From Phycisphaerales bacterium (GTDB lineage: Bacteria; Planctomycetota; Phycisphaerae; Phycisphaerales; SM1A02), in assembly GCA_029242715.1 (NCBI GenBank), contig JAQWTL010000002.1:7445-71444 (forward strand): 64,000 bases of DNA, written 5' to 3'. Below are positions 1-64,000 of this stretch, one piece after another. Numbering within the stretch: position 1 is the stretch's first letter; each line of letters opens with the position of its first letter. The translations under genes were made by a program, and so were the position numbers. A model generated the notes under the pieces. That model was not told where the DNA came from. It did not search any database and was given only the letters and a program-made list of their open reading frames with translations.

Positions 1-561
1 AAGTTGATGCTCATCGATCGAAACTGGAACTGACACATAGAGCACCAATCGCTTCTTTTCATCGAATGCCGCGTTCACTACACGCAGTTTCGTTTTCTGA
101 ATGTCTTCAACAAACTCATCTGACTTGTCACGCAAGTGCTGCTTGAGCTCCGGCGTGTCACAAGTGATTCGAATCCGAAACGGCTGTGACTTGTCAATGA
201 ACCAGATGAGCAGCCAACCGATGATGGTTACAAAGACAGCCAATGCGAGTTCTGACATCCCGCAAGCCAGTCCGATGATCACGACAAGAATGCCCTTGAA
301 GTTCAATTCTTCATCTGGCAAACGTGTCCTGAACCTGATCAATCCCCCGATGCCGAAGATCACGAGTGCCATGGCTGGCTCGGCCATCACGATTTCCGCA
401 ACGGTCGCACCAATCAGCCCAAGCAGCAACAACACACGTTCACGACCAAGCAGTCGTTCAGCAGAGGATGCCGACAGGCTTCTTGGATGCCAGGCTATGA
501 CAGCGGAGAGCACGATCGCGAAGACATAGCCCAGGATCAAAGCCGCAAGGAACCAGGGCAT
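1..561 (-). CDS. DUF4956-like integral membrane protein (partial; 3' end lies beyond window start)
   Basis: Absent from the ORF track because it has no in-window stop. My hand translation of the reverse strand from ATG (complement of 559-561) stays open to nt 1: MPWFLAALILGYVFAIVLSAVIAWHPR...IFGIGGLIRFRTRLPDEELNFKGILVVIIGLACGMSELALAVFVTIIGWLLIWFIDK... It has hydrophobic helices plus the G-L-I-R-F-R-T motif I associate with DUF4956. The listed + ORF 101..529 is a low-complexity shadow of it. Confidence 0.6.
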   Translation of the reverse strand, partial: MPWFLAALILGYVFAIVLSAVIAWHPRSLSASSAERLLGRERVLLLLGLIGATVAEIVMAEPAMALVIFGIGGLIRFRTRLPDEELNFKGILVVIIGLACGMSELALAVFVTIIGWLLIWFIDKSQPFRIRITCDTPELKQHLRDKSDEFVEDIQKTKLRVVNAAFDEKKRLVLYVSVPVSIDEHQL

Positions 562-698
562 GGTGAACTCACCGAGCGGCAACAGCAGTCGATCAGGGCC
601 CTCCTTGGACAGATCACTGCCTCCCCCGAATGAGAGAAGATCTGAAACAGAATCATGTGCCAGCAGGATCATGATGGGTCAGCATACAATCACCCACC

Positions 699-1787
699 AT
701 GTTCCTGCGAATCCTGCCACTAATCTTCATGGTCATCAGCGCCGGATGTGATGACGGTTGGCTCGAAAAGATTCGAGGCCAACCAGCCCCGAATCACAAC
801 AGCACTATTGAGTGGTACATGACACTGCACGCAGGGCCTGCGTATCCCCAGGGGAATACCATCGTCGGCCTGGGAGGCGATGCCAGTGCCATCAACACGA
901 TTCCAATCAAGAGCACCATTCCCAACGGCCTCTTGATGGGCAAGCCAAGGGACATGCTCCTGATGCCAGATGGCCGCATGCTGGTGGCCATTGGTCGAAT
1001 ACATGAATCAGCAATCTTCATGCTGGGCCTGCCCAACTGGCAAGGGCAACGCGCCTTTCTGGATCTCTTTGCGCGACACGGAGATGAAGACCCTCTGCTC
1101 AAACATCCATACGACATGGCCTCAGGTCCTGATGGTTCAATCTACGTCACATGCCAGGACAGCATGGTTGTCCTTCGCTACTCGGGGCTGAATCATGACA
1201 GACCTGGAACACCACTTGGCCTCTATCCAGAGATCGGCCCGGCCTGCTTCATCCCGCCTCGATCATCCCACCCACACGGTCTGAAAGATCCCAGGGGTCT
1301 TGCAATAGGACCAGATGGACTGCTGCATATCGTCGACCGAAGCAAACCATCGGTAACCGCGTGGGACATGACAGACGGATCCTTTGTCCGGACAGTTGCT
1401 TCTTCAAAGGATGGCCTCAAGAAACCAATTCAAATCATCTTCAGCGATGATGGACGCATGTTCATCGGAGACCGCGGAGCAAACACCGTCTGGGTTTCCA
1501 AACATTCAGACAAGAAGCTCAAGCACTTCATTCACAAGAAAGAAGACCGGCCCCAATTGCCCTCGGCCCTGGGAATCGATGAACACTGGCTCTACGTTGG
1601 GGATCGTCAAACAAAGAGCATCCAACGTTACAAACTGGATGATGGCACTCCAGGCAGCCCGGTATGGCTGCCCGATCTTCCTGATCCACCTGAATTCCTC
1701 ATGAAGAATCAGACAGGCACCTCTGCAGGCAAGCCAGCAGAAGAGTCCCTTGAATTCCTGCAGGAACGGACTCAGATCAAGCCATGA
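699..1787 (+). CDS. NHL-repeat beta-propeller lipoprotein
   Basis: N-terminal signal with lipobox (MVISAGC). Repeated NHL-like blades: PYDMASGPDGSIYVTCQD, PRGLAIGPDGLLHIVD, PIQIIFSDDGRMFIGD, PSALGIDEHWLYVGD. Confidence 0.7.
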   Translation: MFLRILPLIFMVISAGCDDGWLEKIRGQPAPNHNSTIEWYMTLHAGPAYPQGNTIVGLGGDASAINTIPIKSTIPNGLLMGKPRDMLLMPDGRMLVAIGRIHESAIFMLGLPNWQGQRAFLDLFARHGDEDPLLKHPYDMASGPDGSIYVTCQDSMVVLRYSGLNHDRPGTPLGLYPEIGPACFIPPRSSHPHGLKDPRGLAIGPDGLLHIVDRSKPSVTAWDMTDGSFVRTVASSKDGLKKPIQIIFSDDGRMFIGDRGANTVWVSKHSDKKLKHFIHKKEDRPQLPSALGIDEHWLYVGDRQTKSIQRYKLDDGTPGSPVWLPDLPDPPEFLMKNQTGTSAGKPAEESLEFLQERTQIKP

Positions 1788-1823
1788 ATGCAGCCTTCAT
1801 GGCCTGGTCGCACATGTACCTGG

Positions 1824-2465
1824 TCAGGAATCCCACGAATTGATCGTGGCACGCTTCTTCGAACCGTTCATGAAGCAAAGCACGATGATCGGCCAGATAA
1901 GGCTCATGATCCCCGCGCATACCCCCCCAAAGATGCTGCTGAAGGTTCGGATTGTATTTTCTCGCTCTGCGTCTGAAACCCTGGAAGAACTTTCTTCAGG
2001 CTCCTGATTGGCATCAACTTCCTGACCATTCATTGACTGATCAGAACTCTGCTGATCCACTTCCTGAATCGCAGCTGTTTCCAGTTTCTTGTCGATAGTC
2101 AGTTGCGCCTGGATCATCAGGATTGGAGCAATGATTCCCATGATGACCCCAAGCACGCCGTACAGATTGAGAATCTTGCGGGAAGATGCCCTGTGACGAA
2201 CCAGAAGAACCGATCCCCAGAGCATCAGCAGCGAAAGGAAGAGTCCAATCAACTGAAGCGTGACGTTCAAGGTCGTTCGAGCCATCTTGTCGTCGAATTC
2301 AACGCGCTGTTTCTCTGGCAGGATGTTGCTGATGAGTTCAGGGCTGATGACGAAGTATGCAATCGATGTGATGATTCCAAGCACACCAAAAATGATTCCG
2401 AGGATACCGATGACCTTTGGCCAGACCGGTTGCTTGTTGCCAGGAAGCGGTGGTGCCTGATTCAT
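1824..2465 (-). CDS. hypothetical multi-pass membrane protein
   Basis: 213-aa ORF with several hydrophobic helices (VIGILGIIFGVLGIITSIAYFVI, LQLIGLFLSLLMLWGSVLLV, LYGVLGVIMGIIAPILMI, IFGGVCAGIMSLIWPIIVLCF). Convergent with the NHL gene. No family recognised. Confidence 0.55.
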   Translation of the reverse strand: MNQAPPLPGNKQPVWPKVIGILGIIFGVLGIITSIAYFVISPELISNILPEKQRVEFDDKMARTTLNVTLQLIGLFLSLLMLWGSVLLVRHRASSRKILNLYGVLGVIMGIIAPILMIQAQLTIDKKLETAAIQEVDQQSSDQSMNGQEVDANQEPEESSSRVSDAERENTIRTFSSIFGGVCAGIMSLIWPIIVLCFMNGSKKRATINSWDS

Positions 2466-2991
2466 TGAATGAAGTCCTTATTCAGCAGCCATCAATACAA
2501 CTGAGCACCAAGATACCTGATGTGATCAGAACAAGATTGTCAGGCAGTTCAACCCGGCCTTTCAACTGCCTGATGGCGCAAGATAAGCCGTCAATCGTTG
2601 CACAGATTGAATCCACCTCCAGTGATCGAGCGGCAGAAGAAGGCCCGCAAAGTCATGGATCTGAACATCAGGTACAAAATTATGACGTCTGATTTCACCT
2701 GGATATCACTGGAATCCCCAGGAGAGACGGAACCCGCCACAAGCTTCAGCACGTCCATACTGGCTGGATAAATACTGAAATATCCGCAATATGTGAACCG
2801 TAGAACGCATTCTATGTGCCAGCCCTCAGAAAACCTCTTCCAACAGTCCTGAAGCAGGCATCAGGGGCAAGAAGCATTCCACTTGTGGGCTATAATCCGC
2901 GACCGTATTTCGTGGAAGAAATCGGCCCTGGCGCACCGGGCACCAAGCCTCTCAGCCAGGATTTCACCGGAAGACCATCGGGAGTTACAAG

Positions 2992-5169
2992 ATGATCAAG
3001 TCCCTCCTTTGCCCCGCTGCGATTACCGCAGCAGCATTGCTCACCCCTGCCCAGGCCATTGCGGAGAAACCCCGCCTGGCCATACAGGACATCACCGCGA
3101 CACCAGCCGTGATGAACAACGCCGTCTCTCAAGGCCAGGCCAACGTCCTGCAGCAGATCCTTCAAGGCGCAGACACCCAGTTGATGGACACGATCAACAG
3201 GACCAAGCGGTTTGACATCGTGGCGCGTTCGAAGATCAAAGCGATCCTGAAGGAACAGGAGATCGCTGATTCTGGTGATGTGAACCCAGCAGACCCTCAG
3301 ACTGCCAGGGCCTTCATGATGGCTGGCGCCAAGTACGTTGCCACCGTGACTGTCGACAATTACCAGGACATCGTCGAGAAGATGGTGATTCAGGGCGGCT
3401 TCGGTGCCGAAGAGCACGAACGACGCACGATTCAATTGCAGGCCGTTCTGCAGATCTTCGATACGACCACAGCCGTGATGCTCGAATCAGCTTCCATCAC
3501 GCTCAGTGAGAGTGACACCAACTCCATCATGGGCGGCGCACGCGAAACAGGCAACGCCACCAATGCACTCATCGGCGGCATGACCAAGACATTCGCTGCG
3601 AAAGCAGCCAACGTGATCATGAACCGCCTGGCTCCTGCCAAGATCATTGGCTACACGATGGGGAACATCACCTTCAATCGTGCAGAAGGCACGGGCGTGG
3701 AAGTCGGCCAGTACTGGCAGGTCTTCCATCCAGGTGAGGAGATGATCGACCCGGATACGGGCGAATCGCTGGGCTCAGAGGAGATCCCACTGGGCTGGGC
3801 CCGCGTCACCTCTGTGCATCCAAAGTTCTCCAAGGCCAGATGCGTCGAAGATTTCGGCATGGACCGTGGCAACATCATGCGGGAATCGCCTAATGGCCTG
3901 CCTTCCAATGTTGATCCCAACGGCAGTTGCAGCGGCTCAGCATCAAGCCCACCGGCACGGCCATCCGCCCCGGCAAGACCATCCGCCCCGGCACCACCCG
4001 TCTCACGTCCGAGTTCTCCACCACCGGCAGCTACGCCGAGTGCACCACCCGCAAGTGCGCCGAGCTATCCCGGTACCGCGAGACCTTCAGCTCCAACTGC
4101 AGCAGCCAATACAACCCCTGTCAAACTTGCCATGTTCGTCCGGGACGTAGCTCCCAATGTCGATGATCAGAAAGTTTCAGTCCTTGAGAGTTACATCACT
4201 TCCTGGCTGACAAACAACCAGATCCAGGTCATCAACAGAGCTGAACTGCTCAATGCTGTCAGTGGCCTTGCCAATGATGGTGCCAACGCCGGAACCGGTG
4301 ATCCGATGAACACCTATGCCGAGCGCATGCTCTCCGATCAGAGCTCGGCCGTGGCCCTGGCACGCAACATGGGCGCCGATGGCCTGATTGTCGCAACCAT
4401 CCAGTCACTGCAGGAAGATCGTCGGCAGATCCGCGATCCACAACGTGGCAACTACGACAACATCTTCTACACCCTGGACGTTGGCTGGAATGTTCTGGAT
4501 GGAGGTACCGGTGCAAGCGTCGCCTCGGGTATCGCCCAGGACCGTCAGGGGATTCGACAGACCGAAACACAGACCCGTACCTTCAATGTTGATCCACTTC
4601 TGCGTACCTGTGCTCAGCAGGTTGGAGAAGCCGTACAACGAGCAATGGCTCGTCCCGAGCGTCGCCCCATGACTGCTCAGGCAGCCGATGTCGGCGTCAT
4701 GATCGGGATCACCATGGAAGACATGAGTGTCCCTGAGATCACCAAGAACGCCGATGGCGAGTACATCATCGGTTCCAGCCAGTACCCCATGCAGCCAGTG
4801 ACCTGCAACGTCATGGTCGATGGGATGCTGGTGGGCAGTGCCCCGGGAACCCTGGATATCGCCCCAGGCCCCCATCGCATCAAGATCGAACATCCCAAGA
4901 TCGTGACCACCGAGAAGTTCATGGTCGTCAAGCCGGGCATGACGCTCACGATTCCAGTCGTCATGACGCGAGAAGCTCGACAGGAGTGGATGGAGAAGAC
5001 AGCCTTCTTCGAGAGCCTCAAGGATGGCGCTGTGCTTCGCGAAGCAGAACTTGAGAAGGCCAAGGGACTGGCCACCTTCATGCGTAACAGCAAGATCAAC
5101 TTCGATACATCGAATGTCACCACTCTGGGACTGGGCACACCAACCGTCTGGCACCAGTGGATTGACTGA
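2992..5169 (+). CDS. secreted protein with two CsgG/LpoB-like domains, a Pro/Ala/Ser-rich linker and a C-terminal PEGA-like domain
   Basis: Signal peptide (LLTPAQAIA). CsgG/LpoB-like block: LAIQDITA...LMDTINRTKRFDIVARSKIKAILKEQEIADSGDV...AGAKYVATVTVDNY. A second similar block: LAMFVRDVAP...QIQVINRAELLNAV...MGADGLIVATIQSL. The linker is SSPPARPSAPARPSAPAPPVSRPSSPPPAATPSAPPASAPS. PEGA-like segment: VMVDGMLVGSAPGTLDIAPGPHRIKIEHPKIVTTEKFMVVKPG. GGGAG RBS 7 nt upstream of the ATG. Confidence 0.65.
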   Translation: MIKSLLCPAAITAAALLTPAQAIAEKPRLAIQDITATPAVMNNAVSQGQANVLQQILQGADTQLMDTINRTKRFDIVARSKIKAILKEQEIADSGDVNPADPQTARAFMMAGAKYVATVTVDNYQDIVEKMVIQGGFGAEEHERRTIQLQAVLQIFDTTTAVMLESASITLSESDTNSIMGGARETGNATNALIGGMTKTFAAKAANVIMNRLAPAKIIGYTMGNITFNRAEGTGVEVGQYWQVFHPGEEMIDPDTGESLGSEEIPLGWARVTSVHPKFSKARCVEDFGMDRGNIMRESPNGLPSNVDPNGSCSGSASSPPARPSAPARPSAPAPPVSRPSSPPPAATPSAPPASAPSYPGTARPSAPTAAANTTPVKLAMFVRDVAPNVDDQKVSVLESYITSWLTNNQIQVINRAELLNAVSGLANDGANAGTGDPMNTYAERMLSDQSSAVALARNMGADGLIVATIQSLQEDRRQIRDPQRGNYDNIFYTLDVGWNVLDGGTGASVASGIAQDRQGIRQTETQTRTFNVDPLLRTCAQQVGEAVQRAMARPERRPMTAQAADVGVMIGITMEDMSVPEITKNADGEYIIGSSQYPMQPVTCNVMVDGMLVGSAPGTLDIAPGPHRIKIEHPKIVTTEKFMVVKPGMTLTIPVVMTREARQEWMEKTAFFESLKDGAVLREAELEKAKGLATFMRNSKINFDTSNVTTLGLGTPTVWHQWID

Positions 5170-5218
5170 ATATCACAACAATGTCTCTGGACATGGAACG
5201 AATCGGGAGAAAAACAAG

Positions 5219-6676
5219 ATGACAAGCAAGACCAGGAAAATCGCCATCCTTCTGCCAGCCTGTGCAGCATTGCTTTGCGCAACCGCCTGCCAGTCGGGCT
5301 ATCGCAATCATGCCAAGACCGTTGATACGTCCTATCGATCCGGCAACTACCAGCAGGCGGCGTCTGTTGCGAAGACAGGTGCCGACACACGAGCCTCTGA
5401 TGAATCTGAACGCGTGATCTATCACCTCGAGGCTGCTCGCACCGCCCAGGTTGCCGGCGACTACGAGATCAGCACGATCCATTACGAAGCCGCCTATGAG
5501 GATGTCCGTCCCTTCCTGGATACCGATTCTGAAGACACGATCCGTGAAGCACTCGCCACAACGGCTGTCAACCAGGCGATGCGTACCTACAAGAGCACCC
5601 CGGGTGAGCGAATCATGATGAATTCGATGAACTCACTGAACTACCTGGCCATGGGCGACCGTGATGCCGCCAGGCTCGAGTTGAACCGCGCCGGAGACTG
5701 GCAGCAGGATGCCGTCCTGCGTGAAGAAGCCAGAATCATGGCCGAGCAACAGGCCATCGAAGCCGATGCCAAGAAGAACAACGTAGAAGGTGCTGCCAAG
5801 GGCGACGTTCCTTCGAATATGAAGTCCTACTACTCCAATCTGGACAACATGAGCAGCTACGCGGATTACGAGAATCCTTTCACCAGTCACCTTCGTGGCA
5901 TCTACCTGATGACCAATGGGACCGATGATGGCGATCGATCCAATGCACGACTCGATCTTCGTAAAGCCGTACAGACGAATCCCAACTGTGAGCCCGCGTT
6001 GAGAGAAGACCTCATGGTCCTCGAGAATTCACAACGCCATGCCCTTCCACCCACGACCTGGGTCTACTTCATGACCGGTCGAGCAGCGTATTACGAGGAA
6101 CTTGAAATCACCGTACCCATCCCGGTCAGTGAAGTTCCGACTGCTACAGCTGCATTCCCGGTTCTCAAGACCAATGAAGACCACCTTCGCTATCTTGAAA
6201 TCGACACGGATGAAGCTGGTACGGTTCGCTCCGTTGAACTGGCCGACATCGACGGCGTTGTCGCAACAGATTTCCGCAATCGCCTGCCCGTCATCATCGG
6301 ACAGGAACTTGCCAGTACAGCTGCCAAAGCCGCTGCCACCTACGGACTCAGTGAAGGCCTTGGCGACTGGGGCACCGCACTGGGAACCATGTATCAGACT
6401 GGCACAGCCGAGGCTGACCTGAGGGCCTGGCGGACCATGCCCAAGGAAGTCCAGGTCTGTCGCGTACCCACGCCAGCCAACGGCAAGATCAGACTCATGG
6501 GTGCTGGTGGCCGCTCTTTGGGAACCGTCAATGTGATTCCCAATCAGAGCAATATCGTCGTCGTCACCATGCCATCGGCCATGGCCATGAGCCCCTCGAT
6601 CATGACCGCTCCTCTGACAGGCCCCATGCCCCAGAAAACCCCCAGGATGGCCAGTGAGAACGCGCAAGGCGTCTGA
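5219..6676 (+). CDS. lipoprotein with TPR-like N-terminal region (possibly COG3014-type)
   Basis: Internal ATG of track ORF 5024..6676, chosen because it opens a lipoprotein signal (MTSKTRKIAILLPACAALLCATAC) just after the upstream stop. Helical-repeat-like N-terminus (GNYQQAASVA..., LEAARTAQVAGDYEISTIHYEAAYEDV, LNYLAMGDRDAARLELNRA). The COG3014 assignment is from memory and tentative. Confidence 0.5.
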   Translation: MTSKTRKIAILLPACAALLCATACQSGYRNHAKTVDTSYRSGNYQQAASVAKTGADTRASDESERVIYHLEAARTAQVAGDYEISTIHYEAAYEDVRPFLDTDSEDTIREALATTAVNQAMRTYKSTPGERIMMNSMNSLNYLAMGDRDAARLELNRAGDWQQDAVLREEARIMAEQQAIEADAKKNNVEGAAKGDVPSNMKSYYSNLDNMSSYADYENPFTSHLRGIYLMTNGTDDGDRSNARLDLRKAVQTNPNCEPALREDLMVLENSQRHALPPTTWVYFMTGRAAYYEELEITVPIPVSEVPTATAAFPVLKTNEDHLRYLEIDTDEAGTVRSVELADIDGVVATDFRNRLPVIIGQELASTAAKAAATYGLSEGLGDWGTALGTMYQTGTAEADLRAWRTMPKEVQVCRVPTPANGKIRLMGAGGRSLGTVNVIPNQSNIVVVTMPSAMAMSPSIMTAPLTGPMPQKTPRMASENAQGV

Positions 6677-6748
6677 TCTGGAGCGTCTCCAGTTCGTACC
6701 AGGAGCCCTTCCATTGGGCCCCAGGATCATCCAATCAAGGAGTTGTCC

Positions 6749-7723
6749 ATGCCCATACGCCTCATCCTGACCACCCTCCTGCTGGCCGCCACGGTCACCT
6801 GGACCGGCTGTGGCCCCAAGACCCGCACCGGCAGCCAGATGAAACCCATCAACAATGCCCACACTCTGACGGCCACTGAATGGGACCAGTTCGCCAACTG
6901 GATGAAGAACTCCATGATCCAGAGCGGTGTGCTTGGCCGGTATCGCCAGGCCGATGGTGGCCCCACCGTGGTCGCGATTGCTGACTGGGACAACAACACC
7001 CGTCAGAAGGTCTTCGACAAGGACAAGGTCGTGATGGAGAACGCCATACGCAAGACGCTGGTGAACTCCGGACAGGCTGTGATCAATCGTGATATCGGTG
7101 GCACAGGAGCCAAGGCCGAAGGCCTGACACGGGATATCAGCGGACTGCGTGAGTCCAGTGAATACGACCAGTCGACGACAACGCGGCCAGGTCTCGCCCC
7201 AGCCCCCTCCCTGGGTCTGTACATGCAGATCAACAGGGTGGAATTCAGCGAAGGGCGGACCACCCAGTACGACTACGTGATCCAATGTGAACTGATCGAT
7301 CTTCAGGCCAAACATACGGTCTGGGAAGATCAGTTCATGCTCAGCAAACAGTTCGTCCGAGCCATCATGGCAGCCCCACGCAACACCATCTCGACCAGGT
7401 CTGTTCCGGGAGATGATCGAGTTGGACCAGAAAGACTCAATGGTGTCCTCAAGGGCATCTCGCTTTCCTGCAGCGAAGTCCGGTTGTTCCCCACCAGAGG
7501 TGGGCCACTGGAAGGCCAGGTCGATATTGTCAATACGAGTTCAAGCCCGAAACGATTCGCTTACAAGTTCAAATGGCTGGATGAACGCGGCAACGTCATC
7601 CGGACACAAATTTCAACATGGATTCCTGCTAACGTGACCGGTGGTGGCTCCACCACGATCACCTCGGTAGCCCCATCTGAAGAAGCCACCGACTTCACAC
7701 TTGAAGTTCAACGATCAAACTGA
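6749..7723 (+). CDS. lipoprotein: LpoB-like domain fused to YcfL/DUF1425-like domain
   Basis: ATG at 6749 sits 6 nt after AAGGAG. Lipobox TVTWTGC. LpoB-like block: WDQFANWMKNSMIQSGVLGR...VVAIADWDNNTRQKVFDKDKVVMENAIRKTLVNSGQAVI. C-terminal YcfL-like block: LEGQVDIVNTSSSPKRFAYKFKWLDERGNVIRTQISTWIPANVTGGGSTTITSVAPSEEATDFTLEV. Confidence 0.55.
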   Translation: MPIRLILTTLLLAATVTWTGCGPKTRTGSQMKPINNAHTLTATEWDQFANWMKNSMIQSGVLGRYRQADGGPTVVAIADWDNNTRQKVFDKDKVVMENAIRKTLVNSGQAVINRDIGGTGAKAEGLTRDISGLRESSEYDQSTTTRPGLAPAPSLGLYMQINRVEFSEGRTTQYDYVIQCELIDLQAKHTVWEDQFMLSKQFVRAIMAAPRNTISTRSVPGDDRVGPERLNGVLKGISLSCSEVRLFPTRGGPLEGQVDIVNTSSSPKRFAYKFKWLDERGNVIRTQISTWIPANVTGGGSTTITSVAPSEEATDFTLEVQRSN

Positions 7724-7775
7724 CTTTCAAACCAATGTCATGAAGGCCTGTCAAAGGGCCAATCGGAGACACATC

Positions 7776-8375
7776 ATGCACAAATCAATGCTTGCCATAC
7801 CCATGGCTGCCATCATCGCAACAGGCCTTGCCGGCTGTGGAGGCCAGAAGGCCACCTACATTGAAACTGGCGGAACACAGTCCATCGTCAGTGTCGGCGA
7901 AGTCGACATCCAGGACATCCAGAAAGCCTCCTCGGGCATGATCAACTCGATGCTGGCTACTGGTGTGCTCAAGCGAGCTCCCCATCAACCAGCTCGACTT
8001 GTCATCGACAAGGTCGTCAATGACACCAGCAGTCGATTTGATACCGGCGAACTGCTCTACCGGATGCGTGAACAACTCGTGAACTCAGGCCAGGCACAGG
8101 TCGAAGGCGCCTACGGAGGCAACGCTGAGACTCAGGTCGCCCAGAATGAGATGAAACGCGACGCATTCCTCAATGGCAAGTCGGCTGCAGATGTCTTTGA
8201 TCCTGACTTCTCACTCACCGGCAAGATCTCACAGATCAAGCGTTCAGCAGGCAAGGTCCGTCAAACGACCTATACCTTCCGACTGACCCTCTTTGATATC
8301 AGGAATGGCCGCGAAGTCTGGACGAAGACCGTTGACATGACCAAGCAGGGCACGAAGTCATCCGTTGGCTTCTGA
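7776..8375 (+). CDS. LpoB-like (COG3417-type) lipoprotein
   Basis: Internal ATG of track ORF 7701..8375, giving the lipoprotein signal MHKSMLAIPMAAIIATGLAGC. LpoB-like core: IQDIQKASSGMINSMLATGVLKRAPHQPARLVIDKVVNDTSSRFDTGELLYRMREQLVNSGQAQV. Confidence 0.6.
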   Translation: MHKSMLAIPMAAIIATGLAGCGGQKATYIETGGTQSIVSVGEVDIQDIQKASSGMINSMLATGVLKRAPHQPARLVIDKVVNDTSSRFDTGELLYRMREQLVNSGQAQVEGAYGGNAETQVAQNEMKRDAFLNGKSAADVFDPDFSLTGKISQIKRSAGKVRQTTYTFRLTLFDIRNGREVWTKTVDMTKQGTKSSVGF

Positions 8376-8405
8376 TTCTTCCTGACACATTGTTCGATTG
8401 AATCC

Positions 8406-8442
8406 CCAGGGGCCCGGCAGTAGTCGGGCCCCTGGTCTTTTT
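8406..8442 (+). terminator. Rho-independent terminator closing the lipoprotein operon
   Basis: Perfect 11-bp GC-rich stem CCAGGGGCCCG / CGGGCCCCTGG with an 8-nt loop, followed by TCTTTTT. Located 30 nt after the stop at 8375. Confidence 0.7.
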
Positions 8443-8664
8443 ATGCACACATGTCAGCAGTCCCGCATGTTGTCCACAGGGCAAGTGTTGCCCCCCTTTA
8501 ACACATAACGATTTCGATTTTCAACAATCCAACTGCCCACATCCCCTGAAATGCTCTCCTAAAGCTACCCTTCGGTCTTGCTGGATCCAACGGCTACCAG
8601 GCAACCTGTGGGAGATGTCATCCTGAGCCACCTGGTCCCGAAGTGATCCCTGGGAGACAAACAC

Positions 8665-9735
8665 ATGCAGACATTCACCAAGATCATTGCTGGCGTTGCC
8701 ACTGCGACCGTCATGACCGCAACCACTGCCCTGGCCGGAACTCCCGACCAGGCAACTGCCATGAAACATCTGGCTTCCTACATCGGTTCCTGGGAAACAT
8801 CAGGCACGACGACGGATGCCTTTCCGAACCTGCCTGCTGGCGTTGAATACACCGAAGTCACCGAGTACCGATGGAACGGTGAAATGGATACGGTTGTTTC
8901 AAACTGGAAGATGAGCACGAAGAAGGGACAGGTCCTGTCCATGGGCACCGGCATGCTCACATGGAGCGACGATCACAAGACCCTGGTACTTGAATACACG
9001 GGCCAGGACAAAGGAACTCCTTTCCATGGCAGTGCGACACTGAGCAAGTTGACCGAGAACGCCAGCTCATGGCAATGTTATGAGCAAGATGCCAAGGGAA
9101 CTCAGATCTGGTATCTCTCAACCGACACATTCCCGAATGGTCCCGGCAACAGCTGGTCCTCCTCCATGCAATCCTGTGACAGCAACTGGCAGCCAACTGG
9201 AGACACTGAGACCAGCAGCATGAGCCGCGTGAACATGTTCACCAAGCACTGTGGGCCTATTGCAGACATGATCGGTACCTGGACATGGAAGACCAAGGAT
9301 GATGCCGGAACACCGATGACCAAAACCAATACCTATGAATGGGGACCAGGCAAACGGTCAATCATGTGTCGCTTCTATGAGACACGTAACGGCGAAACGA
9401 CCCTGATGGCCTGTGAGACGATGTATTCCACAGAAGATGGCAAGGGCATTCGTGGCAACTACTGGAACAACAAGGGCGGCAACATTGACTGGCTCATCAC
9501 CGAGATGACAGAAAATGGATCCAATGCCCATTGGTCAAGCAACTTCTGGGGCAATTCGGCAGATGGAACACCCATCAGTGGTGAGATCACTGGACATATG
9601 ACAAACGCCAACCAGTTCAATTACAACATTGTCAGGATGAATTACGGCGGAACCGACATGCCCACCGAAGGGATGAATCCTGAAAATCGTCTTTTCAAAC
9701 GGACAAGCACCATGGCAACTGTGCCAACAAACTGA
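8665..9735 (+). CDS. secreted hypothetical protein with an internally duplicated domain
   Basis: Signal peptide (TATTALAGTP). GGGAGA RBS upstream. Both halves open with an IGxW motif (YIGSWETSG..., MIGTWTWKT...). The gene is bracketed by two strong terminators. The family is uncertain; it looks DUF1579/lipocalin-like by eye only. Confidence 0.5.
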   Translation: MQTFTKIIAGVATATVMTATTALAGTPDQATAMKHLASYIGSWETSGTTTDAFPNLPAGVEYTEVTEYRWNGEMDTVVSNWKMSTKKGQVLSMGTGMLTWSDDHKTLVLEYTGQDKGTPFHGSATLSKLTENASSWQCYEQDAKGTQIWYLSTDTFPNGPGNSWSSSMQSCDSNWQPTGDTETSSMSRVNMFTKHCGPIADMIGTWTWKTKDDAGTPMTKTNTYEWGPGKRSIMCRFYETRNGETTLMACETMYSTEDGKGIRGNYWNNKGGNIDWLITEMTENGSNAHWSSNFWGNSADGTPISGEITGHMTNANQFNYNIVRMNYGGTDMPTEGMNPENRLFKRTSTMATVPTN

Positions 9736-9761
9736 ACAAGACGTCACTGGTTTCAATATAG

Positions 9762-9800
9762 ACAAGGGCGGCCCATTGGGGCCGCCCTTGTTCGTTCTTT
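9762..9800. terminator. bidirectional Rho-independent terminator between convergent genes
   Basis: Perfect 13-bp stem ACAAGGGCGGCCC / GGGCCGCCCTTGT with a 4-nt loop ATTG, then TCGTTCTTT on the + strand. It lies between the stops at 9735 (+) and 9813 (-). Confidence 0.7.
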
Positions 9801-9812
9801 CACTGGCCATGC

Positions 9813-11135
9813 TCAGCAGTCGCCGAGCGTCAACCATAAGAAGTAGTCTTTCACATTGACCACGCCGTCTTCATTCAGGTCGTACTTGCTGCTATCGCCC
9901 TTCTTGACGGGGCCAAGGTTATAGAAGATCAATAGAAGATCTCGCTTGTCGACCAGACCATCACCATTCAAGTCAGCGGGGCAAGGCTCGCAATCGATGA
10001 ATTCATTATTTATCAGATCACGCCAATCGCCATCAACCTGTTCAAGGCTATTGCACTCGAACAGATCGTCACGTGATTTCGCGATGGCACTGCCTTCGGC
10101 GTAGAGCGCGCCACCTGATACATCCGCAATGTTCTCGATGTACTGATTGTTGGTCGAGTAGAAGACCCACGCATCCTTGTCATTGCCACGAACGTGCACA
10201 GCACCACCCGTACCTAAATCGTTGGCCGCCATATGACCTGCCTGCTCAGCACGATTTCCGTTGAATACACAATCAGTGATCCAGATGCGATCCATCAATT
10301 GTGAATAGACCGCACCACCTCGGAGTACTTGGGGCTGAGGCTGCCCAGGAACGCCGCTGACCACGTTGGATTCAAATTCGCAACGCAAAAGACGAAGCGT
10401 CCCCTTCTTGGTGGCGATCGCGCCGCCACTGGCTTCCGATGGGATTTGGAAATGATCCCGATCATAATCCCTCACATGAAGGTAGTTGCCGGAGAATTCA
10501 CAATCCGTCAACTCCAATTCAGAGTCAAAGGAGTTGATCGCACCACCTCGAACAATATGCGTAATGGCATCCGCACGCTCCCAACTCACACCGCAATCCC
10601 GGAAAAGACATCCGAGAAAAGATGCCGAGCTTTCATAGATATTGATCGCGCCAACGGATCGTGACCCAGCGGGCTGATCTTCATCATCAGTGTACTGAGA
10701 CTGGATATCGATGAATCTACAGTTGATAAAACGGGCATTGACCTGAGAAAAATCCAGGCCATCCTTGAAGCCTTCACCATGTAGACCGGCTCCCGCAAAT
10801 GTCAGATTCTGAAATGTGATTGTTATGGAGCGATCACGACAGAAATTATTCAACATGAAATGGTGGTTGGTCGCATCGGTCTTGATCACGGTGCGCTCCG
10901 CATACACACCTGACCCACGAAGAGTCACGTTGTCACAGAGTGAAACAAGGATCTTCTGGTTGTACTCGCCTGCCTCAAGCCAGACGGTCGACCCTTCAAC
11001 GGCTCGTCTCAATGCTGGAGCAATCGATCTGCCCCGGTCATCAACCGATACAAACTCATCTGCAAAGGTCGGAAGAGCGCAGACGCACATGCTGAGAACG
11101 GTAAAAATCGCCTTCTGAGAAGGTGAGAGATTCAT
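9813..11135 (-). CDS. secreted right-handed beta-helix repeat protein with C-terminal dockerin-like domain
   Basis: Start moved to the ATG giving signal MNLSPSQKAIFTVLSMCVCALPTFA, with AAGGA about 8 nt upstream. Periodic beta-helix-like repeats (ITFQNLTFAGAG, RFINCRFIDI, FLGCLFRDCG, LTDCEFSGN, LLRCEFESN, ITDCVFNGN). C-terminus: DLNGDGLVDKRDLLLIF...DLNEDGVVNVKDYFLWLTLGDC. Confidence 0.65.
   Translation of the reverse strand: MNLSPSQKAIFTVLSMCVCALPTFADEFVSVDDRGRSIAPALRRAVEGSTVWLEAGEYNQKILVSLCDNVTLRGSGVYAERTVIKTDATNHHFMLNNFCRDRSITITFQNLTFAGAGLHGEGFKDGLDFSQVNARFINCRFIDIQSQYTDDEDQPAGSRSVGAINIYESSASFLGCLFRDCGVSWERADAITHIVRGGAINSFDSELELTDCEFSGNYLHVRDYDRDHFQIPSEASGGAIATKKGTLRLLRCEFESNVVSGVPGQPQPQVLRGGAVYSQLMDRIWITDCVFNGNRAEQAGHMAANDLGTGGAVHVRGNDKDAWVFYSTNNQYIENIADVSGGALYAEGSAIAKSRDDLFECNSLEQVDGDWRDLINNEFIDCEPCPADLNGDGLVDKRDLLLIFYNLGPVKKGDSSKYDLNEDGVVNVKDYFLWLTLGDC
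9816..9983 (-). other. dockerin-like double EF-hand module ending in GDC
   Basis: CPADLNGDGLVDKRDLLLIFYNLGPVKKGDSSKYDLNEDGVVNVKDYFLWLTLGDC. It contains two DxNxDGxVxxxD Ca-loop-like segments. Confidence 0.6.
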
Positions 11136-11255
11136 GGTCTTTATCCTTGGTATTGCGCGGGTACGCGAGAAACGCCCCATCGAGCCCCACTATTCCGTTC
11201 GGGCCCCCGTGTGACACGAAACCCCCGGAATTGGACAAAGTCGCTTTGGAAGGGC

Positions 11256-12566
11256 TCAGGAACCGGGTTTACAGCAGCCTGCAGGCCGCTTGCCAGCCTT
11301 CTCCGCATCCGCGACTGAATCGTATTTCACTCGATTCTTCTCGGAGATCCGCTTGGCATTACCGCAACCTGCCTTGTGGAACACCTGACTTCGAGAGGAT
11401 GCCACGTAACCACCAGGATCCGCTGCTTCGCTTCCCTTTGACTCACCCTTCCCGCTGGAACCACTGGCTTTTTTCGTTGGAGTAGACCTCTTTACAGGCG
11501 AAGCCTTGAGCGCTCTGGACATGGCAGAACGAGGCCAAGGCTTTGCCTCGACACTGCCGCCCTGGCCTTCCATGGGAACAAGGTCAATGGCCAGTGGGTA
11601 ATGATCTGATGCATAGCCAGGAGGTATCGGATCGTTTCTCCAGTCATAGTCTTCAGCAGATGTCCCAAGAATGAAGCCGCTGCCATTGACCATTTCTCCA
11701 GAAGCAGCGTGGTTGAGCAGGATGAAGTCGATGAGTCTGCCCGAAGTGTGCGTGGTTCGAAGTGGTGAAGCATCGTCATGACCCAGACTGTGATTACGCA
11801 GCGTCATGGCATCAAGCATGCCGCCTCGGAAGTAGACCTGCATGGAGCGATCCCATGGCTGTGCATTGAAATCTCCCAGAACGATGATATTGCGATCTGG
11901 ATCACGCAGGTTCATTTCACCGACGTACTTCATGATCTGCAAAGCCTCTGCCTCGCGATGCCACCTGTTGTAACCAGCCTTGTGGTGAACGATGAACAGA
12001 GTGAGCTCATAACCATCAGGTGTAGTGACAGTAGCGCAAAGCGGGCTGCGCTGAAAACTCACCTCATTCATTCCCTCTGGAACCTCATCCCATCCCCCGC
12101 CAGTCCTGACGACCCTGGTCAGATCTGCCGATGGCCAGGTCTTGACTTCCGAAATCGGAAAGCGACTCAACAAGCTCTGCTCGATCCCACGGTAATAACC
12201 GACATCCTTTGATGCGATGTGGTTGTATCCCATGTCGGCGAGGTAATTGTCACGGAACCATGCCAAGGCCGCCTCGGATTCAACTTCCTCCAGGGCCAGG
12301 ATGTCTGCATCAATTGCCCGTATGACACGAGCCAGTTCCCGACATCTTTCATCTGAACTGGGCCCTGGGTTGTCACCAAAATCGTCGTAGTCACCCTGCA
12401 GGGATGGATCATCCGTCTGATCGAAAAAGTTCAACATGTTGTAACTGGCCAACCGAACCGTTCCATCGAGCCGAGGCATCGGTTCGCTCAGACCGAACTT
12501 GTGGTGCGGAGAGGGAGCCAGAAGCAACATGACAAGCATTGCAAGTGTGTAGAGCATGCCTGCCAT
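11256..12566 (-). CDS. endonuclease/exonuclease/phosphatase (EEP) family protein with C-terminal Ada-like Zn-binding motif
   Basis: EEP motifs: VRLASYNMLNFFD, ADILALEEV, IVLGDFN, SDHYPL. C-terminus: VFHKAGCGNAKRISEKNRVKYDSVADAEKAGKRPAGCCKP, which resembles the Ada metal-binding domain. The start is uncertain: the track uses a TTG at 12620, and I prefer ATG 12566, which gives MAGMLYTLAMLVMLLLAPSP. Confidence 0.7.
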   Translation of the reverse strand: MAGMLYTLAMLVMLLLAPSPHHKFGLSEPMPRLDGTVRLASYNMLNFFDQTDDPSLQGDYDDFGDNPGPSSDERCRELARVIRAIDADILALEEVESEAALAWFRDNYLADMGYNHIASKDVGYYRGIEQSLLSRFPISEVKTWPSADLTRVVRTGGGWDEVPEGMNEVSFQRSPLCATVTTPDGYELTLFIVHHKAGYNRWHREAEALQIMKYVGEMNLRDPDRNIIVLGDFNAQPWDRSMQVYFRGGMLDAMTLRNHSLGHDDASPLRTTHTSGRLIDFILLNHAASGEMVNGSGFILGTSAEDYDWRNDPIPPGYASDHYPLAIDLVPMEGQGGSVEAKPWPRSAMSRALKASPVKRSTPTKKASGSSGKGESKGSEAADPGGYVASSRSQVFHKAGCGNAKRISEKNRVKYDSVADAEKAGKRPAGCCKPGS

Positions 12567-12616
12567 AGTAGCGAACGACGGATGGTATTTTCCCCGGGCT
12601 ACAGGGAAGAACGGCT

Positions 12617-14854
12617 TCAAGCTGGCGTGGGCAGCCCCTCGACGATCCCATTGAGGGTTTCACTCGGCCGCATGGCCTTGGAAGCCTTCTCCGGATCAGG
12701 CTGGTAATACCCACCAACATCCATCGCCGGCCCTTGGACCCCATTGAGCTCAGCAATGATGGCATCTCGGCCGGATTCCATCGCACTGGCAATGGGACCA
12801 AACATCGATGCCAGTTCCGCATCCTGACCCTGCTCGGAGAGCGATCGCGCCCAAGCAGTTGCCAGATGAAAATGACTGCCACGATTGTCGAGTTCACCAC
12901 ATTTTCGCGACGGAGAATGATTCTGCATCAGATAGTCGGTTGTTGCCTGATCGAGAGTCTCGGAAAGCAATTTGGCCCGCTCATTGTCGAATCGGTCGGC
13001 GAGGTGCTCAAGAGAAGCTGCCAGAGCCATGTACTCTCCCAGGGAGTCCCAACGCAAGTGGTTCTCCTTCATGAACTGCTGAACATGCTTGGGGGCCGAA
13101 CCTCCTGCTCCCGTTTCAAAGAGTCCCCCACCATTCATGAGCGGGACGATGGACAACATCTTTGCACTGGTTCCTACTTCAAGAATCGGGAAGAGATCAG
13201 TGAGGTAGTCACGAAGCACGTTTCCTGTTACGGAAATCGTGTCTTCTCCACGACGGATTCGTTCAAGAGTGAACCGGGTCGCCTTGATGGGCGACATGAT
13301 GTGAAACTCCAATCCCTCGACGTCCTGCTCAGCAAGATAACGATCGACCTTGGCAACCAGTTGAGAATCATGGGCTCTCGTTCGATCCAGCCAGAAGACC
13401 GCAGGTTTACTGGTTGCACGAGCCCTTGAGATTGCCAGATTGACCCAGTCACGGATCGGAGCATCCTTGGTCTGACATGCACGCCAGATATCTCCGGCCT
13501 CTACATCATGCTCCAGAAGAACCTCTTCCTTGCCAGTCAGAATGCGAACCTTGCCATCAGAGGCAATCTCGAATGTCTTGTCATGAGAACCGTATTCTTC
13601 GGCCTTCTGAGCCATGAGTCCCACGTTGGGAACACTTCCCATGGTCGTAGGGTCATAAGCGCCATTCGCCTTGCAATCATCGATCACTGCCTGGTAAACA
13701 CCGGAGTAACTGCTGTCTGGAATGACTGCGACGGTGTCTTGAGTATCGCCCTCTGCATTCCACATGCAGCCCGATGTCCTGATCATGGCTGGCATGGACG
13801 CATCGATGATCACATCACTTGGCACGTGAAGGTTGGTAATTCCCTTGTCCGAATCAACCATCGCAAGCTGTGGACCACTCGAATAAACAGATTGAATGTC
13901 CGCTTCAATGGTCTCACGAGTTGCTTCGGGAAGCTCCTGGATCTTGGAAAGCAGATCACCGAAACCATTATTAACGTCTACACCAATTGAGTTGAAGACG
14001 TCCCCATGCTTTTCAAAGAGAGATTTGAAGAAAACACGAACGGCATGGCCGAAGATGATCGGATCTGAAACCTTCATCATCGTCGCCTTCATGTGCAAGG
14101 AGAACAGGATGCCTCGATCTTGAGCCAGCTTGATCTGATCTTCGAGAAACGAAACCAGTGCCTTGTGGCTCATGAAACTGGCATCAATGACTTCGCCCGC
14201 CAGGAGATCAAGAGAATCCTTGAGAACCGTCACGGTGCCATCTGTTGCAACATGCTCGATACGCACAGTTGCCGCATCCGTCATCGTGAGCGACTTCTCG
14301 TTGTTCCTGAAATCACCCTCGGACATGGTCGTCACGTCAGTCTTGCTGTCAGCAGACCAAGCCCCCATGGAGTGGGGATGAGCACGTGCATATTCCTTCA
14401 CAGCCTTCGGGGCTCGTCGGTCTGAATTACCCTGCCTGAGAACAGGGTTCACCGCACTACCCTTGACAGAGTCATATCGAGCTTTCACATCGTGCTCTTC
14501 GTCACTGGACGGTTCTTCCGGGTAGTCAGGAAGGTCGTATCCCTGCTTCTTCAACTCGGAAATGGCCGCCTTGAGCTGCGGAACTGATGCGCTGATATTG
14601 GGCAACTTGATGATGTTGGCCGCTGGTGTCTCTGCCATCAGACCCAGTTCCGCAAGTGCATCGTCTACACGCTGTGCCGCTTCCAACCGCTCAGGAAAGT
14701 GAGCGAGGATGCGACCTGCAAGCGAGATGTCACGCGTTTCAATCGCGATTCCAGCAGATTCACAGAAGGCACGAATGACCGGGAGGAATGCGTAGGTAGC
14801 CAGCGCTGGAGCTTCATCGGTGTGGGTGTAGATGATCGTGGGAGTTTCGGACAT
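12617..14854 (-). CDS. icd: isocitrate dehydrogenase (NADP+), monomeric type
   Basis: About 745 aa. It starts [30 protein letters not shown] and continues with ...[15 protein letters not shown]..., ...[18 protein letters not shown]..., ...[19 protein letters not shown]... This is the characteristic monomeric IDH. The track start at 14914 is an upstream TTG; the in-frame ATG is 20 codons later. Confidence 0.9.
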
Positions 14855-15017
14855 CGCGGAATTCGCCTTCCTCTTACATGGACACTTGGTAGCAGCAGCC
14901 CGTCCAAGGGCCAAAAGGGAGATTCTAGCAAGCCTGAGAGCTGAACGAAGCCCCTTTGTTCCCCTTCGCAGCTTGGACTGTTACGATCCGTGCCACACCC
15001 CATTTCTGGAGCTTCCC

Positions 15018-15344
15018 ATGCGTACTCTCCTCAGCATTGCCATCCTGTCCTTCGCAACGATCCTGGTAACAGGCTGCAAAACGAATCCCGCCACCAACAC
15101 CTGCTCATGCAGCCCATGCACCTGCTCCAAGCCATGCCCCTGCGCCTCGAAAAAGGCCAGCCTCAGCATGATGAATGATTCATGTGGAATGTCGGGCAGA
15201 CCAGTCACCACAAGCTCTCCGCAAAGCAACTACAACGGCGAGACCATTGGTTTCTGCTGCAATGGCTGCAAAGCCAAGTTTGATTCAATGGACACCCAGG
15301 CAAAGGCCAGTTACGTCAGCGAAATGCAGACCAACGGCGCCTGA
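15018..15344 (+). CDS. small Cys-rich lipoprotein, putative metal-binding (metallothionein-like stretch plus YHS/TRASH-like CxxC motif)
   Basis: Internal ATG giving lipoprotein signal MRTLLSIAILSFATILVTGC. It is followed by NTCSCSPCTCSKPCPCASKK and the C-terminal YNGETIGFCCNGCKAKFD. Confidence 0.5.
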   Translation: MRTLLSIAILSFATILVTGCKTNPATNTCSCSPCTCSKPCPCASKKASLSMMNDSCGMSGRPVTTSSPQSNYNGETIGFCCNGCKAKFDSMDTQAKASYVSEMQTNGA

Positions 15345-15408
15345 AAGGCCTGACTCCCCCTGCCGCTTGGCTGTTGGAGTGTTTCAAGCATCAGAGTCAC
15401 GGCAAGAG

Positions 15409-17286
15409 TCAGTCCTTGATCATCTCGAGGATTTTGATGCGTTCATCCAGTGGAAGTTCCATGAATCCCTCGAAGCCCGAGTAGAAGGCATCCAGATTCT
15501 GGTGGCCGGTGTACTCCAGGATGACCGCCTCCCACCCTTCCTCATCCACAGCTGGATAGAAGTTGAGGAAGTAGTCATGAACGCTTCGTGAACGCGAACG
15601 TTTGATCACGTAGACCACAGCCCATGCTCCTGCGTCATAAGCCAGTTCACGGTGCCATTTCTTCACGGCGGGCTTGGCAGTCTCAATGTCTTCCATGTCT
15701 CGAATCGTGTATTTCAGATCCTCAGCACGTTCAAGCTGACGAGCATAGTGCGACATGGTTTCTTGACGGTTCCCCCAACCGTTCTTCTCTCCAAGATGAC
15801 AAGCCAGAAACTCAGCGCCACCTTCCATCATCCACGTCGGCGTGAAATCAAATGCCTTCTGGTACACGTGTGTGTACTCATGAATTCCGCGAGTTGGCAG
15901 ATTCTCTTCCCCCCAGCCATGCGTATTAATGAAGACCAGTTCCGCCGTCGGCGGATCTGACTCCATCGCCATGGTCAGGTAAGCCTCTTCTTCTCCATCA
16001 CGTGCCTTGCTGGCCAGTTCCATCCCTTCATGTGAAATACAGTCCTCAATCGGACGATCACTGTTCGCGGTGTGTACTTCGCAAAACGCTCTTGCGATTT
16101 CTTCAACCGATTGTGGCTCATCAAGTTCATCAGCCTGCTGTCCAACGATGAACACCTGCGTGGGGCCATAGTTGCCAAGGTAGTCACGCGTCACATCGAT
16201 TCCGCTCCGAACGGATTCCATGGCCTGTTCGCCATACCCATCATTGATGAAGTAGCGAGGCTCCTCGGTGACCTTTCTGGTCCATGCTCCTCGCAGACGC
16301 TCCAGTTCCTCTGGTGATTGGGGCGAGCCTGGATTCTGACTGACAAGCACCGGCAGGCCCATCATGTCTTCCAGCATTCGCCTTTCCCATCGAAGGTGGC
16401 CACTGCCATAGACCACAAGAACACGATCATGCTCCTGCAGCATCCGTGCTTCCAATTCAGCGAGGTTGTACTCACGAGCCTTCATCGCCAGGATCGCCAT
16501 CTTGCGAAGGATCGTCGGCTCATCTACCAGCATCGGATTCACCTCGGACCTGATCTTCCTGGCCTTGAACTTCTCCCCAAGATTTCGCTTGTACCAATTC
16601 AGAAAATCATTCGCATCAAAGTCGGATCTGATCTTGAATTTACGCTTCAGGAATCGCAGCGCCTTGTTGGCCTGCGAATCGAATTCGTCACGAGTAAGAT
16701 CCTGATTACGAACCATCTGAACCATTCGGCGAGCCAGGAGAAAACCCAGCAAGTCACTGTCGCTGTAACCCGCCTCATGTATGACATCAGTTGTCGCCTC
16801 AGGATCAGGCTCGCCTCCAATCACAATTGCACCACTGTCAATGCCCAAGACGGCGGCATAAAGAGATTCAGGCGCACTGCCGGATTCGACTCGTCGGCGT
16901 GCGTTTCCCAGAAATCGCTGGGGGTTCGGCCCTTCGCTGGTTCTCACCCCTTCAATGATTACGACATCAGGCTCGAGCCAATCAATGGCTTTTCGAACCA
17001 ACTCATGCGTAGGTGCGTTTTCAATATCCTTCTCATGCTTGGCAGCAAGAAACAGAAGTTGCTTGCCATCCTTCTCAAACAACGCCACGTAGGGAGCCCC
17101 CGTCACATCCGGATCCTGATCATCCTGGCGGCGAGGCTGCAACAGGGACAAGTCCGGCTCCAATCGGGCCCCCACCTGAACATCATGCTGATTTGCCGGG
17201 AAGGACTCGCTCACGACAAAGACGGTCAGAAGACTCAAGAGCCCTTGTGTCCAGAAGTTCCATAGCAACAGATGGGTGATGATCAT
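15409..17286 (-). CDS. hypothetical two-domain protein: Tiki/TraB/ChaN-like N-terminal half and HExxH-containing C-terminal half
   Basis: N-terminal anchor: MIITHLLLWNFWTQGLLSLLTVFVV. N-half segments KQLLFLAAKHEKD...PDVVIIEG... and ...HDRVLVVYGSGHLRWE resemble the GxGH end of ChaN/Tiki-type domains. The C-half contains TRGIHEYTHVYQ, an HExxH motif. Family assignments are tentative. Confidence 0.5.
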   Translation of the reverse strand: MIITHLLLWNFWTQGLLSLLTVFVVSESFPANQHDVQVGARLEPDLSLLQPRRQDDQDPDVTGAPYVALFEKDGKQLLFLAAKHEKDIENAPTHELVRKAIDWLEPDVVIIEGVRTSEGPNPQRFLGNARRRVESGSAPESLYAAVLGIDSGAIVIGGEPDPEATTDVIHEAGYSDSDLLGFLLARRMVQMVRNQDLTRDEFDSQANKALRFLKRKFKIRSDFDANDFLNWYKRNLGEKFKARKIRSEVNPMLVDEPTILRKMAILAMKAREYNLAELEARMLQEHDRVLVVYGSGHLRWERRMLEDMMGLPVLVSQNPGSPQSPEELERLRGAWTRKVTEEPRYFINDGYGEQAMESVRSGIDVTRDYLGNYGPTQVFIVGQQADELDEPQSVEEIARAFCEVHTANSDRPIEDCISHEGMELASKARDGEEEAYLTMAMESDPPTAELVFINTHGWGEENLPTRGIHEYTHVYQKAFDFTPTWMMEGGAEFLACHLGEKNGWGNRQETMSHYARQLERAEDLKYTIRDMEDIETAKPAVKKWHRELAYDAGAWAVVYVIKRSRSRSVHDYFLNFYPAVDEEGWEAVILEYTGHQNLDAFYSGFEGFMELPLDERIKILEMIKD

Positions 17287-17440
17287 GGATCTAGGGTACC
17301 AGCCATAAACTCACCTCCAATGGGGCAAACAACCTGATGACGGGCCCCTCGGGCCTGTCAGCTCTTGGGCCAGACAATTCGTGTTGCTTATCCGCAGATC
17401 GCCTGGTGGAGCCGCCTCACTGGATTGGTACCATCAGGAC

Positions 17441-20400
17441 ATGATGACCGGCATGATTCATCTTGTGGTAGCAATTGGACAGTTCAGCGGTACCACCGGT
17501 GATCCAGCCGTCAAATATGGTCGGGATATCCGACCGATCCTCTCGGACCGATGCTTCCTGTGTCATGGTCCAGATGAAGCAGCACGTCAGGCCAAACTTC
17601 GACTCGACAGCTTTGAATACGCAACCGCTTCACGTCGGGGCGGACAGGCCATTACCCCCGGAAATCCAGAAGCATCGATGCTCTGGCAGCGAATCACAAC
17701 GAAGGACCCTGATGACCTGATGCCCCCTCCTGGAAGCGGGAAGCACCAACTCGATGAGACTCAGACTGAACTGATCAGGCAATGGATCATGAATGGAGCC
17801 CAGTACGAGAATCACTGGGCCTTTGAACCACTGATCAAACCTGGAGTACCTACCAGTGACGGTGACAACTGGTCACGCAACGAAATTGACCCGTTCATAT
17901 TGGAACGACTCAGAACAAATGGACTCAAACAGAATCCAGAAGCAGATCGTGCCACGCTTGCCAGACGAGTCTTTCTCGACCTGACCGGCCTGCCCCCCAC
18001 TCCAGAAGAACTCGAAGCCTTTCTCTCGGATGAAAGGCCAGATGCCTACGAACGACTTATTGACATGATCTTCACCGAGGATCCATATCGAAGCAGATAC
18101 GCCGAACGCATGGCTACACCCTGGCTTGACTTGTCACGATATGGAGACACTTCCGGCATTCATATGGATGCCGGGCGTTCGATCTGGCCCTGGCGGGACT
18201 GGGTCCTTCAGGCCTATCTGGACAACCAGCCATTCGATCAATTCGTGATCGATCAACTGGCAGGCGACCTCGTAGACAATCCCAGTCAGGATCAGGTGAT
18301 TGCCAGCGGTTTCAATCGCAACCATGTCACGAGTGATGAAGGTGGTGCCATCAACGAAGAGTATCTGCTCATGTATGCAGTAGATCGCACCAATACACTC
18401 GGAACGGTGTTCCTCGGCTTGACTGTGGGCTGCGCTCAGTGCCATGACCACAAGTTCGATCCCATTTCAACCGAGGAGTACTACGGGCTGCTGTCCTTCT
18501 TCAACAACAACGAGGAACCCGGCGTCTACAGTCAGATTCCTGACGCCTACCGTGCCATGGAACCGGCCTACGAGATTCTGCGCCCCGAAGATCGCCAGAA
18601 GATGGAAGAACTTGAGGCATATCTCGCCACGGTGATCGAGGAACGCGACACACCGACACCTGGAGAAGCGGATGGAATTGCCAGGTTTGAAAAGGATCTG
18701 CATGACAACGGGAACTGGTCATGGAACACTGCCCGGATCGGCCATACAAGCAGCAGCCATGGTTCAATCCTGAAGATTCAACCAGACGGCTCACTGCTGG
18801 CTACAGGCAATACACCTGATATCGATGACTACACGGTGACTCTCTCGACCAATGCAACGGGCATGAGAGCCATCATGGTTGAAGTCATGCAGGATGACTC
18901 GCTTCCCGATGGTCGCATTGGGCGAGCCCCGAATGGCAATGCCATCATGAGCGGGATCTCCGCAGAGGTCGTTTCACACCTTGATCCAGAGCTCAAGCAA
19001 CCTCTGAACATCACATGGGCATGGGCGGATGTCGAACAACCAAACTCCGACTTCAAGGTGACCAATGCTCTGCGAGCCGACAATGGACGCGTCTGGGCCA
19101 TGGGCGGACATGAAAAACCTGGCGGACGCGTTGCCATATTCACGACTGCGGAACCATTTGGCTTTGAAGGCGGCAGCGATGTCATCGTGACGCTCAACTT
19201 CCATTCCATCTATGCGAAACATGCTCCGGGCCGTGTTCGATTGAAACTCGGCCAACCACATGCTGATGCACTTGACCAACTTCCAACTGCCAGAACCAAC
19301 TGGTACATCGTTGGCCCCTATACATCTGGATCCAGCGACGAGCACTATGACACGGCCTATGGCCCTGAGGAAACCGGCCCACTTCGTTTCGATAAGAAAT
19401 ACCACAGGCAGTCGTGGCGATATGCACCTGGTGTCAAGGAAGCAGAAAATGTGCGACTCGCAGCAGGCAAGGGCGCCGAGTATCTCGGATGCGAGATCTA
19501 TTCACCCAACACCAGGAACATGAACATTTCTCTTGGCAGTGATGATGGCCTCATGGTCTATCACGACGGAGCGCTCGTTCTGGAAAGGCGTGTCAATCGA
19601 AGTGTCGGCCCGGATCAGGATCAACTGGCCCTTGAATTGCATCCTGGTCGAAACACACTCGTATGCAAGGTCATCAATACCGGTGGAGAAGGCGGCATCT
19701 ATCACCGCGAGATCATTGAAGAATCAAGGCTCCCTGAAGATGCCGTAGCCTTCCTCCTGCCGGGCGATGCGGTTTCAGATGCAACAAGAACACTCGCAGA
19801 AGCTGCCTGGCGACGCACATACTCCACTGGATACCTCGAAGCTGAAGCACGAGTTCAGGAGACCCGGTCCGAACTGGACAACATGAAAGCAGGCGTACCC
19901 AAAACCATGATCATGAAGGAACGAGCCGAAGCTCGCCCCACATACGTCATGATGCGCGGCGCCTATGACCAGCCGGATCTGAACAGGCCCGTCACCAGGA
20001 CGGTCCCGTCCATTCTGGGTTCCCTGGAAGCAGTTGACACCCCCGACCGGGAAGATCTTGCTCGCTGGCTTGTTGGTGATGAGAACCCGATCACTGCTCG
20101 TGTCACAGTCAACCGTACTTGGGAAATGCTCTATGGCCAGGGACTGGTCGAAACGGTTGAAGACTTCGGTTACCAGGGAACCTGGCCTACACACCCAGAA
20201 CTTCTGGACTGGCTTGCTGCTGATTTTCGTGACAACGGATGGGATGTACAGAATCTGCTTCGTACAATCATGCTCAGTGCCACCTACCGCCAGGATTCAA
20301 GGTTCAATCCGATCAATTCAGGCGATCCCGAAAACAAGCTGTATCACCACTATCCAAGGCAGAGACTGACCGCTGAGCAGATCCGGGACCAGGCCCTCTA

Positions 20401-20989
20401 CGTATCCGGCCTGTTGATCGAGAAGACTGGTGGACCCAGCGTCAAACCCTACCAGCCGGAGGGACTGTGGCAGGAAGTCGCCATGCAACAGTCCAATACA
20501 AGAACATTTGAGCAGGGAATGGGCGATGACCTGTGGCGACGCAGCCTCTATACCTATTGGAAAAGAGCTGCTCCCCCTCCCTCAATGATGGCATTGGATG
20601 CACCAACACGGGAGTACTGCTCGCCCAGGCGAATCACGACCAATACCCCACTACAGGCACTGGTGCTCTGGAATGATCCACAGTTTGTTGAAGCTGCACG
20701 ATCCACAGCAGAGCGGATCATGCATGATGGGGACACTGATGATGAGAGGATTGAGCTGCTTTTCCAGCGATGTACCGGACAGCCGCCAAGCCCGGATATC
20801 ACAGTTGCTGTCCAGGAAATCCTCAAGGAGTACCGGGCCAGATTCGAGGTAGACTCGGAGGGAGCTCTCCAGTTGATCTCTGTTGGCCAATCACCAAGAT
20901 CCGACGATCTTCCGCCAGCGGAACTCGCTGCCTGGACCATGCTTGCCAACGCCGTGCTCTCAAGTGATGCAGCGATCGTAAAGGACTGA
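17441..20989 (+). CDS. PSCyt1 / DUF1549 (PSCyt2) / DUF1553 (PSD1) domain protein
   Basis: N-terminal planctomycete cytochrome-c-like motif: IRPILSDRCFLCHGPDEAARQAKLRLD. DUF1549-like segments: IDPFILERL...GL...ADRATLARRVFLDLTGLPPTPEELEAF and WRDWVLQA. Also CAQCHDHKFDPIS. DUF1553-like C-terminal part: TRVTVNRTWEMLYGQGLV..., ...LDAPTREYCSPRRITTNTPLQAL. The track start 17381 is a GTG; ATG 17441 is preferred but uncertain. Confidence 0.85.
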   Translation: MMTGMIHLVVAIGQFSGTTGDPAVKYGRDIRPILSDRCFLCHGPDEAARQAKLRLDSFEYATASRRGGQAITPGNPEASMLWQRITTKDPDDLMPPPGSGKHQLDETQTELIRQWIMNGAQYENHWAFEPLIKPGVPTSDGDNWSRNEIDPFILERLRTNGLKQNPEADRATLARRVFLDLTGLPPTPEELEAFLSDERPDAYERLIDMIFTEDPYRSRYAERMATPWLDLSRYGDTSGIHMDAGRSIWPWRDWVLQAYLDNQPFDQFVIDQLAGDLVDNPSQDQVIASGFNRNHVTSDEGGAINEEYLLMYAVDRTNTLGTVFLGLTVGCAQCHDHKFDPISTEEYYGLLSFFNNNEEPGVYSQIPDAYRAMEPAYEILRPEDRQKMEELEAYLATVIEERDTPTPGEADGIARFEKDLHDNGNWSWNTARIGHTSSSHGSILKIQPDGSLLATGNTPDIDDYTVTLSTNATGMRAIMVEVMQDDSLPDGRIGRAPNGNAIMSGISAEVVSHLDPELKQPLNITWAWADVEQPNSDFKVTNALRADNGRVWAMGGHEKPGGRVAIFTTAEPFGFEGGSDVIVTLNFHSIYAKHAPGRVRLKLGQPHADALDQLPTARTNWYIVGPYTSGSSDEHYDTAYGPEETGPLRFDKKYHRQSWRYAPGVKEAENVRLAAGKGAEYLGCEIYSPNTRNMNISLGSDDGLMVYHDGALVLERRVNRSVGPDQDQLALELHPGRNTLVCKVINTGGEGGIYHREIIEESRLPEDAVAFLLPGDAVSDATRTLAEAAWRRTYSTGYLEAEARVQETRSELDNMKAGVPKTMIMKERAEARPTYVMMRGAYDQPDLNRPVTRTVPSILGSLEAVDTPDREDLARWLVGDENPITARVTVNRTWEMLYGQGLVETVEDFGYQGTWPTHPELLDWLAADFRDNGWDVQNLLRTIMLSATYRQDSRFNPINSGDPENKLYHHYPRQRLTAEQIRDQALYVSGLLIEKTGGPSVKPYQPEGLWQEVAMQQSNTRTFEQGMGDDLWRRSLYTYWKRAAPPPSMMALDAPTREYCSPRRITTNTPLQALVLWNDPQFVEAARSTAERIMHDGDTDDERIELLFQRCTGQPPSPDITVAVQEILKEYRARFEVDSEGALQLISVGQSPRSDDLPPAELAAWTMLANAVLSSDAAIVKD

Positions 20990-22498
20990 ATGATGGCTCG
21001 ACGCCCATTTACAGACAAGCCGGCTGACCCACTGGAAGAATTTCTCTGCAATCTCACGCGTCGCCGTTTCTTCGGATCAATGGCGTCGACGATGGGTGCC
21101 GGCCTGGGATTGACCGCCTTGTCTTCACTCATGGGTGATGCCGCCCAGGCTGCAATCACCACAACCGACGGTGCACGGCAGATTCTCTCCAATCTGCCCC
21201 ACTACGCTCCGAAGGCGAAGCGGGTGATCTACATGCACATGGAAGGTGCCCCAAGCCAACTGGACTTGTTCGATTACAAACCGGTCCTCAGAGAACGGTT
21301 TGATGAAGATCTTCCTGAATCCATCAGGAATGGCCAGCGCATCACGACAATGACCAGTGGCCAGGAGAGATTTCCTGTTGCCCCAACTATGTTCAAATTC
21401 CAGCGGCATGAGAACAACGAGGGTGGCATCATGCTCTCCGAGTTGCTGCCCCATACCGGCGCCATCGCCCATGAACTTTGCTTCATCCACTCGATGCACA
21501 CTCCGTCGATCAACCACGAACCTGGAATCACATTTTTCCAGACAGGCCATGAACAGCCGGGCAGGCCCTGCTTCGGATCATGGATGAGTTATGGCCTGGG
21601 AAGTGAAAGCAAGGACCTTCCCGCCTTCGTGGTCATGATCACCCAGGGCTATGGAAACATGCAGGCATTGAGCGCCCGATTCTGGGGCAGTGGCTTCCTG
21701 CCCAGTGAGCATCAGGGCTGCAAATTGAGAGCCGGCGATGATTCCGTGCTGTATCTCCAGGACCCCGATGGGGTCTCACGTGAAGATCGCCGAAGAATGC
21801 TGGATCTTGCATCGAAGATCAATGAAGAAGAATACGAGAAGAGCCTGGATCCTGAGATCACGGCTCGGATTGCCCAGTACGAGATGGCCTACCGCATGCA
21901 GATGTCCGTACCTGAACTTACTGATATCTCGAAGGAACGACCAGAAACTCTCGAGATGTATGGAGAGGACGTCAAGACTCCTGGAACATTTGCCGCCAAT
22001 TGCCTCCGCGCAAGACGACTGTCCGAACGAGGAGTCCGGTTCATCCAGTTGTACATGCGAGGCTGGGATCAGCACGGAAACCTCCCGGGTGAGATTCGGG
22101 CACAGTGCAAGGCCGTGGACCAGGCACAGGCCGCGCTTATCCAGGATCTGCGGCAACGTGGAATGCTTGATGAAACACTTGTCCTCTGGGCGGGAGAATT
22201 CGGACGCACGGTGTATTGCCAAGGCCCTCTCTCTGAGACCAACTACGGACGTGACCACCACCCTCGCTGCTTCTCCATCTGGCTGGCAGGCGGTGGCGTC
22301 AAGCCAGGAATCAGCTATGGCAAGACAGACGACTACTCCTACAACGTCATCGACAAGCCTGTTGCAGTGCATGATCTGCATGCAACCATGCAACATCTGC
22401 TTGGCCTGGACCACACTCGCAATACGTATCGTCACCAGGGGCGGGACTACCGGCTCACCGATGTGCACGGAAAAGTAATCACGGATCTTCTGGTCTGA
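20990..22498 (+). CDS. DUF1501 domain protein (sulfatase-fold, Tat signal)
   Basis: Twin-arginine signal: LTRRRFFGSMASTMGAGLGLTAL. DUF1501-like blocks: RVIYMHMEGAPSQLDLFDYKP, WDQHGNL, LVLWAGEFGRT, GRDHHP. The ATG immediately follows the upstream TGA (20987-20989). Confidence 0.85.
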   Translation: MMARRPFTDKPADPLEEFLCNLTRRRFFGSMASTMGAGLGLTALSSLMGDAAQAAITTTDGARQILSNLPHYAPKAKRVIYMHMEGAPSQLDLFDYKPVLRERFDEDLPESIRNGQRITTMTSGQERFPVAPTMFKFQRHENNEGGIMLSELLPHTGAIAHELCFIHSMHTPSINHEPGITFFQTGHEQPGRPCFGSWMSYGLGSESKDLPAFVVMITQGYGNMQALSARFWGSGFLPSEHQGCKLRAGDDSVLYLQDPDGVSREDRRRMLDLASKINEEEYEKSLDPEITARIAQYEMAYRMQMSVPELTDISKERPETLEMYGEDVKTPGTFAANCLRARRLSERGVRFIQLYMRGWDQHGNLPGEIRAQCKAVDQAQAALIQDLRQRGMLDETLVLWAGEFGRTVYCQGPLSETNYGRDHHPRCFSIWLAGGGVKPGISYGKTDDYSYNVIDKPVAVHDLHATMQHLLGLDHTRNTYRHQGRDYRLTDVHGKVITDLLV

Positions 22499-23630
22499 CC
22501 GCTTGAACTGGCCGCTCAACAGTGATGAGTTGCTCGTCCTTTTCGACAAGGATGGTCACGGGATCCGTCCCCTCAACATCAATCTGAATACGAACTCCGA
22601 TTGGCAGGACGAATTCCAGATGATCATTGGCATCGAACCGATCATCCCGGGAAACTCCCTTGTGGCCCTGTCCTCCTGGAACACCCAGCACCGTTACAGG
22701 AATGGACTCACGACGTCCTTTATCATCGATGACACGCACCCGTATCCGAGCCATGCCCTCAGGAAGACGTTGTTTGCCGGCCTTGTACCGCTGAGTCACA
22801 TCAACGGCACGAACAGTCGTATCACCTGATTTCCATGGCAAGGGAAATGTAAGAGGAACCTTCCGCCACGTTACCGCCAGGATTGCTTTCTGAGCATCAC
22901 CTTCTATGGCGCCCTCAGCTCGCCCCTGAAACCATGCCTTGTCCAGTTCCATCCCAACAGGTTCAGCAGCGCCCGTAAAATGCCACTTGCCATCATCATA
23001 GATTTCCACCCAGGAATGATTACCACTTCCATCTGACCAAAGTGGCGTCCCCACGAATCTTGCAGGGACACCGACACTGCGACAGGCGTCTACAAGCAAT
23101 ACGCTGAGACCTGTGCAGGAAGCCATTCCTGCATCAATGGATTCCAATGGAGACTGATCCGGCTTGGGACGCTCGGTTGAGTACTTAACACCAAGCATTG
23201 GAAAAACACGATTGTTCAGAATGGCTGCTGCTTCCGATGGCGTCTGCGCTTTCGCTACCAGTTCTGAAAACTGGTCATGAAAAGAACTTCTCCATTCATC
23301 CCTGCGTTCATTGATTGTTGCATATGGGAGAATCGCATCAAAGAAGATGTCCTCTGGAACCCCATCACTCCATGGTGCCGCTTTCCAGGACTCATAGGCG
23401 CCATTGACATTTTCAAGAAGAAAATCAGAAGTCAATTCATGTCGATCCGCTTCCGGCATGTGCTTGATCAACCAGATCATTCCTGGTCGATGCTCTACCG
23501 AAACCTGATTCAGTGCCGCTTCAAGTTGCGAACGGTTCGCACCTGCAGAAACCAATGCGGAATCCAGTTGCGGATCCGTCTTGGTCAACTGAATACCTGA
23601 CGTCAAAACCATGCAAAGCAGCAGCATCAT
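22479..23630 (-). CDS. transglutaminase-like cysteine protease-fold protein
   Basis: Core MASCTGLSVLLVDACRSVGVPARFVGTPLW...GNHSWVEIYDDGKWHFTGAAEP carries the Cys...His...Asp transglutaminase-like signature. N-terminal signal/anchor present. Its 3' end overlaps the convergent DUF1501 gene by 20 nt. Confidence 0.7.
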   Translation of the reverse strand: MMLLLCMVLTSGIQLTKTDPQLDSALVSAGANRSQLEAALNQVSVEHRPGMIWLIKHMPEADRHELTSDFLLENVNGAYESWKAAPWSDGVPEDIFFDAILPYATINERRDEWRSSFHDQFSELVAKAQTPSEAAAILNNRVFPMLGVKYSTERPKPDQSPLESIDAGMASCTGLSVLLVDACRSVGVPARFVGTPLWSDGSGNHSWVEIYDDGKWHFTGAAEPVGMELDKAWFQGRAEGAIEGDAQKAILAVTWRKVPLTFPLPWKSGDTTVRAVDVTQRYKAGKQRLPEGMARIRVRVIDDKGRRESIPVTVLGVPGGQGHKGVSRDDRFDANDHLEFVLPIGVRIQIDVEGTDPVTILVEKDEQLITVERPVQAVRPEDP

Positions 23631-24247
23631 GGATGCGAGTGTACTGCTCCAAATCGCACTAGCGACAGGGAATGGCTCCTTTCGTGAGCCCCAAAGGCCT
23701 GCATATGCCTTCCATTGATTCTGCGTCTCAATCGATCACGCATTCAAACCTTGCCCATAATGCACTCAGAGCAACTCCAACATGTCTTTTCAGCTTGTGC
23801 GGGCATGCTCCACATTTAACTTTTTTCAGTTGTCTCGAATATGGAACCACCAGGACGAAATCCACGGAGATAAGAACGAATCAATTGGCCTCCCCAACAA
23901 CCGAGGGCAATCCTGATTCTCTTCCAATCGAGTTGTCTCGAACACCAACCGAAGAAAACCACACCTCGCCCTTGATTGCCGAGGCAAACTCTCCCACGAA
24001 TGGAGCTTTCTAATCCACACACACCTGTGCACATCCGGCGGGCAGTAGAGCCTTCAGGGCCACGGTCTCTTTTCTCCTCCCCTCTCTGGTTTCATGGACC
24101 CGGCTCCCCCGTCGCATGTGCACTTTTTTTCCGTCGTACCAATACATGAGTCAGCAATCAACTCAAGTATCCATGTATTCCATTCAAGAAGGATCACAAC
24201 GACCAACTTCTTAACAGCGTCCCAGGGAAGCGAGAGATTGCAATCAA

Positions 24248-24919
24248 ATGAAGACCCTAAAACACACCGCCCTTCTTCTGATTGGCATGCAAAATGATTA
24301 CTTCAGCAAACGAAGTCCCTTGGCGAAGGACTTCGAAGATCCAAGCCGCATACAGAAAATAAAACGGCGCATTCTGTGGATCATCAGCCATGCATCGCGC
24401 AGCAACATTTTCATTGCCAACCTGCCGATTCTGTTTCAGACAGGTCACCCTGAAATAGCCCGGGAACTCGGAATACTCGCTTCAATCAAGAAGCACAATC
24501 TCTTTCAGAAAGGAACATCCGGATCCGGAGTCATTCCTGAACTGGGCCCCTGGCAGAAATACATGACCACAATGCCAGGTCAAACTGGCTTCAATGCATT
24601 TGTGGACACCGGACTCCATGAGCACCTGAGCAGGACCCGGACGAGACAACTTGTTCTGGCGGGCTCGTCCACCGCAACCTGCATTGATTCAACCGCTCGA
24701 TCCGCCTACGAGCTTGGTTACGAAGTCATTATCCTGGATGACTGCACAGTTGGCAGAACAATCGATGAGCAGGATTTGTACTGCCAAAGCATATTTCCAC
24801 TTTACTCAACAGTGATTAATTCCAAAATTCTGCTTGCAGCCCTCGCCAATGAAAACCAAGTAATAGCTGGCCATGACATGGTCAAACACTCACCTGGCAT
24901 TACAGCGATAGCTTGCTAA
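24248..24919 (+). CDS. isochorismatase-family (cysteine hydrolase) protein, paralogue 1
   Basis: ALLLIGMQNDYF (Asp motif) and LVLAGSSTATCIDSTARSAYELGYEVIILDDC (Cys motif). Confidence 0.75.
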   Translation: MKTLKHTALLLIGMQNDYFSKRSPLAKDFEDPSRIQKIKRRILWIISHASRSNIFIANLPILFQTGHPEIARELGILASIKKHNLFQKGTSGSGVIPELGPWQKYMTTMPGQTGFNAFVDTGLHEHLSRTRTRQLVLAGSSTATCIDSTARSAYELGYEVIILDDCTVGRTIDEQDLYCQSIFPLYSTVINSKILLAALANENQVIAGHDMVKHSPGITAIAC

Positions 24920-25083
24920 TGAGATATTCCAGAAGCACTTTCTCCAACCCTATCCCCCGCCAACGCAAAGTTCCCGCTTGGCACCCTGCCTTTCCTAGTA
25001 AATCACTGGAAAGAAGACCTTCTGGATTACCGAATAGAGACGAGTTGGGATATCATCAAACCTGCAAAGGGGGCAACTATCCC

Positions 25084-25719
25084 ATGAGCCAGCTAAGCAA
25101 TACCGCCATACTCCTCATCGGCCTTCAGAACGACCATTTCGGGCCGAATTGTGCTCTCCGCAGCTCAATTGAATCGCCAGAACGAATTGATTTGGTCAAG
25201 AGCAACATCCTGTCTTTCATTCAATCTCTGCTTGAAACAGATGTGTCCATCGTGAACCTGCCGATTCTCTTTCGGGAAGGTCATCCTGAAATCACTCAGG
25301 AAATCGGAATCCTCGCAGCAATCAAGCAGAATGGACTGTTCGTAGAGGGAACCACTGGCGGCTGCGTCATTGAAGAACTTCTACCTTTAGAGAATGAAAT
25401 GATGACGTTGCCAGGCCGTACTGGTTTCAACACATTCGTTGACACACAACTCAATGAGTATCTGACCGAGAATAATATTCGTCAGATACTTCTTGCGGGT
25501 GCCTCAACAGCCGTTTGCATCGACTCTACTGCTCGATCTGGCTATGAACTGGGATTTGATGTGGTTGTTCTTAAAGATTGCACGATCTCAAGAACACCTG
25601 CTGAACAGGACATGTATTGCCAGTCGATTTTTCCGATCTATGCCTCCGTTACAAACTCAGGCGAATGGCTACAAAGCCATGGAATCAAATCGACGACAGG
25701 ATCAACGGAGCATGCCTGA
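25084..25719 (+). CDS. isochorismatase-family (cysteine hydrolase) protein, paralogue 2
   Basis: Internal ATG of track ORF 24913..25719, giving MSQLSNTAILLIGLQNDHF. Also ILLAGASTAVCIDSTARSGYELGFDVVVLKDC. It aligns along its whole length with the upstream paralogue. Confidence 0.75.
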   Translation: MSQLSNTAILLIGLQNDHFGPNCALRSSIESPERIDLVKSNILSFIQSLLETDVSIVNLPILFREGHPEITQEIGILAAIKQNGLFVEGTTGGCVIEELLPLENEMMTLPGRTGFNTFVDTQLNEYLTENNIRQILLAGASTAVCIDSTARSGYELGFDVVVLKDCTISRTPAEQDMYCQSIFPIYASVTNSGEWLQSHGIKSTTGSTEHA

Positions 25720-27203
25720 TGGGAGAGGATTCAGCTCGCACCTACCAGCCATGGAGTTCAGGAGAGGCTCCGCATCTTCGACTGGCCAGCACGCGTCAAG
25801 TTGCCAATTCTGAAACGCACCCTACCCAGACACTTCGATATGAACCCCCTGAAGTGTCGGAAATGCTTGATCGCATTTCCCGTGACAGCCAGGATACAAC
25901 CCCGCTTCGCGAAATCGGAATTGGTATTGATCCAAACCAGACAGAAGATGGATCTGATTTCGTTGTCCTGCATGAAATCGGCAGAGGCGGAGTTGGTGTT
26001 GTCAGCGCGGCTGAACAGATCAGCCTTGGCCGCTCAGTCGCACTCAAGCAACTACGGTCCGATCGTGACACTGGGACTGCCAGAACGCTGCTGATTGAAG
26101 AAGCCAAGGTACAAGCCCGCCTGGTACACCCCGTCATTCCGCCTGTACATCTCATCGGGCAGGGCAACGATGGCAAACCGGTCCTCGTCATGCAATTGGT
26201 GCGAGGCGAATGCTGGAGCGATCGACTGGTCACTGATGCCAAGAAGCTCGATTCCGGGTTCGAATCAACCTTGCTTGAACATCTTGAAATACTCATCAGA
26301 ATCTGCGAAGCCATCGCGTATTCCCATGGCCAAAGCGTCATTCACCGTGATATCAAGCCCGGGAACGTCATGCTTGGTCGCTATGGTGAGGTCTACCTTG
26401 TTGACTGGGGGCTCGCTGAAGAGATTGACAGCACTGGCAAGGTCTCGACCCGAGGCTTCACGGGAACTCCCGCCTATGCAGCTCCCGAGATGATTGAACG
26501 TGATGGCGCACTGACGACAAGGACTGACATCTACCTTCTTGGAAGCGTCTTGTGTGAAATTCTGACCGGCTACCCACCGCATCGAGGGGATTCCATCAAA
26601 GAAGTGTTCCTCAACATCAGCAAGGGAACAAACGTGACTTTCCCAAGCTGGGTACCAGCCCCCCTGGCGGCACTCTGTAGAAGAGCGATCGATCCTGAGC
26701 CTTCCATGCGATTTGAAACGGCCGAAGATTTGATCACTGCCATTCGTGAGTACATAGAACATCACCAAGCAATCGGAATGCTGGATCGTGTACGTGAACA
26801 TGTCATCAGACTGGATCAAATGGTCAAGGATGGGGCTGATGTCGAAGTTATCGACGACCTTGGCCAGACATGCCGTGCGATGCTGGAAGCCCTGAGAGTC
26901 AGCATGCCAGAATCAGAGGAAATCAATGTTCTGCACCGCCGATGCAGCATCCTCATGATCAACCGCATGATTGAGGCCAACAACCCTGGTGCAGCACGCA
27001 TCATGCTGGAATCAATTTCTCCTGGGCCTGAAACCGACAATCTCAAGGTACAGATAACGGCCTTGACCGCTCGCCTTCTTGCCAAGCCAACTCACATGGC
27101 CACCAATGTTCAGTTGATGTTGACTGAACAACTGGTTGAAGCAAGACGTCGCATAGCTCACCTCGAAAAGAAGGCTGATCAGGGATCTTCTGAAGAAGCT
27201 TGA
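25719..27203 (+). CDS. Ser/Thr protein kinase with uncharacterised helical C-terminal region
   Basis: Hanks kinase motifs: IGRGGVGVV, VALKQL, HRDIKPGNVML, LVDWGLAEE, GTPAYAAPE. The start ATG overlaps the upstream stop in TGATG (25717-25721). Confidence 0.85.
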   Translation: MGEDSARTYQPWSSGEAPHLRLASTRQVANSETHPTQTLRYEPPEVSEMLDRISRDSQDTTPLREIGIGIDPNQTEDGSDFVVLHEIGRGGVGVVSAAEQISLGRSVALKQLRSDRDTGTARTLLIEEAKVQARLVHPVIPPVHLIGQGNDGKPVLVMQLVRGECWSDRLVTDAKKLDSGFESTLLEHLEILIRICEAIAYSHGQSVIHRDIKPGNVMLGRYGEVYLVDWGLAEEIDSTGKVSTRGFTGTPAYAAPEMIERDGALTTRTDIYLLGSVLCEILTGYPPHRGDSIKEVFLNISKGTNVTFPSWVPAPLAALCRRAIDPEPSMRFETAEDLITAIREYIEHHQAIGMLDRVREHVIRLDQMVKDGADVEVIDDLGQTCRAMLEALRVSMPESEEINVLHRRCSILMINRMIEANNPGAARIMLESISPGPETDNLKVQITALTARLLAKPTHMATNVQLMLTEQLVEARRRIAHLEKKADQGSSEEA

Positions 27204-27210
27204 TCATTCC

Positions 27211-28308
27211 TCACTCAAGCCCATCGACTTGACGAGCCGCTCCTGGCAACTGCTTGCCGTCTTGATCCTGCGTACCAGGGCCAAGCAAACTCCCGACAAG
27301 CCGCTCCAATGATGCCGCAGGCGCATTGATGTATCGCACGATACCCGATCGATCCACCAGAATTGTGGATGGAATACGCCGCACATTGAACTGTATGGCC
27401 ATGGCGTTATCCCATTTTCGGCCATCATTGAATTGAGGCCATTCGATCCCTAATCCAGTTACGACAGCCTCCAGACGTGAGACGTCTTCATCCAGATCGA
27501 TTCCAAGAATCTCAAATCCACGATTGTGAAAACGATCGTATAACTTCACTAGACCAGGCATCTGAACCATGCATGGCCGACACCATGAGGCCCAGAATTC
27601 CATGAGCAGAACCTGCCCCTTGAATACAGTCGGAGACAAGTCGCTTCCTGTATTCCATGCTTTGACATGAAAAGCCTGCAATGGCTTCCCGATCATGTCT
27701 AAATGAAGCCTCTTCGCTTCAAGCATATCGATCATACGAAACACATTGGGATCTTCCTCTTCAGACTCAATCATTTGATCCAAGAGCAATCTGGCCTCAT
27801 CGGGTCGGCCAAGGAGTAGATAAGCATCAGTGATGATCAACTTCCGTTGCTCTGCTACCGGATATCCTGAGTAGGCGTTCTCTGCCTCGATTGCTGCCGC
27901 CGCTTGATCCGAACGAAGCAGTGACTGGATATGTCTTGACATGGCAAGAGATGAACGTTGATGGCCTGTATAAGCAGCGAGATATCGCGCATAAGCCTTC
28001 GCAGCCTTGTCGTACTGGTACATATTCCAATAACCAACAGCCTTCAGGTAGATCGCCTCTTCTTGATGATCTCCTTCAGGGTAGGCCTCCAAGTACTCGT
28101 CTATGAGCAACTGGCCTTGATCCCCTCCATCCCAGATCAACAACCATGAACGCTCTTCCACATCCAATTGAGTCATGATGACTGCCCATGCATGCTGCTC
28201 TGAATGAGCCTGATCTGCTGCAGACCCCAGTTGCTGGGCCGTTGACAACACGCTGATAGAGAGACAGAACAGAGCAGTCAGTATTGAGTTCATGATCACA
28301 GTATCCAC
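27211..28308 (-). CDS. TlpA-like thiol:disulfide oxidoreductase with N-terminal TPR-like region
   Basis: Signal peptide. C-terminal redoxin domain: VLLMEFWASWCRPCMVQMPGLVKLYDRFHNRGFEILGIDLDED. Confidence 0.75.
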   Translation of the reverse strand: MDTVIMNSILTALFCLSISVLSTAQQLGSAADQAHSEQHAWAVIMTQLDVEERSWLLIWDGGDQGQLLIDEYLEAYPEGDHQEEAIYLKAVGYWNMYQYDKAAKAYARYLAAYTGHQRSSLAMSRHIQSLLRSDQAAAAIEAENAYSGYPVAEQRKLIITDAYLLLGRPDEARLLLDQMIESEEEDPNVFRMIDMLEAKRLHLDMIGKPLQAFHVKAWNTGSDLSPTVFKGQVLLMEFWASWCRPCMVQMPGLVKLYDRFHNRGFEILGIDLDEDVSRLEAVVTGLGIEWPQFNDGRKWDNAMAIQFNVRRIPSTILVDRSGIVRYINAPAASLERLVGSLLGPGTQDQDGKQLPGAARQVDGLE

Positions 28309-28338
28309 GATATCGGCTTCTCCGCCTATGCTCTGTGC

Positions 28339-28842
28339 ATGATTGAGAAACGACTCAAATGGACATGGAACCCTCCACGGCCTCCATGGATGGTGGTTGG
28401 AGTCATTTCAACCTCTGCGATACTCATACTCGGGGGATTTCTGATTGCCATGGCCTTGACCTACAACACCCGGTTCGAGCAACTGGGAATCATGCTTGCA
28501 CTGGTTCTTGTACTTGCCGTAGTGGCCACGATGATCCACATTCTCCGCCGTAATATCATTCGCATGAAATTAGAGGCTGATGAGAGTGGGCTACGTTGGA
28601 CTGATGTCACACATGGTCAGGTGAGGCTTATTGGATGGAATGACATGGTCCGCTTCCAGTCCACACCACTGCATAGACATGGACAGTTGTCACATCATGA
28701 AATCAGATTGTGGACCAGTGCGTCACGAGTTCCGCTCGTAATCGGCCAAACTCCAGACAATAGTGATCGCTACGAAAAGTTCATGCTTTTCCAGGATCAA
28801 CTGGCTCATCTAATGAAGCTCAATGGAGTTACAAGTCGCTAA
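28339..28842 (+). CDS. hypothetical membrane protein
   Basis: Two predicted TM helices (VVGVISTSAILILGGFLIAMAL and LGIMLALVLVLAVVATMIHIL), then a soluble domain of about 90 aa. No family recognised. Its 3' end overlaps the convergent regulator gene by 4 nt. Confidence 0.45.
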   Translation: MIEKRLKWTWNPPRPPWMVVGVISTSAILILGGFLIAMALTYNTRFEQLGIMLALVLVLAVVATMIHILRRNIIRMKLEADESGLRWTDVTHGQVRLIGWNDMVRFQSTPLHRHGQLSHHEIRLWTSASRVPLVIGQTPDNSDRYEKFMLFQDQLAHLMKLNGVTSR

Positions 28843-29726
28843 ACAAGAGCTTGTTGAATTGACTCTACTGCAACACCTTGAAGTGAACCAAGAACCGTCA
28901 AGCCCGGTATGTGTTCCAACGAGAGATCAGATGCCTGGCGTCCGCCCACAATCAACTTGATTCCAGCAGCATTGCATTCTGCTGCAAATATATTGATTTC
29001 ACGTGAAATCTCAGCTGGTGAGTCAAGCACACTTGCTGAAATCCAGACCATGTCGGGCCTGTCACCTTCAGGTCTATTGACACTGTCAATCCTGAAAACA
29101 TCAATTGGCGTGTTCGGTCCTAAATTTGTTGCTACTCCGCCCTGCTCGGAAACTACTGAAGCGACAAGCAAGCTTGGCAGAATATAAGGATCCGAACGAA
29201 CTGCCCCGCCTGTAGCTTTGAACTTGGGTGATTTGTGAGCGGCAACGATACGCATCTGCTGGATTGCCTGAATGCAGATATCTGTTGCACGATGCTCGAT
29301 GAAAATTCCATTGGCATCATGGTTGTTTTCAGATCCTAATTCCCTCAAAGACGCTTTGATCGGCCCGTCACCAAGTTCAGCTATGGACATGCCGTCCAGG
29401 AAGCGGCCCATGAGAAGATGCCATACGGCTTCAGAATGACCATCTTTTAGATGTTCGAGAAGAACTTCATCTAAGGCATCATCATCTACCTGATAAGTAA
29501 GGTCATCTGCAGGCAGCCCGATTGCTGTTGGCTTAAGGAATCGGATACCTCGCTCACGAACGAATCTGATGGCATCTCGAACAGTGATGCGTCGGTGGCC
29601 ACCAGCAGTTCTGGTGACCTGCAGATACCCCTTATCTGCCCATCTCTTGAGGGATGATTCGCTCATCCCGATGGCCTCAGCCAGGTTTCGCGGCGAAACA
29701 AGACGGTTGATAGCAATGTGTTCCAT
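28839..29726 (-). CDS. MerR/excisionase-type HTH regulator with C-terminal B12-binding-like domain (CarH/LitR-like architecture, tentative)
   Basis: N-terminal HTH: LVSPRNLAEAIGMSESSLKRWADKGYLQVTRTAGGHRRITVRDAIRFVRERGI. The C-terminal Rossmann-like part is PDMVWISASVLDSPAEISREINIFAAECNAAGIKLIVGG. I do not see a canonical DxHxxG motif, so cobalamin binding is unproven. Confidence 0.5.
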   Translation of the reverse strand: MEHIAINRLVSPRNLAEAIGMSESSLKRWADKGYLQVTRTAGGHRRITVRDAIRFVRERGIRFLKPTAIGLPADDLTYQVDDDALDEVLLEHLKDGHSEAVWHLLMGRFLDGMSIAELGDGPIKASLRELGSENNHDANGIFIEHRATDICIQAIQQMRIVAAHKSPKFKATGGAVRSDPYILPSLLVASVVSEQGGVATNLGPNTPIDVFRIDSVNRPEGDRPDMVWISASVLDSPAEISREINIFAAECNAAGIKLIVGGRQASDLSLEHIPGLTVLGSLQGVAVESIQQALV

Positions 29727-29775
29727 CAGTGGAACTATATCTCAATAGCCGTTGGAAGAATGAACATAATGAATG

Positions 29776-29797
29776 TTTTGAACGTTTTTGTTCAAAA
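29776..29797. promoter_or_regulatory. inverted repeat TTTTGAAC-N6-GTTCAAAA in a divergent promoter region (candidate operator)
   Basis: Perfect 8-bp arms in the 169-nt AT-rich spacer between the regulator gene (start 29726, -) and the fasciclin gene (start 29896, +). Further TGAAC half-sites lie nearby (aaTGAACataa, gTGAACggt). Confidence 0.3.
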
Positions 29798-29895
29798 ACG
29801 GCTTGATAAGAGCTGCAAGAGGTATTAGAGTTCTCGCATGTGAACGGTTTGACTGTTTTAACCTTATTGGACGTTTTAGACAAGGAATACCAGAT

Positions 29896-30804
29896 ATGCC
29901 CCTCCTCACCAGCTTAATCGCCAGCTCAGTAATAGCCCTCGGACCAAATTGTGGATCAGCAACCCCCACCCTTGCTGAGGTTGCAGCCTCTGATGGCCGC
30001 TTTCAGACCCTTGTTGCAGCAGTTGATGCTGCTGGCCTGATGAGCACTCTTCAGGGCTCAGAGTCTTACACGGTTTTCGCCCCGACAGATGCCGCCTTCG
30101 CCAAGCTACCCGCTGGCACAGTCGAATCACTTCTGAAGCCCGAGAACAAGCAGTTGCTGCAGTCGGTACTTCTTTACCACGTGGTTCCCGGCAATATGCC
30201 TGCCAAGCACGTACTTGGAAGCAAAGTGATCGCAACAGCCAACGGCCAACGCCTAGATGTCTCCAACTGCTGCACTGAAGGTCCCAAGATTGACGGCGCC
30301 AAGATCGTACTGACTGACATCAAGGCCTCGAATGGGACCATCCACGTCATTGACAGTGTCGTTCTTCCCTCTCAGTTGAACATTGCTGAACTGGCCAGTT
30401 CACAAGGAACTTTTCAAACGCTTCTTGCAGCAGCCAAGGCTGCGAACCTGGTTGATGCACTTTCAGCAAAAGGTCCCATTACGGTCTTTGCACCAACTGA
30501 TGCCGCATTTGCGAAACTTCCTGATGGAACCATTGAAGAACTTCTCAAGCCAGAGAACAAAGAAAAACTCGCAGCAATCCTGACTTACCACGTGGTCCCC
30601 GGTCGGGTATACAGCGATGCTGCCATTGAAGCTGGCATGGCTACAACACTCCAAGGGAACAACGCCACCATTCGCTCCAAAAGTGAAGGCGTGTACATCG
30701 ATAACTCCAAGATTGTCATGACTGATCTTGAAGCTTCAAATGGCGTGATCCACGTCATCGACACGGTCATGATGCCACGGATGAAAACTGCATCAGCGAT
30801 GTAG
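29896..30804 (+). CDS. fasciclin (FAS1) domain protein, two FAS1 domains
   Basis: Internal ATG giving signal MPLLTSLIASSVIALGPNCGSA. Two copies of TVFAPTDAAFAKLP.GT.E.LLKPENK..L..(V/I)L.YHVVPG and ...NG.IHVIDSV/TV. Confidence 0.85.
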   Translation: MPLLTSLIASSVIALGPNCGSATPTLAEVAASDGRFQTLVAAVDAAGLMSTLQGSESYTVFAPTDAAFAKLPAGTVESLLKPENKQLLQSVLLYHVVPGNMPAKHVLGSKVIATANGQRLDVSNCCTEGPKIDGAKIVLTDIKASNGTIHVIDSVVLPSQLNIAELASSQGTFQTLLAAAKAANLVDALSAKGPITVFAPTDAAFAKLPDGTIEELLKPENKEKLAAILTYHVVPGRVYSDAAIEAGMATTLQGNNATIRSKSEGVYIDNSKIVMTDLEASNGVIHVIDTVMMPRMKTASAM

Positions 30805-30823
30805 CAACGAGCCATCCCCGAAT

Positions 30824-30866
30824 GGGTGAGGGGAGTGGCCCTTGGCTTCCCTCACCCTCCTCTTTC
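30824..30866 (+). terminator. Rho-independent terminator after the fasciclin gene
   Basis: 9-bp stem GGGTGAGGG / CCCTCACCC, followed by the T-rich TCCTCTTTC. Confidence 0.55.
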
Positions 30867-30932
30867 AGAATTTGATTTCCAATCTCACCATACACAAACA
30901 CGTAATTTCTCACAGACGAAAAGGTATTTGAA

Positions 30933-32324
30933 ATGCACCCCCTTATGGTTACTTCCGGCGTAGTGATCGCCTCAATTGCAACAATGGCTTCCGCAGCAGA
31001 TGTGCGAGTAGCACACCTCAGTCCTGATGCACCTGCAGTCGATGTACTGGTAAATGGTGCTCCAGCATTCACAAATGTGGCCTTTGGGGACGTCACTGGT
31101 TACGCAGAACTTCCTGAAGGAACATATGACATCAAGGTCGTAGCAGCCGGGACTACAGGCCCAGCAGTCATAGATGCGATGATTCCTCTGCCAGAGTCCG
31201 GCGACTTCACTATTGCTGCAGTTGACTCACTCAAGAATATCGGCGCTGTCATTTACGCTGATGTGAATGTTCGAACTCCTGGATCAACTGGAGTTCGATT
31301 CGTACACGCCTCACCAGGAACCCCCGCAGTAGATATCGCCGTTGCCAACGGCGGGCCCGTACTGTTTGCTGATGTTGCGTTTGGGGAATCCGGAGGATAT
31401 GTCACTGTACCTTCAGGTGAATATGACCTTGAGGCTCGCGTAGCAGGAACAGAAATCGTTGCACTATCACTCCCAGGTGTCGCCCTGACCGGAGGCACGA
31501 GTATCACAGTATGGGCAAAGGGTTTTCTCAATGGAGAACCAGCTCTTGGCGTGGCCGTTTCACTTGATCTTGCTCCAACAGCAAATATCCGAGTGATACA
31601 TGCATCACCTGATGCACCAGCAGTCGATGTGAAAGTCAATGGAGCTCGAGCAATTGAACAGCTCCCATTCAATGAGGGAACTCCGTATACAAGTCTTCCA
31701 GCAGACACCTACAACATCCAAGTAGTTCCAGCTGGCCTGGATGATCCTGTAGTCATTGATGCAACCCTGCCATTGGATGCCTTTGATTACAGCGTGATTG
31801 CCATAAACACGCTAGCGAACATCCAACCATTGGTTTTAGTTGACAACAATGAGCTTTGGGCAGATGCCAGAATTCGATTTGTACATGCCTCACCTGATGC
31901 CCCCGCAGTAGATATTGCTTTGGCAAATGGCGGACCAGTACTGTTCTCCAACGTGTCATTTGGCGAAAACGGTGGCTATATATCGGTACCTGGAGGCATT
32001 TATGACCTCGAAGCTCGCGTTGCTGGCACTGACACCGTTGCCCTGGATGTACCCGGTCTCAATGTAACCGGTTTCAGAAGCTTTACCGTGGTTGCCACAG
32101 GCCTTCTGACAGGGGAACCCGCTCTTGGCGTACTTCCATTGCTTGATGATGAACGTTGCGCAACTGACATCGTTGGAGACGGACAAACAGGTGTCAATGA
32201 CATTCTCACACTGCTGAGCAAATGGGACACGTCTGACCCCTGGGCAGATGTCGACGACAGTGGTTTCGTTGATGTTGATGACGCCATGCTAGTCATCATG
32301 AACTATGGCACTTGTGGATCCTGA
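30933..32324 (+). CDS. DUF4397 repeat protein with C-terminal dockerin-like domain
   Basis: Signal peptide, then four DUF4397-like units (e.g. RVAHLSPDAPAVDVLVNG, RFVHASPGTPAVDIAVANG, RVIHASPDAPAVDVKVNG, RFVHASPDAPAVDIALANG). C-terminus: DIVGDGQTGVNDILTLLSKW...DVDDSGFVDVDDAMLVIMNYGTCGS. Confidence 0.75.
   Translation: MHPLMVTSGVVIASIATMASAADVRVAHLSPDAPAVDVLVNGAPAFTNVAFGDVTGYAELPEGTYDIKVVAAGTTGPAVIDAMIPLPESGDFTIAAVDSLKNIGAVIYADVNVRTPGSTGVRFVHASPGTPAVDIAVANGGPVLFADVAFGESGGYVTVPSGEYDLEARVAGTEIVALSLPGVALTGGTSITVWAKGFLNGEPALGVAVSLDLAPTANIRVIHASPDAPAVDVKVNGARAIEQLPFNEGTPYTSLPADTYNIQVVPAGLDDPVVIDATLPLDAFDYSVIAINTLANIQPLVLVDNNELWADARIRFVHASPDAPAVDIALANGGPVLFSNVSFGENGGYISVPGGIYDLEARVAGTDTVALDVPGLNVTGFRSFTVVATGLLTGEPALGVLPLLDDERCATDIVGDGQTGVNDILTLLSKWDTSDPWADVDDSGFVDVDDAMLVIMNYGTCGS
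30996..32147 (+). repeat. four DUF4397-like units arranged as a duplicated pair (A-B-A'-B')
   Basis: Units 2 and 4 are still recognisably similar at nucleotide level: ttcgtacacgcctcaccagg...gaatatgaccttgaggctcgcgtagcagg versus tttgtacatgcctcacctga...atttatgacctcgaagctcgcgttgctgg. The period is about 580 nt. Confidence 0.7.
32157..32321 (+). other. dockerin-like double EF-hand module
   Basis: CATDIVGDGQTGVNDILTLLSKWDTSDPWADVDDSGFVDVDDAMLVIMNYGTCGS. Confidence 0.55.
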
Positions 32325-32880
32325 TAAATCCCACGTTCCGGCTTGGGCGGGCACGTTTATGTTGCTCGATAACTCCTCCCAAGAGCCTCATTCTCGCAGC
32401 CACCCGAGTCGGACAACTCAATCGCTCTTTCAATCTTCTCCGTAGCCACATAACAACACACTTCATCAGTACCGAAACTTTACATGACAGCCACTTTCAT
32501 ACTTGGAAGTCCACAAGTAGGAACCTCACTAAAGCTTGAAATACCTGTACAAGGATTGTGAATAATGGAATTCAAAAAAACATCCCTGACAACTCTTTTA
32601 TTTGCACTTGCCACCCTCGCTTGCGGATGCACATTCAACAATTCCAATGTAGTAAATTCACGATCAAATACAATTCGACTTTCCGAACATGATGGCGATC
32701 ACAGTCATCTCATAGTCAGCTCAGGCGATTTACTTGGAATGTCAATGCATAAAAGAAACGAAGTAAACTGACCGTTTATACACGTAAGAATTGAATGAGA
32801 CGATTTGATTTCCAGTACGTGACCCCTAGCCTGTTACTCAATAAACATCATCTATCGATACTTAGAAAAAGGGAAAAACC

Positions 32881-33102
32881 ATGAAAGCCATTGATGTTAT
32901 TGCTGCGGTACTTCTTGTGGTCGGAGGACTGAACTGGGGACTCTGGGGACTCTTTGACTTGGATATCGTGGCCTCCATAATGGGTGGCGATGCAGCCATT
33001 GGTGCACGACTCATATATGTTCTCGTAGGTGCGGCCGCTCTTTATCAGGCCATGAGCGTCAAATCAATACAAATGAGATGGAACACGGCAGCTACTGCCT
33101 AG
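32881..33102 (+). CDS. DUF378 domain membrane protein
   Basis: MKAIDVIAAVLLVVGGLNWGLWGLFDLDIVASIMGG...RLIYVLVGAAALYQ matches the DUF378 pattern (GxLNWGLxGxFxxDxV). RBS-like aaaaagggaaaaacc lies upstream. Confidence 0.75.
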   Translation: MKAIDVIAAVLLVVGGLNWGLWGLFDLDIVASIMGGDAAIGARLIYVLVGAAALYQAMSVKSIQMRWNTAATA

Positions 33103-33177
33103 TCAATCTGATTTCCTACTGACGCGGTTGGGGTGATTGGTACCCCATCCGCACACTGGACAAACAGCTGAAATCAA

Positions 33178-34668
33178 ATGATGCCAAACGATACAAATAT
33201 CATCGCAGTCACAGGAGCCACTGGGTACGTTGGAGGCCGCCTGGTCCCAAGGCTCCTGAACTCTGGCTACAAAGTGAGATGTCTTGTTCGCAACATCAAG
33301 AAACTTACTGGCCGTCATTGGTCCTCACATGAAAACCTCAGTGCTGTACAGACGGATCTTACGAACACAGATCAACTCATTGATTCATTAAGAGGATGTA
33401 AAAGTGCTTACTACCTCATCCATTCAATGATTACTGCTGGAAGAGACTATGACGAGGTTGATCAAAATATTGCTCTGAACTTCAGCCACGCAGCGAGTGA
33501 TGCAAAGCTTGAACGAATCATTTACCTGGGCGGCCTGGGCGAAATTGGTGGGCAACTCAGTGAACATCTCACATCGCGCAGAAAAGTAGAAGAGAGTCTT
33601 GCTGCAAGCGGTATTCCTCTTACAGTTCTGCGAGCAGCCATGATCATCGGATCCGGCTCGGCCTCATTTGAGATACTGAGATATCTCGTCGAAAGATTGC
33701 CTGTCATGGTTACGCCAAGATGGGTCAAAACCAAATGTCAGCCGATCTCAATCGAAGATGTCCTTTACTACATGCAAGCCTGCCTTGAAAACACTGACAC
33801 TGCTGACATGAAACTGGATATAGGCGGCTCAGAGATCATTACATATCGTGAGCTGATGAGAATCGTTGCAGAAGAGTTAAAACTGCCACGAAGACTTATC
33901 GTTCCAGTACCAGTACTGACTCCCAGACTAAGTTCATACTGGATTCACATGGTGACCCCTGTTAGTGCCAGCATTGCGAGACCGCTTGCCGAGGGTCTGG
34001 CAAATACAGTTATCTGCAGGAACGACGATTCTAGGAAACTCCTTCCTCATGAAACACAGTCACCAAGAGAAGCAATCTCATCAGCACTCAAGCATGAAGC
34101 TACAAATGAAGTGGCAACATCGTGGCTTGATGCTGGCCCAGTTCCAGGAGATCCGGATTGGTCAGGCGGTCGAGTATTCGTGGATCAAAGAACTATTCGC
34201 GTAGCTGCAAACACGGAAAATCTCTATGAAGCCATCAAGATCATTGGTGGCGGCCATGGATACTACGCAGCTGACTGGCTATGGAGACTTCGCGGAGTCA
34301 TGGACCAGATGATGGGTGGTCCGGGACTCAGAAGAGGCAGGAGAGATCGTCGGAAAATAGCCTGTGGTGATGCTCTCGATTTCTGGAGAGTTATGGATGC
34401 AGATCCTGGCAAACGCCTTCATCTGTATGCAGAGATGAAACTACCAGGCAAGGCTACTCTTGAGTTCGATCTACGACAGGATCCTCAGGATCAAAGCATG
34501 TCAATCCTGACTCAAGTAGCCAGGTTCCGACCCAAAGGACTCACTGGAATCCTCTATTGGTATGCCGTGAAGCCTCTTCATGGAATTGTCTTCAGCGGAA
34601 TGCTCAATGGCATCAAAAAAGAAGCTGAAAAAACAACACAACTAACGTGTCTTACTAATCAGGAATAG
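33178..34668 (+). CDS. NAD(P)-binding SDR/NmrA-like protein with C-terminal DUF2867
   Basis: Rossmann motif IAVTGATGYVGGRLVPRLL. The length (496 aa) and C-terminal segment (DALDFWRVMDADPGKRLHLYAEMKLPGKATLEFDL) fit the SDR+DUF2867 architecture commonly found next to photolyase genes. Confidence 0.75.
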   Translation: MMPNDTNIIAVTGATGYVGGRLVPRLLNSGYKVRCLVRNIKKLTGRHWSSHENLSAVQTDLTNTDQLIDSLRGCKSAYYLIHSMITAGRDYDEVDQNIALNFSHAASDAKLERIIYLGGLGEIGGQLSEHLTSRRKVEESLAASGIPLTVLRAAMIIGSGSASFEILRYLVERLPVMVTPRWVKTKCQPISIEDVLYYMQACLENTDTADMKLDIGGSEIITYRELMRIVAEELKLPRRLIVPVPVLTPRLSSYWIHMVTPVSASIARPLAEGLANTVICRNDDSRKLLPHETQSPREAISSALKHEATNEVATSWLDAGPVPGDPDWSGGRVFVDQRTIRVAANTENLYEAIKIIGGGHGYYAADWLWRLRGVMDQMMGGPGLRRGRRDRRKIACGDALDFWRVMDADPGKRLHLYAEMKLPGKATLEFDLRQDPQDQSMSILTQVARFRPKGLTGILYWYAVKPLHGIVFSGMLNGIKKEAEKTTQLTCLTNQE

Positions 34669-34672
34669 CACC

Positions 34673-36094
34673 ATGCGATCCATGGTTTTGCTTCGGAATG
34701 ATCTGAGGCTTACAGACAATGCGGCCATTGATGCCGCCTATCAAGAGGGAAAAGATGGCACTATCGCTCTCTTTTTTCTTACTCCTAAACAATGGCAATT
34801 GCATGGCGTGGGATCCCCAAGAGTTTCTTTCATGCTCAATTGCCTGAGGTCGTTACAAATAGAGCTTGAAAAGTCTGGAACCCCCCTGCTCATTGAGCAG
34901 GTTGATACCTACGAAGACATACCACTCCGGCTTCAGTCTATCGCCTCTCAACATGACTGCCAAAGCATACATGTCAATCGCGAGCCTGGAATTGACGAAC
35001 GTAACTGTGATGATGCGTGTGCTACCCAACTAGGTATCCATGACATTTCATTTCAAGTGCATGACAGCAACACGATTCTTCCAATCCATGAGATTGTGAC
35101 TGGAAGCGGAAGCCCCTACCGTGTCTTTACACCATTTTGCAAACAATGGCACCAACAACTCGAGTCCAGAGGTCTCCCTGTATTTAACCAACCGGAAGTG
35201 TCTCGAGTTCTGGATCTTGAATCCGGAACGATTCCAAATGAAATACCGGGATTTATTCCTTGGAAGGCACAACATCTCTGGAAAGCCGGCAGTGATGCTG
35301 CACACGTGCTCTTGGATAAATTCCTAGATGATGCGATTTTAAAATACAACGATAAGAGAGATGTGCCTGGTGAAACTGGCACCAGCACACTATCGCCCTG
35401 GCTGGCAACTGGAGCAATTTCGCCAATCACTATCCTGCGAAAGATCTACCAAAGGTTTGGCGAGAACTCTGAAGATTGGAACATTGGCGTAAAGTCATGG
35501 GTCAATGAACTCGTATGGAGAGAGTTCTACAGGCATGTCATGCATGGCTTCCCAAAGGTCTCCATGAATCAACCAATGGTTGAATGGGCGCATAATATTC
35601 AATGGCGAGAAGACTCTGCAGGACTGCAGGCGTGGCAGGAAGGAAGCACTGGCATCGACATCATTGATGCTGGAATGATGCAACTTAAAGAAACAGGCTG
35701 GATGCATAATCGAGTCCGAATGATCACGGCCATGTTTCTGACGAAAAATCTACTGATCCACTGGAGGCATGGGGAGAGTTACTTCTCAAGACATCTGGTT
35801 GACTATGACTTTTCCAGCAATAACGGAGGCTGGCAATGGGCCGCATCAACTGGAACAGATGCTGCGCCATATTTCAGAATATTCAATCCAGTTAGACAAG
35901 CTGACACATGGGATACAAGCAGGACATACATAAAAAGATGGCTGAATAGAACGCCAATGTCATTGGATCCCATTGTGGACCTCCAGGTTTCACGCCGACG
36001 TGCAATAGAAACATTCAGAGCTGCCAAGGAATTCGCGACAGACAAGTCCAAGGGGGGGAATCAAGATCCCGCAATAAGGAGCGATGCAATATGA
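34673..36094 (+). CDS. phrB: deoxyribodipyrimidine photolyase (cryptochrome/photolyase family)
   Basis: N-terminal photolyase domain (VLLRNDLRLTDNAAI). FAD-binding domain motifs: TSTLSPWLATGAISP, WVNELVWREFYRH, TGIDIIDAGMMQLKETGWMHNRVRMITAMFLTKNLLIHWRHGE, NNGGWQWAASTGTDAAPYFRIFNP. Confidence 0.9.
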   Translation: MRSMVLLRNDLRLTDNAAIDAAYQEGKDGTIALFFLTPKQWQLHGVGSPRVSFMLNCLRSLQIELEKSGTPLLIEQVDTYEDIPLRLQSIASQHDCQSIHVNREPGIDERNCDDACATQLGIHDISFQVHDSNTILPIHEIVTGSGSPYRVFTPFCKQWHQQLESRGLPVFNQPEVSRVLDLESGTIPNEIPGFIPWKAQHLWKAGSDAAHVLLDKFLDDAILKYNDKRDVPGETGTSTLSPWLATGAISPITILRKIYQRFGENSEDWNIGVKSWVNELVWREFYRHVMHGFPKVSMNQPMVEWAHNIQWREDSAGLQAWQEGSTGIDIIDAGMMQLKETGWMHNRVRMITAMFLTKNLLIHWRHGESYFSRHLVDYDFSSNNGGWQWAASTGTDAAPYFRIFNPVRQADTWDTSRTYIKRWLNRTPMSLDPIVDLQVSRRRAIETFRAAKEFATDKSKGGNQDPAIRSDAI

Positions 36095-36540
36095 TTCGTC
36101 TTGCCATATGCCTCATGTGCATGATCCCTCTCGTCTCACTTGGACTCACTTTCATCATGCCTCAACAACAAGACATTGATTGGATTGAATCGCATCACTG
36201 GAAGCATCGACTCGTTGTGATATCCGGGAGCGAGGAGCCGGTCATTGAACAAAGAAGCAGATTCCTGGAACTGGAAGATCATGTCCTTGAGCGGGATCTG
36301 CTCATCCTGACCATCATTCACCCACCAACGGATGAAGACCAGGACCCAAACGTACCGGATCCGGGCTCATTGGCTGCGCATCTCGGAATCAGCTCAAGTA
36401 CATTTCAAGTCCTTCTGGTAGGCAAGGATGGCGAAGTCAAAGAGCACCGATTTGAACAAGTCAAACCACAGGAGTTCTTTAGCTGCATCGACGTCATGCC
36501 CATGAGATTGGCAGAGATGAAGCAAAGAAAAGCCACCTGA
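36091..36540 (+). CDS. DUF4174 domain protein
   Basis: WKHRLVVISG..., RDLLILTI..., FQVLLVGKDGEVKEHRFEQVKPQEFFSCIDVMPMRLAEM. The start overlaps the photolyase stop in ATGA (36091-36094). Confidence 0.6.
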   Translation: MIRLAICLMCMIPLVSLGLTFIMPQQQDIDWIESHHWKHRLVVISGSEEPVIEQRSRFLELEDHVLERDLLILTIIHPPTDEDQDPNVPDPGSLAAHLGISSSTFQVLLVGKDGEVKEHRFEQVKPQEFFSCIDVMPMRLAEMKQRKAT

Positions 36541-36598
36541 GAATCAATTACCCAACGGTGTCCTCCTGAAAAAGTCAGTCATCTGGTAGCCTGTTCTC

Positions 36599-37135
36599 AT
36601 GGCTAAGGGAAAACGCAAGAAGAGAAAACCAGGCCCCGCACATCCAGCCAAGGCAATGGATGTCGAAACGATCCTTGCCGAAGTGGAGTCAATACTTCCA
36701 TCGCTGGATTCACCGGATGCCGGTTCACATTGGGGCGAAGTTCAACGGAAACTCGCCAAAGCAAAAGCTGATACCGCTGCCGTAGGCAGAGCGGTCATGG
36801 CTCGTGATACGGAAGCAGTCAAGCACATCCTGAACGTATTACGTGGTGTAGAAACTGACGAACCAATAACCGAAGAAGTCCTTCCGGATGTTCCTGGTGA
36901 GATTCTCAGAGAAGCCATGAAGGCATTTCGCAAGAGACTGAAGCTCATGAAACTCGATCATGAGTCAAAGCTTGGGCGGAGCCCATTAACGGGAGGCAAA
37001 GATGCTGGGTTTGAATCCATCCTGCCACCCGAACAGTTCCCATCAGACGTATGGAAAGTACTGGCATCCAAAGGCGAAGTGGAATCCACTGGGCGTGGCT
37101 TCTATAAACTTCCAGAAAATCGACCTACCTTCTGA
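36599..37135 (+). CDS. hypothetical protein (basic N-terminus)
   Basis: 178-aa ORF starting MAKGKRKKRKPGPAHP. Coding-like composition. No family recognised. Confidence 0.45.
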   Translation: MAKGKRKKRKPGPAHPAKAMDVETILAEVESILPSLDSPDAGSHWGEVQRKLAKAKADTAAVGRAVMARDTEAVKHILNVLRGVETDEPITEEVLPDVPGEILREAMKAFRKRLKLMKLDHESKLGRSPLTGGKDAGFESILPPEQFPSDVWKVLASKGEVESTGRGFYKLPENRPTF

Positions 37136-37160
37136 TTGATGCCAAGCCTGGAGAGATGAC

Positions 37161-38234
37161 ATGATCCCACTGCTTGTACTGAGCCTTCTGAATCCTACCC
37201 CCACACTGCTAATCAAACGGCCCTGGGCACCTGCTGGCGGCGAGATGATCATCTCTACCTGGCCAAACTACGCTGCAGAGGGAACGGTAGTGCTCATGAA
37301 ACATGATGGAACGATCATCAATGAACCGGCCACTTTCGTTGAAGGAAAAATCAATGCGATCAAGGCATTCCCCGCGATTGAATCACTTGATCATGCCGCA
37401 TACCTTCAACTTATCGTTGATGATGAACCAACAGGCAGCCCATTGGTCGTCACACCTGCTCTCTCAAGACTCATCCCGGTAATGGAAGAGGACTTTACGG
37501 AGGGTCGAGGCACATGGATGCGAATCGTCGGCTGGGAAGATGCTGGCGCTGAAGAAACCGAGGGATTACCTCTTGGTTCAGGCCTGTATGAAGGTGCTGC
37601 TCTTGACGCGGAGTTGAAAAGAGATGAATCCGTCATCCGCAGTGGCTGGTGGGTTCGCCCAGAAATGGATATCGACATGGACACCACCATGGGAGAAATC
37701 CGAATTGACCTCCGAGAAGATGCGGCACCCATGACTGCACTGAATTTCCAGAGACTCGCTGAAGATCGTTTCTATGACGGCACGATCATGCATCGCATCA
37801 TCATCCAAGGCCGGGAAGGGAGGCCATTCGTCATCCAAGGAGGCGACCCTCTTGGAGATGGAACAGGCGGACCTGGATGGTGGCAACCAATTGAAGCTTC
37901 GACACTGCCTCATGACTTCGGTGTGATTTCAATGGCACGCAGCGATCTTCCCGATTCTGCCGGCTCACAGTGGTTTATTGCCTTGGATCGAGAAGAAACA
38001 GCTCGACTTGATGGCCTGTACTGCGCCTTTGGAGAAGTCATCGATGGACGCGAACCATTGGTAAAGATGGCACAAGTCCCTATTGGCGACAACGAATACC
38101 TCAGCAGCCGTCCGATCGCTCCCCCCTCGATCACTGTCATGAATCTGGTGCCGGCAACCCCCCGTAATCCCGGCAAAGGACGAAGTGAATCACGAGTTGA
38201 ACCCCCTGACACAGGACCATGGTCAAAGGAATAA
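37161..38234 (+). CDS. peptidyl-prolyl cis-trans isomerase, cyclophilin type, with an uncharacterised N-terminal extension of about 180 aa
   Basis: Cyclophilin core: MGEIRIDLREDAAPMTALNFQRLAEDRFYDGTIMHRII...FVIQGGDPLGDGTGGPG...GVISMARSDLPDSAGSQWFIAL...LDGLYCAFGEVIDG. Confidence 0.8.
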   Translation: MIPLLVLSLLNPTPTLLIKRPWAPAGGEMIISTWPNYAAEGTVVLMKHDGTIINEPATFVEGKINAIKAFPAIESLDHAAYLQLIVDDEPTGSPLVVTPALSRLIPVMEEDFTEGRGTWMRIVGWEDAGAEETEGLPLGSGLYEGAALDAELKRDESVIRSGWWVRPEMDIDMDTTMGEIRIDLREDAAPMTALNFQRLAEDRFYDGTIMHRIIIQGREGRPFVIQGGDPLGDGTGGPGWWQPIEASTLPHDFGVISMARSDLPDSAGSQWFIALDREETARLDGLYCAFGEVIDGREPLVKMAQVPIGDNEYLSSRPIAPPSITVMNLVPATPRNPGKGRSESRVEPPDTGPWSKE

Positions 38235-38376
38235 TTGCTTGTCAGCAGGCCTCTTATGCAATTCGTTTCATAAAGTTCCGCAGCAACAGCCCGATGAGGC
38301 CCGTTGCCTCGACTCATTGAGACGATGCTTTAGATAACCCCTTGCCTTCCAGCATCGCTTGTTACACTTGATTCAG

Positions 38377-39009
38377 ATGCAATCACTCGAGACGAATCAG
38401 GTCATACTGGATGACGTTCCTTTCAGCATCACGCTTCTGCTGAACGAGGCTGATGGTGATGAACAGATCATCCGCAGCGTCTGGGATGGGCTTCAGATTG
38501 AGATTCGATCCCTGGCCAGAACTCTCATGGCACAGGAATCAAATTCTCTAACTCTCCAGCCAACCGTTTTGGTAAATGAAGCCTGGCTTCGAATGCACAA
38601 GCAATCTGATGACTCCTGGGAAAATCGCCGTCATTTCCTGGGCGCCGTTTCAACTGCCATGAACAGATTTCTCATCGATCGCGCCAGGCGGCTGAACACT
38701 GAGAAGAGAGGTCATGGCGAAAGGCCTGTCAGTATCGAGGTTGCCGTAGGCGAAATCAGCCACTTTGATACCGCTCGCACACCAGAAGGACTGGATGCCC
38801 TAAAAGCAATAGAAGCACTCAAAGCGGAATCATCCGAAGCGGCTGAAGTAGCCCACCTGCGATTCGTCAGTGGCCTGAGCACCAGAGATGCAGCGACAGT
38901 CATGGGTCTCACAGAGAGAGTCGTACGATCACGTTGGCTCTTTGCAAAGGCCTGGCTTCGTCGACATCTTGATTCAAACGATGCCGGCAGTCATTCTGGC
39001 GTTGCCTGA
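38377..39009 (+). CDS. ECF-type RNA polymerase sigma factor (PF07638-like, kinase-associated type)
   Basis: TLQPTVLVNEAWLRMHKQ...WENRRHFLGAVSTAMNRFLIDRARRLNTEKRG... and the C-terminal region-4 HTH (VAHLRFVSGLSTRDAATVMGLTERVVRSRWLFAKAWL). The track start 38359 is a TTG; ATG 38377 is preferred. Confidence 0.75.
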   Translation: MQSLETNQVILDDVPFSITLLLNEADGDEQIIRSVWDGLQIEIRSLARTLMAQESNSLTLQPTVLVNEAWLRMHKQSDDSWENRRHFLGAVSTAMNRFLIDRARRLNTEKRGHGERPVSIEVAVGEISHFDTARTPEGLDALKAIEALKAESSEAAEVAHLRFVSGLSTRDAATVMGLTERVVRSRWLFAKAWLRRHLDSNDAGSHSGVA

Positions 39010-41708
39010 TGTCACTCCACACATCAAAAGTCCAAGCCCTCTTTGAACGCATTGTTGAAATCCCTGCCAATGAACAGGAATCCTGGCTGATAGCCAATTG
39101 TTCTGACGAGCAGGTCCGCAATGACATCCGAAATCTCCTTGGTTACATCGATTCCGAGATGCAATCCGAAGGAGAGAACTTGGATGACATGGCCCCAAAT
39201 GACATGACAGGAAGTGTCATTGACCGCTATGTCATTGATCGATGCATCGGCGAAGGAATCTACACTGATGTATACCTGGCTCATCAAGTAAGACCCGTCA
39301 AACGTCGAGTTGCTATCAAGTTGATGAAACTCGAGTCAGCCAAGATGGGACAAAAATTCCAGGTGGAACGTCAGACCCTGGCGCTCATGGATCACCCCTC
39401 TATTTCAACTGTGTTTGATGGTGGATGTACGGAAGACGGTCGTTTCTACTTGGTCATGGAATTCGTCGATGGAATTCCAATCACAACCTATTGCAACAAC
39501 CATTGCCTGAACATCGATCAACGCCTAGTACTGTTTGAAGAACTCTGCAGCGCTGTTCAACACGCTCATACAAAAAGCGTCATCCACAGAGATCTCAAGC
39601 CGGAAAATATTCTGGTCACGATCATGGATAATGAGCCAATGATCAAGGTCATCGACTTTGGCATTGCGAGGGCTCTTGAAGAACCACGCCAAGCAGGCGT
39701 GACTGCGTTGATTTCTGGAACACCACGATACATGAGCCCAGAGCAAAGCAATCCTGAAATGGCTTCTGCTGATACTCGAAGCGATGTGTATTCACTGGGT
39801 GTCATACTTTACGAATTACTGACTGGCCTGAATCCAAATGATGAATTGGATGCCAATCGTTTTCCACTCCAGAATGAAAACCATAATCAATACATATCAC
39901 CATCCGTTGCAAAACCATCTACTGCGACTCGAATACCAAATGCGAATTGGAATCAAAGAGCAACTGCCAGACAGACGACTCCTGGAAAACTGTTTTCCAG
40001 ATTCCGTGGAGATCTTGACTGGATCGTGATGCGATGCCTGGAAACAGATCCAGAAAATCGCTATGCGACCCCAGCAGAGTTATCTGTTGATATTGAAAGG
40101 CATCTCAAAGGGCTCCCTGTTTCGGCAGGCCCAGAAAGATTCACCTATCACCTGCATAAACTGATTTCTCGCCACTGGATAGCAACCGCCGTTGGCTGTT
40201 TGATTTTTCTGATCGCTCTCTTTGGGGCTTTCCTTGTCTTCGAACTGAGAGCAAGATCATTTGATGCATATGAGAGAGCTGACGCCTTCCGTTCCTATTT
40301 GCATACTTTCATCACAGCGATTGATCCTGAAACTGCTCAGTATTCTGATCGCCAAGTTGTTGAAACCATGCTCAACTCGGCCTCCAGTGAAATCCATCAG
40401 AACTTTGCGGCTCATCCCTTGATTGCCTTTCAACTTCACATGGATTTTGCCCAGGCATTTCAACGCATCGGCAGCTATGGAATCGCTCTTGAGCATTACC
40501 AGTCTTCACAACGGATCGCTCAAGACAACTTCCCCGCCAACAACCCCAAACGAATTCAGGCTGCAATCATGCTTGGCAACGGCCAGCTGCGAGCCGGTCA
40601 GTTCAATATTGCTAATGAGACTCTTCTCGGCGCCTCTGCCCAGTCGGAAAAATTTCTCGGTCATGATCATCCTTATACCGTTGAGTCCGACAAACACAGG
40701 AGTTCGGTTCTAAACGAACTGGGCAGATACAAGGAAGCACTTGTCGTCAATGACACTGTGATCAATCGCCTGAACTCGAGACTTGGTCCCACGCATGAAG
40801 ACACCCTTCGCGCACATTGCAAGCATGCAACAACTTGGATCAATCTCGGAAATGCAAAAGATGCTCGACCCATACTGGAAGATCTTCTCAAGACCTGCTC
40901 GGATTCTCTGGGCAACAACCATAAGCTGAACTCTGAAATCGAAGAAGACCTTGCACTCGCCTATGGAGAGCTCGGACTTCTGGAAAAGTCAGAAGAACTT
41001 GAACGTAAGATTCTTGCCACGAGACAGAACCAACTGGGATCACTCCATCCAATGACACTCCGTGTCATGTCAAATTTGGGAACTACCCTTGATCTTCTTG
41101 ATCGCCCGGATGAAGCGATTGTCCTGCACAGCAAGGCACTTGAGGGCAAACAGAACGTACTGGGCCCGAATCATCCAGCCACTGTCAACACCATGATCAA
41201 TCTGGCAATCACACTGGGGCAGTTGGAGCGGTATGAAGAAGCTGAATTCCATGAACACAATGCTCTGGAAATCCTGAATAGAACTCTTGGACCTGAACAC
41301 CCAGAAACACTTGTCACAAAGTCCAATCTGGCCGTCACAAAGGGGCTGCTTGGTGACATACAGAAAGAAATCAAGCTGGGACAGGAAGTCCTCAAGATTC
41401 GTCGACAAGTGCTCGGCTCAATCCATCAAGACACTCTGATGACCATCTACAACCTGGCATCAGCAATGAATGAAATTGGCGAATACGAGAATGCCGAAAT
41501 CCTGGCACTTGAGGCCCATGAAGGCTATCGAAAACTATTTGGTGACGCTGATCCAGAAACCATCGACTGCATTGATGAGCTGATCAGGATCTATGACAAG
41601 CAGGAAAAGACTTCTGAAGCAGCGAAATGGAAAATGGCAAGAAAGCTTGCTGCCTCATCATCCAAGACTGCACGGCCCCGTCCAGGGACAAGCCAGACCA
41701 TGCCCTGA
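39009..41708 (+). CDS. Ser/Thr protein kinase with one TM helix and a C-terminal TPR array
   Basis: Kinase motifs: VAIKLMK, HRDLKPENILV, VIDFGIAR, GTPRYMSPEQ. TM helix: IATAVGCLIFLIALFGAFLVF. Many TPR-like repeats follow (LGPTHEDTLRAHCKHA, LGSLHPMTLRVMSNLG, LGPNHPATVNTMINLA, LGPEHPETLVTKSNLA, LGSIHQDTLMTIYNLA). The ATG overlaps the sigma-factor stop in TGATG. Confidence 0.85.
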   Translation: MSLHTSKVQALFERIVEIPANEQESWLIANCSDEQVRNDIRNLLGYIDSEMQSEGENLDDMAPNDMTGSVIDRYVIDRCIGEGIYTDVYLAHQVRPVKRRVAIKLMKLESAKMGQKFQVERQTLALMDHPSISTVFDGGCTEDGRFYLVMEFVDGIPITTYCNNHCLNIDQRLVLFEELCSAVQHAHTKSVIHRDLKPENILVTIMDNEPMIKVIDFGIARALEEPRQAGVTALISGTPRYMSPEQSNPEMASADTRSDVYSLGVILYELLTGLNPNDELDANRFPLQNENHNQYISPSVAKPSTATRIPNANWNQRATARQTTPGKLFSRFRGDLDWIVMRCLETDPENRYATPAELSVDIERHLKGLPVSAGPERFTYHLHKLISRHWIATAVGCLIFLIALFGAFLVFELRARSFDAYERADAFRSYLHTFITAIDPETAQYSDRQVVETMLNSASSEIHQNFAAHPLIAFQLHMDFAQAFQRIGSYGIALEHYQSSQRIAQDNFPANNPKRIQAAIMLGNGQLRAGQFNIANETLLGASAQSEKFLGHDHPYTVESDKHRSSVLNELGRYKEALVVNDTVINRLNSRLGPTHEDTLRAHCKHATTWINLGNAKDARPILEDLLKTCSDSLGNNHKLNSEIEEDLALAYGELGLLEKSEELERKILATRQNQLGSLHPMTLRVMSNLGTTLDLLDRPDEAIVLHSKALEGKQNVLGPNHPATVNTMINLAITLGQLERYEEAEFHEHNALEILNRTLGPEHPETLVTKSNLAVTKGLLGDIQKEIKLGQEVLKIRRQVLGSIHQDTLMTIYNLASAMNEIGEYENAEILALEAHEGYRKLFGDADPETIDCIDELIRIYDKQEKTSEAAKWKMARKLAASSSKTARPRPGTSQTMP

Positions 41709-41714
41709 CTTCTA

Positions 41715-41972
41715 CTAGAACGAAGCTGGCTGTTTCTGGTCACAATCCCAGTCGCAGGCATACAATCCGAAATTAATGCCTGCTCCAAACCTCTCTCCAG
41801 GTTCGCCATGCCCATGAGGCATGGAATCCATGCTGCCTAGAAGTTGAATCTTCAGGGGGTGCATGCCGGGTATGTCCATGTGCATTTTCGGCTCGTATTC
41901 ACATCCTGCCTGAAGCAGAACCATGGAGCCGAGCATCAATTTGGTTGCTATGAAACGCATCTGCTCCATCAT
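41715..41972 (-). CDS. possible small Met/His-rich lipoprotein
   Basis: 85-aa ORF with a lipobox-like MVLLQAGC, then MHMDIPGMHPLK...MDSMPHGHGEPG. It is short with no family recognised, so confidence is low. Confidence 0.3.
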   Translation of the reverse strand: MMEQMRFIATKLMLGSMVLLQAGCEYEPKMHMDIPGMHPLKIQLLGSMDSMPHGHGEPGERFGAGINFGLYACDWDCDQKQPASF

Positions 41973-42041
41973 ACGATCAGATAGACTCGGACCTCCCCAG
42001 GAATCTGCAATCTCAAACTACTACCTGGATGAGATGAACTT

Positions 42042-42845
42042 ATGTTACTTCCCACATTCTTCATATCCCTTCTGACAACCGCCCTATCAACCATGATCGA
42101 CCCTTTATCGAGATATGAATCCCATACGATCACTGTTGAAGTAGAAAATGCCAATCGAACCTATCCCTATCGCCTGCTAAAACCAACGGAGCCCGACAAG
42201 TCAGCTCCGCTGGTTGTTTTCCTGCATGGTGCAGGAGAGCGAGGTGATGACAATCTTGCACAACTGACTTATCTGCCCATGTGGGCCCTTTCAGCAGGAC
42301 ATCTGCAAGACAAAGCCTGCTATCTGCTTGCCGTTCAATGCCCTGCAGACGAACAGTGGGCCCCATATGAAGTCTCAAAAGAGCCCCTTGGCGATGCAAG
42401 CCCATCTCTTCAAGCAGTCATTGCAGCCATGCAGCAGGTCATCAACCGGGAAAACGTTGACCTCTCACGGATTTACCTGACCGGACTATCCATGGGTGGC
42501 TACGGGAGTTGGGACCTTGCGGCTCGTCATCCCCGCTGGTTTGCGGCCGTGGTTCCGATCTGCGGAGGAGGCCGACTTGAAACTGCTTCCCAGCTTGTAG
42601 ACGTACCGATCTGGGCATTCCATGGGACCAATGACACTGTCGTACAGGAAGCCGAGTCTCGAATGATGATTGAAGCGATCCGTGCCGCCGGTGGCCGCCC
42701 TGCTTATTCACCCCTGCCAGATGTCGGGCATGGCTCCTGGCACTTCGCATATGGGCCTCGGGGCGCGATCGAATGGATGTTCGGACAAGAAAATCCCACC
42801 CCACCAGCCCTCAATAAGGCCGATCCTGGACATGCAGCCGATTGA
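42042..42845 (+). CDS. alpha/beta hydrolase (carboxylesterase / dienelactone-hydrolase-like)
   Basis: PLVVFLHGAGERGDDN, nucleophile elbow IYLTGLSMGGYGSW, and VPIWAFHGTNDTVV...GHGSW. Confidence 0.7.
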   Translation: MLLPTFFISLLTTALSTMIDPLSRYESHTITVEVENANRTYPYRLLKPTEPDKSAPLVVFLHGAGERGDDNLAQLTYLPMWALSAGHLQDKACYLLAVQCPADEQWAPYEVSKEPLGDASPSLQAVIAAMQQVINRENVDLSRIYLTGLSMGGYGSWDLAARHPRWFAAVVPICGGGRLETASQLVDVPIWAFHGTNDTVVQEAESRMMIEAIRAAGGRPAYSPLPDVGHGSWHFAYGPRGAIEWMFGQENPTPPALNKADPGHAAD

Positions 42846-42882
42846 CACGAACCTTCAACCTCCGGGGGGGTTAAAATGGGGT

Positions 42883-43965
42883 ATGCGAATACTCATTCCA
42901 GCCTCAATCGCCCTCCTGGCCATCATTGCCATGACAGGCGGATTCGATAAACAGACATCAGAACCAACTGAAGGCACCCCCTCGAAGGTAGAGAGCCCGA
43001 TGAAGCCGGCCTATTCCCAAAGTGGATATGACATCACTCCAATCACTGATGAAAAGCGAGCCGAACTGGCTTCCAATCTCAGTGCAGAAGCTTTCAAAGT
43101 CACACAGAAATCCGGGACCGAACGACCCTTCTGTGGAACGCTCCTCGATAACAAGAAGGATGGCATATACACCTGCGTTGTCTGTGGACTGCCGATTTTC
43201 TCATCGAATCACAAATTTGAATCTGGCACAGGCTGGCCCAGCTTCTATACACCAGTGGATCAAGACCATTTGGCACGTACTGTCGACAAAGGCCACGGGA
43301 TGGTTCGAACCGAAATCTCATGTGCCCGCTGCGATGCACACCTTGGACATGTGTTCCCGGATGGGCCTGAGCCAACCGGCGAACGGCATTGCTTGAATTC
43401 AGCAGCGCTCACCTTCATTGAGGAAGGTCAACCCGTGCCACCAGCTTCACAACCTGCCAAAATTGAAACTGCATACTTTGCAGCAGGCTGCTTCTGGGGT
43501 GTCGAGCACTGGTTCCAACAGGGCGAAGGCGTCATCGACGCTGAGAGCGGATACATGCAAGGTAATACGAAGAATCCGACATACAAGGATATCTGTTACA
43601 AGGACACGGGGCATGCCGAGGTTGTCAAGGTGACCTACAACCCGGACACAATCAGCTACCAGAAACTTCTGGAAGCCTTCTTCAAGATGCATGATCCGAC
43701 GCAACTGAATCGCCAGGGCCCGGACGTTGGCAGCCAGTATCGCTCCGGAATCTATGCAGTGAATGATGAGCAGGCCAGCCAGGCCAAGGCCTACATCGAG
43801 AAGCTCAACACGGCCAAAGCCTATTCACAACCAGTCGTGACCGAGGTCGAGATGGCCAAGACGTTCTATCCCGCGGAAGACTACCACCAGGATTACATCG
43901 AGAAGACCGGCCGTGTCTGCCATGTCCAGAATCCCTGGACAGATCAACCGACACCGACTCACTGA
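42883..43965 (+). CDS. msrAB: bifunctional peptide methionine sulfoxide reductase (MsrB domain followed by MsrA domain), membrane-anchored/secreted
   Basis: Internal ATG giving MRILIPASIALLAIIAMTGG. MsrB motifs: GIYTCVVCGLPIFSSNHKFESGTGWPSF, CARCDAHLGHVFPDGP. MsrA motifs: AYFAAGCFWGVEHWF, GHAEVVKVTYNP, DPTQLNRQGPDVGSQYRS. Confidence 0.9.
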   Translation: MRILIPASIALLAIIAMTGGFDKQTSEPTEGTPSKVESPMKPAYSQSGYDITPITDEKRAELASNLSAEAFKVTQKSGTERPFCGTLLDNKKDGIYTCVVCGLPIFSSNHKFESGTGWPSFYTPVDQDHLARTVDKGHGMVRTEISCARCDAHLGHVFPDGPEPTGERHCLNSAALTFIEEGQPVPPASQPAKIETAYFAAGCFWGVEHWFQQGEGVIDAESGYMQGNTKNPTYKDICYKDTGHAEVVKVTYNPDTISYQKLLEAFFKMHDPTQLNRQGPDVGSQYRSGIYAVNDEQASQAKAYIEKLNTAKAYSQPVVTEVEMAKTFYPAEDYHQDYIEKTGRVCHVQNPWTDQPTPTH

Positions 43966-43980
43966 ACACAAGGCCGCGAC

Positions 43981-45687
43981 TCACTTCCCTCGCGAAGCTC
44001 GATCATCCAGTTCCTGCATCGTCAGGCGGACTGAACGGATGTAGGGAGACTCCCCCTCATCCCAGTGACCATAGGTCGTCGTGACAATCGTCCCATCTGG
44101 CAACAAGACCACACCCGGATAGGCGGTATCCCAGCGATGCTTGTTGTCCTTTAGACGAACCCGATACTGCCCCTGCTGACCTCGAACAAGATCTTCCCAG
44201 GTCCCGACCCAGGCCACCCAATCACCCTTCGTGGGCGAGTCATGAGTCGTATCTCTGAATGAGATGAACAGTCGACCATCTGGCGCATACACCCCCGTAT
44301 GGCGATCACCAGTCAATGAAGCGGGCAACTCTCTTGGAGCAGACCAGCTTGCACCCTCATCTTCACTGAACATGACGTATGAATTACGCCGTCGGCTGTT
44401 TTCTCTCAGCAGTATGGCCAATGTGCCACCATCTGGCGATCGAATCACCCCAGGCTCACACAAGTGTACGTCTTGCCCTGACCAGACAGCTTCAGGCGTC
44501 GACCAGCTCAGACCACCATCTTCACTGAAGGTCTTGTACATGGTGAATGTGACGGGTTTGGTCTGCTGCGAGGCAGGACCTATGAATCGACCATCATCAT
44601 GAAACATGGCCAGATAGCGACCATCGTTCAGCCGTTCGACAAATCCCATGACGACGATACCCCCCCAATCCCCTGCAGGCTGCAATGGCGACCAGGTCTG
44701 CCCGTCATCATCACTGACTGCTGTTCGAGCTGGATACAGCCCGGACCACATGATCAGTCGTTTCTTGCCCGTTTCAGGATCAATCACGCGATGCAGAGTT
44801 GGAACCTCACGGCTGGTCTTCCAGTTCTCGGGTGTCGGAAGTCGATCAGACCAGTTCAAACCGCCATCCTCGGATCGCTTGTAGACCACACCACCCTTGC
44901 CATGCCCCTTGGGATAGACACACAGGATCGTCTTGCCATCTTCAAGCAGAACGGTTGTTGGGTGCCCCAGGTACTGACCTGATTCTCGATCAACCACGAC
45001 ATGACCATCATGTTCAGTATCAAGATCGATCAGAGGCAGATCATGGCCACGGCGAGGAATCCTTGCATGTATTTCTTCAGGCAGAAGCATGCAACGAAAA
45101 CGATTCGGTGTCTGACCATCCAGATCCACACGTATGCCGGTGACCTTCCCTCCGGGATTCACTGTGATTTCACCACGCATCGGATGATTTTCACCACAAC
45201 TGCCCAATCGAGCCGTGAAGTGACCTTCTTTGCCTGCAAGCAAATCATCCTTGCTGCCAACCCACAATACGAGGTCGTTGAAGGTCGGGCTTCCTTCAAT
45301 CGTGTCATGCAAAAGAACACCAATTGATTCGTCCGGCAACTCTGAGATGTCAAGAACCGTTCCTTGAAGCGCCGCACATTGCTCAATTGAAATGGCTTCC
45401 GGCTGGCCGGCGCCTTGACGATGTCGTATGAATGTCGACTCACCAGGAGCAGAATCAATCCGGATGACCGAATCATCAGACAATGCGGCCGCCGCTTTGT
45501 GAAGTGAACCGGTTTTCCCCTGCTCCTCACGCCATTCACCGATATCGGAAAGATCAATCCAGGGAAGGTCGACTGTCCTGCGATCAAGATGTTCTGCGCG
45601 AACAGTTTCTTCTGAGGATGTTCCTGAGGCTGACGCAAGGAACACGATCAAAGACATGACAAGTTGAGACATAATGAAAGAGGGCAC
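43981..45687 (-). CDS. BNR/Asp-box repeat glycoside hydrolase, sialidase-like
   Basis: Signal peptide. Four Asp-box motifs: SEDGGLNWS, SDDDGQTWS, SEDGGLSWS, SEDEGASWS. N-terminal region of about 200 aa with unknown function. Confidence 0.7.
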   Translation of the reverse strand: MPSFIMSQLVMSLIVFLASASGTSSEETVRAEHLDRRTVDLPWIDLSDIGEWREEQGKTGSLHKAAAALSDDSVIRIDSAPGESTFIRHRQGAGQPEAISIEQCAALQGTVLDISELPDESIGVLLHDTIEGSPTFNDLVLWVGSKDDLLAGKEGHFTARLGSCGENHPMRGEITVNPGGKVTGIRVDLDGQTPNRFRCMLLPEEIHARIPRRGHDLPLIDLDTEHDGHVVVDRESGQYLGHPTTVLLEDGKTILCVYPKGHGKGGVVYKRSEDGGLNWSDRLPTPENWKTSREVPTLHRVIDPETGKKRLIMWSGLYPARTAVSDDDGQTWSPLQPAGDWGGIVVMGFVERLNDGRYLAMFHDDGRFIGPASQQTKPVTFTMYKTFSEDGGLSWSTPEAVWSGQDVHLCEPGVIRSPDGGTLAILLRENSRRRNSYVMFSEDEGASWSAPRELPASLTGDRHTGVYAPDGRLFISFRDTTHDSPTKGDWVAWVGTWEDLVRGQQGQYRVRLKDNKHRWDTAYPGVVLLPDGTIVTTTYGHWDEGESPYIRSVRLTMQELDDRASRGK

Positions 45688-45694
45688 TGACCAT

Positions 45695-46696
45695 TCACCT
45701 TTCTTTTTCGTCGAGCACGTGACAGTACATTACATGAGTTGATGCGATCTTGAATCCCAACCCCATATTCAGATCAAGCATCGGCTTGTTCGTGTCATGT
45801 TGATTGGTATGTATGTACCGGATTCCATGAGTTCTGCACCAGTCAAACCCTGCCCGTTTGATCAGTTTGACGAATCCTCGGCGACGGTAATCCGAATGCA
45901 CCCCGGTCATGAAGTGATAACAAGAATCCTGCCCTGGTTCTGGAGTAGACATCCAGGCTGTCGCAGCCCATACACCTTCGACCAACAGGACATATGAACT
46001 GTCCAGATTGATTTCGATTTCATCCAGAAGCCTGGCTTTCAACTCTTCTGCTGTCTTTGGGAACCCTTCTGCAACCCCTGTTCTGCTGGGGATGTCACGC
46101 ATGAAACTGTCACAAAGAGCATGCAGTTTCTCAGCCCAGTCCGATTCCTTGGATTGAAGTTCACCGATCGTCAATAGCTGCATGTCATTCGCCAAGTCAT
46201 ATTGAAACAACTCTTCACTGCATTCAGATAAATCCAGTTTCAAAATGTACTGCCGATCCAACTCATCAAATCCTGCAGATTGGATGAATTGAGTGCCAAA
46301 CGTCTTTTCAAAATCCAGACTCGTGTAGATTCGATCAAATCCCAGTTTGCGAGCCTGAACAATTCCCGTCTGAAGAAGCCTGCGGGCAAGTCCTCTCCGG
46401 CGGTGATCTGGATGAATCATGATCCACCCCACAAGCGGCTGGCCGCCATCAGGAAACATCCCGATATTGAATAAACAGGACATTCCGATGACCTGCGAAT
46501 TCGTTTCAACCACCTCACCGTAATAGACCTTGCCCCCCTCAACAGCCTGGAGTTGGGTCCTCAGTCTTTTTTCAGGTGATTTCAATGCCCTGTCCTGATC
46601 ATTTCGATCGAAGGACATCAGGTCATTGAATGAACGACAATCTTCCAGATCAAGTCGCAAAGGCCGAAACACGAGATTGCCTGAGCTGGCTGCCAT
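45695..46696 (-). CDS. tandem GNAT-domain N-acetyltransferase
   Basis: Two acetyl-CoA-binding-like motifs: HPDHRRRGLARRLLQ and HSDYRRRGFVKLIK. It ends 7 nt upstream of the sialidase-like gene on the same strand. Confidence 0.7.
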   Translation of the reverse strand: MAASSGNLVFRPLRLDLEDCRSFNDLMSFDRNDQDRALKSPEKRLRTQLQAVEGGKVYYGEVVETNSQVIGMSCLFNIGMFPDGGQPLVGWIMIHPDHRRRGLARRLLQTGIVQARKLGFDRIYTSLDFEKTFGTQFIQSAGFDELDRQYILKLDLSECSEELFQYDLANDMQLLTIGELQSKESDWAEKLHALCDSFMRDIPSRTGVAEGFPKTAEELKARLLDEIEINLDSSYVLLVEGVWAATAWMSTPEPGQDSCYHFMTGVHSDYRRRGFVKLIKRAGFDWCRTHGIRYIHTNQHDTNKPMLDLNMGLGFKIASTHVMYCHVLDEKER

Positions 46697-46763
46697 GACT
46701 GCATGGTATCACTCCTGCCTTGTACTCCTGACTGCCTGCCCTGGATGTATTACCCTGTTGCAC

Positions 46764-47681
46764 ATGAGACTACTTCAAGGCCTCGTCGCAGCTGCCCATA
46801 CACCTACGCATGAAGATGGAAGACTCCATCCAGAAGCCATTACGAAGCAGGCAGACCTCTACGCCTCCGCAGGCCTGCAAGGCGTATTCGTCTGCGGATC
46901 AACGGGTGAAGCATTGTCCTTTACCAAGAATGAACGCATCAAGATACTTGAGACATGGTGCCCTGCTGCCAAGTCGAATGATCTTCTTTCAATCATTCAC
47001 GTTGGTGGCGCGTGCCAATCCGAAGCCATCGACATCTCCCAGGCTGCGAATTCAGCAGATGCTGACGTAGTCGCCGCCATGGCGCCGCCATTCATCCCAC
47101 CTGCTTCAATAGATGACCTGGTCGATTTCCTGGCACCCATTGCCAAGGCCGCTGGCGATCGTCCGTTTCTTTTCTATGACAATCCTGCTCGTTCCCATGT
47201 CGACTTCGCACCCGGCATGGTTCTGACCGCCTTGAAGCACGCGATTCCCAACTTTGCCGGCGTGAAGCTCACACGATCTGATCTGGAGGCAACTGAAGCT
47301 GCCATTGATGCCTGTGGAGAAGACGCACAGGTCTTCTTTGCTGCTGATGAGATGCTCCTCTTCGCCCTTCAACTTGGTATCGAAGCTGCAATCGGAGCGT
47401 CATACAACCATTCTGCAGGATTGTTCCGCAGAATGATGAAAGCACATCAGGATGGCGACATGGCCGCTGCCACTGCCGAACACGATCGAGCTGTCGTCAT
47501 GATTGATGTCCTGTATGACAAAGGGATCATCCCTGCTGGAAAAGCAATGATGTCGGTTGTCGGCATCGATTGCGGGCCCCCACGCCCACCATTGAAAGCA
47601 CTGACTCCCCAGGCATTCGCTGAAGTCAGCAATGCCATGGAAGCACTTGGCCTGCCGGACATGTCTCCGGCTGCCACCTGA
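46764..47681 (+). CDS. DHDPS/N-acetylneuraminate lyase family aldolase
   Basis: Internal ATG giving MRLLQGLVAAAHTPTHEDG. GVFVCGSTGEALSFTKNERIKILE is the GxTGE motif. FAGVKLT is a candidate Schiff-base Lys. It is divergent from the GNAT/sialidase genes. Confidence 0.75.
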   Translation: MRLLQGLVAAAHTPTHEDGRLHPEAITKQADLYASAGLQGVFVCGSTGEALSFTKNERIKILETWCPAAKSNDLLSIIHVGGACQSEAIDISQAANSADADVVAAMAPPFIPPASIDDLVDFLAPIAKAAGDRPFLFYDNPARSHVDFAPGMVLTALKHAIPNFAGVKLTRSDLEATEAAIDACGEDAQVFFAADEMLLFALQLGIEAAIGASYNHSAGLFRRMMKAHQDGDMAAATAEHDRAVVMIDVLYDKGIIPAGKAMMSVVGIDCGPPRPPLKALTPQAFAEVSNAMEALGLPDMSPAAT

Positions 47682-47827
47682 TACCAGACGGGATGAGGGC
47701 CCGACTGGCCCTCCAAGGAGTTGAAACAGGCCCCAGGCCCCATAGGCTGGCAGTCCTGGCCCAGAGACTCCAGTCAATACTTGACTCCCTGGCCTGTATC
47801 CACATGATGGAAGCAGGGAAAGAGAAC

Positions 47828-50800
47828 ATGGCTGGAACCTCATCTGGAAACCTGTTGATCGCCATCACTCTGCTCGGAGCGACGGCTGCTTCACAAGCCG
47901 AGTTTCCGGTGCAACCCTTCCTGCAGAAAGCCACATCCACCTCGATGGCGATTGCCTGGGAAAGCGATGGAGACGCCGACAGTTGGATCGACTTCGGAAC
48001 CTCGATGGACAACCTCGACCAGTCGGTTGTCGGAACCTGGGTTGATGGAGCTGGCGGATCGCATATCCACCATGTCGAGTTGACGGGACTGACGCCCAGC
48101 ACGCGTTACTACTACCGTGCTCGGACCGAGGCCGACCAGTCCGATACGTCCTGGTTCACCACTCCTCTGCCAGTGGGCACCGAGGCTCCCTTCACCTTCG
48201 TCGCCTATTCCGACGCGCAGGTCGGCAACATCGATACCAAGCACGAGGAAATCGTCAACGATGGCATCCTGGATTTCTTCGGACAACCCGGCGGCGGTGA
48301 CATCGACCAGGTCGTATCCTTCTCGCTGGTCCCCGGGGACCTCGTGAGTACTGGCAGCAATCATTCACACTGGCAGGATCACTTCTTCAGTCAGGCCCAG
48401 AATCTCTACCGTCACGTTCCTCTGTATCCCGCACTGGGAAACCACGAGGCCAATGCCGCCCTGTACTACGCCTACATGAACCTGCCGCTCAACGGCACAC
48501 TGGGCTACCTCGAACACTGGTACTGGTTCGACCACCACAACCTGCGCATCATCACGCTTGACTCCAATCCACCGTACGACAACGCGATCCAGCTGTCCTG
48601 GCTCGATGGTGTCCTGGCGGATGCTTGCACGGCTGAACACATCGACTTTGTGCTGCTGCAATTCCACCATCCTCACAAGAGCGAGTCCTGGACACCCGGT
48701 GAATCCAGCTTCAGCACTGAGGCAGTAACCCGGGCAGAACAGTTCACCGCGGATTGCGGCAAACCGTCCGTCCACTTCTTTGGACACACCCATTCCTATT
48801 CCCGTGGCCAGAGCCGTGATCACCAGCACCTGATGGTCAATGTAGCCTCCGCCATGGGCAGCCTCGACTACTGGTACCACTATGACAATGCAGACTACGA
48901 GGAGTTCCAACTCACTGAAAATGAGTGGGGATTCTGCGTCATGGAGATTACCGGCGGTGATAATCCGACCCTGACGTTGACCCGGGTGAGCCGAGGCAAT
49001 GACTGGGTCGCTCGTGACAACGAGATTCGTGACCAGATCACAATCCGTTACCAGAATGAACCACCTGCCACACCCTCTGGTGTCTACCCCACGTTGGCTG
49101 ATGGCCCCGTACCCGCCTGGAACATCGCGTTCACCGGTGACACCTTCTCCGACAGCGACGGCGACGAGGCGCTTGAGAGCCACTGGCAGATCAGCCAGAA
49201 CCAACTTGATTGGACCGATCCCATCGCGGAAGACTGGAAACGGCGGGAGAACTGGTATCGACCGCCCAACGGTGACGTCTGGTATTCCTACAACACGGTC
49301 GAAGACCCCGACATCACCCGTACGACACTCGATTCGTCAGTTCCCGGATGCACATCGCTCTATTGGCGCGTGCGGTATCGGGATGACGGCCTGCAATGGA
49401 GCAACTGGTCCCCACCAATCGCCTTCACGACAGGTGAGTCCGTCGATGGCGATTCCGGACCGGTTCCCGCAGATGGCGAGTCCCGGGTCTCCCGCGAGCC
49501 GGTTCTTTCCTGGGAAACCTGCTTGGGCGCAGTCTCATGGGATGTCTACTTCGGAACTGACCCGGTGTTTGAAGGTGAAGACCTGCTGGCCAATGTCACC
49601 GAACCCACGTTGGACGCCGGCGACCTCTCCCCATTGACAACGTATTACTGGAGGGTGGACCCTTACGTGGACGGTGAGATCCTGGTCGGTCCGACCTGGT
49701 CCTTCACCACGACCCGATCCTTCCCAACCGACTGGACAGCCGAGTGGCGGTTCGTTGACGCCGTTGCCGTAGACGAGGAGGCACTGGCCGCGGCCAGGGG
49801 CTCCTCCGACATGTTGCCCGTTGGAATGACCGCCGGACTGGACTGGATGCTGAGCACGACCGGCATCGGCATTCCTCATATCAACGGTGAACCCGCCACC
49901 TACGTTCGAGTCAATGGCGTATCGGGTACCAATCGGGGCTTGCAACTCTGGCTGGACGCCCCTGGCAATAATGGCGACATTGAACAGTTCACCTGGGTCT
50001 GGGACCTGTATATCTCGCCTAGCCAGACCGGACGCATCGCGCTCTGGCAGGGCAGTCATACCAATGTCAACCAGAGCGAATTCCAACTTGATTGCGATAC
50101 CGGGGGGTTCTGGGTCAACGGAACCGGCTTGGTTGGCGAGAACCTCTGGCCCAAGGGCGAATGGTTCCGCCTCGCTCAACGCGTGAATTGGTCAACTGAT
50201 ACCTCCGCGATCTTTGTCAACGGCCAATTGGTCCTGGGCGATGATGTCCTGGATGCACCGGACTGGCTCTGGGGTGGAGGCAGCGAGTACTCGATCTGGT
50301 TGTTCACGGATGACGATGGCGCCGAGTCCGGACAGGTTCAATGCAGTTCGGTGGCGTTGGTGGATGACGTCATGGGCGACCTGGACATCGCTGAACTGGG
50401 TGGACCTGATGCGGACGGCATTTTTCTGGATCAAACTACGGAGTGGCGGTTTGATGATCCCATTCCCACCGACGAATTGCCCCTGGCCTCTGCCTTCGGC
50501 CCTTCCGTGTTAACGCCCAGGGGCATGACCCTCGGTATCGACTGGACAACTGAACAGACCGGAACCGATGTTCCCCATATCGGTGACGAACAGTCTTCCT
50601 TCATCAGACTGGACAATGTCTGGGGCAGCGGGCGGGGCCTGGAAGTCTTCACGCACTTGCCCGGAAACGGTGGCTTGGGATGCTGCAACCTGGCTCACTT
50701 CACCTACGTCTGGGATCTCTATATCGATACAGACCAGAATGAACTCCAGGCGCTCTGGCAGGGCAATGCGAACAATGCCAACGACGCCGAGTTGTTTGCC

Positions 50801-51319
50801 AACTGTGCCAACGGCGGGTTCTATGTCAGAGGCACCGGCTACGTCGGCCAGAACCTCTGGACGACCGGAGAATGGTTCCGATTGGTTCAGAGGGTCGACT
50901 ACCAGCAGAACATCTCGACGATCTTCGTCAACGGGGAGAAGGTACTGGACGGGCTGGCCGGCAGTGACTGGATCTATGGCGAGGGCTCCGGCAATCCCAT
51001 CTGGCTACTCTCGGATGATGGCGGTGTCACCGATGTCGAACGCGTGCAGTGCAGTTCGATGGCCCTTCTCGACCGCCTACTGGCTGACGAAGAGGTTGCA
51101 GCCCTGGGTGGGCCAGACGCAGCCGGTATCTTCCTGGGGCCTGAAACACCAGCTTGCCCCGAGGATGTCAACGGTGACGGCACCATCGGCGTTGATGACA
51201 TCCTGCAGATCATCGCCGAATGGGGCGACTGTCCTGGTTGCCTCGGCGATGTCGATGGCAATGACGTCGTAGACGTCAACGACCTGCTGGCCGTGATCTC
51301 AGCTTGGGGTGACTGCTGA
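47828..51319 (+). CDS. giant secreted metallophosphoesterase (purple-acid-phosphatase-like) with tandem LamG/ConA-like modules and C-terminal dockerin-like domain
   Basis: Internal ATG giving signal MAGTSSGNLLIAITLLGATAASQA. PAP N-terminal domain: SMAIAWESDG...TPSTRYYYR. Phosphoesterase motifs: FTFVAYSDAQ, PGDLVSTGS, ALGNHE, QFHHPH, FGHTHSY. It carries two 233-aa repeats and the tail DVNGDGTIGVDDILQIIAEWGDCPGCLGDVDGNDVVDVNDLLAVISAWGDC. Confidence 0.7.
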   Translation: MAGTSSGNLLIAITLLGATAASQAEFPVQPFLQKATSTSMAIAWESDGDADSWIDFGTSMDNLDQSVVGTWVDGAGGSHIHHVELTGLTPSTRYYYRARTEADQSDTSWFTTPLPVGTEAPFTFVAYSDAQVGNIDTKHEEIVNDGILDFFGQPGGGDIDQVVSFSLVPGDLVSTGSNHSHWQDHFFSQAQNLYRHVPLYPALGNHEANAALYYAYMNLPLNGTLGYLEHWYWFDHHNLRIITLDSNPPYDNAIQLSWLDGVLADACTAEHIDFVLLQFHHPHKSESWTPGESSFSTEAVTRAEQFTADCGKPSVHFFGHTHSYSRGQSRDHQHLMVNVASAMGSLDYWYHYDNADYEEFQLTENEWGFCVMEITGGDNPTLTLTRVSRGNDWVARDNEIRDQITIRYQNEPPATPSGVYPTLADGPVPAWNIAFTGDTFSDSDGDEALESHWQISQNQLDWTDPIAEDWKRRENWYRPPNGDVWYSYNTVEDPDITRTTLDSSVPGCTSLYWRVRYRDDGLQWSNWSPPIAFTTGESVDGDSGPVPADGESRVSREPVLSWETCLGAVSWDVYFGTDPVFEGEDLLANVTEPTLDAGDLSPLTTYYWRVDPYVDGEILVGPTWSFTTTRSFPTDWTAEWRFVDAVAVDEEALAAARGSSDMLPVGMTAGLDWMLSTTGIGIPHINGEPATYVRVNGVSGTNRGLQLWLDAPGNNGDIEQFTWVWDLYISPSQTGRIALWQGSHTNVNQSEFQLDCDTGGFWVNGTGLVGENLWPKGEWFRLAQRVNWSTDTSAIFVNGQLVLGDDVLDAPDWLWGGGSEYSIWLFTDDDGAESGQVQCSSVALVDDVMGDLDIAELGGPDADGIFLDQTTEWRFDDPIPTDELPLASAFGPSVLTPRGMTLGIDWTTEQTGTDVPHIGDEQSSFIRLDNVWGSGRGLEVFTHLPGNGGLGCCNLAHFTYVWDLYIDTDQNELQALWQGNANNANDAELFANCANGGFYVRGTGYVGQNLWTTGEWFRLVQRVDYQQNISTIFVNGEKVLDGLAGSDWIYGEGSGNPIWLLSDDGGVTDVERVQCSSMALLDRLLADEEVAALGGPDAAGIFLGPETPACPEDVNGDGTIGVDDILQIIAEWGDCPGCLGDVDGNDVVDVNDLLAVISAWGDC
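49742..51139 (+). repeat. tandem duplication of a 233-aa (699-nt) LamG/ConA-like module
   Basis: Copy 1 starts EWRFVDAVAV (49742) and copy 2 starts EWRFDDPIPT (50441). Shared blocks: FT(W/Y)VWDLYI, ALWQG, GF(W/Y)V.GTG.VG.NLW..GEWFRL.QRV, IFVNG, VQCSS.AL.D, LGGPDA.GIFL. Confidence 0.75.
51155..51316 (+). other. dockerin-like double EF-hand module ending in WGDC
   Basis: CPEDVNGDGTIGVDDILQIIAEWGDCPGCLGDVDGNDVVDVNDLLAVISAWGDC. Confidence 0.6.
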
Positions 51320-51332
51320 ACAACCGGTTCAC

Positions 51333-52439
51333 TCAGTTCGAGGGTTCAGAAACCAGTAATCGAATGGCCTGCTCGACAAGGAGATAGTCCTGGTTGCGCT
51401 GGGACTGCTCAGGATCCTTGGTCGGGTGGAAGACGGGACCAGGGTGAACAAACCGAATAATTCCATCTTCATCGACGAGGATGCTCACGCTGGTCGCCCC
51501 GCGATCACCGGACGCCAGGTACGCCCGCTTGAGTTCCGACCAGTCCAAGTCAACGGCAACATCACCGCCGTACTTGAATTTCTTGGCCGCAGCGAGAATG
51601 ACTTCATCCGTCTCCGGATGTGGTGGTTTGGGATGATAGACCGCAACGGTACGAAGGCCCGCCTTGCCATACTTCTTCCGCAGGGTTTCGATCGCAGGCA
51701 GGCTGGCCTCACACCACGGACAGGCATCAGTCCACCAACGGTACAAGGTTGCTTTAGGTTTCTTTGTGATCGAAGTTCCCTGTCGTGCCCAGCGATCTGG
51801 TTTCAATGAGGGAAATTTCTTTCCAATGAGATCCTGGCCACCTCGGTCTGCTGGCAACGTCTCAATCTCGACGCTTTCCTTTGCTTTCACGGGTTCCAGA
51901 AGCAGCGCATCGATGACTTCTTTGCCTTGAGCAGGAGAGATATGAAAGTCGTTGTATCGAACGATGCCATTCCGATCAATGATGATGGTCCAGGGCGTCC
52001 CTCCTGTTCGATATGAACGCATCAGTCTCGAGGGCTTTCCAGGCCTCCCCGAATGCCCGATCGGAATATCCAACTCATACCTTTCACCCGTCGATTTCGC
52101 CTTGGCCGGGGTATTGGTTGTATAGCCTTCAAAGACTGTCTGAACAGCCACGAAAGCGACCTTGTCATTGCCTTTGTATTTCTCAATGAGGGCCTTCAAG
52201 GTCGGGAAGCCACGAGAATGACAACCCGGGCACCAGGATTGGAAACCATACAGGTAGATCACCTTGCCTTGAAGGTCGCTGACATCCAGATCCTGAGATC
52301 CCTCAGGCAGGTTGAACCATTCGTCAACTTGCCATGCCGGAGCTGGACGTCCTCCAATCCCCCGTGATTGTGCCAGGACTTCAGTCGTGAGCACAGGGAG
52401 CAAAGACAGGACGAAGAGCGTTATGAACCATCGAGCCAT
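51333..52439 (-). CDS. secreted protein with two thioredoxin/TlpA-like domains
   Basis: Signal peptide. Two redox motifs: YGFQSWCPGCHSRGFPTL and RWWTDACPWCEASLPAIETL. Confidence 0.75.
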   Translation of the reverse strand: MARWFITLFVLSLLPVLTTEVLAQSRGIGGRPAPAWQVDEWFNLPEGSQDLDVSDLQGKVIYLYGFQSWCPGCHSRGFPTLKALIEKYKGNDKVAFVAVQTVFEGYTTNTPAKAKSTGERYELDIPIGHSGRPGKPSRLMRSYRTGGTPWTIIIDRNGIVRYNDFHISPAQGKEVIDALLLEPVKAKESVEIETLPADRGGQDLIGKKFPSLKPDRWARQGTSITKKPKATLYRWWTDACPWCEASLPAIETLRKKYGKAGLRTVAVYHPKPPHPETDEVILAAAKKFKYGGDVAVDLDWSELKRAYLASGDRGATSVSILVDEDGIIRFVHPGPVFHPTKDPEQSQRNQDYLLVEQAIRLLVSEPSN

Positions 52440-52599
52440 GTGGAATCTCCATGTGCCTTAAATGATCGTAGCGTGCCAAGGCGTATCTATGGCAAGAAGA
52501 AGCAGGATGTAGTCCATATCCGCTTCCTCAAGAAAGATGTAATTGCCCTCTCAGGCATATGAACTGGCGGAAATCCGAAGAACAACTGATGATGCTTTA

Positions 52600-53256
52600 A
52601 TGAGCACGGACCCCACCCAGGAAACCATCCTGACATACGAAGGCATCGCCGAGTACTACGCTACTGTGGAAGACGATCCTGAACTGCGAGCGTCCATACG
52701 GGATTTGCTTGGACCAGCGCATCCTGGAAAAAAAATCCTGGAAGTCGGATGCGGTCCTGGCATTGATGCTGCCATTCTCAAGTCAAAGGGATTTGATGTC
52801 ATCGGCATCGATCTTTGTGAAGCCTTCATCGATCGAGCCAGACTCCGGTATCCAGAAGTCGACTTTCAACTGATGGATCTGCGCGCACCTGACTTCAAGG
52901 ACAATGAATTCGATGGAATCATTGCGATGGCCTCACTTGTACATGTTCTTCCAGAAGACATCCCAGCAACAATCGAACGGTACCGGCTGCTTCTCAAGGA
53001 TGGTGGCCGATTTGTGACATGGATGAGTGATTCGCCAAAAGTCGAGTACTACGACGTTCCAGACTGGGGAGGCGCTTCAACCCGCTTCCTTCGCATGTGG
53101 TGCCATGACAGGAGCATGATTTCCAACTCCATGACTGATGCTGGTTTTAGCCATGTGAGAATTCTTCAGGTTCAATCCGACTACTACAACCGCATGACCC
53201 GTATTCAGGACAACGAGGTCTCCCTGTATGCCATTGTTGGCACCGTACCAGGCTGA
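52600..53256 (+). CDS. class I SAM-dependent methyltransferase
   Basis: Motif I: KILEVGCGPGIDAAIL. Post-I: DVIGIDL. The track start 52543 is a non-ATG codon; ATG 52600 (MSTDPTQ) is preferred. Confidence 0.75.
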   Translation: MSTDPTQETILTYEGIAEYYATVEDDPELRASIRDLLGPAHPGKKILEVGCGPGIDAAILKSKGFDVIGIDLCEAFIDRARLRYPEVDFQLMDLRAPDFKDNEFDGIIAMASLVHVLPEDIPATIERYRLLLKDGGRFVTWMSDSPKVEYYDVPDWGGASTRFLRMWCHDRSMISNSMTDAGFSHVRILQVQSDYYNRMTRIQDNEVSLYAIVGTVPG

Positions 53257-53360
53257 TCCAGATCACCCTAGATCTCAATCAGAATTTGAGTGGATAGCAG
53301 GGGTTTCCGGAAAACCAATGCATGGCTGATGTTTGCCTATCGAGCCAATCCTGGTCGATT

Positions 53361-53408
53361 AACAAACAGCTGCGACAAGCGAGGTCCCCTCCAGGCCTCG
53401 CTTGTCGC
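53361..53408 (-). terminator. Rho-independent terminator for the PEP-CTERM-like gene
   Basis: Perfect 13-bp stem GCGACAAGCGAGG / CCTCGCTTGTCGC (53372-53384 / 53396-53408), 12 nt after the minus-strand stop. The minus-strand downstream sequence is AGCTGTTTGTT. Confidence 0.5.
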
Positions 53409-53419
53409 ATGCTGAGTAG

Positions 53420-54136
53420 TCATCTCCGTCGACGTCGGCCTCCGGCCAATGCTGAGATTCCAAGCAAAGCGATGGCTGATGGCGCCGGAACTGGTGTTCC
53501 GAAACTCACGTTGTCAACTGACCAGGGAACCAATTCGCCATTCAATCCAAATGCAGAGGAATATCCCGATAGGTTCAACTGCCCCCAAGGGGCGCTGGTG
53601 GGACCCGATCCAAATGTCGTGAACTGGCCAACCAGAATCTGGTAGTTCGCCATCCCGGGCATGATCTGGCCAAAGGCGTGCAGATCGCCAACTGGCCGAT
53701 TCCATTCACCTGCTGCAATAAACAGATCATTGCCAGAATTGAAATCAGACCAATTGATTCCAGTACTCGTCAAAGTAGCGCTTTCAGAAGCCCATTCGGC
53801 CCCAATGGTGACCCAACTGTCATATTCAATCTCTGGCTCAAAAGGAACAAACCCCTGATTGATCTGTGAAGACATTTGACCGCCAATGGCGTTTTGATAG
53901 AAGCCTCCACTGGAAATGATGGCTCCCACAGTTGGGTTCGCACCTCCGACACTCGTGAGTTGATCTGATGGATCATCAAACTCAGCGTACAACCGCCAAG
54001 TGGTGGTCCCGTTCAGCGTAGCGATACCATTGCCATCAACTGCGTGTTGCTCAAGATTTAGGCCAACCAATGAGGCTGTGGCCACTCCAGGCAGTACCAG
54101 TAACTGGGTAATCACCAGTGATTGAAGTCGAGTCAT
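53420..54136 (-). CDS. PEP-CTERM-like sorting-domain protein
   Basis: Internal ATG giving signal MTRLQSLVITQLLVLPGVATA. C-terminus GTPVPAPSAIALLGISALAGGRRRRR = Pro-rich motif + TM helix + Arg cluster. It has VPAP rather than the canonical VPEP. Confidence 0.65.
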   Translation of the reverse strand: MTRLQSLVITQLLVLPGVATASLVGLNLEQHAVDGNGIATLNGTTTWRLYAEFDDPSDQLTSVGGANPTVGAIISSGGFYQNAIGGQMSSQINQGFVPFEPEIEYDSWVTIGAEWASESATLTSTGINWSDFNSGNDLFIAAGEWNRPVGDLHAFGQIMPGMANYQILVGQFTTFGSGPTSAPWGQLNLSGYSSAFGLNGELVPWSVDNVSFGTPVPAPSAIALLGISALAGGRRRRR

Positions 54137-54521
54137 TGTGTTGTTGCTCCTTGCACGGGGACTCTGTCTATTACGTGCCCCCATAGGTACTTGGTTGGCC
54201 ATGAGCAAATATGTCAGATAACCTCCAAAATTCCATCCATGACCAGATGATTCAGTGACAGGCCCATGTCTCTAAACTTCTTGATAATGAGTAGATATGA
54301 CTAGCGACACAGCCATGCCAGCCATTGAGCAATCCAAGCTGCCAACGAACATGAGGCTTTAGTGCGGGTCATGATCGCACCAGGCCTCATGTCCTTGCAT
54401 GAATCGTGAGCCAGGATCAAGAGTCAAGCATGCACCCCTGGGACAGCCCGCGATTGGTCGAAGTGTCGTACCACTCATTCTGGCTTGCCATGTCTTGGTA
54501 GATCGCATGATTGCGGATACA

Positions 54522-54562
54522 GCCGCCGACGATCCCGACTAAACATCGAAATCGTCGGCGGC
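54522..54562 (-). terminator. hairpin downstream of the S8 protease gene (possible terminator)
   Basis: 12-bp stem GCCGCCGACGAT / ATCGTCGGCGGC with a 17-nt loop, about 30 nt after the minus-strand stop. No clear U-tract. Confidence 0.3.
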
Positions 54563-54594
54563 CACTTGCCTTCTAATCACAGCCCCATGACTCG

Positions 54595-57270
54595 CTAGCA
54601 CCCCCCAGCCCAGCAAGCCAGGACAGCCAGGATGTCCTCCACATCAACGACGCCGTCACCATTGAGATCCTCGGGACAGCCTTCACAATCCCCGAAGGCG
54701 TTCAAGATCGCAAGGAGATCCTCAACGTTGACCTCACCATCACCATTGACATCACCAGCAGCCTGGCAGGAGTCCGGGATGTTGTCCTCGTCGGCGTCGG
54801 TGCAGGTATCAGCGAAGCAGTTCACACCCATGTCATTGAAGGGGCCAGTGATGTGGTCCGGTGTGTTGTCGCAGAACACACTCCAGGACACATCAGGTGC
54901 CGCCCAGTCGAGTGATGCGATGGCGCCACCGTACCAACCCTCACCAGCGATATTACCTGAGAAGCGGCAATGCTCGATCACTGAATGACCACCATCGATA
55001 TGCATGGCTCCACCCTGTTCATCCGAGACATTGTCGGTAAAATGGCATCGCTGCAGTTGCAGGTCGTTACTGCTGATGACCAGCGCCGCACCGCGTCGTC
55101 CAGTATTGGACATGAAGTGCGAATCAGCGATCGCACCCGTACCTGAACCGCTGCCACTACTCGTCAAGTCAATTGCACCAGCGGAATTGGATGCCGAATT
55201 ACGATTGAACAGACAGTCAGCAATGTCAAGATTCTGAACACTGGCCCAGATACCGCCGCCATACGCAGAATCGTTGAGCTCCAGATAGCAGTTGTCTGCC
55301 TCAAGGGAGTCCACGATGGCATACAGACCACCACCACTGAACTCTGCGGTGTTCTCTTTAAACGAGCAATCCTGCAATGCTGCCTGCATTCCTTCAGCGT
55401 GAATGGCACCCCCGGTACCCGTCGCATGGTTGTTCAGGAAGCGACAGTTCTTGACCACCAGGTTGTCGCCAGAAAAGAACACGCCGGCCCCTCTCTGTGA
55501 CCAGCAGTCCTGGATTGTGAATCCGTCTATCGTGAGATCACCGTTGTTGCAGACGATGCAGCCTGACAATCCGCCGCCATCAATAAACGTGAACATGGGG
55601 CCATCAGTACTTTGGATCACCAATGGCTTGTTACTGGAATACACACCATCCCAAGTGCCAGGCCCTACCAGGATTCGATCGCCAAGTTGAGCCGCATCCG
55701 CAGCTTCCTGGATAGTGGCATATTCCCAAGGCACAAGGAGATCAGATTCACCACCACCAAGCGCATCAATACAAGCCATCAGGTCAGGCAGAGGACCAAT
55801 ACGCTCTTCCTCGATCGGAATACCAAACTGTGATTGCTGTGGCTGGCCGGATAGTTGCAAACGCCATTTCAAACCTGCAGGTGAAAGTGGTGATCCGAGA
55901 TTCGCCTTGCACCAAGACTGCACCAGGATGCAGGCACCAGCAACGATGGGTGAAGCTCCAGATGTACCACCGAAGTCATCGCGATACTCGCAACCAGAAA
56001 CTGACCAGATCGTGCCTGTAGAAGAAGAGGATGGACCAGTCGTGACGATATTGTCACCCCATCCCTGGAGATCGACCGTAGATCCAAAGTTGGAAAAACT
56101 ACTTCGTGTTCGGTCCATACCAAACTTCCCGGATCGTCCTGCACCAACGATGATTGCGCCGGAATCACGCTCCGCCAGAAAGGGCCAGTGCCCATCGTTG
56201 ATTTTCCCAAGATATGGAATTTCAAGCGAATACAAAGGATCGTCAAGATCTTCCCTGCCGTTACCGGCAGCTTCAACAACTACCCTGCCATTAGCGGTTG
56301 CAATCCGAATCGCGTGATAGTTCGGCTCGAACCATTCCACAGGGATAAGACCAGCCTGCGTATTACTATTGGGATTGAATCGAGGGCCGGCAGTCTGAGC
56401 CTCCAGCAGGATGACATCACCAGGATTCATCGTGGCGCCAGCTTTCAGGATCGCAAAATCGATACCCAATCGGAGACCAGGAGTCAGCCTGATGAAGGAT
56501 GGATGAAAATAGGTTTGATCAACACCATGAGCAACACCCGTTGTCCCGACAGAATCGTCAAGGGCAACAACTTGGCCGATCGTAGCGGTTCCATGATGAG
56601 GCCCGAACGCACTGTATTGTGGCCCAAGCGATGTGACCGCCGGGAGGTCACAGTGACCGTCTCCGAATTCGTACTCGATGTCACAGAACTGAATACCCTG
56701 CCCGGTAATACCGTAGACATTCCAGATCGCATCTGCCCCGATCCCATTGTCAGCAGTTGAACCCAGGTACTCTTGATCTGACTCATAGTCAGGCTGTCCA
56801 ACAAATGGTTCATTCACCACCATTGGAACAGGAATCGCCTGAGTCACCCATGCCAATTCCCGTGCCGCCTCGATGGCTGCCCAGGTGTCCGTGCCACCCT
56901 GAAGTCTGACGTAGACACCCTGCCAAGGCTTGGGAATCGACTGCTGCAAGGTCGCTTCTGCGGTTGCATGCATGTCGGACAGGACTTCCAGATCCAGATC
57001 ACCGGTTGCACTCGTCCATTCGGCTCCAATCATCAATGGAATATGGTCTGGCATGCCCGGCAAACTGAGGCCCTCCATGGCCTCATCAGGGGGAACGCCG
57101 TCTGCGAAATGGAGATACATCAGACCCGGCTCATGGCCGGGATGCATACCGATTACAGGCCATTCATTGGGATCATCATTTTGACCTCCAAGAGCCATCG
57201 GACTTGCAAGAGAAACGGTCGTCAATAGAACAGCCAACGGCCTCCAGGCCGTACGTGAATCGCGTGACAT
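54595..57270 (-). CDS. secreted subtilisin-like (S8) serine protease with beta-helix repeats and C-terminal dockerin-like domain
   Basis: Catalytic motifs: QFCDIEY (Asp), GPHHGTATIG (His), EAAGNG (oxyanion Asn), GGTSGASPIVAG (Ser). Then PbH1-like repeats (VVKNCRFLNNHATGTGGAI, LQDCSFKENTAEFSGGGL, IADCLFNRNSASNSAGAI, LQRCHFTDNVSDEQGGAM, IEHCRFSGN). Tail: DVNGDGEVNVEDLLAILNAFGDCEGCPEDLNGDGVVDVEDILAVLACWAGGC. Confidence 0.8.
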   Translation of the reverse strand: MSRDSRTAWRPLAVLLTTVSLASPMALGGQNDDPNEWPVIGMHPGHEPGLMYLHFADGVPPDEAMEGLSLPGMPDHIPLMIGAEWTSATGDLDLEVLSDMHATAEATLQQSIPKPWQGVYVRLQGGTDTWAAIEAARELAWVTQAIPVPMVVNEPFVGQPDYESDQEYLGSTADNGIGADAIWNVYGITGQGIQFCDIEYEFGDGHCDLPAVTSLGPQYSAFGPHHGTATIGQVVALDDSVGTTGVAHGVDQTYFHPSFIRLTPGLRLGIDFAILKAGATMNPGDVILLEAQTAGPRFNPNSNTQAGLIPVEWFEPNYHAIRIATANGRVVVEAAGNGREDLDDPLYSLEIPYLGKINDGHWPFLAERDSGAIIVGAGRSGKFGMDRTRSSFSNFGSTVDLQGWGDNIVTTGPSSSSTGTIWSVSGCEYRDDFGGTSGASPIVAGACILVQSWCKANLGSPLSPAGLKWRLQLSGQPQQSQFGIPIEEERIGPLPDLMACIDALGGGESDLLVPWEYATIQEAADAAQLGDRILVGPGTWDGVYSSNKPLVIQSTDGPMFTFIDGGGLSGCIVCNNGDLTIDGFTIQDCWSQRGAGVFFSGDNLVVKNCRFLNNHATGTGGAIHAEGMQAALQDCSFKENTAEFSGGGLYAIVDSLEADNCYLELNDSAYGGGIWASVQNLDIADCLFNRNSASNSAGAIDLTSSGSGSGTGAIADSHFMSNTGRRGAALVISSNDLQLQRCHFTDNVSDEQGGAMHIDGGHSVIEHCRFSGNIAGEGWYGGAIASLDWAAPDVSWSVFCDNTPDHITGPFNDMGVNCFADTCTDADEDNIPDSCQAAGDVNGDGEVNVEDLLAILNAFGDCEGCPEDLNGDGVVDVEDILAVLACWAGGC
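54598..54762 (-). other. dockerin-like double EF-hand module ending in WAGGC
   Basis: AAGDVNGDGEVNVEDLLAILNAFGDCEGCPEDLNGDGVVDVEDILAVLACWAGGC. Confidence 0.6.
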
Positions 57271-57458
57271 GTTTAGGGCTCCTTATCAAGACGTCACCAC
57301 ACACTGGACAACGTCTCGCTCAAGAAAGAGGCTTTGACAGCCCGCCTGACACTGCGATTTGGAATTTGTGACAACATGACAAACTATCAAAAATGCCTCC
57401 TGTCTACTGACAGGATCCGAATCCGGATGACAACACCTCGGCAGAGCCCACAACAGAA

Positions 57459-57498
57459 CCCGTGGGTGGTCCCGGACGACACCGAGACCACCCACGGG
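57459..57498 (-). terminator. strong hairpin, candidate terminator of the small ORF 57541..57678
   Basis: Perfect 13-bp stem CCCGTGGGTGGTC / GACCACCCACGGG with a 14-nt loop. The minus-strand downstream sequence is TTCTGTTG. Confidence 0.4.
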
Positions 57499-57540
57499 TG
57501 GAATAAGACAAGTTTGTAACGGACACTCGCAGTTCAGCAG

Positions 57541-57678
57541 TCACCCTGCCGGCAGTTGATCAAAGCTATCCTTGTTGTCTGCCCCGTACACAGCGGTCGA
57601 TTCAATTCCTGTGCAAACGATTGATGCAATAAGTGACATGGTCAACATGGCGCCGACCCGACTGGTTCTGCTCAGCAT
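57541..57678 (-). CDS. possible small secreted peptide (45 aa)
   Basis: Internal ATG of track ORF 57541..57729, preceded by AAGGGAA about 7 nt upstream. Sequence: MLSRTSRVGAMLTMSLIASIVCTGIESTAVYGADNKDSFDQLPAG, i.e. a signal-like N-terminus plus a polar tail of about 20 aa. A hairpin follows it. Short, so low confidence. Confidence 0.3.
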   Translation of the reverse strand: MLSRTSRVGAMLTMSLIASIVCTGIESTAVYGADNKDSFDQLPAG

Positions 57679-58181
57679 GTAAGTTCCCTTATCTTGCTTT
57701 GAATTGGAAGATTGATTCCCTGAAACCAACCTTCCCTATGCAGTTAATCAGCAGATATGTGACTTACTTGTCAGCGGGGATTTGAATTTGCACGTGAAAC
57801 CACTCAGGCACTTCCAGAGGCCATTTTTGGTCAATATCAGGAAATTCTCGAATCCATCTGACAGACATACCTGTCAGATACTGATGCATATATGGATACG
57901 AAAGTCTCGTATCCAGGAACTGCAAGCCCAATTGGCCAAAGTTCCGTCGCATGGGAGACGGTCATAGAGCCTGCATGGCTCAGACCTGCTGAAATCAAAG
58001 CCCTCAAATCAGCCCGGCTCAGGCCGATAGCTGCCAGTGGCACTGCAGCCTGCTGGAACCGTATTGCCCTCACAAAGTCGACTGCCGACTTCAAATGAAC
58101 ATGCATAGCTCGGGAGCTCCCGCAACTCAGCGCGCCCCGGATGTGACATGGAGTATCTGTGCAGAAAAGGAGAACCAAGAG

Positions 58182-58913
58182 ATGTTGATGAAAATTGTGG
58201 CAAGTATTGCCCTTGTTACCACCATCGCAGCCGTCACCACGACCACGTGGAGTCGCGAGAACGATGAGTTTGACGGTATTGCCAAAGGAGGTGTTCTTTT
58301 CAATGGAACGCTACTGGAAGCACCGTTTATTGTGCGATTTCAGGATGAACTTCTGACAATCAACCAAGCTGAAATTGGAAAAGTGGAGACCGTCGATATA
58401 ACGAGCGAGCAATACTCACTCGATACCATTGATGGTGTTATCCAACAGGCCTATACGATTCATGATGCAATCATGAAAGTGTCAGGCAAGAATACGGCGA
58501 TCAAATCAACAATCAATACCCTTGTTGCCAGTCCTCTTGTTGATTCTGCCATAGTCAACGGTGACGCTATTGATGTTCAATTCAAAGGAGAAGAGTTTGT
58601 TGAAGTCCTCATGTTTGACTTTGACAACCGTAATCAAGATCTGGAATTGAACCAAGTCAATTTTCTGAAGGAACGCCAGCAGATGATCAAGTACTTCTTA
58701 AATGAAGATCGCATGGTCATACTTCAAGATGGCATTCTCGTCATCACGGAACCTGGCTCCGCAAAATCCAAAGTTGATGAACTACGTTCTGCATTATCTG
58801 ATGGTGTTGATGAACAAGAACGCCGAAAACAACTTCTTAAGATTATTCCCGACCAATTAGTTGCAAATCGTGTCGCTCAGACGCTTAAAGACAATGAGGA
58901 GGCAACTCGATGA
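58182..58913 (+). CDS. membrane-anchored protein of unknown family, cassette copy 1 (small partner)
   Basis: ATG 58182 sits 9 nt after AAGGAG. N-terminal anchor: MLMKIVASIALVTTIAAVTTTTW. It aligns with 62050..62808 (blocks ...RMVILQDGILVITEP..., ...LLKIIPDQLVANRVAQTL). Its stop overlaps the next ATG (ATGA). Confidence 0.6.
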   Translation: MLMKIVASIALVTTIAAVTTTTWSRENDEFDGIAKGGVLFNGTLLEAPFIVRFQDELLTINQAEIGKVETVDITSEQYSLDTIDGVIQQAYTIHDAIMKVSGKNTAIKSTINTLVASPLVDSAIVNGDAIDVQFKGEEFVEVLMFDFDNRNQDLELNQVNFLKERQQMIKYFLNEDRMVILQDGILVITEPGSAKSKVDELRSALSDGVDEQERRKQLLKIIPDQLVANRVAQTLKDNEEATR

Positions 58914-61606
58914 AATCCTTCTCCAAACAAGTTGTTTTCTTACTCACGATCGCAATGATGACGATCGCATCCGCAACAGTCAACGGCGCAAATAGAACAC
59001 CGGGTGACGACAAGGGTGCTGACCATACCGCCTTCTATTTTGGGCCTTATGACTGGTCTGGCTTTACCAAATATGTCCCATACAAAACTCATGTTTGTAG
59101 TGGCGGCGGAATGGGCCAACAATACTCCGCTTCTTTTTATCAGGAGATGTCTGCACCAGCTTCCACTTCACAAGTTTGCACAATCGCAAGCTTTCACAGT
59201 TTGATATCTAATAACAATCAGTCTTTAGCGACCTTACTCATTGATACTCACGGCAGTACAGGATTTATGGCAATTGAAAGCTTTGCCAAAACTCCTGCCG
59301 GCAGAGTTGCTCGGGACCTGCGATATAACAAGTACATCACAGGCAACTTTCCTGGAGCCCCAACGTTTTTGGCGTCTGATCTGGGACGTGGCTCAACTCA
59401 CGACTCACATTGCATCAGCATCAGATCAAGCTTTATCACTCGCTACGCGAACGTCCCTTCCAGCCTGGTGTATAACTCGAGCTGTAGCGGCGCAAGCCTG
59501 AATGCCACATGGGTCGCTGCAGGCGCACGTGTCTCACTAGGATATTCCGGAACTGTCCAATCAGGCGTAGCCTACGCAGGTGTAAAAACGTTCTTTTCGC
59601 GCATGGATGGCCAGGCAGGAATCACGAACCGACCGGTTTCAAAAGCCCGTGCCGGAGTCGCACAACTGTCAGTATCAGGCAATGAGGCTACAACCTTGGT
59701 TCCAGCCGTTCTATCCGTAAATGCCCCTTGTCCGATTCAAGTTGGTGACAAGGTGACCTACACCATGGATACAGAATGCGAACAAGCCATTCCAAGCGAA
59801 GTTATTGGAATCAATTGCACAATCGAAGGCGAAGTATGGTTGTCCAAAACTACGCTCCAGGGAACGTGTACCGCAGTACAGGGAGATGGAACTTTCTATG
59901 GATTGAGATTGGAATGGGGATCAGTCTGGAGTGACTGGAATATTGCTCATCTCGATGGCAATACCGTGCCCCCAGTCAATGCCAAGGGCAGGGCCCATGA
60001 TGATCACCTCATATATAAATCATGTCCGCAAGTATGCATTGGTGATTACGACAATGACACCTCTGTCAACATTAACGACATCCTAGCCATCCTCAGTGAT
60101 TGGGAAATCACCGGAATCGATGTTCTCCTCGGAGCACTCGACAACTGGGGCTCTGACTGCCCAACTGGCGCATGTTGCACTTATGAGTATTGCATGTCAG
60201 ACGTGAGTCCCGAAGAATGTGAATATTGGGATGGCGTCTATCAAGGTGATGATTCGACCTGTGACACGACCGTATGTTCTTCAAATGGAGCCTGCTGCTT
60301 CCCGCCCTATGACTGCGTGGACAGCTTCCCTGAACTCGAATGCTATGAACTTGGCGGAGATTTCTATGGGCCTGGTTCAACATGCAACAGCAATGACTGC
60401 TGGAGCTATCCCCTCGGTGCCTGCTGTTATGAAGATGGCACCTGCACCCCTGATGTTACAGAGGTCGATTGCTTGAACAGTGGCGGCTTCTTCATGGGGC
60501 TTGACTCCACCTGCGATCTTTGCGACGTGTATGATCCCATTGGTGCTTGCTGCGTTGATCTCGGAGATGGCAACGAGTGCTATCAGCTCTCCGAATTCGA
60601 TTGCACACTTTTCAATGGCATGTTCATCAGCGTGGGCATCAGTTGCGATGAAGTTCCTGAATGTGCCCCAACTGGCGCCTGCTGTGTTCCTGTAGGTGAC
60701 ACACCTTCATGTTATGACGCAGTGACACAGGATCTGTGTGAAGGCGGCAGTTGGTTTGAAGGCCAGACCTGCGAGGACATCAATTGGGAATGCACACCTC
60801 CTTGGGGCGCGTGTTGCCTGCTAGACATCAATGCGTGTCTGGATGGCTTCAGTGAAATCGAGTGCAATCAAGAAAATGGTGTTTTCTACGTGGAAACGAC
60901 CTGCAGCGATGTCACTTGCGAAGGCACTATTGGAGCCTGCTGTGTTGGCCCAGATTGCTACGTCATGACTGCATGGCAATGTGGCGAACTCAATGGCGAT
61001 TACCTGGGAGACTCGACGGATTGCAGCGGTACCCCTTGCCAAGAGCCTCCTGGCACAGGTGCTTGCTGCATCTATGACGGCATGGGGAATGGCTCATGCA
61101 CACTCACGATTGAAACTGATTGTGACGAAGTAGGCGGCCAGTACTATGGTGATGGCACTGGATGCAATGACATCCTTTGTGATGTCATACCGGTCGGTGC
61201 ATGCTGCTTCACGAATGGCGACTGCATGGACAGCATTGACTTGAATGAGTGCAAGGCCATGGGTGGCATCTTCCAATCAGACGCTGATTGCAACGGGACA
61301 TCCTGCTTCCCTGACAGCGGCGCCTGCTGCTGGTCGGATGGCACATGCTCAGACAATGTCGGTTCAGAGGATTGCACCTATGCCGGCGGTTTTTTCTATG
61401 CAACTAATAGCTGCATAGATGCTCCATGTGACGTCCCCGTTGAATGCCCCAATGGCGAAATCGAGGACTGCAACGGTAATTGCTTTCCAGCGAACTGGGT
61501 AGGCGATGGCATCTGTGATGATGCAACAACATGGGACGCTGTGTTCAATTGTCCGGAGTTCAACTGTGATGGAGGCGACTGCCCTCCGGAGAATTGCGGC
61601 GGTTAA
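58910..61606 (+). CDS. giant secreted Cys-rich protein, cassette copy 1: conserved His/Cys N-terminal domain + single dockerin-like loop + 10 GACC six-Cys repeats + LNR-like module
   Basis: Signal peptide: MKSFSKQVVFLLTIAMMTIASATVNGA. N-domain motifs: TPGDDKGADHTAFYF, LLIDTHGS, VYNSSCSGAS, FFSRMDGQAGITNRPV. Dockerin-like loop: CIGDYDNDTSVNINDILAILSDWE (60035-60106). See the repeat and LNR features for the rest. Confidence 0.75.
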   Translation: MKSFSKQVVFLLTIAMMTIASATVNGANRTPGDDKGADHTAFYFGPYDWSGFTKYVPYKTHVCSGGGMGQQYSASFYQEMSAPASTSQVCTIASFHSLISNNNQSLATLLIDTHGSTGFMAIESFAKTPAGRVARDLRYNKYITGNFPGAPTFLASDLGRGSTHDSHCISIRSSFITRYANVPSSLVYNSSCSGASLNATWVAAGARVSLGYSGTVQSGVAYAGVKTFFSRMDGQAGITNRPVSKARAGVAQLSVSGNEATTLVPAVLSVNAPCPIQVGDKVTYTMDTECEQAIPSEVIGINCTIEGEVWLSKTTLQGTCTAVQGDGTFYGLRLEWGSVWSDWNIAHLDGNTVPPVNAKGRAHDDHLIYKSCPQVCIGDYDNDTSVNINDILAILSDWEITGIDVLLGALDNWGSDCPTGACCTYEYCMSDVSPEECEYWDGVYQGDDSTCDTTVCSSNGACCFPPYDCVDSFPELECYELGGDFYGPGSTCNSNDCWSYPLGACCYEDGTCTPDVTEVDCLNSGGFFMGLDSTCDLCDVYDPIGACCVDLGDGNECYQLSEFDCTLFNGMFISVGISCDEVPECAPTGACCVPVGDTPSCYDAVTQDLCEGGSWFEGQTCEDINWECTPPWGACCLLDINACLDGFSEIECNQENGVFYVETTCSDVTCEGTIGACCVGPDCYVMTAWQCGELNGDYLGDSTDCSGTPCQEPPGTGACCIYDGMGNGSCTLTIETDCDEVGGQYYGDGTGCNDILCDVIPVGACCFTNGDCMDSIDLNECKAMGGIFQSDADCNGTSCFPDSGACCWSDGTCSDNVGSEDCTYAGGFFYATNSCIDAPCDVPVECPNGEIEDCNGNCFPANWVGDGICDDATTWDAVFNCPEFNCDGGDCPPENCGG
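60167..61444 (+). repeat. ten tandem ~42-aa six-cysteine 'GACC' repeats (protein-level)
   Basis: Each unit fits G-A-C-C-x(3-8)-C-x(7-8)-C-x(2-4)-G-[GDM]-x-[FY]-x(4-7)-C-x(3-5)-C. Examples: GACCYEDGTCTPDVTEVDCLNSGGFFMGLDSTCDLCDV, GACCFTNGDCMDSIDLNECKAMGGIFQSDADCNGTSCF, GACCWSDGTCSDNVGSEDCTYAGGFFYATNSCIDAPCDV. The nucleotide sequences are diverged. Confidence 0.8.
61445..61603 (+). other. Notch/LNR-like Cys-rich module at the C-terminus
   Basis: CPNGEIEDCNGNCFPANWVGDGICDDATTWDAVFNCPEFNCDGGDCPPENCGG. It fits the LNR pattern C..C...W.GDG.CD....N C....C DGGDC. Confidence 0.6.
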
Positions 61607-61632
61607 GTCAACCGTCTTGAATTGAACTGAAA

Positions 61633-61666
61633 ACAACTGCCGGTTCCCTTGGGAGCCGGCAGTTGT
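61633..61666 (+). terminator. strong hairpin separating the two cassette copies
   Basis: ACAACTGCCGGTTCC...GGAGCCGGCAGTTGT forms a stem of about 14 bp (one G:U pair), 27 nt after the stop. The U-tract is weak (CATTGTC). Confidence 0.5.
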
Positions 61667-62049
61667 CATTGTCGCAGGCTCAAGAGCATGAACCTCAGGG
61701 CCACAGGGCTGTCAGCACCCCGGCCGTGACCGCTGCAAAGATCACACCATGTGTGATGGTCTTGTCATTACATCCAGAGACTTTGAATGAAATTTAAATG
61801 AGCAGGTAATGAATTCCCACTGCCAAGAGATCTTGGTGGCAGACCAGACATTCCAGGAATTGAACAAGTGATGGCCAATGTATGAAAGGCCTGTGAAAGC
61901 CCTTTCAGAAGGTTCTCTTGGAAATCTGACAAATTTCCCGACTTGAACTGACAGAACACCACGATTTCCGCAAGAAGAGGATTGGAGGCCCCGTTTAGTT
62001 TTTGTGCTCTGTGGGAAAATTTGCCCTCTTGCGTATATGGGAGAGTCAC

Positions 62050-62808
62050 ATGTCAAAGCGCTATCAATGCGCTGTCGTCGCCACGATCGGATCGATCGTG
62101 GTCCTCACGACAGCATCCTTCAGTTGGTGGGCCCCGGCCCCAAATGCCCCGAAATCAAACATCAATACTGGTGCCCTGGTCCTGGATGGCACCGAAATCG
62201 CGAAGCCCTTTGATATTGGAATTGAAGGCGACCAGGTCCAGGTCAACGGTCAGGTGATTCTTGAGGTCACTCCACCGGCCCCGGCCACGCCCGAGGTGTA
62301 CGACCTCGATACAGCCTACGGCGTCATCAGCAATGCCATGGAGCAGTACGCCATCATCCAGAGCGACCGAGGCGTCGACGCGGCCTCCGCCAGTACGTTG
62401 AAACTCCTCCGCGAAAGCGAACTCGTGGATTCGGCCCGGTCCTTGAACTCGGGCACATTCGAAGTGTTTCTCAAAGGTGACCCGTATCCTGAAATCCTCG
62501 AGCTTTCCGGCGAGCGGTCAACACCCGTGGGATCCGCAAGTGCTCGACAAGCTCTCCGTGAACGTCATGTCGCCATCGAGAACTTCCTCCGACAAGGTCG
62601 GCTGGTCGTGCTCCAGGACGGCATTCTCGTCGCAACCGAGCCGAACACCGCTGATGAGCGGATCACTGCCATTCGAGACGCCTCGGACCCCGACCTGGGC
62701 CTTGCCCAGCGGCGGGAACTGCTGCAGTCGGTCATTCCCGACGCATTGGTAGCGGAGCTGCTCGCAAACCGGCTACAGGCTGACAGCGGAAAGGTGGTGC
62801 AGCCATGA
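62050..62808 (+). CDS. membrane-anchored protein of unknown family, cassette copy 2 (small partner)
   Basis: ATG 62050 is preceded by GGGAGAG. N-terminal anchor: MSKRYQCAVVATIGSIVVLTTASFSWW. Paralogue of 58182..58913. Its stop overlaps the next ATG (ATGA at 62805-62808). Confidence 0.6.
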   Translation: MSKRYQCAVVATIGSIVVLTTASFSWWAPAPNAPKSNINTGALVLDGTEIAKPFDIGIEGDQVQVNGQVILEVTPPAPATPEVYDLDTAYGVISNAMEQYAIIQSDRGVDAASASTLKLLRESELVDSARSLNSGTFEVFLKGDPYPEILELSGERSTPVGSASARQALRERHVAIENFLRQGRLVVLQDGILVATEPNTADERITAIRDASDPDLGLAQRRELLQSVIPDALVAELLANRLQADSGKVVQP

Positions 62809-64000
62809 GTCGATTGACACAACTCATCACAATAATCGCAACAGCAGCGATGATCTCCACGCTCAGCATGGGAGCCAACAGGGAAGACCAGGGGCCCAAC
62901 AAGACCCCTGGTGATGATGTTGGCTCTGACCACACTGGATTTTCCTTCAACTGCTACCAGTTTGCAGGAACAGGTGATGGCGGAGCCTTTGCCAAGCACG
63001 TCGGCACTGGCGGCAGCAAGGCCGGCCAGCAATATGCCATCAGTGAATATGTCCAGACTTCTTCAGGAACAAATGTTCCAGCACCCTGTACTGTCTTGAC
63101 TTTCTACAACATCATTCATCACAACAAGTACACCCTTGCGGTACTTCTTCTCAACAGCCATGGGGGCAACAACAGCTCTTCGATTGAACCTTTCGAGAAG
63201 ACACCTGCAGGCAAGGCTGCACGTGACGCTCGCTACCAGGCCTACCTCAACGGAAATGTATCGGGCTGTCCAGCCTTCACTGCATCCGAAATCTACAAGA
63301 GCGCGAATCATGATGCCTGGGCTGTGGGCATCACGGATGAGTTCATTCGCAATCATGGCAATATGAATCAAAGCCTTGCCTATGTCGCGTCCTGCTACGG
63401 AAGCTCACTGACGGATGACTTTGTTGCAGCTGGCAGCCGTGTCTCGGTCGGATACACCGATTCGGTGTTCATGCATGAAGTAACCGCATCCATCAAGAAA
63501 TTCTTCGCTCGGATGGACGGACAGGAAGGAATTGCCAATCGTCCCGTAGCCAGAGCGATGGTCGGCCTTCCTGCAACATTGGGTTCAACAGGAAACACCG
63601 CTACGACACTCACACCTGCCGTCAAGAAACTGGATGCCCCCTGCCCGATCAATGTCGGAGACACGGTGACCTATACACTCGACACTGATTGCGAGCAGGG
63701 AATCACTCCGAACATCGACGGATTCAACGTGACCATCGAGAATGAGATCTGGTTGAGCAAGACGGAACTGCAGGGCACCTGCACAGCCATTGGCAATCCA
63801 ACGTCCTACTCCCTGATCTTGGAGTACGACAAAGTCTACAGCGATCAGAACGTCGCCCTGCTTGATGGAAACCTCAAACCGTTTCTCGTCAATGCCCACG
63901 GACCAGCCCATGACAGTTACTGGGAAGCCAGATCATGCCCGACAGTCTGCGTTGCCGACATGAACGGCGACTCGGTGGTTGATATTGCCGACCTCCTGGC
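62805..64000 (+). CDS. giant secreted protein, cassette copy 2 (partial; continues beyond window end)
   Basis: Not in the ORF track because it has no stop in-window. My hand translation from ATG 62805 is open to nt 64000: MSRLTQLITIIATAAMISTLSMGANREDQGPNKTPGDDVGSDHTGFSF...LLLNSHGGNN...YVASCYGSSL...FFARMDGQEGIANRPV...APCPINVGDTVTYTLDTDCEQ...WLSKTELQGTCTA...CPTVCVADMNGDSVVDIADLL. It is collinear with 58910..61606. Confidence 0.7.
   Translation, partial: MSRLTQLITIIATAAMISTLSMGANREDQGPNKTPGDDVGSDHTGFSFNCYQFAGTGDGGAFAKHVGTGGSKAGQQYAISEYVQTSSGTNVPAPCTVLTFYNIIHHNKYTLAVLLLNSHGGNNSSSIEPFEKTPAGKAARDARYQAYLNGNVSGCPAFTASEIYKSANHDAWAVGITDEFIRNHGNMNQSLAYVASCYGSSLTDDFVAAGSRVSVGYTDSVFMHEVTASIKKFFARMDGQEGIANRPVARAMVGLPATLGSTGNTATTLTPAVKKLDAPCPINVGDTVTYTLDTDCEQGITPNIDGFNVTIENEIWLSKTELQGTCTAIGNPTSYSLILEYDKVYSDQNVALLDGNLKPFLVNAHGPAHDSYWEARSCPTVCVADMNGDSVVDIADLL

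What the first reader, a model, noticed from the sequence alone, without database searches (positions are those of the whole stretch)
2992..8442. Four-gene envelope lipoprotein operon combining CsgG/LpoB-fold, possible COG3014-like, LpoB-like and YcfL-like modules in a Planctomycetota-like genome
Seen: four same-strand genes with short gaps (49, 72 and 52 nt). All have signal peptides or lipoboxes, and one strong terminator (8406-8442) closes the set.

Content:
- a 725-aa protein with two CsgG/LpoB-like domains, a Pro-rich linker and a PEGA-like domain
- a TPR-like lipoprotein
- an LpoB-like+YcfL-like fusion
- a stand-alone LpoB-like lipoprotein

Established: E. coli lpoB (ycfM) sits next to ycfL, and LpoB activates PBP1B. 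CsgG forms an outer-membrane channel. To my recollection, COG3014/COG3417/COG5633 genes co-occur as an uncharacterised triad in several Proteobacteria.

Inference: this is an expanded version of that conserved but functionally unresolved envelope module. It lies in a lineage whose peptidoglycan and outer-membrane biology is atypical. No PBP gene is adjacent.
Basis: partly seen in the sequence, partly recalled or inferred. Interest (0 to 1): 0.6.

Follow-up and report, generated by a model that had tools for sequence, protein, structure and literature searches.

The report
Conserved envelope lipoprotein operon, LpoB-YcfL type
This is a real four-gene operon for exported cell-envelope proteins, a Planctomycetota version of the little-studied Campylobacter cj0089-cj0090-cj0091 lipoprotein trio joined to a FlgT/CsgG-like protein. 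The genome has no class A penicillin-binding protein, so its "LpoB-like" proteins cannot do the job LpoB does in E. coli.

Summary
There are four same-strand genes: g1 2992-5169, g2 5219-6676, g3 6749-7723 and g4 7776-8375. The gaps are 49, 72 and 52 nt, each ATG has a GGAG-type ribosome site, all four products have export signals, and one strong terminator follows (8406-8442).

- g2 is a full-length homologue of C. jejuni Cj0089 and H. pylori HP0018 (hhalign E 2e-45).
- The C-terminal domain of g3 is DUF1425/YcfL, like Cj0090 (PDB 4GIO).
- g4 and the N-terminal domain of g3 belong to PF13036, like Cj0091.
- g1 has a CsgG-superfold domain whose best structural match is the flagellar ring protein FlgT. 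It also has a PEGA domain.

The order g2-YcfL-LpoB recurs in 12 of 20 diverse Planctomycetota loci (g2 next to LpoB in 17), usually with CsgG-like neighbours. C. jejuni has the same order. E. coli keeps only ycfL-lpoB.

Two fusions are confined to part of the Phycisphaerae. g3 is LpoB::YcfL, and g1 is a FlgT-like half joined to a PEGA half.

The genome has no GT51 glycosyltransferase and no UB2H domain, so PBP1B activation is excluded. The most likely role is an outer-membrane-anchored periplasmic scaffold that couples the outer membrane to peptidoglycan remodelling. That role is inferred, not shown. Earlier agents of this scan found the same module in other genomes.

The parts
2980..2984 (+). 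Shine-Dalgarno-like GGGAG, 7 nt before the g1 ATG
   Evidence: Read directly from the sequence.
2992..5169 (+). g1: 725-aa exported multidomain protein with an SPase-I signal and no conserved lipobox Cys. It is a FlgT/CsgG-superfold protein fused to a PEGA-containing half.
   Evidence: ORF. Pfam CsgG and PEGA. Homologues are named 'CsgG/HfaB family'. AF2 model pLDDT 71.7. Foldseek best hits are FlgT 3w1e at E 6e-13 over 300 columns, then GNA1162, HpaA, CsgG and PelC.
3073..3630 (+). g1 domain 1 (aa 28-213): CsgG/FlgT-M-like alpha/beta domain
   Evidence: Pfam CsgG at 47-188, E 1.4e-8. AF2 secondary structure. Foldseek.
3637..3885 (+). g1 domain 2 (aa 216-298): small beta domain, FlgT-C-like
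   Evidence: AF2. FlgT_C hit in a neighbouring-locus relative. The same domain occurs in a C. jejuni ORF two genes downstream of cj0091 (hhalign prob 88, E 3e-6).
3889..4116 (+). g1 Pro/Ser/Ala-rich disordered linker (aa ~300-375)
   Evidence: Sequence. pLDDT below 50 for residues 319-373.
4120..4650 (+). g1 domain 3 (aa 377-553): second alpha/beta domain with the same strand/helix order as domain 1
   Evidence: AF2 topology only. hhalign against domain 1 is not significant (E 0.033). It is a separate gene, together with PEGA, in L028 and L029.
4690..5088 (+). g1 PEGA beta-sandwich (aa 567-656) and long C-terminal helix (aa 660-699)
   Evidence: Pfam PEGA at 605-658, 24.5 bits against a cut-off of 20.8. 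AF2.
5219..6676 (+). g2: 485-aa lipoprotein of the Cj0089/HP0018 family. It has an N-terminal TPR-like helical domain (aa ~30-270) and a C-terminal beta domain with a helical hairpin (aa ~279-465).
   Evidence: hhalign against Cj0089, E 2.2e-45. BLASTP E 1e-26. AF2 pLDDT 87, pTM 0.88. Foldseek finds only generic TPR hits at E >= 0.013. The family has 5756 cluster representatives.
6749..7723 (+). g3: 324-aa lipoprotein, a fusion of an LpoB-like domain (nt 6887-7333) and a DUF1425/YcfL Ig-like domain (nt 7472-7711)
   Evidence: Pfam. The N-domain is 78% identical to the stand-alone LpoB-like gene on contig C22. The C-domain matches PDB 4GIO (Cj0090) at E 1.6e-4. The fusion is also present in L008 but absent in L009 and L010.
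7776..8375 (+). g4: 199-aa lipoprotein (LAGC lipobox), PF13036 LpoB-family, orthologue-like to Cj0091
   Evidence: Pfam LpoB E 3e-22. 33% identity over the full length to Cj0091, E 5e-19. TIGR02722 equivalog scores 80.3 bits, below the 110.55 cut-off.
8406..8442 (+). Intrinsic terminator closing the operon
   Evidence: 13-bp stem with 11 GC pairs and a T-run. dG -32.1, z -5.3.

Best explanation
The four genes are one operon. It encodes an exported envelope protein set that is the Phycisphaerae form of a widespread module. That module is a TPR lipoprotein (Cj0089/HP0018 family), a YcfL/DUF1425 Ig-like protein and an LpoB-family lipoprotein, in that order, here preceded by a FlgT/CsgG-superfold periplasmic protein carrying a PEGA domain.

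Shown here:
- homology of every part
- the conserved gene order across Planctomycetota and in Campylobacter
- two fusions confined to part of the Phycisphaerae (g1 halves; LpoB::YcfL in g3)
- complete absence of class A PBPs and UB2H from the genome

Inferred:
- The three lipoproteins are anchored in the outer membrane.
- Together with the soluble g1 they build a periplasmic scaffold under the outer membrane. Proteins of this fold, such as FlgT, CsgG and PelC, typically form rings.
- The scaffold couples the outer membrane to the peptidoglycan layer. It may do so by positioning or restraining peptidoglycan-remodelling enzymes (amidases, lytic transglycosylases) or the SEDS-class B PBP synthases.
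- It does not work by activating a PBP1B-type enzyme.
For: Operon anatomy.

Homology:
- g2 against Cj0089.
- g3 C-domain against Cj0090/4GIO (the identity of 4GIO comes from PMC7857515).
- g4 against Cj0091.
- Cj0090 is PF07233 and Cj0091 is PF13036.

Synteny:
- L008-L010 have different flanks.
- In 12 of 20 diverse Planctomycetota loci the order is g2-YcfL-LpoB, and in 17 of 20 g2 lies next to LpoB. CsgG-family genes lie next to the trio in 9.
- A distant relative of g2 sits next to an LpoB gene.

Family breadth: 140 of 301 Planctomycetota genomes and 59 of 101 Campylobacterota genomes have a match. There are 5756 cluster representatives.

In this genome every PF13036 match and every PF03783 match lies in this operon or in one paralogous cluster on contig C22.

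No class A PBP:
- No GT51 and no UB2H in the own genome.
- tblastn with E. coli PBP1B gives a best E of 4.7.
- 34 of 36 module-bearing Planctomycetota genomes lack GT51.
- SEDS proteins and class B PBPs are present.

Scaffold idea:
- The best fold match of g1 is FlgT, including the cryo-EM LPHT ring.
- Deleting hp0018 in H. pylori gives chains of outer-membrane vesicles and altered cell shape. HP0018 co-precipitates with AmiA and MltD (PMC11394524).
- Cj0091 is outer-membrane associated (PMC3100323).
Against:
- The functional data come from distant Campylobacterota homologues (24-33% identity). The AmiA/MltD partners there are only co-IP candidates.
- The g1 model is of moderate confidence (pLDDT 71.7, pTM 0.42), and oligomerisation is not shown.
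- Outer-membrane sorting rules for Planctomycetota lipoproteins are not established.
- Three distant g2 relatives (L045-L047) had no detectable YcfL or LpoB neighbour with my small HMMs.
Confidence: 0.6

Rival explanations
1. Canonical LpoB function. The LpoB-like lipoproteins reach across the periplasm and activate a peptidoglycan synthase, as E. coli LpoB activates PBP1B through its UB2H domain. A variant is that they activate a class B PBP/SEDS pair instead.
For: PF13036 matches are above cut-off. The module's LpoB profile aligns with the E. coli LpoB globular domain (hhalign prob 86, E 5e-6). YcfL precedes LpoB in E. coli as well. SEDS proteins and class B PBPs exist in the genome.
Against: - The genome has no GT51 and no UB2H domain, and the same holds in 34 of 36 module-bearing Planctomycetota genomes.
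- The TIGR02722 equivalog cut-off is not reached.
- The profile against LpoB structures in the PDB gives only E 0.011.
- The linker between the lipid Cys and the globular domain is about 20 residues, against about 55 in E. coli LpoB.
- The class B PBP variant is untested.
Confidence: 0.12
2. g1 is a CsgG/HfaB-type outer-membrane channel, and the operon is a secretion and assembly system for an extracellular fibre or polymer (curli-like, holdfast-like or Pel-like).
For: Pfam CsgG is above cut-off. Databases name g1 homologues 'CsgG/HfaB family'. CsgG and PelC are among the Foldseek hits.
Against: - g1 has no conserved lipobox Cys.
- Its long strands are rich in charged residues (sequence).
- The best and longest fold match is FlgT, which is not a channel.
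- There is no CsgF in the genome.
- No substrate-like gene is conserved next to the module, and flanks differ between relatives.
Confidence: 0.1
3. The module forms a collar around another trans-envelope machine (flagellum, pilus or secretion system), as the FlgT/FlgP/FlgO rings do around the Vibrio flagellar motor.
For: FlgT is the top structural match. FlgT_M and FlgT_C hits occur in neighbouring-locus relatives and in the C22 paralogue. HP0018-sfGFP forms foci at poles and lateral sites (PMC11394524).
Against: No flagellar, pilus or secretion genes are conserved beside the module in any locus examined. Flagellated cells of the H. pylori hp0018 mutant kept what appeared to be a normal flagellar sheath (PMC11394524).
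Confidence: 0.13
4. The lipoproteins are surface adhesins, as proposed for Cj0091 in C. jejuni.
For: The cj0091 mutant adheres less to INT 407 cells and colonises chicks less well (PMC3100323).
Against: The host is a free-living marine-type Phycisphaerales bacterium (source names). The module is conserved across free-living Planctomycetota. The adhesion defect can be an indirect envelope effect. The fold relatives are periplasmic.
Confidence: 0.05

Closest known systems
Campylobacter jejuni cj0089-cj0090-cj0091 lipoprotein operon (Oakland et al. 2011, PMC3100323), with H. pylori HP0018 / HP0444 / HP1457 (PMC11394524)
   Same: The three families occur in the same order on one strand: a TPR lipoprotein of ~450-485 aa, a DUF1425 Ig-like protein and a ~200-aa PF13036 lipoprotein. 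Function is unresolved in both. A protein sharing g1's second domain lies two genes downstream of cj0091.
   Different: Here a 725-aa FlgT/CsgG-like plus PEGA protein leads the operon. YcfL is fused behind an extra LpoB-like domain. The host phylum is Planctomycetota and lacks class A PBPs. Identities are only 24-33%.
E. coli ycfL-lpoB gene pair; LpoB as outer-membrane activator of PBP1B
   Same: A DUF1425 gene lies directly before a PF13036 lipoprotein gene. The globular domains are homologous (hhalign E 5e-6).
   Different: E. coli K-12 has no Cj0089-family gene. The window's genome has no PBP1B, GT51 or UB2H. g4 has a short linker. g3 and g4 fall below the LpoB equivalog cut-off.
Vibrio FlgT (flagellar H-ring; PDB 3W1E, cryo-EM LPHT ring 8Z5N)
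   Same: Best structural match to the N-terminal half of g1 (E 6e-13, about 300 aligned columns). Both are signal-peptide periplasmic proteins, not lipoproteins.
   Different: There is no flagellar gene context. g1 carries an extra Pro-rich linker, a second alpha/beta domain, a PEGA domain and a C-terminal helix. Sequence identity is about 14%.
CsgG curli channel / PelC / GNA1162 (CsgG-TolB-N-LpoB superfold lipoproteins)
   Same: The fold is shared, and the Pfam CsgG match is above cut-off.
   Different: g1 has no lipid anchor. No CsgE/F-type partner was found (CsgF was searched). There is no evidence for membrane hairpins.

Membership tests
   hhalign of A2 against Cj0089: prob 100, E 2.2e-45, 433 columns. 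BLASTP E 1e-26. The lipobox Cys is conserved.
   PF07233 at 63.7 bits against a cut-off of 28.3. PDB 4GIO (Cj0090) at E 1.6e-4. Here it is a domain of g3, not a separate gene.
   g4 scores 79.5 bits against PF13036. It is 33% identical to Cj0091 over the full length.
   No COG library was available. A text search for the COG numbers returned nothing useful.
LpoB, activator of PBP1B (NCBIfam TIGR02722 equivalog) | Score above the equivalog cut-off | tested here: not met
   g4 scores 80.3 bits and g3 scores 54.1 bits, against a cut-off of 110.55.
LpoB, activator of PBP1B (NCBIfam TIGR02722 equivalog) | Cognate class A PBP with a UB2H docking domain in the same genome | tested here: not met
   PF14814 has 0 matches. 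PF00912 has 0 matches. tblastn with E. coli MrcB gives a best E of 4.7. The genome is 96.7% complete.
LpoB, activator of PBP1B (NCBIfam TIGR02722 equivalog) | Long disordered linker (about 50 residues) between the lipid anchor and the globular domain | tested here: not met
   The globular alignment starts at g4 residue ~43 (Cys21) but at E. coli LpoB residue ~75.
LpoB, activator of PBP1B (NCBIfam TIGR02722 equivalog) | PF13036 globular domain | tested here: met
   hhalign to E. coli LpoB E 5e-6.
CsgG curli secretion channel | PF03783 domain | tested here: met
   34.7 bits against a cut-off of 20.8. It covers model positions 27-167 of 210.
CsgG curli secretion channel | N-terminal lipid anchor | tested here: not met
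   No conserved Cys follows the signal peptide in 48 homologues. The cleavage motif is AQA|IAE.
CsgG curli secretion channel | CsgE/CsgF partners and a curlin substrate | tested here: not met
   CsgF (PF10614) is absent from the genome. Flanking genes show no curli families. CsgE and curlin repeats were not searched genome-wide.
CsgG curli secretion channel | Membrane-spanning beta-hairpins forming a barrel in an oligomer | tested here: inconclusive
   The monomer AF2 model shows three ~20-residue strands with many charged residues. No oligomer model was possible.
FlgT (flagellar H-ring protein) | FlgT-M plus FlgT-C domain architecture | tested here: met
   Foldseek 3w1e at E 6e-13 over 300 columns. 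FlgT_M and FlgT_C Pfam hits occur in relatives. Those Pfam hits are below cut-off, so the resemblance is structural only.
FlgT (flagellar H-ring protein) | Flagellar gene context (flgO/flgP, LP-ring genes) | tested here: not met
   No flagellar genes occur in the window flanks or in any related locus.

The most novel reading that the evidence does not exclude
The TPR-YcfL-LpoB trio with FlgT-like partners is an ancient outer-membrane-anchored periplasmic ring or lattice that spans several phyla. It coordinates the outer membrane with peptidoglycan remodelling. In bacteria that build their wall with SEDS/class B PBPs only, it may be a main outer-membrane-to-wall coupling device. Enterobacterial LpoB would then be a late offshoot of this module, recruited to PBP1B. 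The ycfL-lpoB pair in E. coli would be a reduced remnant.
Probability: 0.3. Interest if true: 0.65.

Novelty: new variant of a known kind. Interest (0 to 1): 0.45.

Why it matters
Databases annotate LpoB-family proteins as 'penicillin-binding protein activator'. This genome has four LpoB-like domains and no class A PBP, and 34 of 36 other module-bearing Planctomycetota genomes lack a GT51 domain. For most of this family that annotation therefore cannot describe the function.

The module is common. It is present in about half of the sampled Planctomycetota and Campylobacterota genomes. It is tied to envelope integrity in H. pylori and has no known mechanism.

Planctomycetota have a reduced wall-synthesis toolkit, so they give a clean background in which to ask what the trio and its FlgT-like partner do. 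That question bears on how diderm bacteria coordinate the outer membrane with the cell wall, and on how LpoB evolved.

Tried and rejected
- A second word-index search with the g2 alignment found no new relatives.
I therefore reached C. jejuni through the 4GIO sequence instead.
- A profile search of g2 against PDB sequences gave nothing. Foldseek of the g2 model gave only generic TPR hits at E >= 0.013, so the C-terminal domain of g2 has no solved relative.
- g4 alone finds no PDB sequence.
- Sequence comparison of g1 domain 1 with domain 3, and of either with the LpoB profile, is not significant. The 'two CsgG-like domains' claim rests on predicted topology only.
- The g1 profile against the two CsgG-like proteins of the C22 locus is not significant. 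Those are not orthologues of g1.
- UB2H in Campylobacter genomes gave only sub-threshold hits inside a ~660-aa ORF. This is inconclusive for that lineage.
- The promoter scan found nothing above chance.
- Adhesin and curli-channel readings were considered and ranked low (see rivals).

Full report
**Observation.** The window carries four + strand ORFs: 2992-5169 (g1, 725 aa), 5219-6676 (g2, 485 aa), 6749-7723 (g3, 324 aa) and 7776-8375 (g4, 199 aa). The gaps are 49, 72 and 52 nt. Each ATG is preceded at 7-10 nt by GGAG, GGGAG or AAGGAG. The only strong terminator-like structure on this strand is at 8406-8435 plus its T-run. It has 13 pairs, dG -32.1 kcal/mol and z -5.3, and none of 200 shuffles folded as well. 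No promoter-like site stands out above chance. Upstream lies a 526-nt divergent spacer.

All four products start with export signals. g1 has an AQA|IAE signal-peptidase-I site and no conserved Cys. g2, g3 and g4 each have a Cys after the hydrophobic stretch. That Cys is at least 90% conserved in the g2 family and invariant in the LpoB-like alignment.

**Domain content.** Pfam gives the following, all above the curated cut-offs:
- g1: CsgG at residues 47-188 and PEGA at 605-658.
- g3: LpoB at 47-195 and DUF1425 (the YcfL family) at 242-321.
- g4: LpoB at 47-184.

g2 has no family hit apart from sub-threshold TPR matches. NCBIfam's LpoB equivalog TIGR02722 matches g4 (80.3 bits) and g3 (54.1 bits), but both are below the 110.55-bit cut-off.

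**What g2 is.** Close homologues of g2 are all from Phycisphaerae or Planctomycetota and are unnamed. A profile search of 1.84 billion cluster representatives shows a large family. It has 5756 representatives at E <= 1e-3 and 1122 at E <= 1e-30.

The AlphaFold model is confident (pLDDT 87, pTM 0.88). It shows an N-terminal TPR-like helical domain and a C-terminal beta domain with a long helical hairpin. No solved structure resembles the whole protein; there are only generic TPR hits at E >= 0.013.

I reached a named reference through g3. The YcfL-like domain of g3 matches PDB 4GIO (E 1.6e-4), which is C. jejuni Cj0090 (PMC7857515). Using that sequence I fetched C. jejuni loci. They contain a 453-aa lipoprotein (Cj0089), the 122-aa Cj0090 and the 207-aa Cj0091, in that order (sizes agree with PMC3100323).
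- The g2 family profile aligns with Cj0089 over 433 columns with probability 100 and E 2.2e-45.
- Pairwise BLASTP gives 24% identity and E 1e-26.
- g4 is 33% identical to Cj0091 over the full length, E 5e-19.
- Pfam puts Cj0090 in DUF1425 and Cj0091 in LpoB.

The operon contains the same trio, in the same order, as cj0089-cj0090-cj0091.

**Conservation.** Relatives of g2 on long contigs show the same unit with unrelated flanks.
- L008 (65% identity) has the identical four genes, including the fusion.
- L009 and L010 (41-45% identity) have CsgG+PEGA, g2, a stand-alone 135-137-aa DUF1425 gene and LpoB.
- A very distant member (20% identity) lies directly after an LpoB gene.

The g2 profile matches 140 of 301 sampled Planctomycetota genomes, in 110 of 238 genera. 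It also matches 59 of 101 Campylobacterota genomes, with full-length hits.

Twelve have g2 followed by YcfL and LpoB on the same strand. In 17 of the 20, g2 lies next to an LpoB gene (in one of these LpoB is upstream). Nine also have a g1-related or CsgG-family gene beside the trio. Pfam confirms CsgG, LpoB, FlgT_M and FlgT_C signatures in those neighbours.

In two genomes (L028, L029) g1 is split into two genes. The PEGA half comes first and the CsgG-like half second. The 725-aa g1 is thus a fusion that is common in Phycisphaerae (76 homologues of ~700-790 aa).

E. coli K-12 has ycfL directly before lpoB but no member of the g2 family. The same profile rang in other phyla.

**The g3 fusion and a second locus.** The genome has exactly four PF13036 matches and two PF03783 matches. 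All are in this operon or in one cluster on contig C22. My own HMM scan of all six-frame ORFs agrees.

The C22 cluster reads as follows:
- a stand-alone YcfL;
- a stand-alone LpoB-like gene;
- a 723-aa protein with a C-terminal LpoB/FlgT_M/CsgG-like domain;
- a CsgG+DUF4384 protein.

The N-terminal domain of g3 is 78% identical to the C22 LpoB-like protein but only 26% identical to g4. The YcfL domain of g3 is only 31% identical to the C22 YcfL. So g3 arose when a copy of the C22-type LpoB-like gene, with its lipoprotein signal, was joined to the operon's own YcfL gene. The YcfL signal peptide was lost in the process; the HMM match to YcfL starts at model position 19.

**g1.** The AlphaFold model has pLDDT 71.7, and pTM is low, as expected for a protein of several domains joined by flexible linkers. 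It shows these parts:
- an alpha/beta domain with three long strands (residues 28-213);
- a small beta domain (216-298);
- a disordered Pro-rich linker (~300-375);
- a second alpha/beta domain with the same order of elements (377-553);
- a PEGA beta-sandwich (567-656);
- a long helix (660-699).

Foldseek's best hits are Vibrio FlgT (3W1E, E 6e-13, 300 columns) and the FlgT chain of the LPHT ring (8Z5N). GNA1162, HpaA, CsgG, LptE and PelC follow. These share the CsgG/TolB-N/LpoB superfold, and several of them form rings under the outer membrane.

The second alpha/beta domain is not detectably similar to the first by sequence (E 0.033).

g1 has no lipid anchor, its long strands are rich in charged residues, and the genome has no CsgF. 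I therefore read it as a FlgT-like periplasmic scaffold protein and not as a curli-type channel.

A 400-aa C. jejuni ORF two genes downstream of cj0091 shares g1's second domain (prob 88, E 3e-6). This hints that the link between the trio and a FlgT-like protein is old.

**Is this LpoB in the functional sense?** E. coli LpoB works by docking on the UB2H domain of the class A enzyme PBP1B. The evidence against that role here is as follows.
- The genome is 96.7% complete and has no UB2H match and no GT51 glycosyltransferase match at all.
- tblastn with E. coli MrcB finds nothing better than E 4.7.
- The genome does have two SEDS proteins and two class B transpeptidases, so it makes peptidoglycan without class A PBPs.
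- Of 36 Planctomycetota genomes with a strong g2 homologue, 34 lack GT51. These include several closed genomes of 99-100% completeness.
- The module's LpoB-like profile is only marginally similar to the LpoB chains in the PDB (E 0.011). hhalign does confirm homology of the globular domain (E 5e-6).
- The linker from the lipid Cys to the globular domain is about 20 residues, against about 55 in E. coli LpoB.

Family membership at the Pfam level is met. Membership in the LpoB equivalog, the PBP1B activator, is not.

**How it most likely works.** It is shown that the four genes form a conserved co-directional unit, that all products are exported, and that three carry lipoprotein signals. The rest is inferred. 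I propose that the lipoproteins sit in the outer membrane and, with soluble g1, form a periplasmic scaffold, possibly a ring. This scaffold would link the outer membrane to the wall and position or restrain wall-remodelling enzymes.

The inference rests on two things. One is the fold relatives FlgT, CsgG and PelC. The other is the only functional data on homologues:
- Deleting hp0018 in H. pylori gives chains of outer-membrane vesicles and less helical cells.
- HP0018-sfGFP forms foci, and HP0018 co-precipitates with AmiA and MltD (PMC11394524).
- Cj0091 is outer-membrane associated, and its loss reduces adherence and colonisation (PMC3100323).

I put 0.6 on the combined statement. Identity of the module is near certain, and the mechanism is roughly even odds. 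The rivals are listed separately: activation of a synthase other than a class A PBP, a CsgG-type secretion channel, a collar around another envelope machine, and an adhesin.

**Comparison and novelty.** The closest known system is the cj0089-91 operon with its Helicobacter counterparts. E. coli ycfL-lpoB is a reduced form. The literature on the trio is thin. Text searches returned only the Campylobacter and Helicobacter papers and nothing on its spread across phyla.

New here are the Planctomycetota setting without class A PBPs, the leading FlgT-like/PEGA fusion protein and the LpoB::YcfL fusion. I rate it a new variant of a known kind.

Earlier agents of this scan have described the same module in other Planctomycetota, Verrucomicrobiota and Kiritimatiellota genomes, with the same closest-known system. 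A first-reader note flags the g3 fusion in this genome. These notes agree with my reading but are not independent evidence. They do mean that this instance adds detail, not a new kind of system.

**Limits.** No COG library was available. The g1 model is of moderate confidence. Lipoprotein sorting in Planctomycetota is not established.

Noticed in passing
L005 (own genome, contig C22:108000-126000), about 9095-13450: A second, partial paralogous cluster. It holds a stand-alone YcfL (133 aa), an LpoB-like lipoprotein 78% identical to the g3 N-domain, a 723-aa protein with a C-terminal LpoB/FlgT_M/CsgG-like domain, and a CsgG+DUF4384 protein. It has no Cj0089-family gene. By eye, the upstream genes look like MotA/ExbB, ExbD and TonB relatives and a sigma/anti-sigma pair; only the putative sigma ORF was put through Pfam (no hit). 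Two pairs of small similar exported proteins (2367-2780 with 13550-13957; 3747-4391 with 13954-14397) bracket the region.
   Followed up: partly
whole genome G000, and 36 Planctomycetota genomes: There is no GT51 (PF00912) domain anywhere in this 96.7%-complete genome, although SEDS proteins and class B PBPs are present. 34 of 36 other module-bearing Planctomycetota genomes also lack GT51.
   Followed up: yes
L011 (C. jejuni) 6309-7343 and 7350-8552: Downstream of cj0091 lie a DUF6844 protein (344 aa) and a 400-aa protein. The 400-aa protein has a weak LptE-like hit and shares g1's second (FlgT-C-like) domain (hhalign prob 88, E 3e-6). The Campylobacter operon may therefore have a FlgT-like companion too.
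   Followed up: partly
L028 2536-4767 and L029 2586-4797: In one Planctomycetota family, the equivalent of g1 is two separate genes in swapped order. The domain 3 + PEGA half comes first and the CsgG-like half second, directly upstream of the trio.
   Followed up: partly
L036 (G138:C2) 4968-8518: Two tandem copies of the Cj0089-family gene with identical scores (E 2.2e-79 each) precede YcfL and LpoB. This is a local duplication of the TPR lipoprotein.
   Followed up: no
window 8665-9735: A 356-aa exported protein with no Pfam family follows the operon after a 290-nt spacer. A gene of similar size (352 aa) occupies the corresponding position in the closest relative (L008), though its similarity was not checked. 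Nothing comparable follows the operon in L009 or L010, so it is not part of the module.
   Followed up: partly
L039 1654-3606: A 651-aa neighbour of the trio in another Planctomycetota genome combines CsgG, FlgT_C-like, Ig-like (Big_7, Big_13) and glucodextranase-B-like domains. The FlgT-like partner is modular and variable between lineages.
   Followed up: no

Follow-up and report, generated by a model that had tools for sequence, protein, structure and literature searches.

Within the 64,000-nucleotide stretch of Phycisphaerales DNA that was analysed (the window), two consecutive cassettes each combine a gene for a small, apparently exported protein with a gene for a large secreted protein whose N-terminal region is predicted to be an enzyme domain of the clan CD (caspase/gingipain) fold with a conserved catalytic dyad. 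The pairing of the two genes is conserved across genomes and the two modules also occur as natural fusions. We consider it probable, though some way short of certain, that each cassette is a split zymogen, consisting of a trans-encoded pro-region, which acts as chaperone and/or inhibitor, and a new clan-CD-fold peptidase. A broader reading, to which we would give an even chance, is that the large proteins represent an unnamed family of caspase-fold cysteine peptidases whose pro-region is now an independent and translationally coupled gene, supplying in trans an exported steric chaperone/inhibitor of new fold; this module would be conserved from Planctomycetota to Krumholzibacteriota and interconvert with fused forms. 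To our knowledge, this would be the first trans-encoded prodomain described for a clan CD enzyme.

The features of the locus are collected in Table 1. Checking of the open reading frames confirmed that the two small-large pairs lie on the same strand, one after the other with a hairpin between them, and that in each pair the stop codon of the small gene and the start codon of the large gene overlap in an ATGA (58910-58913 and 62805-62808), with an SD-like motif within the 3' end of the small gene. Translational coupling of this kind may hold the two products at a fixed stoichiometry, as the first-pass annotation of this DNA proposed. The sequence blocks which that annotation cited for the small and the large proteins are present in the paralogue alignments; its description of the large proteins as 'giant' was too strong, large1 having 898 aa and large2 about 877 aa, the latter being the full-length protein taken from a related contig (L021), which was located via small2. 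For small1, the NCBI annotation gives an identical 243-aa product (hypothetical protein P0002). Within the window, large2 comprises the predicted clan-CD-fold domain and then the Ig-like domain, and is cut off early in a two-loop dockerin-like segment.

Table 1. Positions, strands and supporting evidence for the features of the two cassettes and the neighbouring protease gene in the window.
Feature	Position	Strand	Basis
S8 subtilase, divergent, with beta-helix repeats and candidate C-terminal GC-type dockerin	54595..57270	-	profile scans, synteny
small1, 243-aa predicted exported partner, pro-region-like module	58182..58913	+	ORF, SD, family alignments, hydropathy
large1, 898-aa predicted secreted multidomain protein, signal peptide aa 1-~25	58910..61606	+	ORF, alignment, sequence
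large1 predicted clan-CD-fold (caspase/gingipain-like) catalytic domain, aa 27-~265	58988..59704	+	AF2, Foldseek, conservation
large1 candidate dyad: His114 (then Gly115), Cys192	59249-59251 (His114), 59483-59485 (Cys192)	+	codons checked
large1 predicted Ig-like beta-sandwich domain, aa ~266-372, directly behind catalytic domain	59705..60025	+	AF2, Foldseek
large1 Ca-loop / degenerate dockerin-like segment, aa 376-415, DYDNDTSVNINDIL...	60035..60154	+	sequence reading
large1 ten tandem ~42-aa six-cysteine repeats	60167..61438	+	repeat parsing
large1 C-terminal 8-Cys module, CPNGEIEDCNGNC...GDGICDD...NCDGGDC	61439..61603	+	sequence
Hairpin, 15-bp perfect stem, terminator candidate behind large1	61633..61666	+	folding
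Conserved non-coding leader/promoter region 5' of small2	61741..62049	+	nt identity to L001
small2, 252-aa paralogue of small1	62050..62808	+	ORF, alignments
large2, 5' 398 codons, runs past window end	62805..64000	+	ORF, alignment
large2 candidate dyad: His119, Cys197	63159-63161 (His119), 63393-63395 (Cys197)	+	codons checked

Searches of Pfam, NCBIfam and the PDB sequences bore out the earlier statement that neither the small nor the large protein falls in a named sequence family. The faint matches in Pfam and NCBIfam (Phage_T4_Gp30_7, a fimbrial-like model, an ML domain and VASt) lay far under the cutoffs and were rejected, and sequence and profile searches of the PDB with the family alignments and the Cys-rich tail returned nothing, or chance matches (a nanobody, CARM1). 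A word-indexed search with the large N-domain gave one fragment only and missed the window's own protein, so that an exhaustive profile search was needed; this returned 201 clusters at E <= 1e-3. The protease domain begins directly behind the signal peptide in most of the family, and the tails vary but are of secreted or surface type (T9SS CTD/FlgD_ig, Laminin_G_3, Kelch/PKD). Pfam Peptidase_C25 (PF01364) had no match at E <= 1 in the window proteins or in 32 family members, comparison of the family by hhalign with a C25 protein encoded beside a homologue gave E 0.28, over an aligned stretch that includes the His motif, and Pfam CHAT (PF12770) matched one of 32 members, at E 0.097; neither link is significant at the sequence level.

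The ~370-aa N-terminal region of the large proteins had been set down as belonging to no family that could be recognised; this stands at the level of sequence families, but its kind can be recognised from the AF2 and Foldseek results as a clan CD domain followed by an Ig-like domain. The AF2 model of the large1 N-domain, built from a 32-sequence alignment, has a pLDDT of 95.9 and a pTM of 0.93 (a model from a 2-sequence alignment, with a pLDDT of 27.7, was set aside). When this model was compared with the PDB using Foldseek, all six matches at E <= 1e-3, and likewise most of the top 30, were clan CD structures, the top matches being RgpB (4ief), SAVED-CHAT (8tl0), the CHAT anti-sigma protein DdvA, separase, legumain and Craspase Csx29. 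Against clan CD structures the TM-scores, normalised by query length, are no more than modest at 0.32-0.39, since the Ig domain accounts for around 30% of the query and insertions are present. An all-beta segment makes up model residues 241-345, and the alignment with the catalytic and Ig domains of RgpB spans 368 columns.

Clan CD enzymes, of the caspase-haemoglobinase fold, are described as having a six-stranded sheet at the core of an alpha/beta/alpha sandwich, b3 and a3 being separated by a small beta section (PMC4357240), and the order of elements in the predicted structure, b1-a1-b2-a2-b3-[His-Gly]-small hairpin-a3-b4-[Cys]-a4-b5-a5-b6, agrees with this description. The strand at aa 106-112 leads to His114 and that at aa ~186-190 to Cys192, which places the two residues at the C-terminal ends of β3 and β4, respectively. 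The model thus displays the sandwich order, the His-then-Cys placement and the Gly beside the His that are expected of clan CD. Among 73 diverse members His114 is conserved in 99%, Gly115 in 92% and Cys192 in 96%, and all three are retained in both copies in the window.

From this model we would expect the large proteins to be peptidases, strict P1 specificity being characteristic of clan CD. Clan CD also includes transpeptidases, comparable enzymes being the T9SS sortase PorU, the GPI8 transamidase and the legumain ligases, so a transpeptidase/sortase-like or ligase activity, with the small protein serving as an adaptor, a substrate-presenting partner or a pro-region, was weighed as an alternative. 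Such an enzyme would have an identical fold and dyad, many members of the family carry T9SS sorting domains and one pair adjoins a Peptidase_C25 gene; the data fit hydrolysis and transpeptidation alike. No candidate substrate motif was found, however, and the pro-region-like N-terminal fusion in two relatives suits a zymogen at least equally, so that we regard this alternative as unlikely, if the most serious of those considered.

The small proteins appear, from their sequences, to constitute an exported family that no database names. The check for adjacent, ATGA-overlapped homologues in other genomes was run, and the pair proved to be kept both in Phycisphaerales loci and in six distant lineages. 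In each Phycisphaerales locus examined the partner gene immediately precedes that of the protease, with the ATGA every time, and it does so too in no fewer than six other lineages, including one from another phylum. Profile searches of the flanks identified the partner homologues of these lineages in L012 (hhalign 98.3%, E 2e-14), in L011 of the Krumholzibacteria (hhalign 93.6%, E 2e-7) and in L014, L016, L017 and L020 (E 6e-23 to 1.5e-10). At the distant loci the genes either overlap in an ATGA or are separated by a gap of 3-43 nt, which is wider in L017. A 210-aa gene in L011, considered as a relative, is unrelated, and the N-terminal extension of P0033, which by eye resembles the middle part of the small protein, gave an hhalign E of 0.12 and was not counted.

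It might be argued that this adjacency carries no functional meaning and is due to chance, or to synteny shared by descent within a group of close relatives, since the homologues of the small protein returned by a word-indexed search all came from marine MAGs of Phycisphaerales type in which the entire neighbourhood is shared. The flank profile searches recovered the partner from six more lineages whose neighbourhoods are unrelated, and this, together with two fusions, makes the argument scarcely credible. In the fused proteins, P0011 and P0097, the partner module is joined N-terminally to the protease domain (hmmsearch E 5.8e-16 and 1.9e-8; hhalign comparison of the fused module, 97.4%), the order being a single signal peptide, the module, a Pro/Gly/Ala-rich linker and the protease domain, and P0011 is found at the same length in at least five independent assemblies. 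At least two loci, L010 and that of an extra paralogue in L003, are without a partner gene, which implies that the partner is not universally required.

The protease+Ig unit is the only domain common to all of the partnered and fused proteins and it is therefore to this unit that the partner relates. This bears on the suggestion in the first-pass annotation that the pair might be an anchor, chaperone or inhibitor plus a cell-surface effector such as a protease: a chaperone or inhibitor of a surface protease agrees with the fold and the fusions, but an anchor is the least likely of these options because the partner travels with the protease domain and not with the dockerin-like/Cys-rich tail. 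An anchoring function, in which the small protein is a cohesin-like membrane anchor or receptor that tethers the large protein by its tail, would account for the lone N-terminal hydrophobic segment that hydropathy reveals in each small protein, for the Ca-loop/dockerin-like segment of the large proteins and for a near-threshold GC-type dockerin in the neighbouring S8 protease (26.8 bits, cutoff 29). Yet partners accompany members with no dockerin or Cys-rich tail (L011, of T9SS type, L012, L014, L016, L017 and L020), the protein to which the module is joined in P0097 has Kelch/PKD tails, no cohesin similarity of the small protein was found and the dockerin assignment is sub-threshold. Distant homologues, moreover, appear to have canonical cleavable signal peptides and the segment may consequently be cleavable too, so that of the earlier description of the small protein as 'anchored' the hydrophobic segment stands while its role as an anchor is doubtful. 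We hold tethering by the small protein to be improbable.

The tail itself is of a kind that may display the large protein at the cell surface. The repeats of large1 follow the pattern GACC-x5-7-C-x7-C-x3-GG-x-F/Y-x-G-x3-C-x4-5-C and have no match in Pfam or among PDB sequences; the 8-Cys module, which we take to recall Notch/LNR repeats, has no match in Pfam. One intact dockerin-like Ca loop can be read in large1, as had been noted earlier, but the dockerin call is sub-threshold: Dockerin_1 (PF00404) gave no Pfam match for large1, the large2 orthologues score 11-13 bits with Dockerin_1/EF-hand (cutoff 22.9) and P0011 scores 21.2 bits, while two dockerin-like loops are visible by eye in large2 of L021.

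It was previously suggested that the S8 protease and the cassettes may form one extracellular-surface locus. Synteny of the protease with the cassette extends to every Phycisphaerales relative, but this linkage does not hold in the other lineages; a role for the protease in activation of the large protein may be envisaged. The upstream sequence read earlier as a candidate for a small secreted peptide is a remnant of this protease's original signal-peptide region.

The two cassettes are paralogous at a level which, judged from sequence, is far above chance, small1 and small2 being 31% identical (E 2e-31) and the large N-domains 47% identical across 399 aa (E 3e-116). The duplication is ancient, except at the near-identical 3' end, where the copies share 98.9% identity over the last ~286 nt of the coding sequence and ~94 nt of 3' flank. 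The C-terminal 8-Cys module of large1 is identical to that of large2 in L021, behind which the hairpin is also found; the 94-nt hairpin region has a folding energy of -37.1 kcal/mol (z = -3.84), equalled by none of 200 shuffles. The search for further copies in the flanking DNA, using L021, found just the two, with no third downstream, and related MAGs have one copy of the partner gene, to which small2 is orthologous. Upstream of small2, positions 61741..62049 share 81% nucleotide identity over 313 nt with the S8-small intergenic region of L001, compared with 69-75% in the adjacent coding sequences. An Rfam scan of 57200-64000 gave no match, and scans for sigma-70 promoters and T-tract terminators gave counts no higher than shuffle expectation and were uninformative.

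Tight gene linkage, together with a secreted large protein with variable tails and duplicated, diverging paralogues, could also mark the two proteins out as toxin and immunity protein, or effector and immunity protein, of a polymorphic toxin-like system. Such pairs are characterised by a variable toxin domain at the C-terminus and, directly downstream, the gene of a cytoplasmic immunity protein. In the present case, however, the conserved enzyme domain is N-terminal and is not a swappable C-terminal toxin, the partner is encoded upstream, is exported and is covalently fused to the enzyme in two relatives, and there are no recombination cassettes downstream; we consider this explanation very unlikely.

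Under the split-zymogen reading, the small gene would be translated just ahead of the large gene on one mRNA, by way of the 4-nt ATGA overlap, to yield an exported module of ~220 aa that would be the detached counterpart of an N-terminal pro-region. The large gene would yield a Sec-exported enzyme in which a clan CD fold bearing the His-Gly...Cys dyad takes up the first ~240 residues of the mature chain and is followed by an Ig-like domain as in gingipain RgpB, and whose Ca-loop/dockerin-like segment, ten-repeat disulfide-rich stalk and 8-Cys end module would presumably hold and display it at the cell surface. We suppose that the two proteins bind one another physically, the partner meeting the protease domain in the periplasm to assist its folding as a steric chaperone, to keep it latent as an inhibitor, or to do both, and that the partner would be released or degraded when the enzyme arrives at its destination.

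The gingipain RgpB of Porphyromonas gingivalis (C25, clan CD, PDB 4IEF), the best structural match to the large1 N-domain, offers the closest precedent, having likewise a caspase-fold His-Gly/Cys domain, an Ig-like domain, C-terminal surface-targeting modules and secretion. Its 229-residue N-terminal prodomain inhibits the enzyme and keeps it latent (PMC4357240), and at ~229 residues is near in length to the ~220 aa of the mature small protein. Unlike RgpB, the large proteins have no detectable Peptidase_C25 sequence similarity, large1 has a His-Cys spacing of 78 residues, owing to an inserted hairpin and helix, and the tail is of a dockerin-like segment and Cys repeats, without the T9SS CTD that occurs elsewhere in the family. 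In the window the pro-like module has a gene of its own, fusion being seen only in P0011 and P0097; the small protein has no detectable sequence similarity to PDB chains, the RgpB prodomain included, and no conserved Arg/Lys pseudo-substrate, the only invariant residues of its family being G42, N61 and L173, so that the alignment holds no invariant charged residue to act like Arg126 of the RgpB prodomain. SAVED-CHAT, Craspase Csx29, DdvA, separase and legumain have the fold and the dyad topology in common with the large N-domain; the CHAT and other bacterial clan CD peptidases, however, are cytoplasmic enzymes of signalling and defence, controlled by nucleotides, RNA or partner proteins, whereas the large family appears to be Sec-exported with surface-type tails.

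In its functional logic, the arrangement resembles that of the Lif/LipH foldase and LipA of Pseudomonas and Burkholderia, in which an exported, N-terminally anchored partner that is co-transcribed with a secreted hydrolase fulfils the role of a propeptide (PMC3352829, PMC7046727, PMC13381987), this separately encoded, membrane-anchored steric chaperone being classed with the protease propeptides (PMC3352829, PMC13381987). The likeness extends to functional logic only: the sequences are unrelated, the client is a lipase as against a cysteine peptidase, and the Lif motif Rx2FDY(F/C)L(S/T)A is absent from all 17 small-family sequences, which have no Pfam or PDB match. The lipase gene comes first and the foldase gene follows it, opposite to the small-large order, and we know of no fused Lif-lipase forms. 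Small partner genes also stand beside the genes of secreted cysteine proteases in the staphostatin/staphopain and Spi/SpeB pairs, where they are thought to curb premature activity. Staphostatins and Spi are cytoplasmic inhibitors of papain-fold (clan CA) enzymes that retain propeptides of their own; the small partner, by contrast, is apparently exported and its enzyme has a predicted clan CD fold.

The analysis defines two families that are unnamed in current databases, an enzyme family of some 200 clusters and a partner family that ordinary searches overlook, and it provides a rule for annotation, namely that a small exported gene directly 5' of the protease gene is its partner. His114 and Cys192 give the enzyme family a concrete biochemical assignment that can be tested. 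The natural split and fused forms represent a system for studying how a pro-region controls folding and latency in caspase-fold proteases, and bear also on how a prodomain becomes a separate gene. As candidate surface or extracellular proteases of the abundant, uncultured marine Phycisphaerales, these enzymes may have a bearing on the processing of proteinaceous organic matter.

Analysis of open reading frames, folding and pairwise alignments bore out the first-pass annotation of two same-strand gene pairs, small1/large1 and small2/large2, in each of which the large gene overlaps the end of the small gene in an ATGA, with a hairpin between the pairs. At both junctions a Shine-Dalgarno-like motif lies within the 3' end of the small gene, and the hairpin, which has a perfect 15-bp stem, sits in a 94-nt region with a folding energy of -37.1 kcal/mol (z = -3.84). 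The small proteins share 31% identity (E 2e-31) and the N-terminal regions of the large proteins 47% identity over 399 residues (E 3e-116). The related contig L021, in which small2 is identical to that of the window, gives a length of ~877 aa for large2 and contains no third copy downstream of it. A word-indexed search of 5.8 billion proteins returned small1 and not large1 from the same NCBI MAG; the deposited record may lack an annotation for the large1 gene or list it as a pseudogene.

Features of the cassettes and of the adjoining upstream region
Feature	Position	Strand	Description
Syntenic block	51333-57270	-/+	precedes the cassette
PEP-CTERM protein gene	53420-54208		within the syntenic block
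18-bp-stem hairpin	57458-57499	-	between 62-aa ORF and S8 gene
62-aa ORF	57541-57729	-	aligns with residues 1-45 of the L001/L002 S8 protease (tblastn E 7e-6)
small1	58182-58913	+	243 aa; NCBI: hypothetical protein, Phycisphaerales MAG (P0002)
large1	58910-61606	+	898 aa
N-x-T-P-G motif	58985-59002; 62892-62912		large1; large2
Ca-loop segment	large1 aa 376-415		after Ig-like domain; read from sequence
Ten ~42-aa repeats and end module	60167-61603		large1; six Cys per repeat; read from sequence
C-terminal end module			large1; 55 aa, 8 Cys; read from sequence
Hairpin between cassettes	61633-61666		
Non-coding region	61741-62049		~310 nt, upstream of small2
small2	62050-62808	+	252 aa
large2	62805 to beyond window end	+	ORF cut by window end

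The large proteins matched no family in Pfam or NCBIfam, PDB sequence and profile searches with the large N-domain gave no match, and the word-indexed search found one fragment. A profile search run exhaustively over 1.84 billion representatives identified relatives in 201 clusters at E <= 1e-3, of which 38 reached E <= 1e-30. The domain usually begins directly after the signal peptide and is followed by differing C-terminal tails, namely T9SS sorting domains or FlgD_ig, Laminin_G_3, Kelch with PKD, or a dockerin-like segment with Cys repeats. Among the best-conserved residues of 73 full-length members (numbered as in the large1 precursor) are His114 (99%), Gly115 (92%), Glu123 (93%) and Cys192 (96%), the His motif (LLIDTHG) being a hydrophobic strand that runs into HG and the Cys motif (LVYNSSC) one that runs into C.

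An AlphaFold2 model of the N-domain built from an alignment of 32 family members reached a pLDDT of 95.9 and a pTM of 0.93; a two-sequence alignment gave a pLDDT of 27.7. The best Foldseek matches to this model in the PDB are clan CD cysteine peptidases: RgpB gingipain (4ief), SAVED-CHAT (8tl0), the CHAT anti-sigma factor DdvA, separase, legumain and Craspase Csx29. The predicted order of elements puts His114-Gly115 and Cys192 at the ends of b3 and b4, respectively, and joins b3 to a3 through a small beta section, which is the arrangement published for the clan (PMC4357240). Residues ~266-372 of large1 are modelled as an Ig-like sandwich that follows the catalytic domain, an order shared with RgpB, with which the structural alignment spans 368 columns. 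The ~370-aa N-terminal region, previously described as belonging to no recognised family, is reassigned on the Foldseek matches and the conserved dyad; we conclude that it represents a new sequence family with a predicted clan CD fold, an intact dyad and an Ig-like domain. We regard the fold assignment as very likely correct and infer that the domain is probably catalytically competent. Immediately following the signal peptide, the mature protease domain opens with a conserved N-x-T-P-G motif, the Thr30 of which is 75% conserved family-wide.

In the Ca-loop segment large1 has a single intact loop, whereas large2 and its orthologues have two; the label 'dockerin-like' is tentative because Pfam dockerin matches were absent for large1 and only sub-threshold for its relatives. 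Neither the six-Cys repeats (GACC...C...C..GG.F.G...C....C) nor the end module matched a Pfam family or a PDB sequence. The repeat type also occurs in the database proteins P0001, P0011 and P0013 and in the L001/L002 orthologues, and seems to be a disulfide-rich stalk module, so far unnamed, of surface proteins in Phycisphaerae. The end module may resemble Notch/LNR repeats.

For the small family, no match was found in Pfam, NCBIfam or the PDB, including with a 17-sequence profile, and the word-indexed search yielded nine clusters only, all from marine Phycisphaerales-type MAGs; judged by sequence, it is a new family without known relatives. Its only invariant residues are G42, N61 and L173, and no basic residue that could serve as a pseudo-substrate is conserved in its alignment. 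A single N-terminal hydrophobic segment is present in each small protein; in distant homologues and in fusions it resembles a cleavable signal peptide with a terminal AXA-type site, and this argues that the small protein is exported.

In every Phycisphaerales-type locus read (L001, L002, L003/L004, L005/L006 and L007) the small gene overlaps a following large-family gene in an ATGA and has an S8-dockerin protease gene, divergently oriented, upstream of it. Taken alone, these loci could be explained by inherited synteny. The co-location of the two homologues extends to other genomes, in distant loci and in two fusions. A small-family homologue lies immediately upstream of the protease gene in L012 (hhalign 98.3%, E 2e-14), in the Krumholzibacteria contig L011 (93.6%, E 2e-7) and in L014, L016, L017/L018 and L020 (hmmsearch E 6e-23 to 1.5e-10); the genes overlap in an ATGA in L014 and L020 and are separated by 3 nt in L016, 13 nt in L011, 43 nt in L012 and a wider gap in L017. 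The large-family polypeptides P0011 (1143 aa) and P0097 (1318 aa, with a Kelch/PKD tail) carry the small module fused N-terminal to the protease domain, in the order single signal peptide, small module, Pro/Gly/Ala-rich linker and a protease part without its own signal peptide. The module was recognised in P0011 by hmmsearch (E 5.8e-16) and hhalign (97.4%, E 1.1e-11, 200 aligned columns) and in P0097 by hmmsearch (E 1.9e-8). At least five independent Phycisphaerae assemblies contain P0011 at an unchanged length, and the protein is encoded in an unrelated gene neighbourhood. The partner is separate in 8 of the 12 independent loci with upstream sequence, fused in two and missing in two, the partnerless cases being L010 and an extra 1156-aa paralogue in L003. 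Because of the fusions, the distant partnered loci and the fact that the protease and Ig unit is the sole domain common to all partnered or fused proteins, comparison of these sequences argues that the pairing is ancient and functional, and tied to the enzyme domain, not the tail.

Several further features of these loci were observed. The N-x-T-P-G motif is kept after the linker in P0097. In L003 (1-7804; MAG GCA_022446795.1) the extra paralogue, which is P0013-like, stands beside a small and large pair, with two S8-like genes upstream. In L011 (1-8048) a 1297-aa gene of the gingipain family Peptidase_C25 and an unrelated 210-aa gene directly precede the pair, an arrangement that suggests a protease gene cluster.

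Compared with the single pair of related MAGs, copy 2 shows 43-57% identity for the small protein and 60-66% for the large N-domain, and copy 1 shows 28-31% and 45-52%; we read copy 2 as the orthologue of that pair and copy 1 as a divergent paralogue pair, with orthologues elsewhere (P0003, at 74%, and P0001). Window positions 61321-61700 take in the last ~286 nt of the large1 CDS, its stop codon and ~94 nt of 3' flank with the hairpin. Their identity to L021 5507-5886 at the end of large2 is 98.9%, whereas the remainder of the large paralogues shows only ~47% protein identity, which indicates that the 3' ends and putative terminator were homogenised by recent gene conversion. The non-coding region ahead of small2 shares 81% identity with L001 7406-7710, between the S8 and small genes, and is more conserved than the adjoining coding sequence (69-75% nt); it had no Rfam match and may represent either a long structured leader or dense regulatory sequence that the divergent S8 and cassette promoters have in common.

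The candidate small secreted peptide proposed upstream proved to match the N-terminus of the L001/L002 S8 protease. This 62-aa ORF is in frame with the present S8 gene, with a stop, the hairpin and ~270 nt intervening, and the present gene, whose start is at 57270, encodes a different signal peptide; the ORF is apparently what remains of the original S8 5' end following a rearrangement or insertion. The syntenic block, shared with L001, L002 and L005, encodes a secreted double thioredoxin-like protein, a SAM methyltransferase, the PEP-CTERM protein and the S8/beta-helix/GC-dockerin protease.

In the fusions the small module occupies the N-terminal pro-region position. The 229-residue prodomain of RgpB holds that enzyme latent (PMC4357240), and lipases of the lipase/Lif system have a membrane-anchored partner, encoded by a gene of its own, that is a steric chaperone grouped with protease propeptides (PMC3352829, PMC7046727, PMC13381987). 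From this position and these precedents we propose that the small protein would be a pro-region encoded in trans, which would be exported, bind the protease domain in the periplasm, help folding and/or block activity and later be shed, the ATGA translational coupling delivering it together with its client. The lack of a conserved basic pseudo-substrate residue in the small family and the many large-family members without any partner count against the proposal, and we lean only mildly towards such a chaperone or inhibitor role.

By predicted fold and dyad the large enzyme belongs to clan CD; by sequence it matched neither C25 nor CHAT, and it is best described as a new family within a known clan, with a gingipain-like domain order. 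The small/large pair resembles Lif/lipase functionally, and the small protein, more loosely, operon-encoded protease inhibitors. A split pro-region has, to our knowledge, no described counterpart among clan CD enzymes. Without introducing a new principle, the cassette is of solid interest to specialists in proteases and in the Planctomycetota.

Follow-up and report, generated by a model that had tools for sequence, protein, structure and literature searches.

Tandem six-cysteine GACC units form a large, uncurated family of predicted extracellular repeats with a possible distant relative in the iRhom homology domain

Arrays of EGF-like domains, such as those of fibrillin and Notch, form beads-on-a-string stalks and offer an analogy for the GACC arrays described here, with which they share units of about 40 residues, six cysteines, a tandem arrangement and a secreted or surface location. 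A second system for comparison is the iRhom homology domain (IRHD or IHD) of the animal proteins iRhom1/RHBDF1 and iRhom2/RHBDF2 (PDB 8SNL, 9XY4, 9Q7Y, 9O58). The IRHD is a single domain of about 240 amino acids with 16 cysteines in eight disulfides, inserted after TM1 and before TM2 in a eukaryotic rhomboid pseudoprotease, and its fold has been reported as unique or unprecedented, without any relative among known structures (PMC11248996, PMC10148629). It serves as a docking platform for the protease ADAM17 and its prodomain (PMC11248996). The text of the IRHD cryo-EM papers contains no explicit list of disulfides, and no description linking the IRHD to bacteria was found in the literature.

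The GACC array lies in a single long ORF, the main ORF, within a 64-kb window, the whole stretch of DNA that was analysed (Table 1). The sequence-only reading of this window had described ten consecutive units that each begin with G-A-C-C and together contain about 60 cysteines in about 425 residues, and this description proved accurate. Within the main ORF, GACC occurs exactly ten times, always in the same frame and at the first residue of each tabulated unit, and the array is stop-free and in frame with the ORF. Each unit, 40–46 amino acids long, has exactly six cysteines. Only one further G-[AS]-C-C is found in any of the window's six frames, a minus-strand GSCC that is unrelated to the array. 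When the ten units are aligned, G1, A2, C3, C4, two more cysteine columns and a central glycine are invariant, and the remaining cysteines are shifted by indels. The central G-G-x-[FY] motif had been ascribed to every unit. It is present in most of them but not in all; for example, unit 1 has DGVY and unit 4 has NGMF. The array is also highly acidic, with 77 D+E residues against one K+R. For an independent profile, 1,382 units were taken from other proteins, leaving out the main-ORF protein and its orthologues. This profile matched the main-ORF protein with 218.7 bits (E = 4.7e-61 for a library of 1.84 billion sequences), and the match comprised ten unit hits of 16.9–35.5 bits at residues 418–846, far above chance.

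Table 1. Features of the GACC locus, with positions in the 64-kb window.
Feature	Position	Strand	Description and basis
Partner gene	58095..58913	+	272 aa as listed; ORF list
Main ORF, predicted secreted multidomain protein	58910..61606	+	898 aa, 79 Cys; ORF list; orthologues
Signal peptide	58910..58975	+	MKSFSKQVVFLLTIAMMTIASA, A-S-A cleavage motif; read from sequence
Alpha/beta domain, clan CD (caspase/CHAT) peptidase-like	59174..59680	+	AlphaFold, Foldseek
All-beta Ig-like sandwich domain	59708..60025	+	AlphaFold secondary structure; Foldseek matches to Ig-like domains and an L,D-transpeptidase N-domain
Dockerin/EF-hand-like segment	60026..60166	+	GDYDNDTSVNINDILAILSDW...LDNWGSDC; motif by eye; two helices in model
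GACC array, ten units	60167..61444	+	426 aa, 60 Cys
GACC unit 1	60167..60286	+	40 aa; 31.5 bits, independent profile
GACC unit 2	60287..60415	+	43 aa; 32.7 bits, independent profile
GACC unit 3	60416..60541	+	42 aa; 35.5 bits, independent profile
GACC unit 4	60542..60673	+	44 aa; 27.6 bits, independent profile
GACC unit 5	60674..60805	+	44 aa, most divergent; 16.9 bits, independent profile
GACC unit 6	60806..60931	+	42 aa; 25.1 bits, independent profile
GACC unit 7	60932..61057	+	42 aa; 35.4 bits, independent profile
GACC unit 8	61058..61195	+	46 aa; 34.4 bits, independent profile
GACC unit 9	61196..61318	+	41 aa; 26.4 bits, independent profile; AlphaFold model
GACC unit 10	61319..61444	+	42 aa; 27.2 bits, independent profile; AlphaFold model
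C-terminal eight-Cys module, LNR/LDL-A-like	61445..61603	+	C..C....W.GDG.CDD....NC...CDGGDC; motif by eye
Partner paralogue, second cassette copy	62002..62808	+	31% identity, E 2e-31 to first partner
Main gene, second copy	62805..64000	+	First 398 aa, 49% identical to copy 1; window ends inside its dockerin-like segment

Pairwise DNA identity between the units is 50–63% (mean 55%), and Tandem Repeats Finder called no array at the GACC region. Moreover, the units pair one to one by position with those of P0001, a full-length orthologue that is 61% identical over the protein. Same-number units of the two proteins share 50–70% identity in nine of ten cases (36% for unit 6), against 25–48% off the diagonal. 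Unit 5 is 77% identical to unit 5 of P0002 and P0003. Because of both the divergence of the unit DNA and this positional pairing, the array must be old, which bears out the earlier proposal of a selectively maintained array rather than a recent product of slippage.

Proteins P0002–P0006 share the architecture of the main-ORF protein, and in all orthologues a conserved N-[RK]-T-P-G-D-D comes after a hydrophobic N-terminus. The N-terminal domain resembles the clan CD/CHAT-like peptidases and is regarded as a putative member. Its candidate catalytic residues, His114-Gly115 (His at 59249–59251) and Cys192 (59483–59485), are each predicted to follow directly after a beta strand, and H-G and C-x-G are invariant in nine of nine N-terminal-domain sequences. 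The AlphaFold model (m99b2fc9a9eca), based on only those nine sequences, has a pLDDT of 71, with about 80–95 in the peptidase-like core. Its Foldseek matches, with E from 2e-3 to 0.1, were to CHAT proteases (probability up to 0.99), DdvA, MALT1, separase and legumain, and no sequence match was found in Pfam (CHAT, Peptidase_C14), NCBIfam or the PDB. The dockerin-like segment showed a weak, non-significant similarity to the cellulosomal dockerin 2y3n_B (E 0.67), and the main-ORF protein has no Pfam match to Dockerin type I (PF00404). The C-terminal module has no Pfam match at E≤10, and its best PDB match, the LDL-A module of Tva, is not significant (E 0.15). This module also accompanies GACC arrays of other genomes, being found at the N-terminus of other GACC proteins of one locus (L108) and present at another (L075). 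The neighbouring subtilase (54595–57270) does match Dockerin_1.

The main gene overlaps the upstream partner gene by 4 nt (ATGA). The true start of the partner is likely the ATG at 58188 (MKIVASIALVTTIAAV...), giving a protein of about 241 amino acids with an N-terminal membrane anchor or signal. Partner homologues (E 1e-58 to 9e-5) lie directly upstream of the N-terminal domain at all five loci that encode it, two in the window and one each at L001, L120 and L121, and the partner genes have no match of note in Pfam, NCBIfam or the PDB. In P0007, the N-terminal domain and the partner gene are retained without an array, which speaks for modularity; the partner thus accompanies the peptidase-like domain rather than the repeats. 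Copy 2 of the main gene runs past the end of the window before its array would begin. It is 61% identical to P0002, which bears nine GACC units, and on this basis it probably carries an array as well. A promoter and terminator scan of 57271–62100 gave matches no more frequent than in shuffled sequence, and tRNA and Rfam scans of the window returned nothing. The locus is a duplicated two-gene cassette whose predicted products are a membrane-anchored partner and a secreted protein in which a GACC stalk bears the caspase-like part.

A word-indexed homologue search returned ten matches for the whole protein and three for the N-terminal domain, which points to either a rare N-terminal family or an index saturated by repeat words. 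An exhaustive profile search was far more informative. The unit profile identified 9,201 protein clusters (50% identity) in a set of 1.84 billion representatives, and a single protein had as many as 38 matched units. The confirmed loci are mostly from Planctomycetota (especially Phycisphaerae), Candidatus Eisenbacteria and Myxococcota, the last including arrays in MAGs (L029, L055 and L087). The units are also found in phage tail-fibre genes. At one locus (L127) they follow collagen-like tail-fibre N-termini, and at another (L130) an ORF of about 20 units is located two genes downstream of the tape-measure gene. Other family members possess SdrD_B adhesin domains, dockerin-like ends and signal peptides, and a Por_Secre_tail (T9SS sorting domain) match was weak and below threshold. 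Matches to a DNA pattern in Streptomyces, Mycobacterium, Aeromonas, Nostoc, Coriobacteriaceae and others were attributed to chance by a six-frame HMM check.

The family consensus was drawn from 2,530 units. The unit census was anchored by the HMM, and a regular expression was dropped, since its G-[AS]-C picks up the D-G-S-C at the third cysteine too. Members are defined by tandem units with a G-A-C-C start, the spacing CC-x(4-9)-C-x(7-8)-C-x(11-13)-C-x(4-6)-C and a central G-G-x-[YFW], and the main-ORF protein falls within this definition. An aromatic residue (Y/F/W) adjoins G-G in 91% of units. The other conserved positions are Gly, Ala, Pro and turn residues, as is typical of a scaffold, and D-G and G-D-G-T motifs are conserved in the consensus. 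Lysine (0.4%) and arginine (1.1%) are scarce, cysteine makes up 13.8% of residues, and the net charge is -4.8 per unit.

No curated family describes these units. When the protein and the repeat region were scanned against Pfam-A and NCBIfam with hmmscan, nothing matched the repeat region at E≤1. Ten other repeat-rich proteins likewise had no match in Pfam, and no description of the GACC repeat was found in the literature. The sequence-only reading had placed the pattern outside the EGF, LNR, myxococcal Cys-rich and thrombospondin type-3 families, and the searches agree. The array has no Pfam match to EGF-like domains (PF00008 and relatives), from which it differs in cysteine spacing and probable connectivity, to the Lin-12/Notch repeat (PF00066), whose C-x-GDG-x-CD ... 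C-x-WDGGDC can be read by eye in the separate C-terminal module, or to thrombospondin type 3 (PF02412), whose Asp-rich, Ca-binding DxDxDGxxDxxD is not in the units. Nor is there a match at E≤1 to the myxococcal Cys-rich repeat (TIGR02232 / PF13948), whose CxxCDDGN is likewise missing from the units. The unit HMM does not correspond to any annotated repeat family; its one known relative, a sub-module of the IRHD, belongs to a domain that is neither a repeat family nor included in Pfam.

Structure prediction supports a small, compact fold. In the AlphaFold model of units 9 and 10 (mean pLDDT 84.6), both units are predicted with confidence to form strand-strand-helix-strand, that is, a hairpin, a short helix and a strand. 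Confidence is lower in the linker and the pTM is 0.51, which suggests that the beads may shift relative to each other. A Foldseek search of viral structures (BFVD) found nothing significant; its best local match, at 1.4 A over 38 columns and E 2.1, was an uncharacterised protein of CroV. Exactly six cysteines are present in 95% of 1,934 complete, non-redundant units. Among the 11 units with four cysteines, C2 and C6 are both missing in eight and C3 and C5 in one, and two lack C3, C5 and C6 with an extra cysteine beside C4. These paired losses suggest the disulfides C1-C4, C2-C6 and C3-C5. Together with the signal peptide, the prevalence of six-cysteine units and the loss of cysteines in fixed pairs support the earlier proposal of three disulfides per unit in an extracytoplasmic protein.

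The best reading of these features, and one that we consider slightly better than an even bet, is that the GACC unit is an acidic, disulfide-stapled module of extracellular stalks or fibres. What is shown here is the repeat with its conservation and distribution, the confident prediction of its fold and the absence of a curated family, whereas the formation and pairing of disulfides, the location outside the cell and the role as stalk or fibre are inferred. The units would be repeats in tandem of one small extracellular domain that folds on its own. Every unit would comprise a beta hairpin whose first strand holds G-A-C-C, a short helix around the fourth cysteine and a short strand at G-G-x-[YFW], and would be stapled by three disulfides, most likely in the pairing given above. 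With linkers of four to six residues, often rich in proline, and almost no Lys or Arg, the array would form a strongly acidic, oxidatively cross-linked and semi-rigid string of beads. After Sec export and disulfide formation in the periplasm or outside the cell, this string could serve as a stalk or fibre. In the main-ORF protein, it would separate a head made up of the caspase/CHAT-like, beta-sandwich and dockerin-like domains from the LNR-like and probably Ca-binding end. Across the family, the module is a mobile building block, which recurs in thousands of predicted surface proteins from Planctomycetota, Candidatus Eisenbacteria and Myxococcota as well as in phage tail fibres. The sequence-only reading went further in proposing a rod-like, protease-resistant stalk. 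The charge of the array and the use of units in tail fibres make this plausible, although a rod-like shape is not established because the relative orientation of adjacent units is not confidently predicted.

The conservation of individual units between orthologues indicates that unit-specific surfaces are under selection, which would be needless in a pure spacer and fits a role in binding. In that case each unit would present its own variable surface, formed by the x7 segment and the helix, on a constant disulfide scaffold, and the array would bind glycans, proteins or particles multivalently, as an adhesin or a receptor-binding device. The presence of units in phage tail-fibre proteins and beside SdrD_B adhesin domains, and the conserved aromatic residue next to G-G, are in keeping with such a function. 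However, the conserved positions are structural ones (Gly, Ala, Pro, Cys), purely structural shaft repeats occur in tail fibres too, and the 16–22 near-identical units of proteins such as P0008 fit length or avidity better than diverse specificities. Binding modules are therefore judged a distinctly less probable explanation than the stalk or fibre, though one of some weight.

The only relative of the GACC unit with an established role is the IRHD. One full unit aligns to an IRHD stretch of iRhom1 with all six of six cysteines in register and with G-x-[YF] and T-x-C kept, and an upstream IRHD stretch aligns with the first half of a unit. When a di-unit profile was searched against all PDB sequences with hmmsearch, it retrieved only iRhom1 (E 7e-5) and iRhom2 (E 2e-3); a single-unit profile yielded only noise at E≥0.6, iRhom1 included. 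The independent 1,382-unit profile scored the iRhom2 stretch at 28.1 bits, within the range of the array units themselves, and the EGF, hevein and LDL-A controls at no more than 5 bits. Shuffled iRhom stretches with the cysteines fixed reached the real score in 0–3 of 1,000 trials, and hhalign of GACC against iRhom gave P = 1.9e-4 and a probability of 47%. Foldseek of the model of units 9 and 10 returned iRhom chains only, the best at 2.3 A over 45 columns with a probability of 0.85 and a non-significant E of about 1. iRhom fragments had no relevant match in Pfam or NCBIfam. Overall, the statistical support for the likeness is moderate.

These results allow a tentative proposal, to which we give somewhat less than even weight, that the GACC unit and the Cys-rich core of the animal IRHD are truly homologous, that the IRHD consists of two GACC-type modules and that the module is an ancient one of bacteria and phages. 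The second IRHD module would then be intact, and the first would be split by two insertions, the hypervariable loop separating C4 from C5 and the iCERES loop separating C5 from C6. A surface-fibre building block that expanded massively would have been shared with, or acquired by, the eukaryotic lineage. The IRHD docks proteins rather than spacing them (PMC11248996), an observation that runs against the stalk reading. By analogy, the array might itself be a docking or regulatory platform for a protease, binding and restraining the caspase-like domain of its own protein, a pro-segment, the co-encoded partner or a substrate. This is improbable. In its favour, the sole structural and sequence relatives are the extracellular domains of iRhom1/2, which dock ADAM17 and its prodomain (PMC11248996), and the main-ORF protein joins the array to a putative clan CD peptidase. 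Against it, a peptidase-like domain is lacking from most GACC proteins, P0007 has that domain and its partner without an array, and the analogy is based on a distant similarity. Least credible of all is that the cysteines bind metals in the manner of metallothionein or buffer redox, or that the array mainly sequesters Ca2+ or other cations: the cysteine content and the extreme acidity would suit cation binding, and D-G and G-D-G-T are conserved, but the signal peptide and extracellular partner domains point to an oxidising location, paired cysteine loss is what disulfides predict, the confidently predicted compact fold places the cysteines in strands and a helix, and the His- and Cys-cluster motifs typical of metal sites are absent.

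A domain family of more than 9,000 clusters at 50% identity is thus invisible to Pfam and NCBIfam. Because there is no curated model, large surface proteins of Planctomycetota (especially Phycisphaerae), Eisenbacteria and Myxococcota are named only as hypothetical, like some tail fibres of phages, and the source names seen for family proteins were all "hypothetical protein". With a curated model, thousands of proteins would gain an annotation and be marked out as extracellular. In addition, the module is compact, highly acidic, free of Lys and Arg, predicted to be triply disulfide-bonded and tolerant of arraying in dozens of copies, which makes it a candidate scaffold for protein engineering. 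If the kinship with the IRHD is real, the GACC family would provide the first out-group for iRhom biology, its tandem bacterial version would be a tractable system for the fold and the disulfide map, and a hypothesis for how the IRHD was assembled would be at hand.

The clan CD peptidases, which comprise CHAT proteins (including the TPR-CHAT of Craspase), caspases, separase and legumain, have a His-Gly before a Cys, each after a strand, a layout also predicted for the candidate residues of the host N-terminal domain; structural comparison, however, reached an E no better than 2e-3, and sequence searches of Pfam, NCBIfam and the PDB did not link the two. The likeness to the LNR and LDL-receptor class A modules is confined to the C-terminal module (GDG-x-CDD ... 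NC ... CDGGDC), which scores -3.6 bits against the unit profile, and the GACC unit is unrelated to them. The myxococcal Cys-rich repeat (TIGR02232 / DUF4215-type) is likewise a bacterial, tandem and extracellular Cys-rich repeat, but its motif is different. In contrast to the EGF domain, which scores 4.5 bits against the unit profile and has the connectivity 1-3, 2-4, 5-6, the GACC unit has the spacing CC-x5-C-x7-C-x12-C-x4-C and a probable connectivity of 1-4, 2-6, 3-5. The IRHD has long loops (iCERES and hypervariable) and no tandem array, carries P instead of A ahead of CC, and is not notably acidic. The host protein, for its part, begins with a signal peptide and thereafter lacks TM helices and a rhomboid core, and its six-Cys modules stand in tandem. 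The similarity between the GACC proteins and the IRHD is that of one unit only.

Within the 898-residue product of the main ORF, which contains 79 Cys, the array occupies a stop-free translation in which G-A-C-C occurs ten times, all in the same frame, and cuts it into units of 40-46 residues with exactly six Cys each. Across the ten-unit alignment, G1, A2, C3, C4, two more Cys columns and one central Gly are invariant. Additionally, a profile of 1,382 GACC units from other proteins, with the main ORF protein and its orthologues left out, matched this protein at 218.7 bits (E 4.7e-61 for a library size of 1.84 billion sequences), giving ten separate hits of 16.9-35.5 bits each at residues 418-846. 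Translation, motif positions and independent profile thus bear out the ten six-Cys units described in the sequence-only reading. The units are also well diverged in their DNA, as had been claimed, sharing 50-63% identity (mean 55%), and no array is reported by Tandem Repeats Finder. Each unit finds its best match in the same-numbered unit of P0001, a full-length orthologue of 61% identity, with 50-70% identity on the diagonal for nine of the ten (36% for unit 6) versus 25-48% off the diagonal. Because same-numbered units pair between the orthologues, the array is older than the split between the window protein and P0001 and has been stably inherited, so its description as old and maintained holds as well. 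It is extremely acidic, with 77 D+E versus 1 K+R and thus nearly no basic residues.

The repeat, which the earlier reading could not assign to a named family, has no counterpart among the 24,736 models of Pfam-A or in NCBIfam release 20, neither of which matched the array in hmmscan at E<=1. Pfam families were likewise absent from ten other repeat-rich proteins, and full-text searching found no description of the repeat in the literature. Where source names are given, GACC proteins are called 'hypothetical protein' and come from Phycisphaerae and Candidatus Eisenbacteria. A unit-profile search of the kind proposed earlier was run with a 28-unit profile against 1.84 billion cluster representatives and matched 9,201 proteins at E<=1e-3, 4,664 at E<=1e-10 and 1,265 at E<=1e-30, with a maximum of 38 matched units per protein. 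The 158 best proteins yielded 2,530 units with the consensus G-A-C-C-[LF]-P-D-G-[ST]-C-x7-C-x3-G-G-x-[YFW]-Q-G-D-G-T-x-C-x4-C-P. Conservation is 99% in five of the six Cys columns, and the sixth is at 87% mostly because local alignments stop early; exactly six Cys are present in 95% of 1,934 complete non-redundant units. Family-wide, K makes up 0.4% and R 1.1% of residues, and a unit has a net charge of -4.8. Overall, the GACC repeats make up a genuine domain family, ancient and very widespread, that the curated libraries tested lack. The densest stretch seen, in a Planctomycetota MAG (L102, JBCCFX010000049.1, 1-8000), holds 49 units in 8 kb. In P0008, 15 of the 17 units form one run and are mostly 85-100% identical to each other, indicating that, unlike the old array of the window, arrays have expanded recently in some lineages.

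When one genome per GTDB species was scanned with a DNA pattern of three phased GACC motifs, at least 118 stretches matched, and two or more units were confirmed by six-frame HMM in 94 of those listed. Among the matches listed, the confirmed loci are overwhelmingly Planctomycetota by record title (Phycisphaerae, Phycisphaerales, Phycisphaeraceae; Planctomycetaceae, Planctomycetales; one Isosphaeraceae), with at least six in Candidatus Eisenbacteria, at least three in Myxococcota and a few on unclassified or probably mis-binned MAG contigs; every confirmed genomic locus among them is a MAG, so none points to a cultured host. The window itself is planctomycetal, since it encodes a PSCyt1/PSCyt2/PSD1 protein. 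Matches in Streptomyces, Mycobacterium, Aeromonas, Nostoc and others lack units and are due to chance. Confirmed arrays also occur under a Micrococcales label (L003, PAAU01000004.1; 10 units on an 8.5-kb contig) and a Proteobacteria label (L113; 3 units), phyla without the family elsewhere among the matches listed. The placement of L003 is probably a binning error.

The repeat also occurs on viral contigs. In IMG/VR contigs, 24 of 43 matches to the DNA pattern were confirmed by HMM. In one contig (L127), collagen-like tail-fibre N-termini (phrog_8745, phrog_6320, phrog_30509) are followed by GACC units, and these genes adjoin another tail-fibre gene.

Units 9-10 were modelled with AlphaFold2 from a di-unit alignment of 94 sequences (mean pLDDT 84.6, pTM 0.51, with confidence dropping in the linker). 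Both units were modelled alike, with a strand at G-A-C-C, a turn at D/N-G, a second strand and a short helix around the fourth Cys, followed by a short strand at G-G-x-[YF] and a loop holding the last two Cys. Eleven natural units have only four Cys: C2 and C6 are both absent in eight and C3 and C5 in one, and in the other two C3, C5 and C6 are missing while a Cys adjoining C4 has been gained. These few variants would fit a connectivity of C1-C4, C2-C6 and C3-C5. In P0121 (units at 38-246) and P0158 (units at 662-787), seven-Cys units alternate, with the extra Cys complementary between neighbors. This pattern suggests inter-unit disulfides, which would lock some arrays rigid.

Features of the main ORF protein, its neighbors and related loci (window coordinates unless a locus is named)
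Feature	Location	Remark
PSCyt1/PSCyt2/PSD1 protein	17381-20989	
Redoxin/AhpC-TSA matches	51333-52439 (-)	two stretches, thioredoxin-fold families; about 6.5 kb upstream
Secreted subtilase	54595-57270 (-)	891 aa
Partner genes	58095-58913; 62002-62808; L001 3070-3807; L120 824-1624; L121 1867-2604	
Main ORF	58910-61606 (+)	
Signal peptide	N-terminus of main ORF protein	A-S-A site, read from sequence
N-[RK]-T-P-G-D-D motif	after signal peptide	conserved
Alpha/beta domain	59174-59680	His at 59249, Cys at 59483
Beta-sandwich domain	between alpha/beta domain and dockerin-like segment	
Dockerin-like segment	directly before GACC array	match only E 0.67
GACC array	60167-61444	ten units
Eight-Cys LNR/LDL-A-like end module	61445-61603	C-terminal, after GACC array
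Tandem cassette copy 2	62002-62808 + 62805 onwards	runs past window end
Eight-Cys modules in L108	ORFs 2237-3772, 3940-6912 (-)	
Predicted phage tail-fibre proteins, L127 (IMG/VR)	5250-8420 and 8435-12835	contain GACC units
Viral ORF, L130 (IMG/VR)	3782-6547	~20 units; two genes downstream of tape-measure gene

Ahead of the array, the alpha/beta domain has no match in Pfam or NCBIfam, and only about ten homologues of the N-terminal domain were found among 5.8 billion sequences. Its His114-Gly and Cys192-x-Gly are invariant, each after strands, and its model (pLDDT 71) matches CHAT proteases, DdvA, MALT1, separase and legumain in Foldseek at E 2e-3 to 0.1. A divergent clan CD (CHAT/caspase-like) peptidase-like fold is therefore likely from the model but inconclusive. 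The end module (C..C....W.GDG.CDD...NC...CDGGDC) matches no Pfam model, and in the PDB it reaches E 0.15 at best. Modules of this type accompany GACC arrays in L108 and L075 and vary in position, being C-terminal in the window, directly after the signal peptide or internal (L108). Because the module is N-terminal in other GACC proteins, it is a companion module and not a sorting signal.

The partner, a protein of ~240 residues that has a membrane anchor at its N-terminus and belongs to no detected family, is encoded directly upstream of the caspase-like protein gene in all five loci seen. A 4-nt overlap is frequent and is present in the window. At one of these loci the main protein is P0007, in which the N-terminal domain is present without an array. 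The partner thus goes with the N-terminal domain, to which the array is an exchangeable addition. The main protein of copy 2 shares 61% identity with P0002, a protein with nine units, and from this resemblance a GACC array is likely in copy 2 beyond the window end. The nearby secreted protein combines a subtilase (Peptidase_S8), right-handed beta-helix/PMP repeats and a C-terminal dockerin/EF-hand pair, making the locus rich in dockerin-tagged secreted proteins.

Regarding function, the balance tips slightly toward GACC units as disulfide-stapled, acidic, beads-on-a-string modules of a stalk or fibre, which would be exported to an oxidising compartment. At their C-termini, other GACC proteins have a weak, sub-threshold T9SS sorting-domain match, a dockerin-like segment, a C-P/TM/Arg-rich tail or a conserved S-W-G-x-I-K-x-x-[YF]-R tail, and some contain SdrD_B adhesin domains; surface display fits these end types and domains. 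The S/T-W-G-x-I-K-x-x-[YF]-R tail ends many proteins (P0012, P0016, P0018, P0021, P0028, P0030, P0068, P0102, P0105 from Candidatus Eisenbacteria, P0157 and others), and G-L-C-P with a hydrophobic helix and Arg-rich tail ends P0056, P0063, P0080, P0082, P0149 and P0151. Judged by sequence, both tails look like uncatalogued C-terminal sorting signals. Unit-specific conservation and the use in tail fibres also speak for multivalent binding modules, a possible but clearly less probable role than the stalk or fibre.

A further comparison concerns the iRhom homology domain (IRHD), the extracellular domain of animal iRhom1 and iRhom2. In a Foldseek search of the PDB, the unit model matched three chains and no others, each from iRhom1/2, and the best of them (9xy4_A; 2.3 A over 45 columns, 29% identity, probability 0.85) has E about 1 and is not significant alone. 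When all PDB sequences were searched with the di-unit profile (hmmsearch), iRhom1 (E 7.1e-5 and 8.8e-5) and iRhom2 (E 2e-3) were matched and no others at E<=10. Six of six Cys of the iRhom1 stretch are in register with the GACC unit, and an upstream stretch resembles the first half of a unit. With Cys fixed and other residues shuffled, the real iRhom score was reached in 0-3 of 1,000 trials, and hhalign of unit and iRhom gave P 1.9e-4 and a probability of 47%. Against the independent profile, the iRhom2 stretch scored 28.1 bits, within the range of the window's own units, versus at most 4.5 bits for EGF, hevein and LDL-A-like controls and for the C-terminal module of the window protein. No Pfam model matched the iRhom fragments, and no link between the IRHD and bacteria was found in the papers searched. 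One GACC unit thus probably shares its fold with a sub-module of the IRHD, and homology of the two is plausible, not proven. An uncharacterised protein of Cafeteria roenbergensis virus (BFVD E3T4H5) superposes on one unit at 1.4 A over 38 columns (26% identity, probability 0.75), with a nonsignificant E of 2.1.

In contrast to the IRHD, a single domain with hypervariable and iCERES loops, the window array is tandem and has neither those loops nor a rhomboid core, and for these reasons it is not an IRHD; that it forms an IRHD-like protease-docking platform is improbable. Metal or cation binding without disulfides is the least credible role and can largely be set aside. Speculatively, the sequences would allow the hypervariable and iCERES loops to be interruptions of a GACC unit that makes up the first IRHD module. 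Small Cys-rich extracellular tandem repeats are already well known as a kind. What is new, as far as could be tested, is the GACC family itself, the size it reaches, its use in the fibres of phages and its unexpected, moderately supported link to the IRHD.
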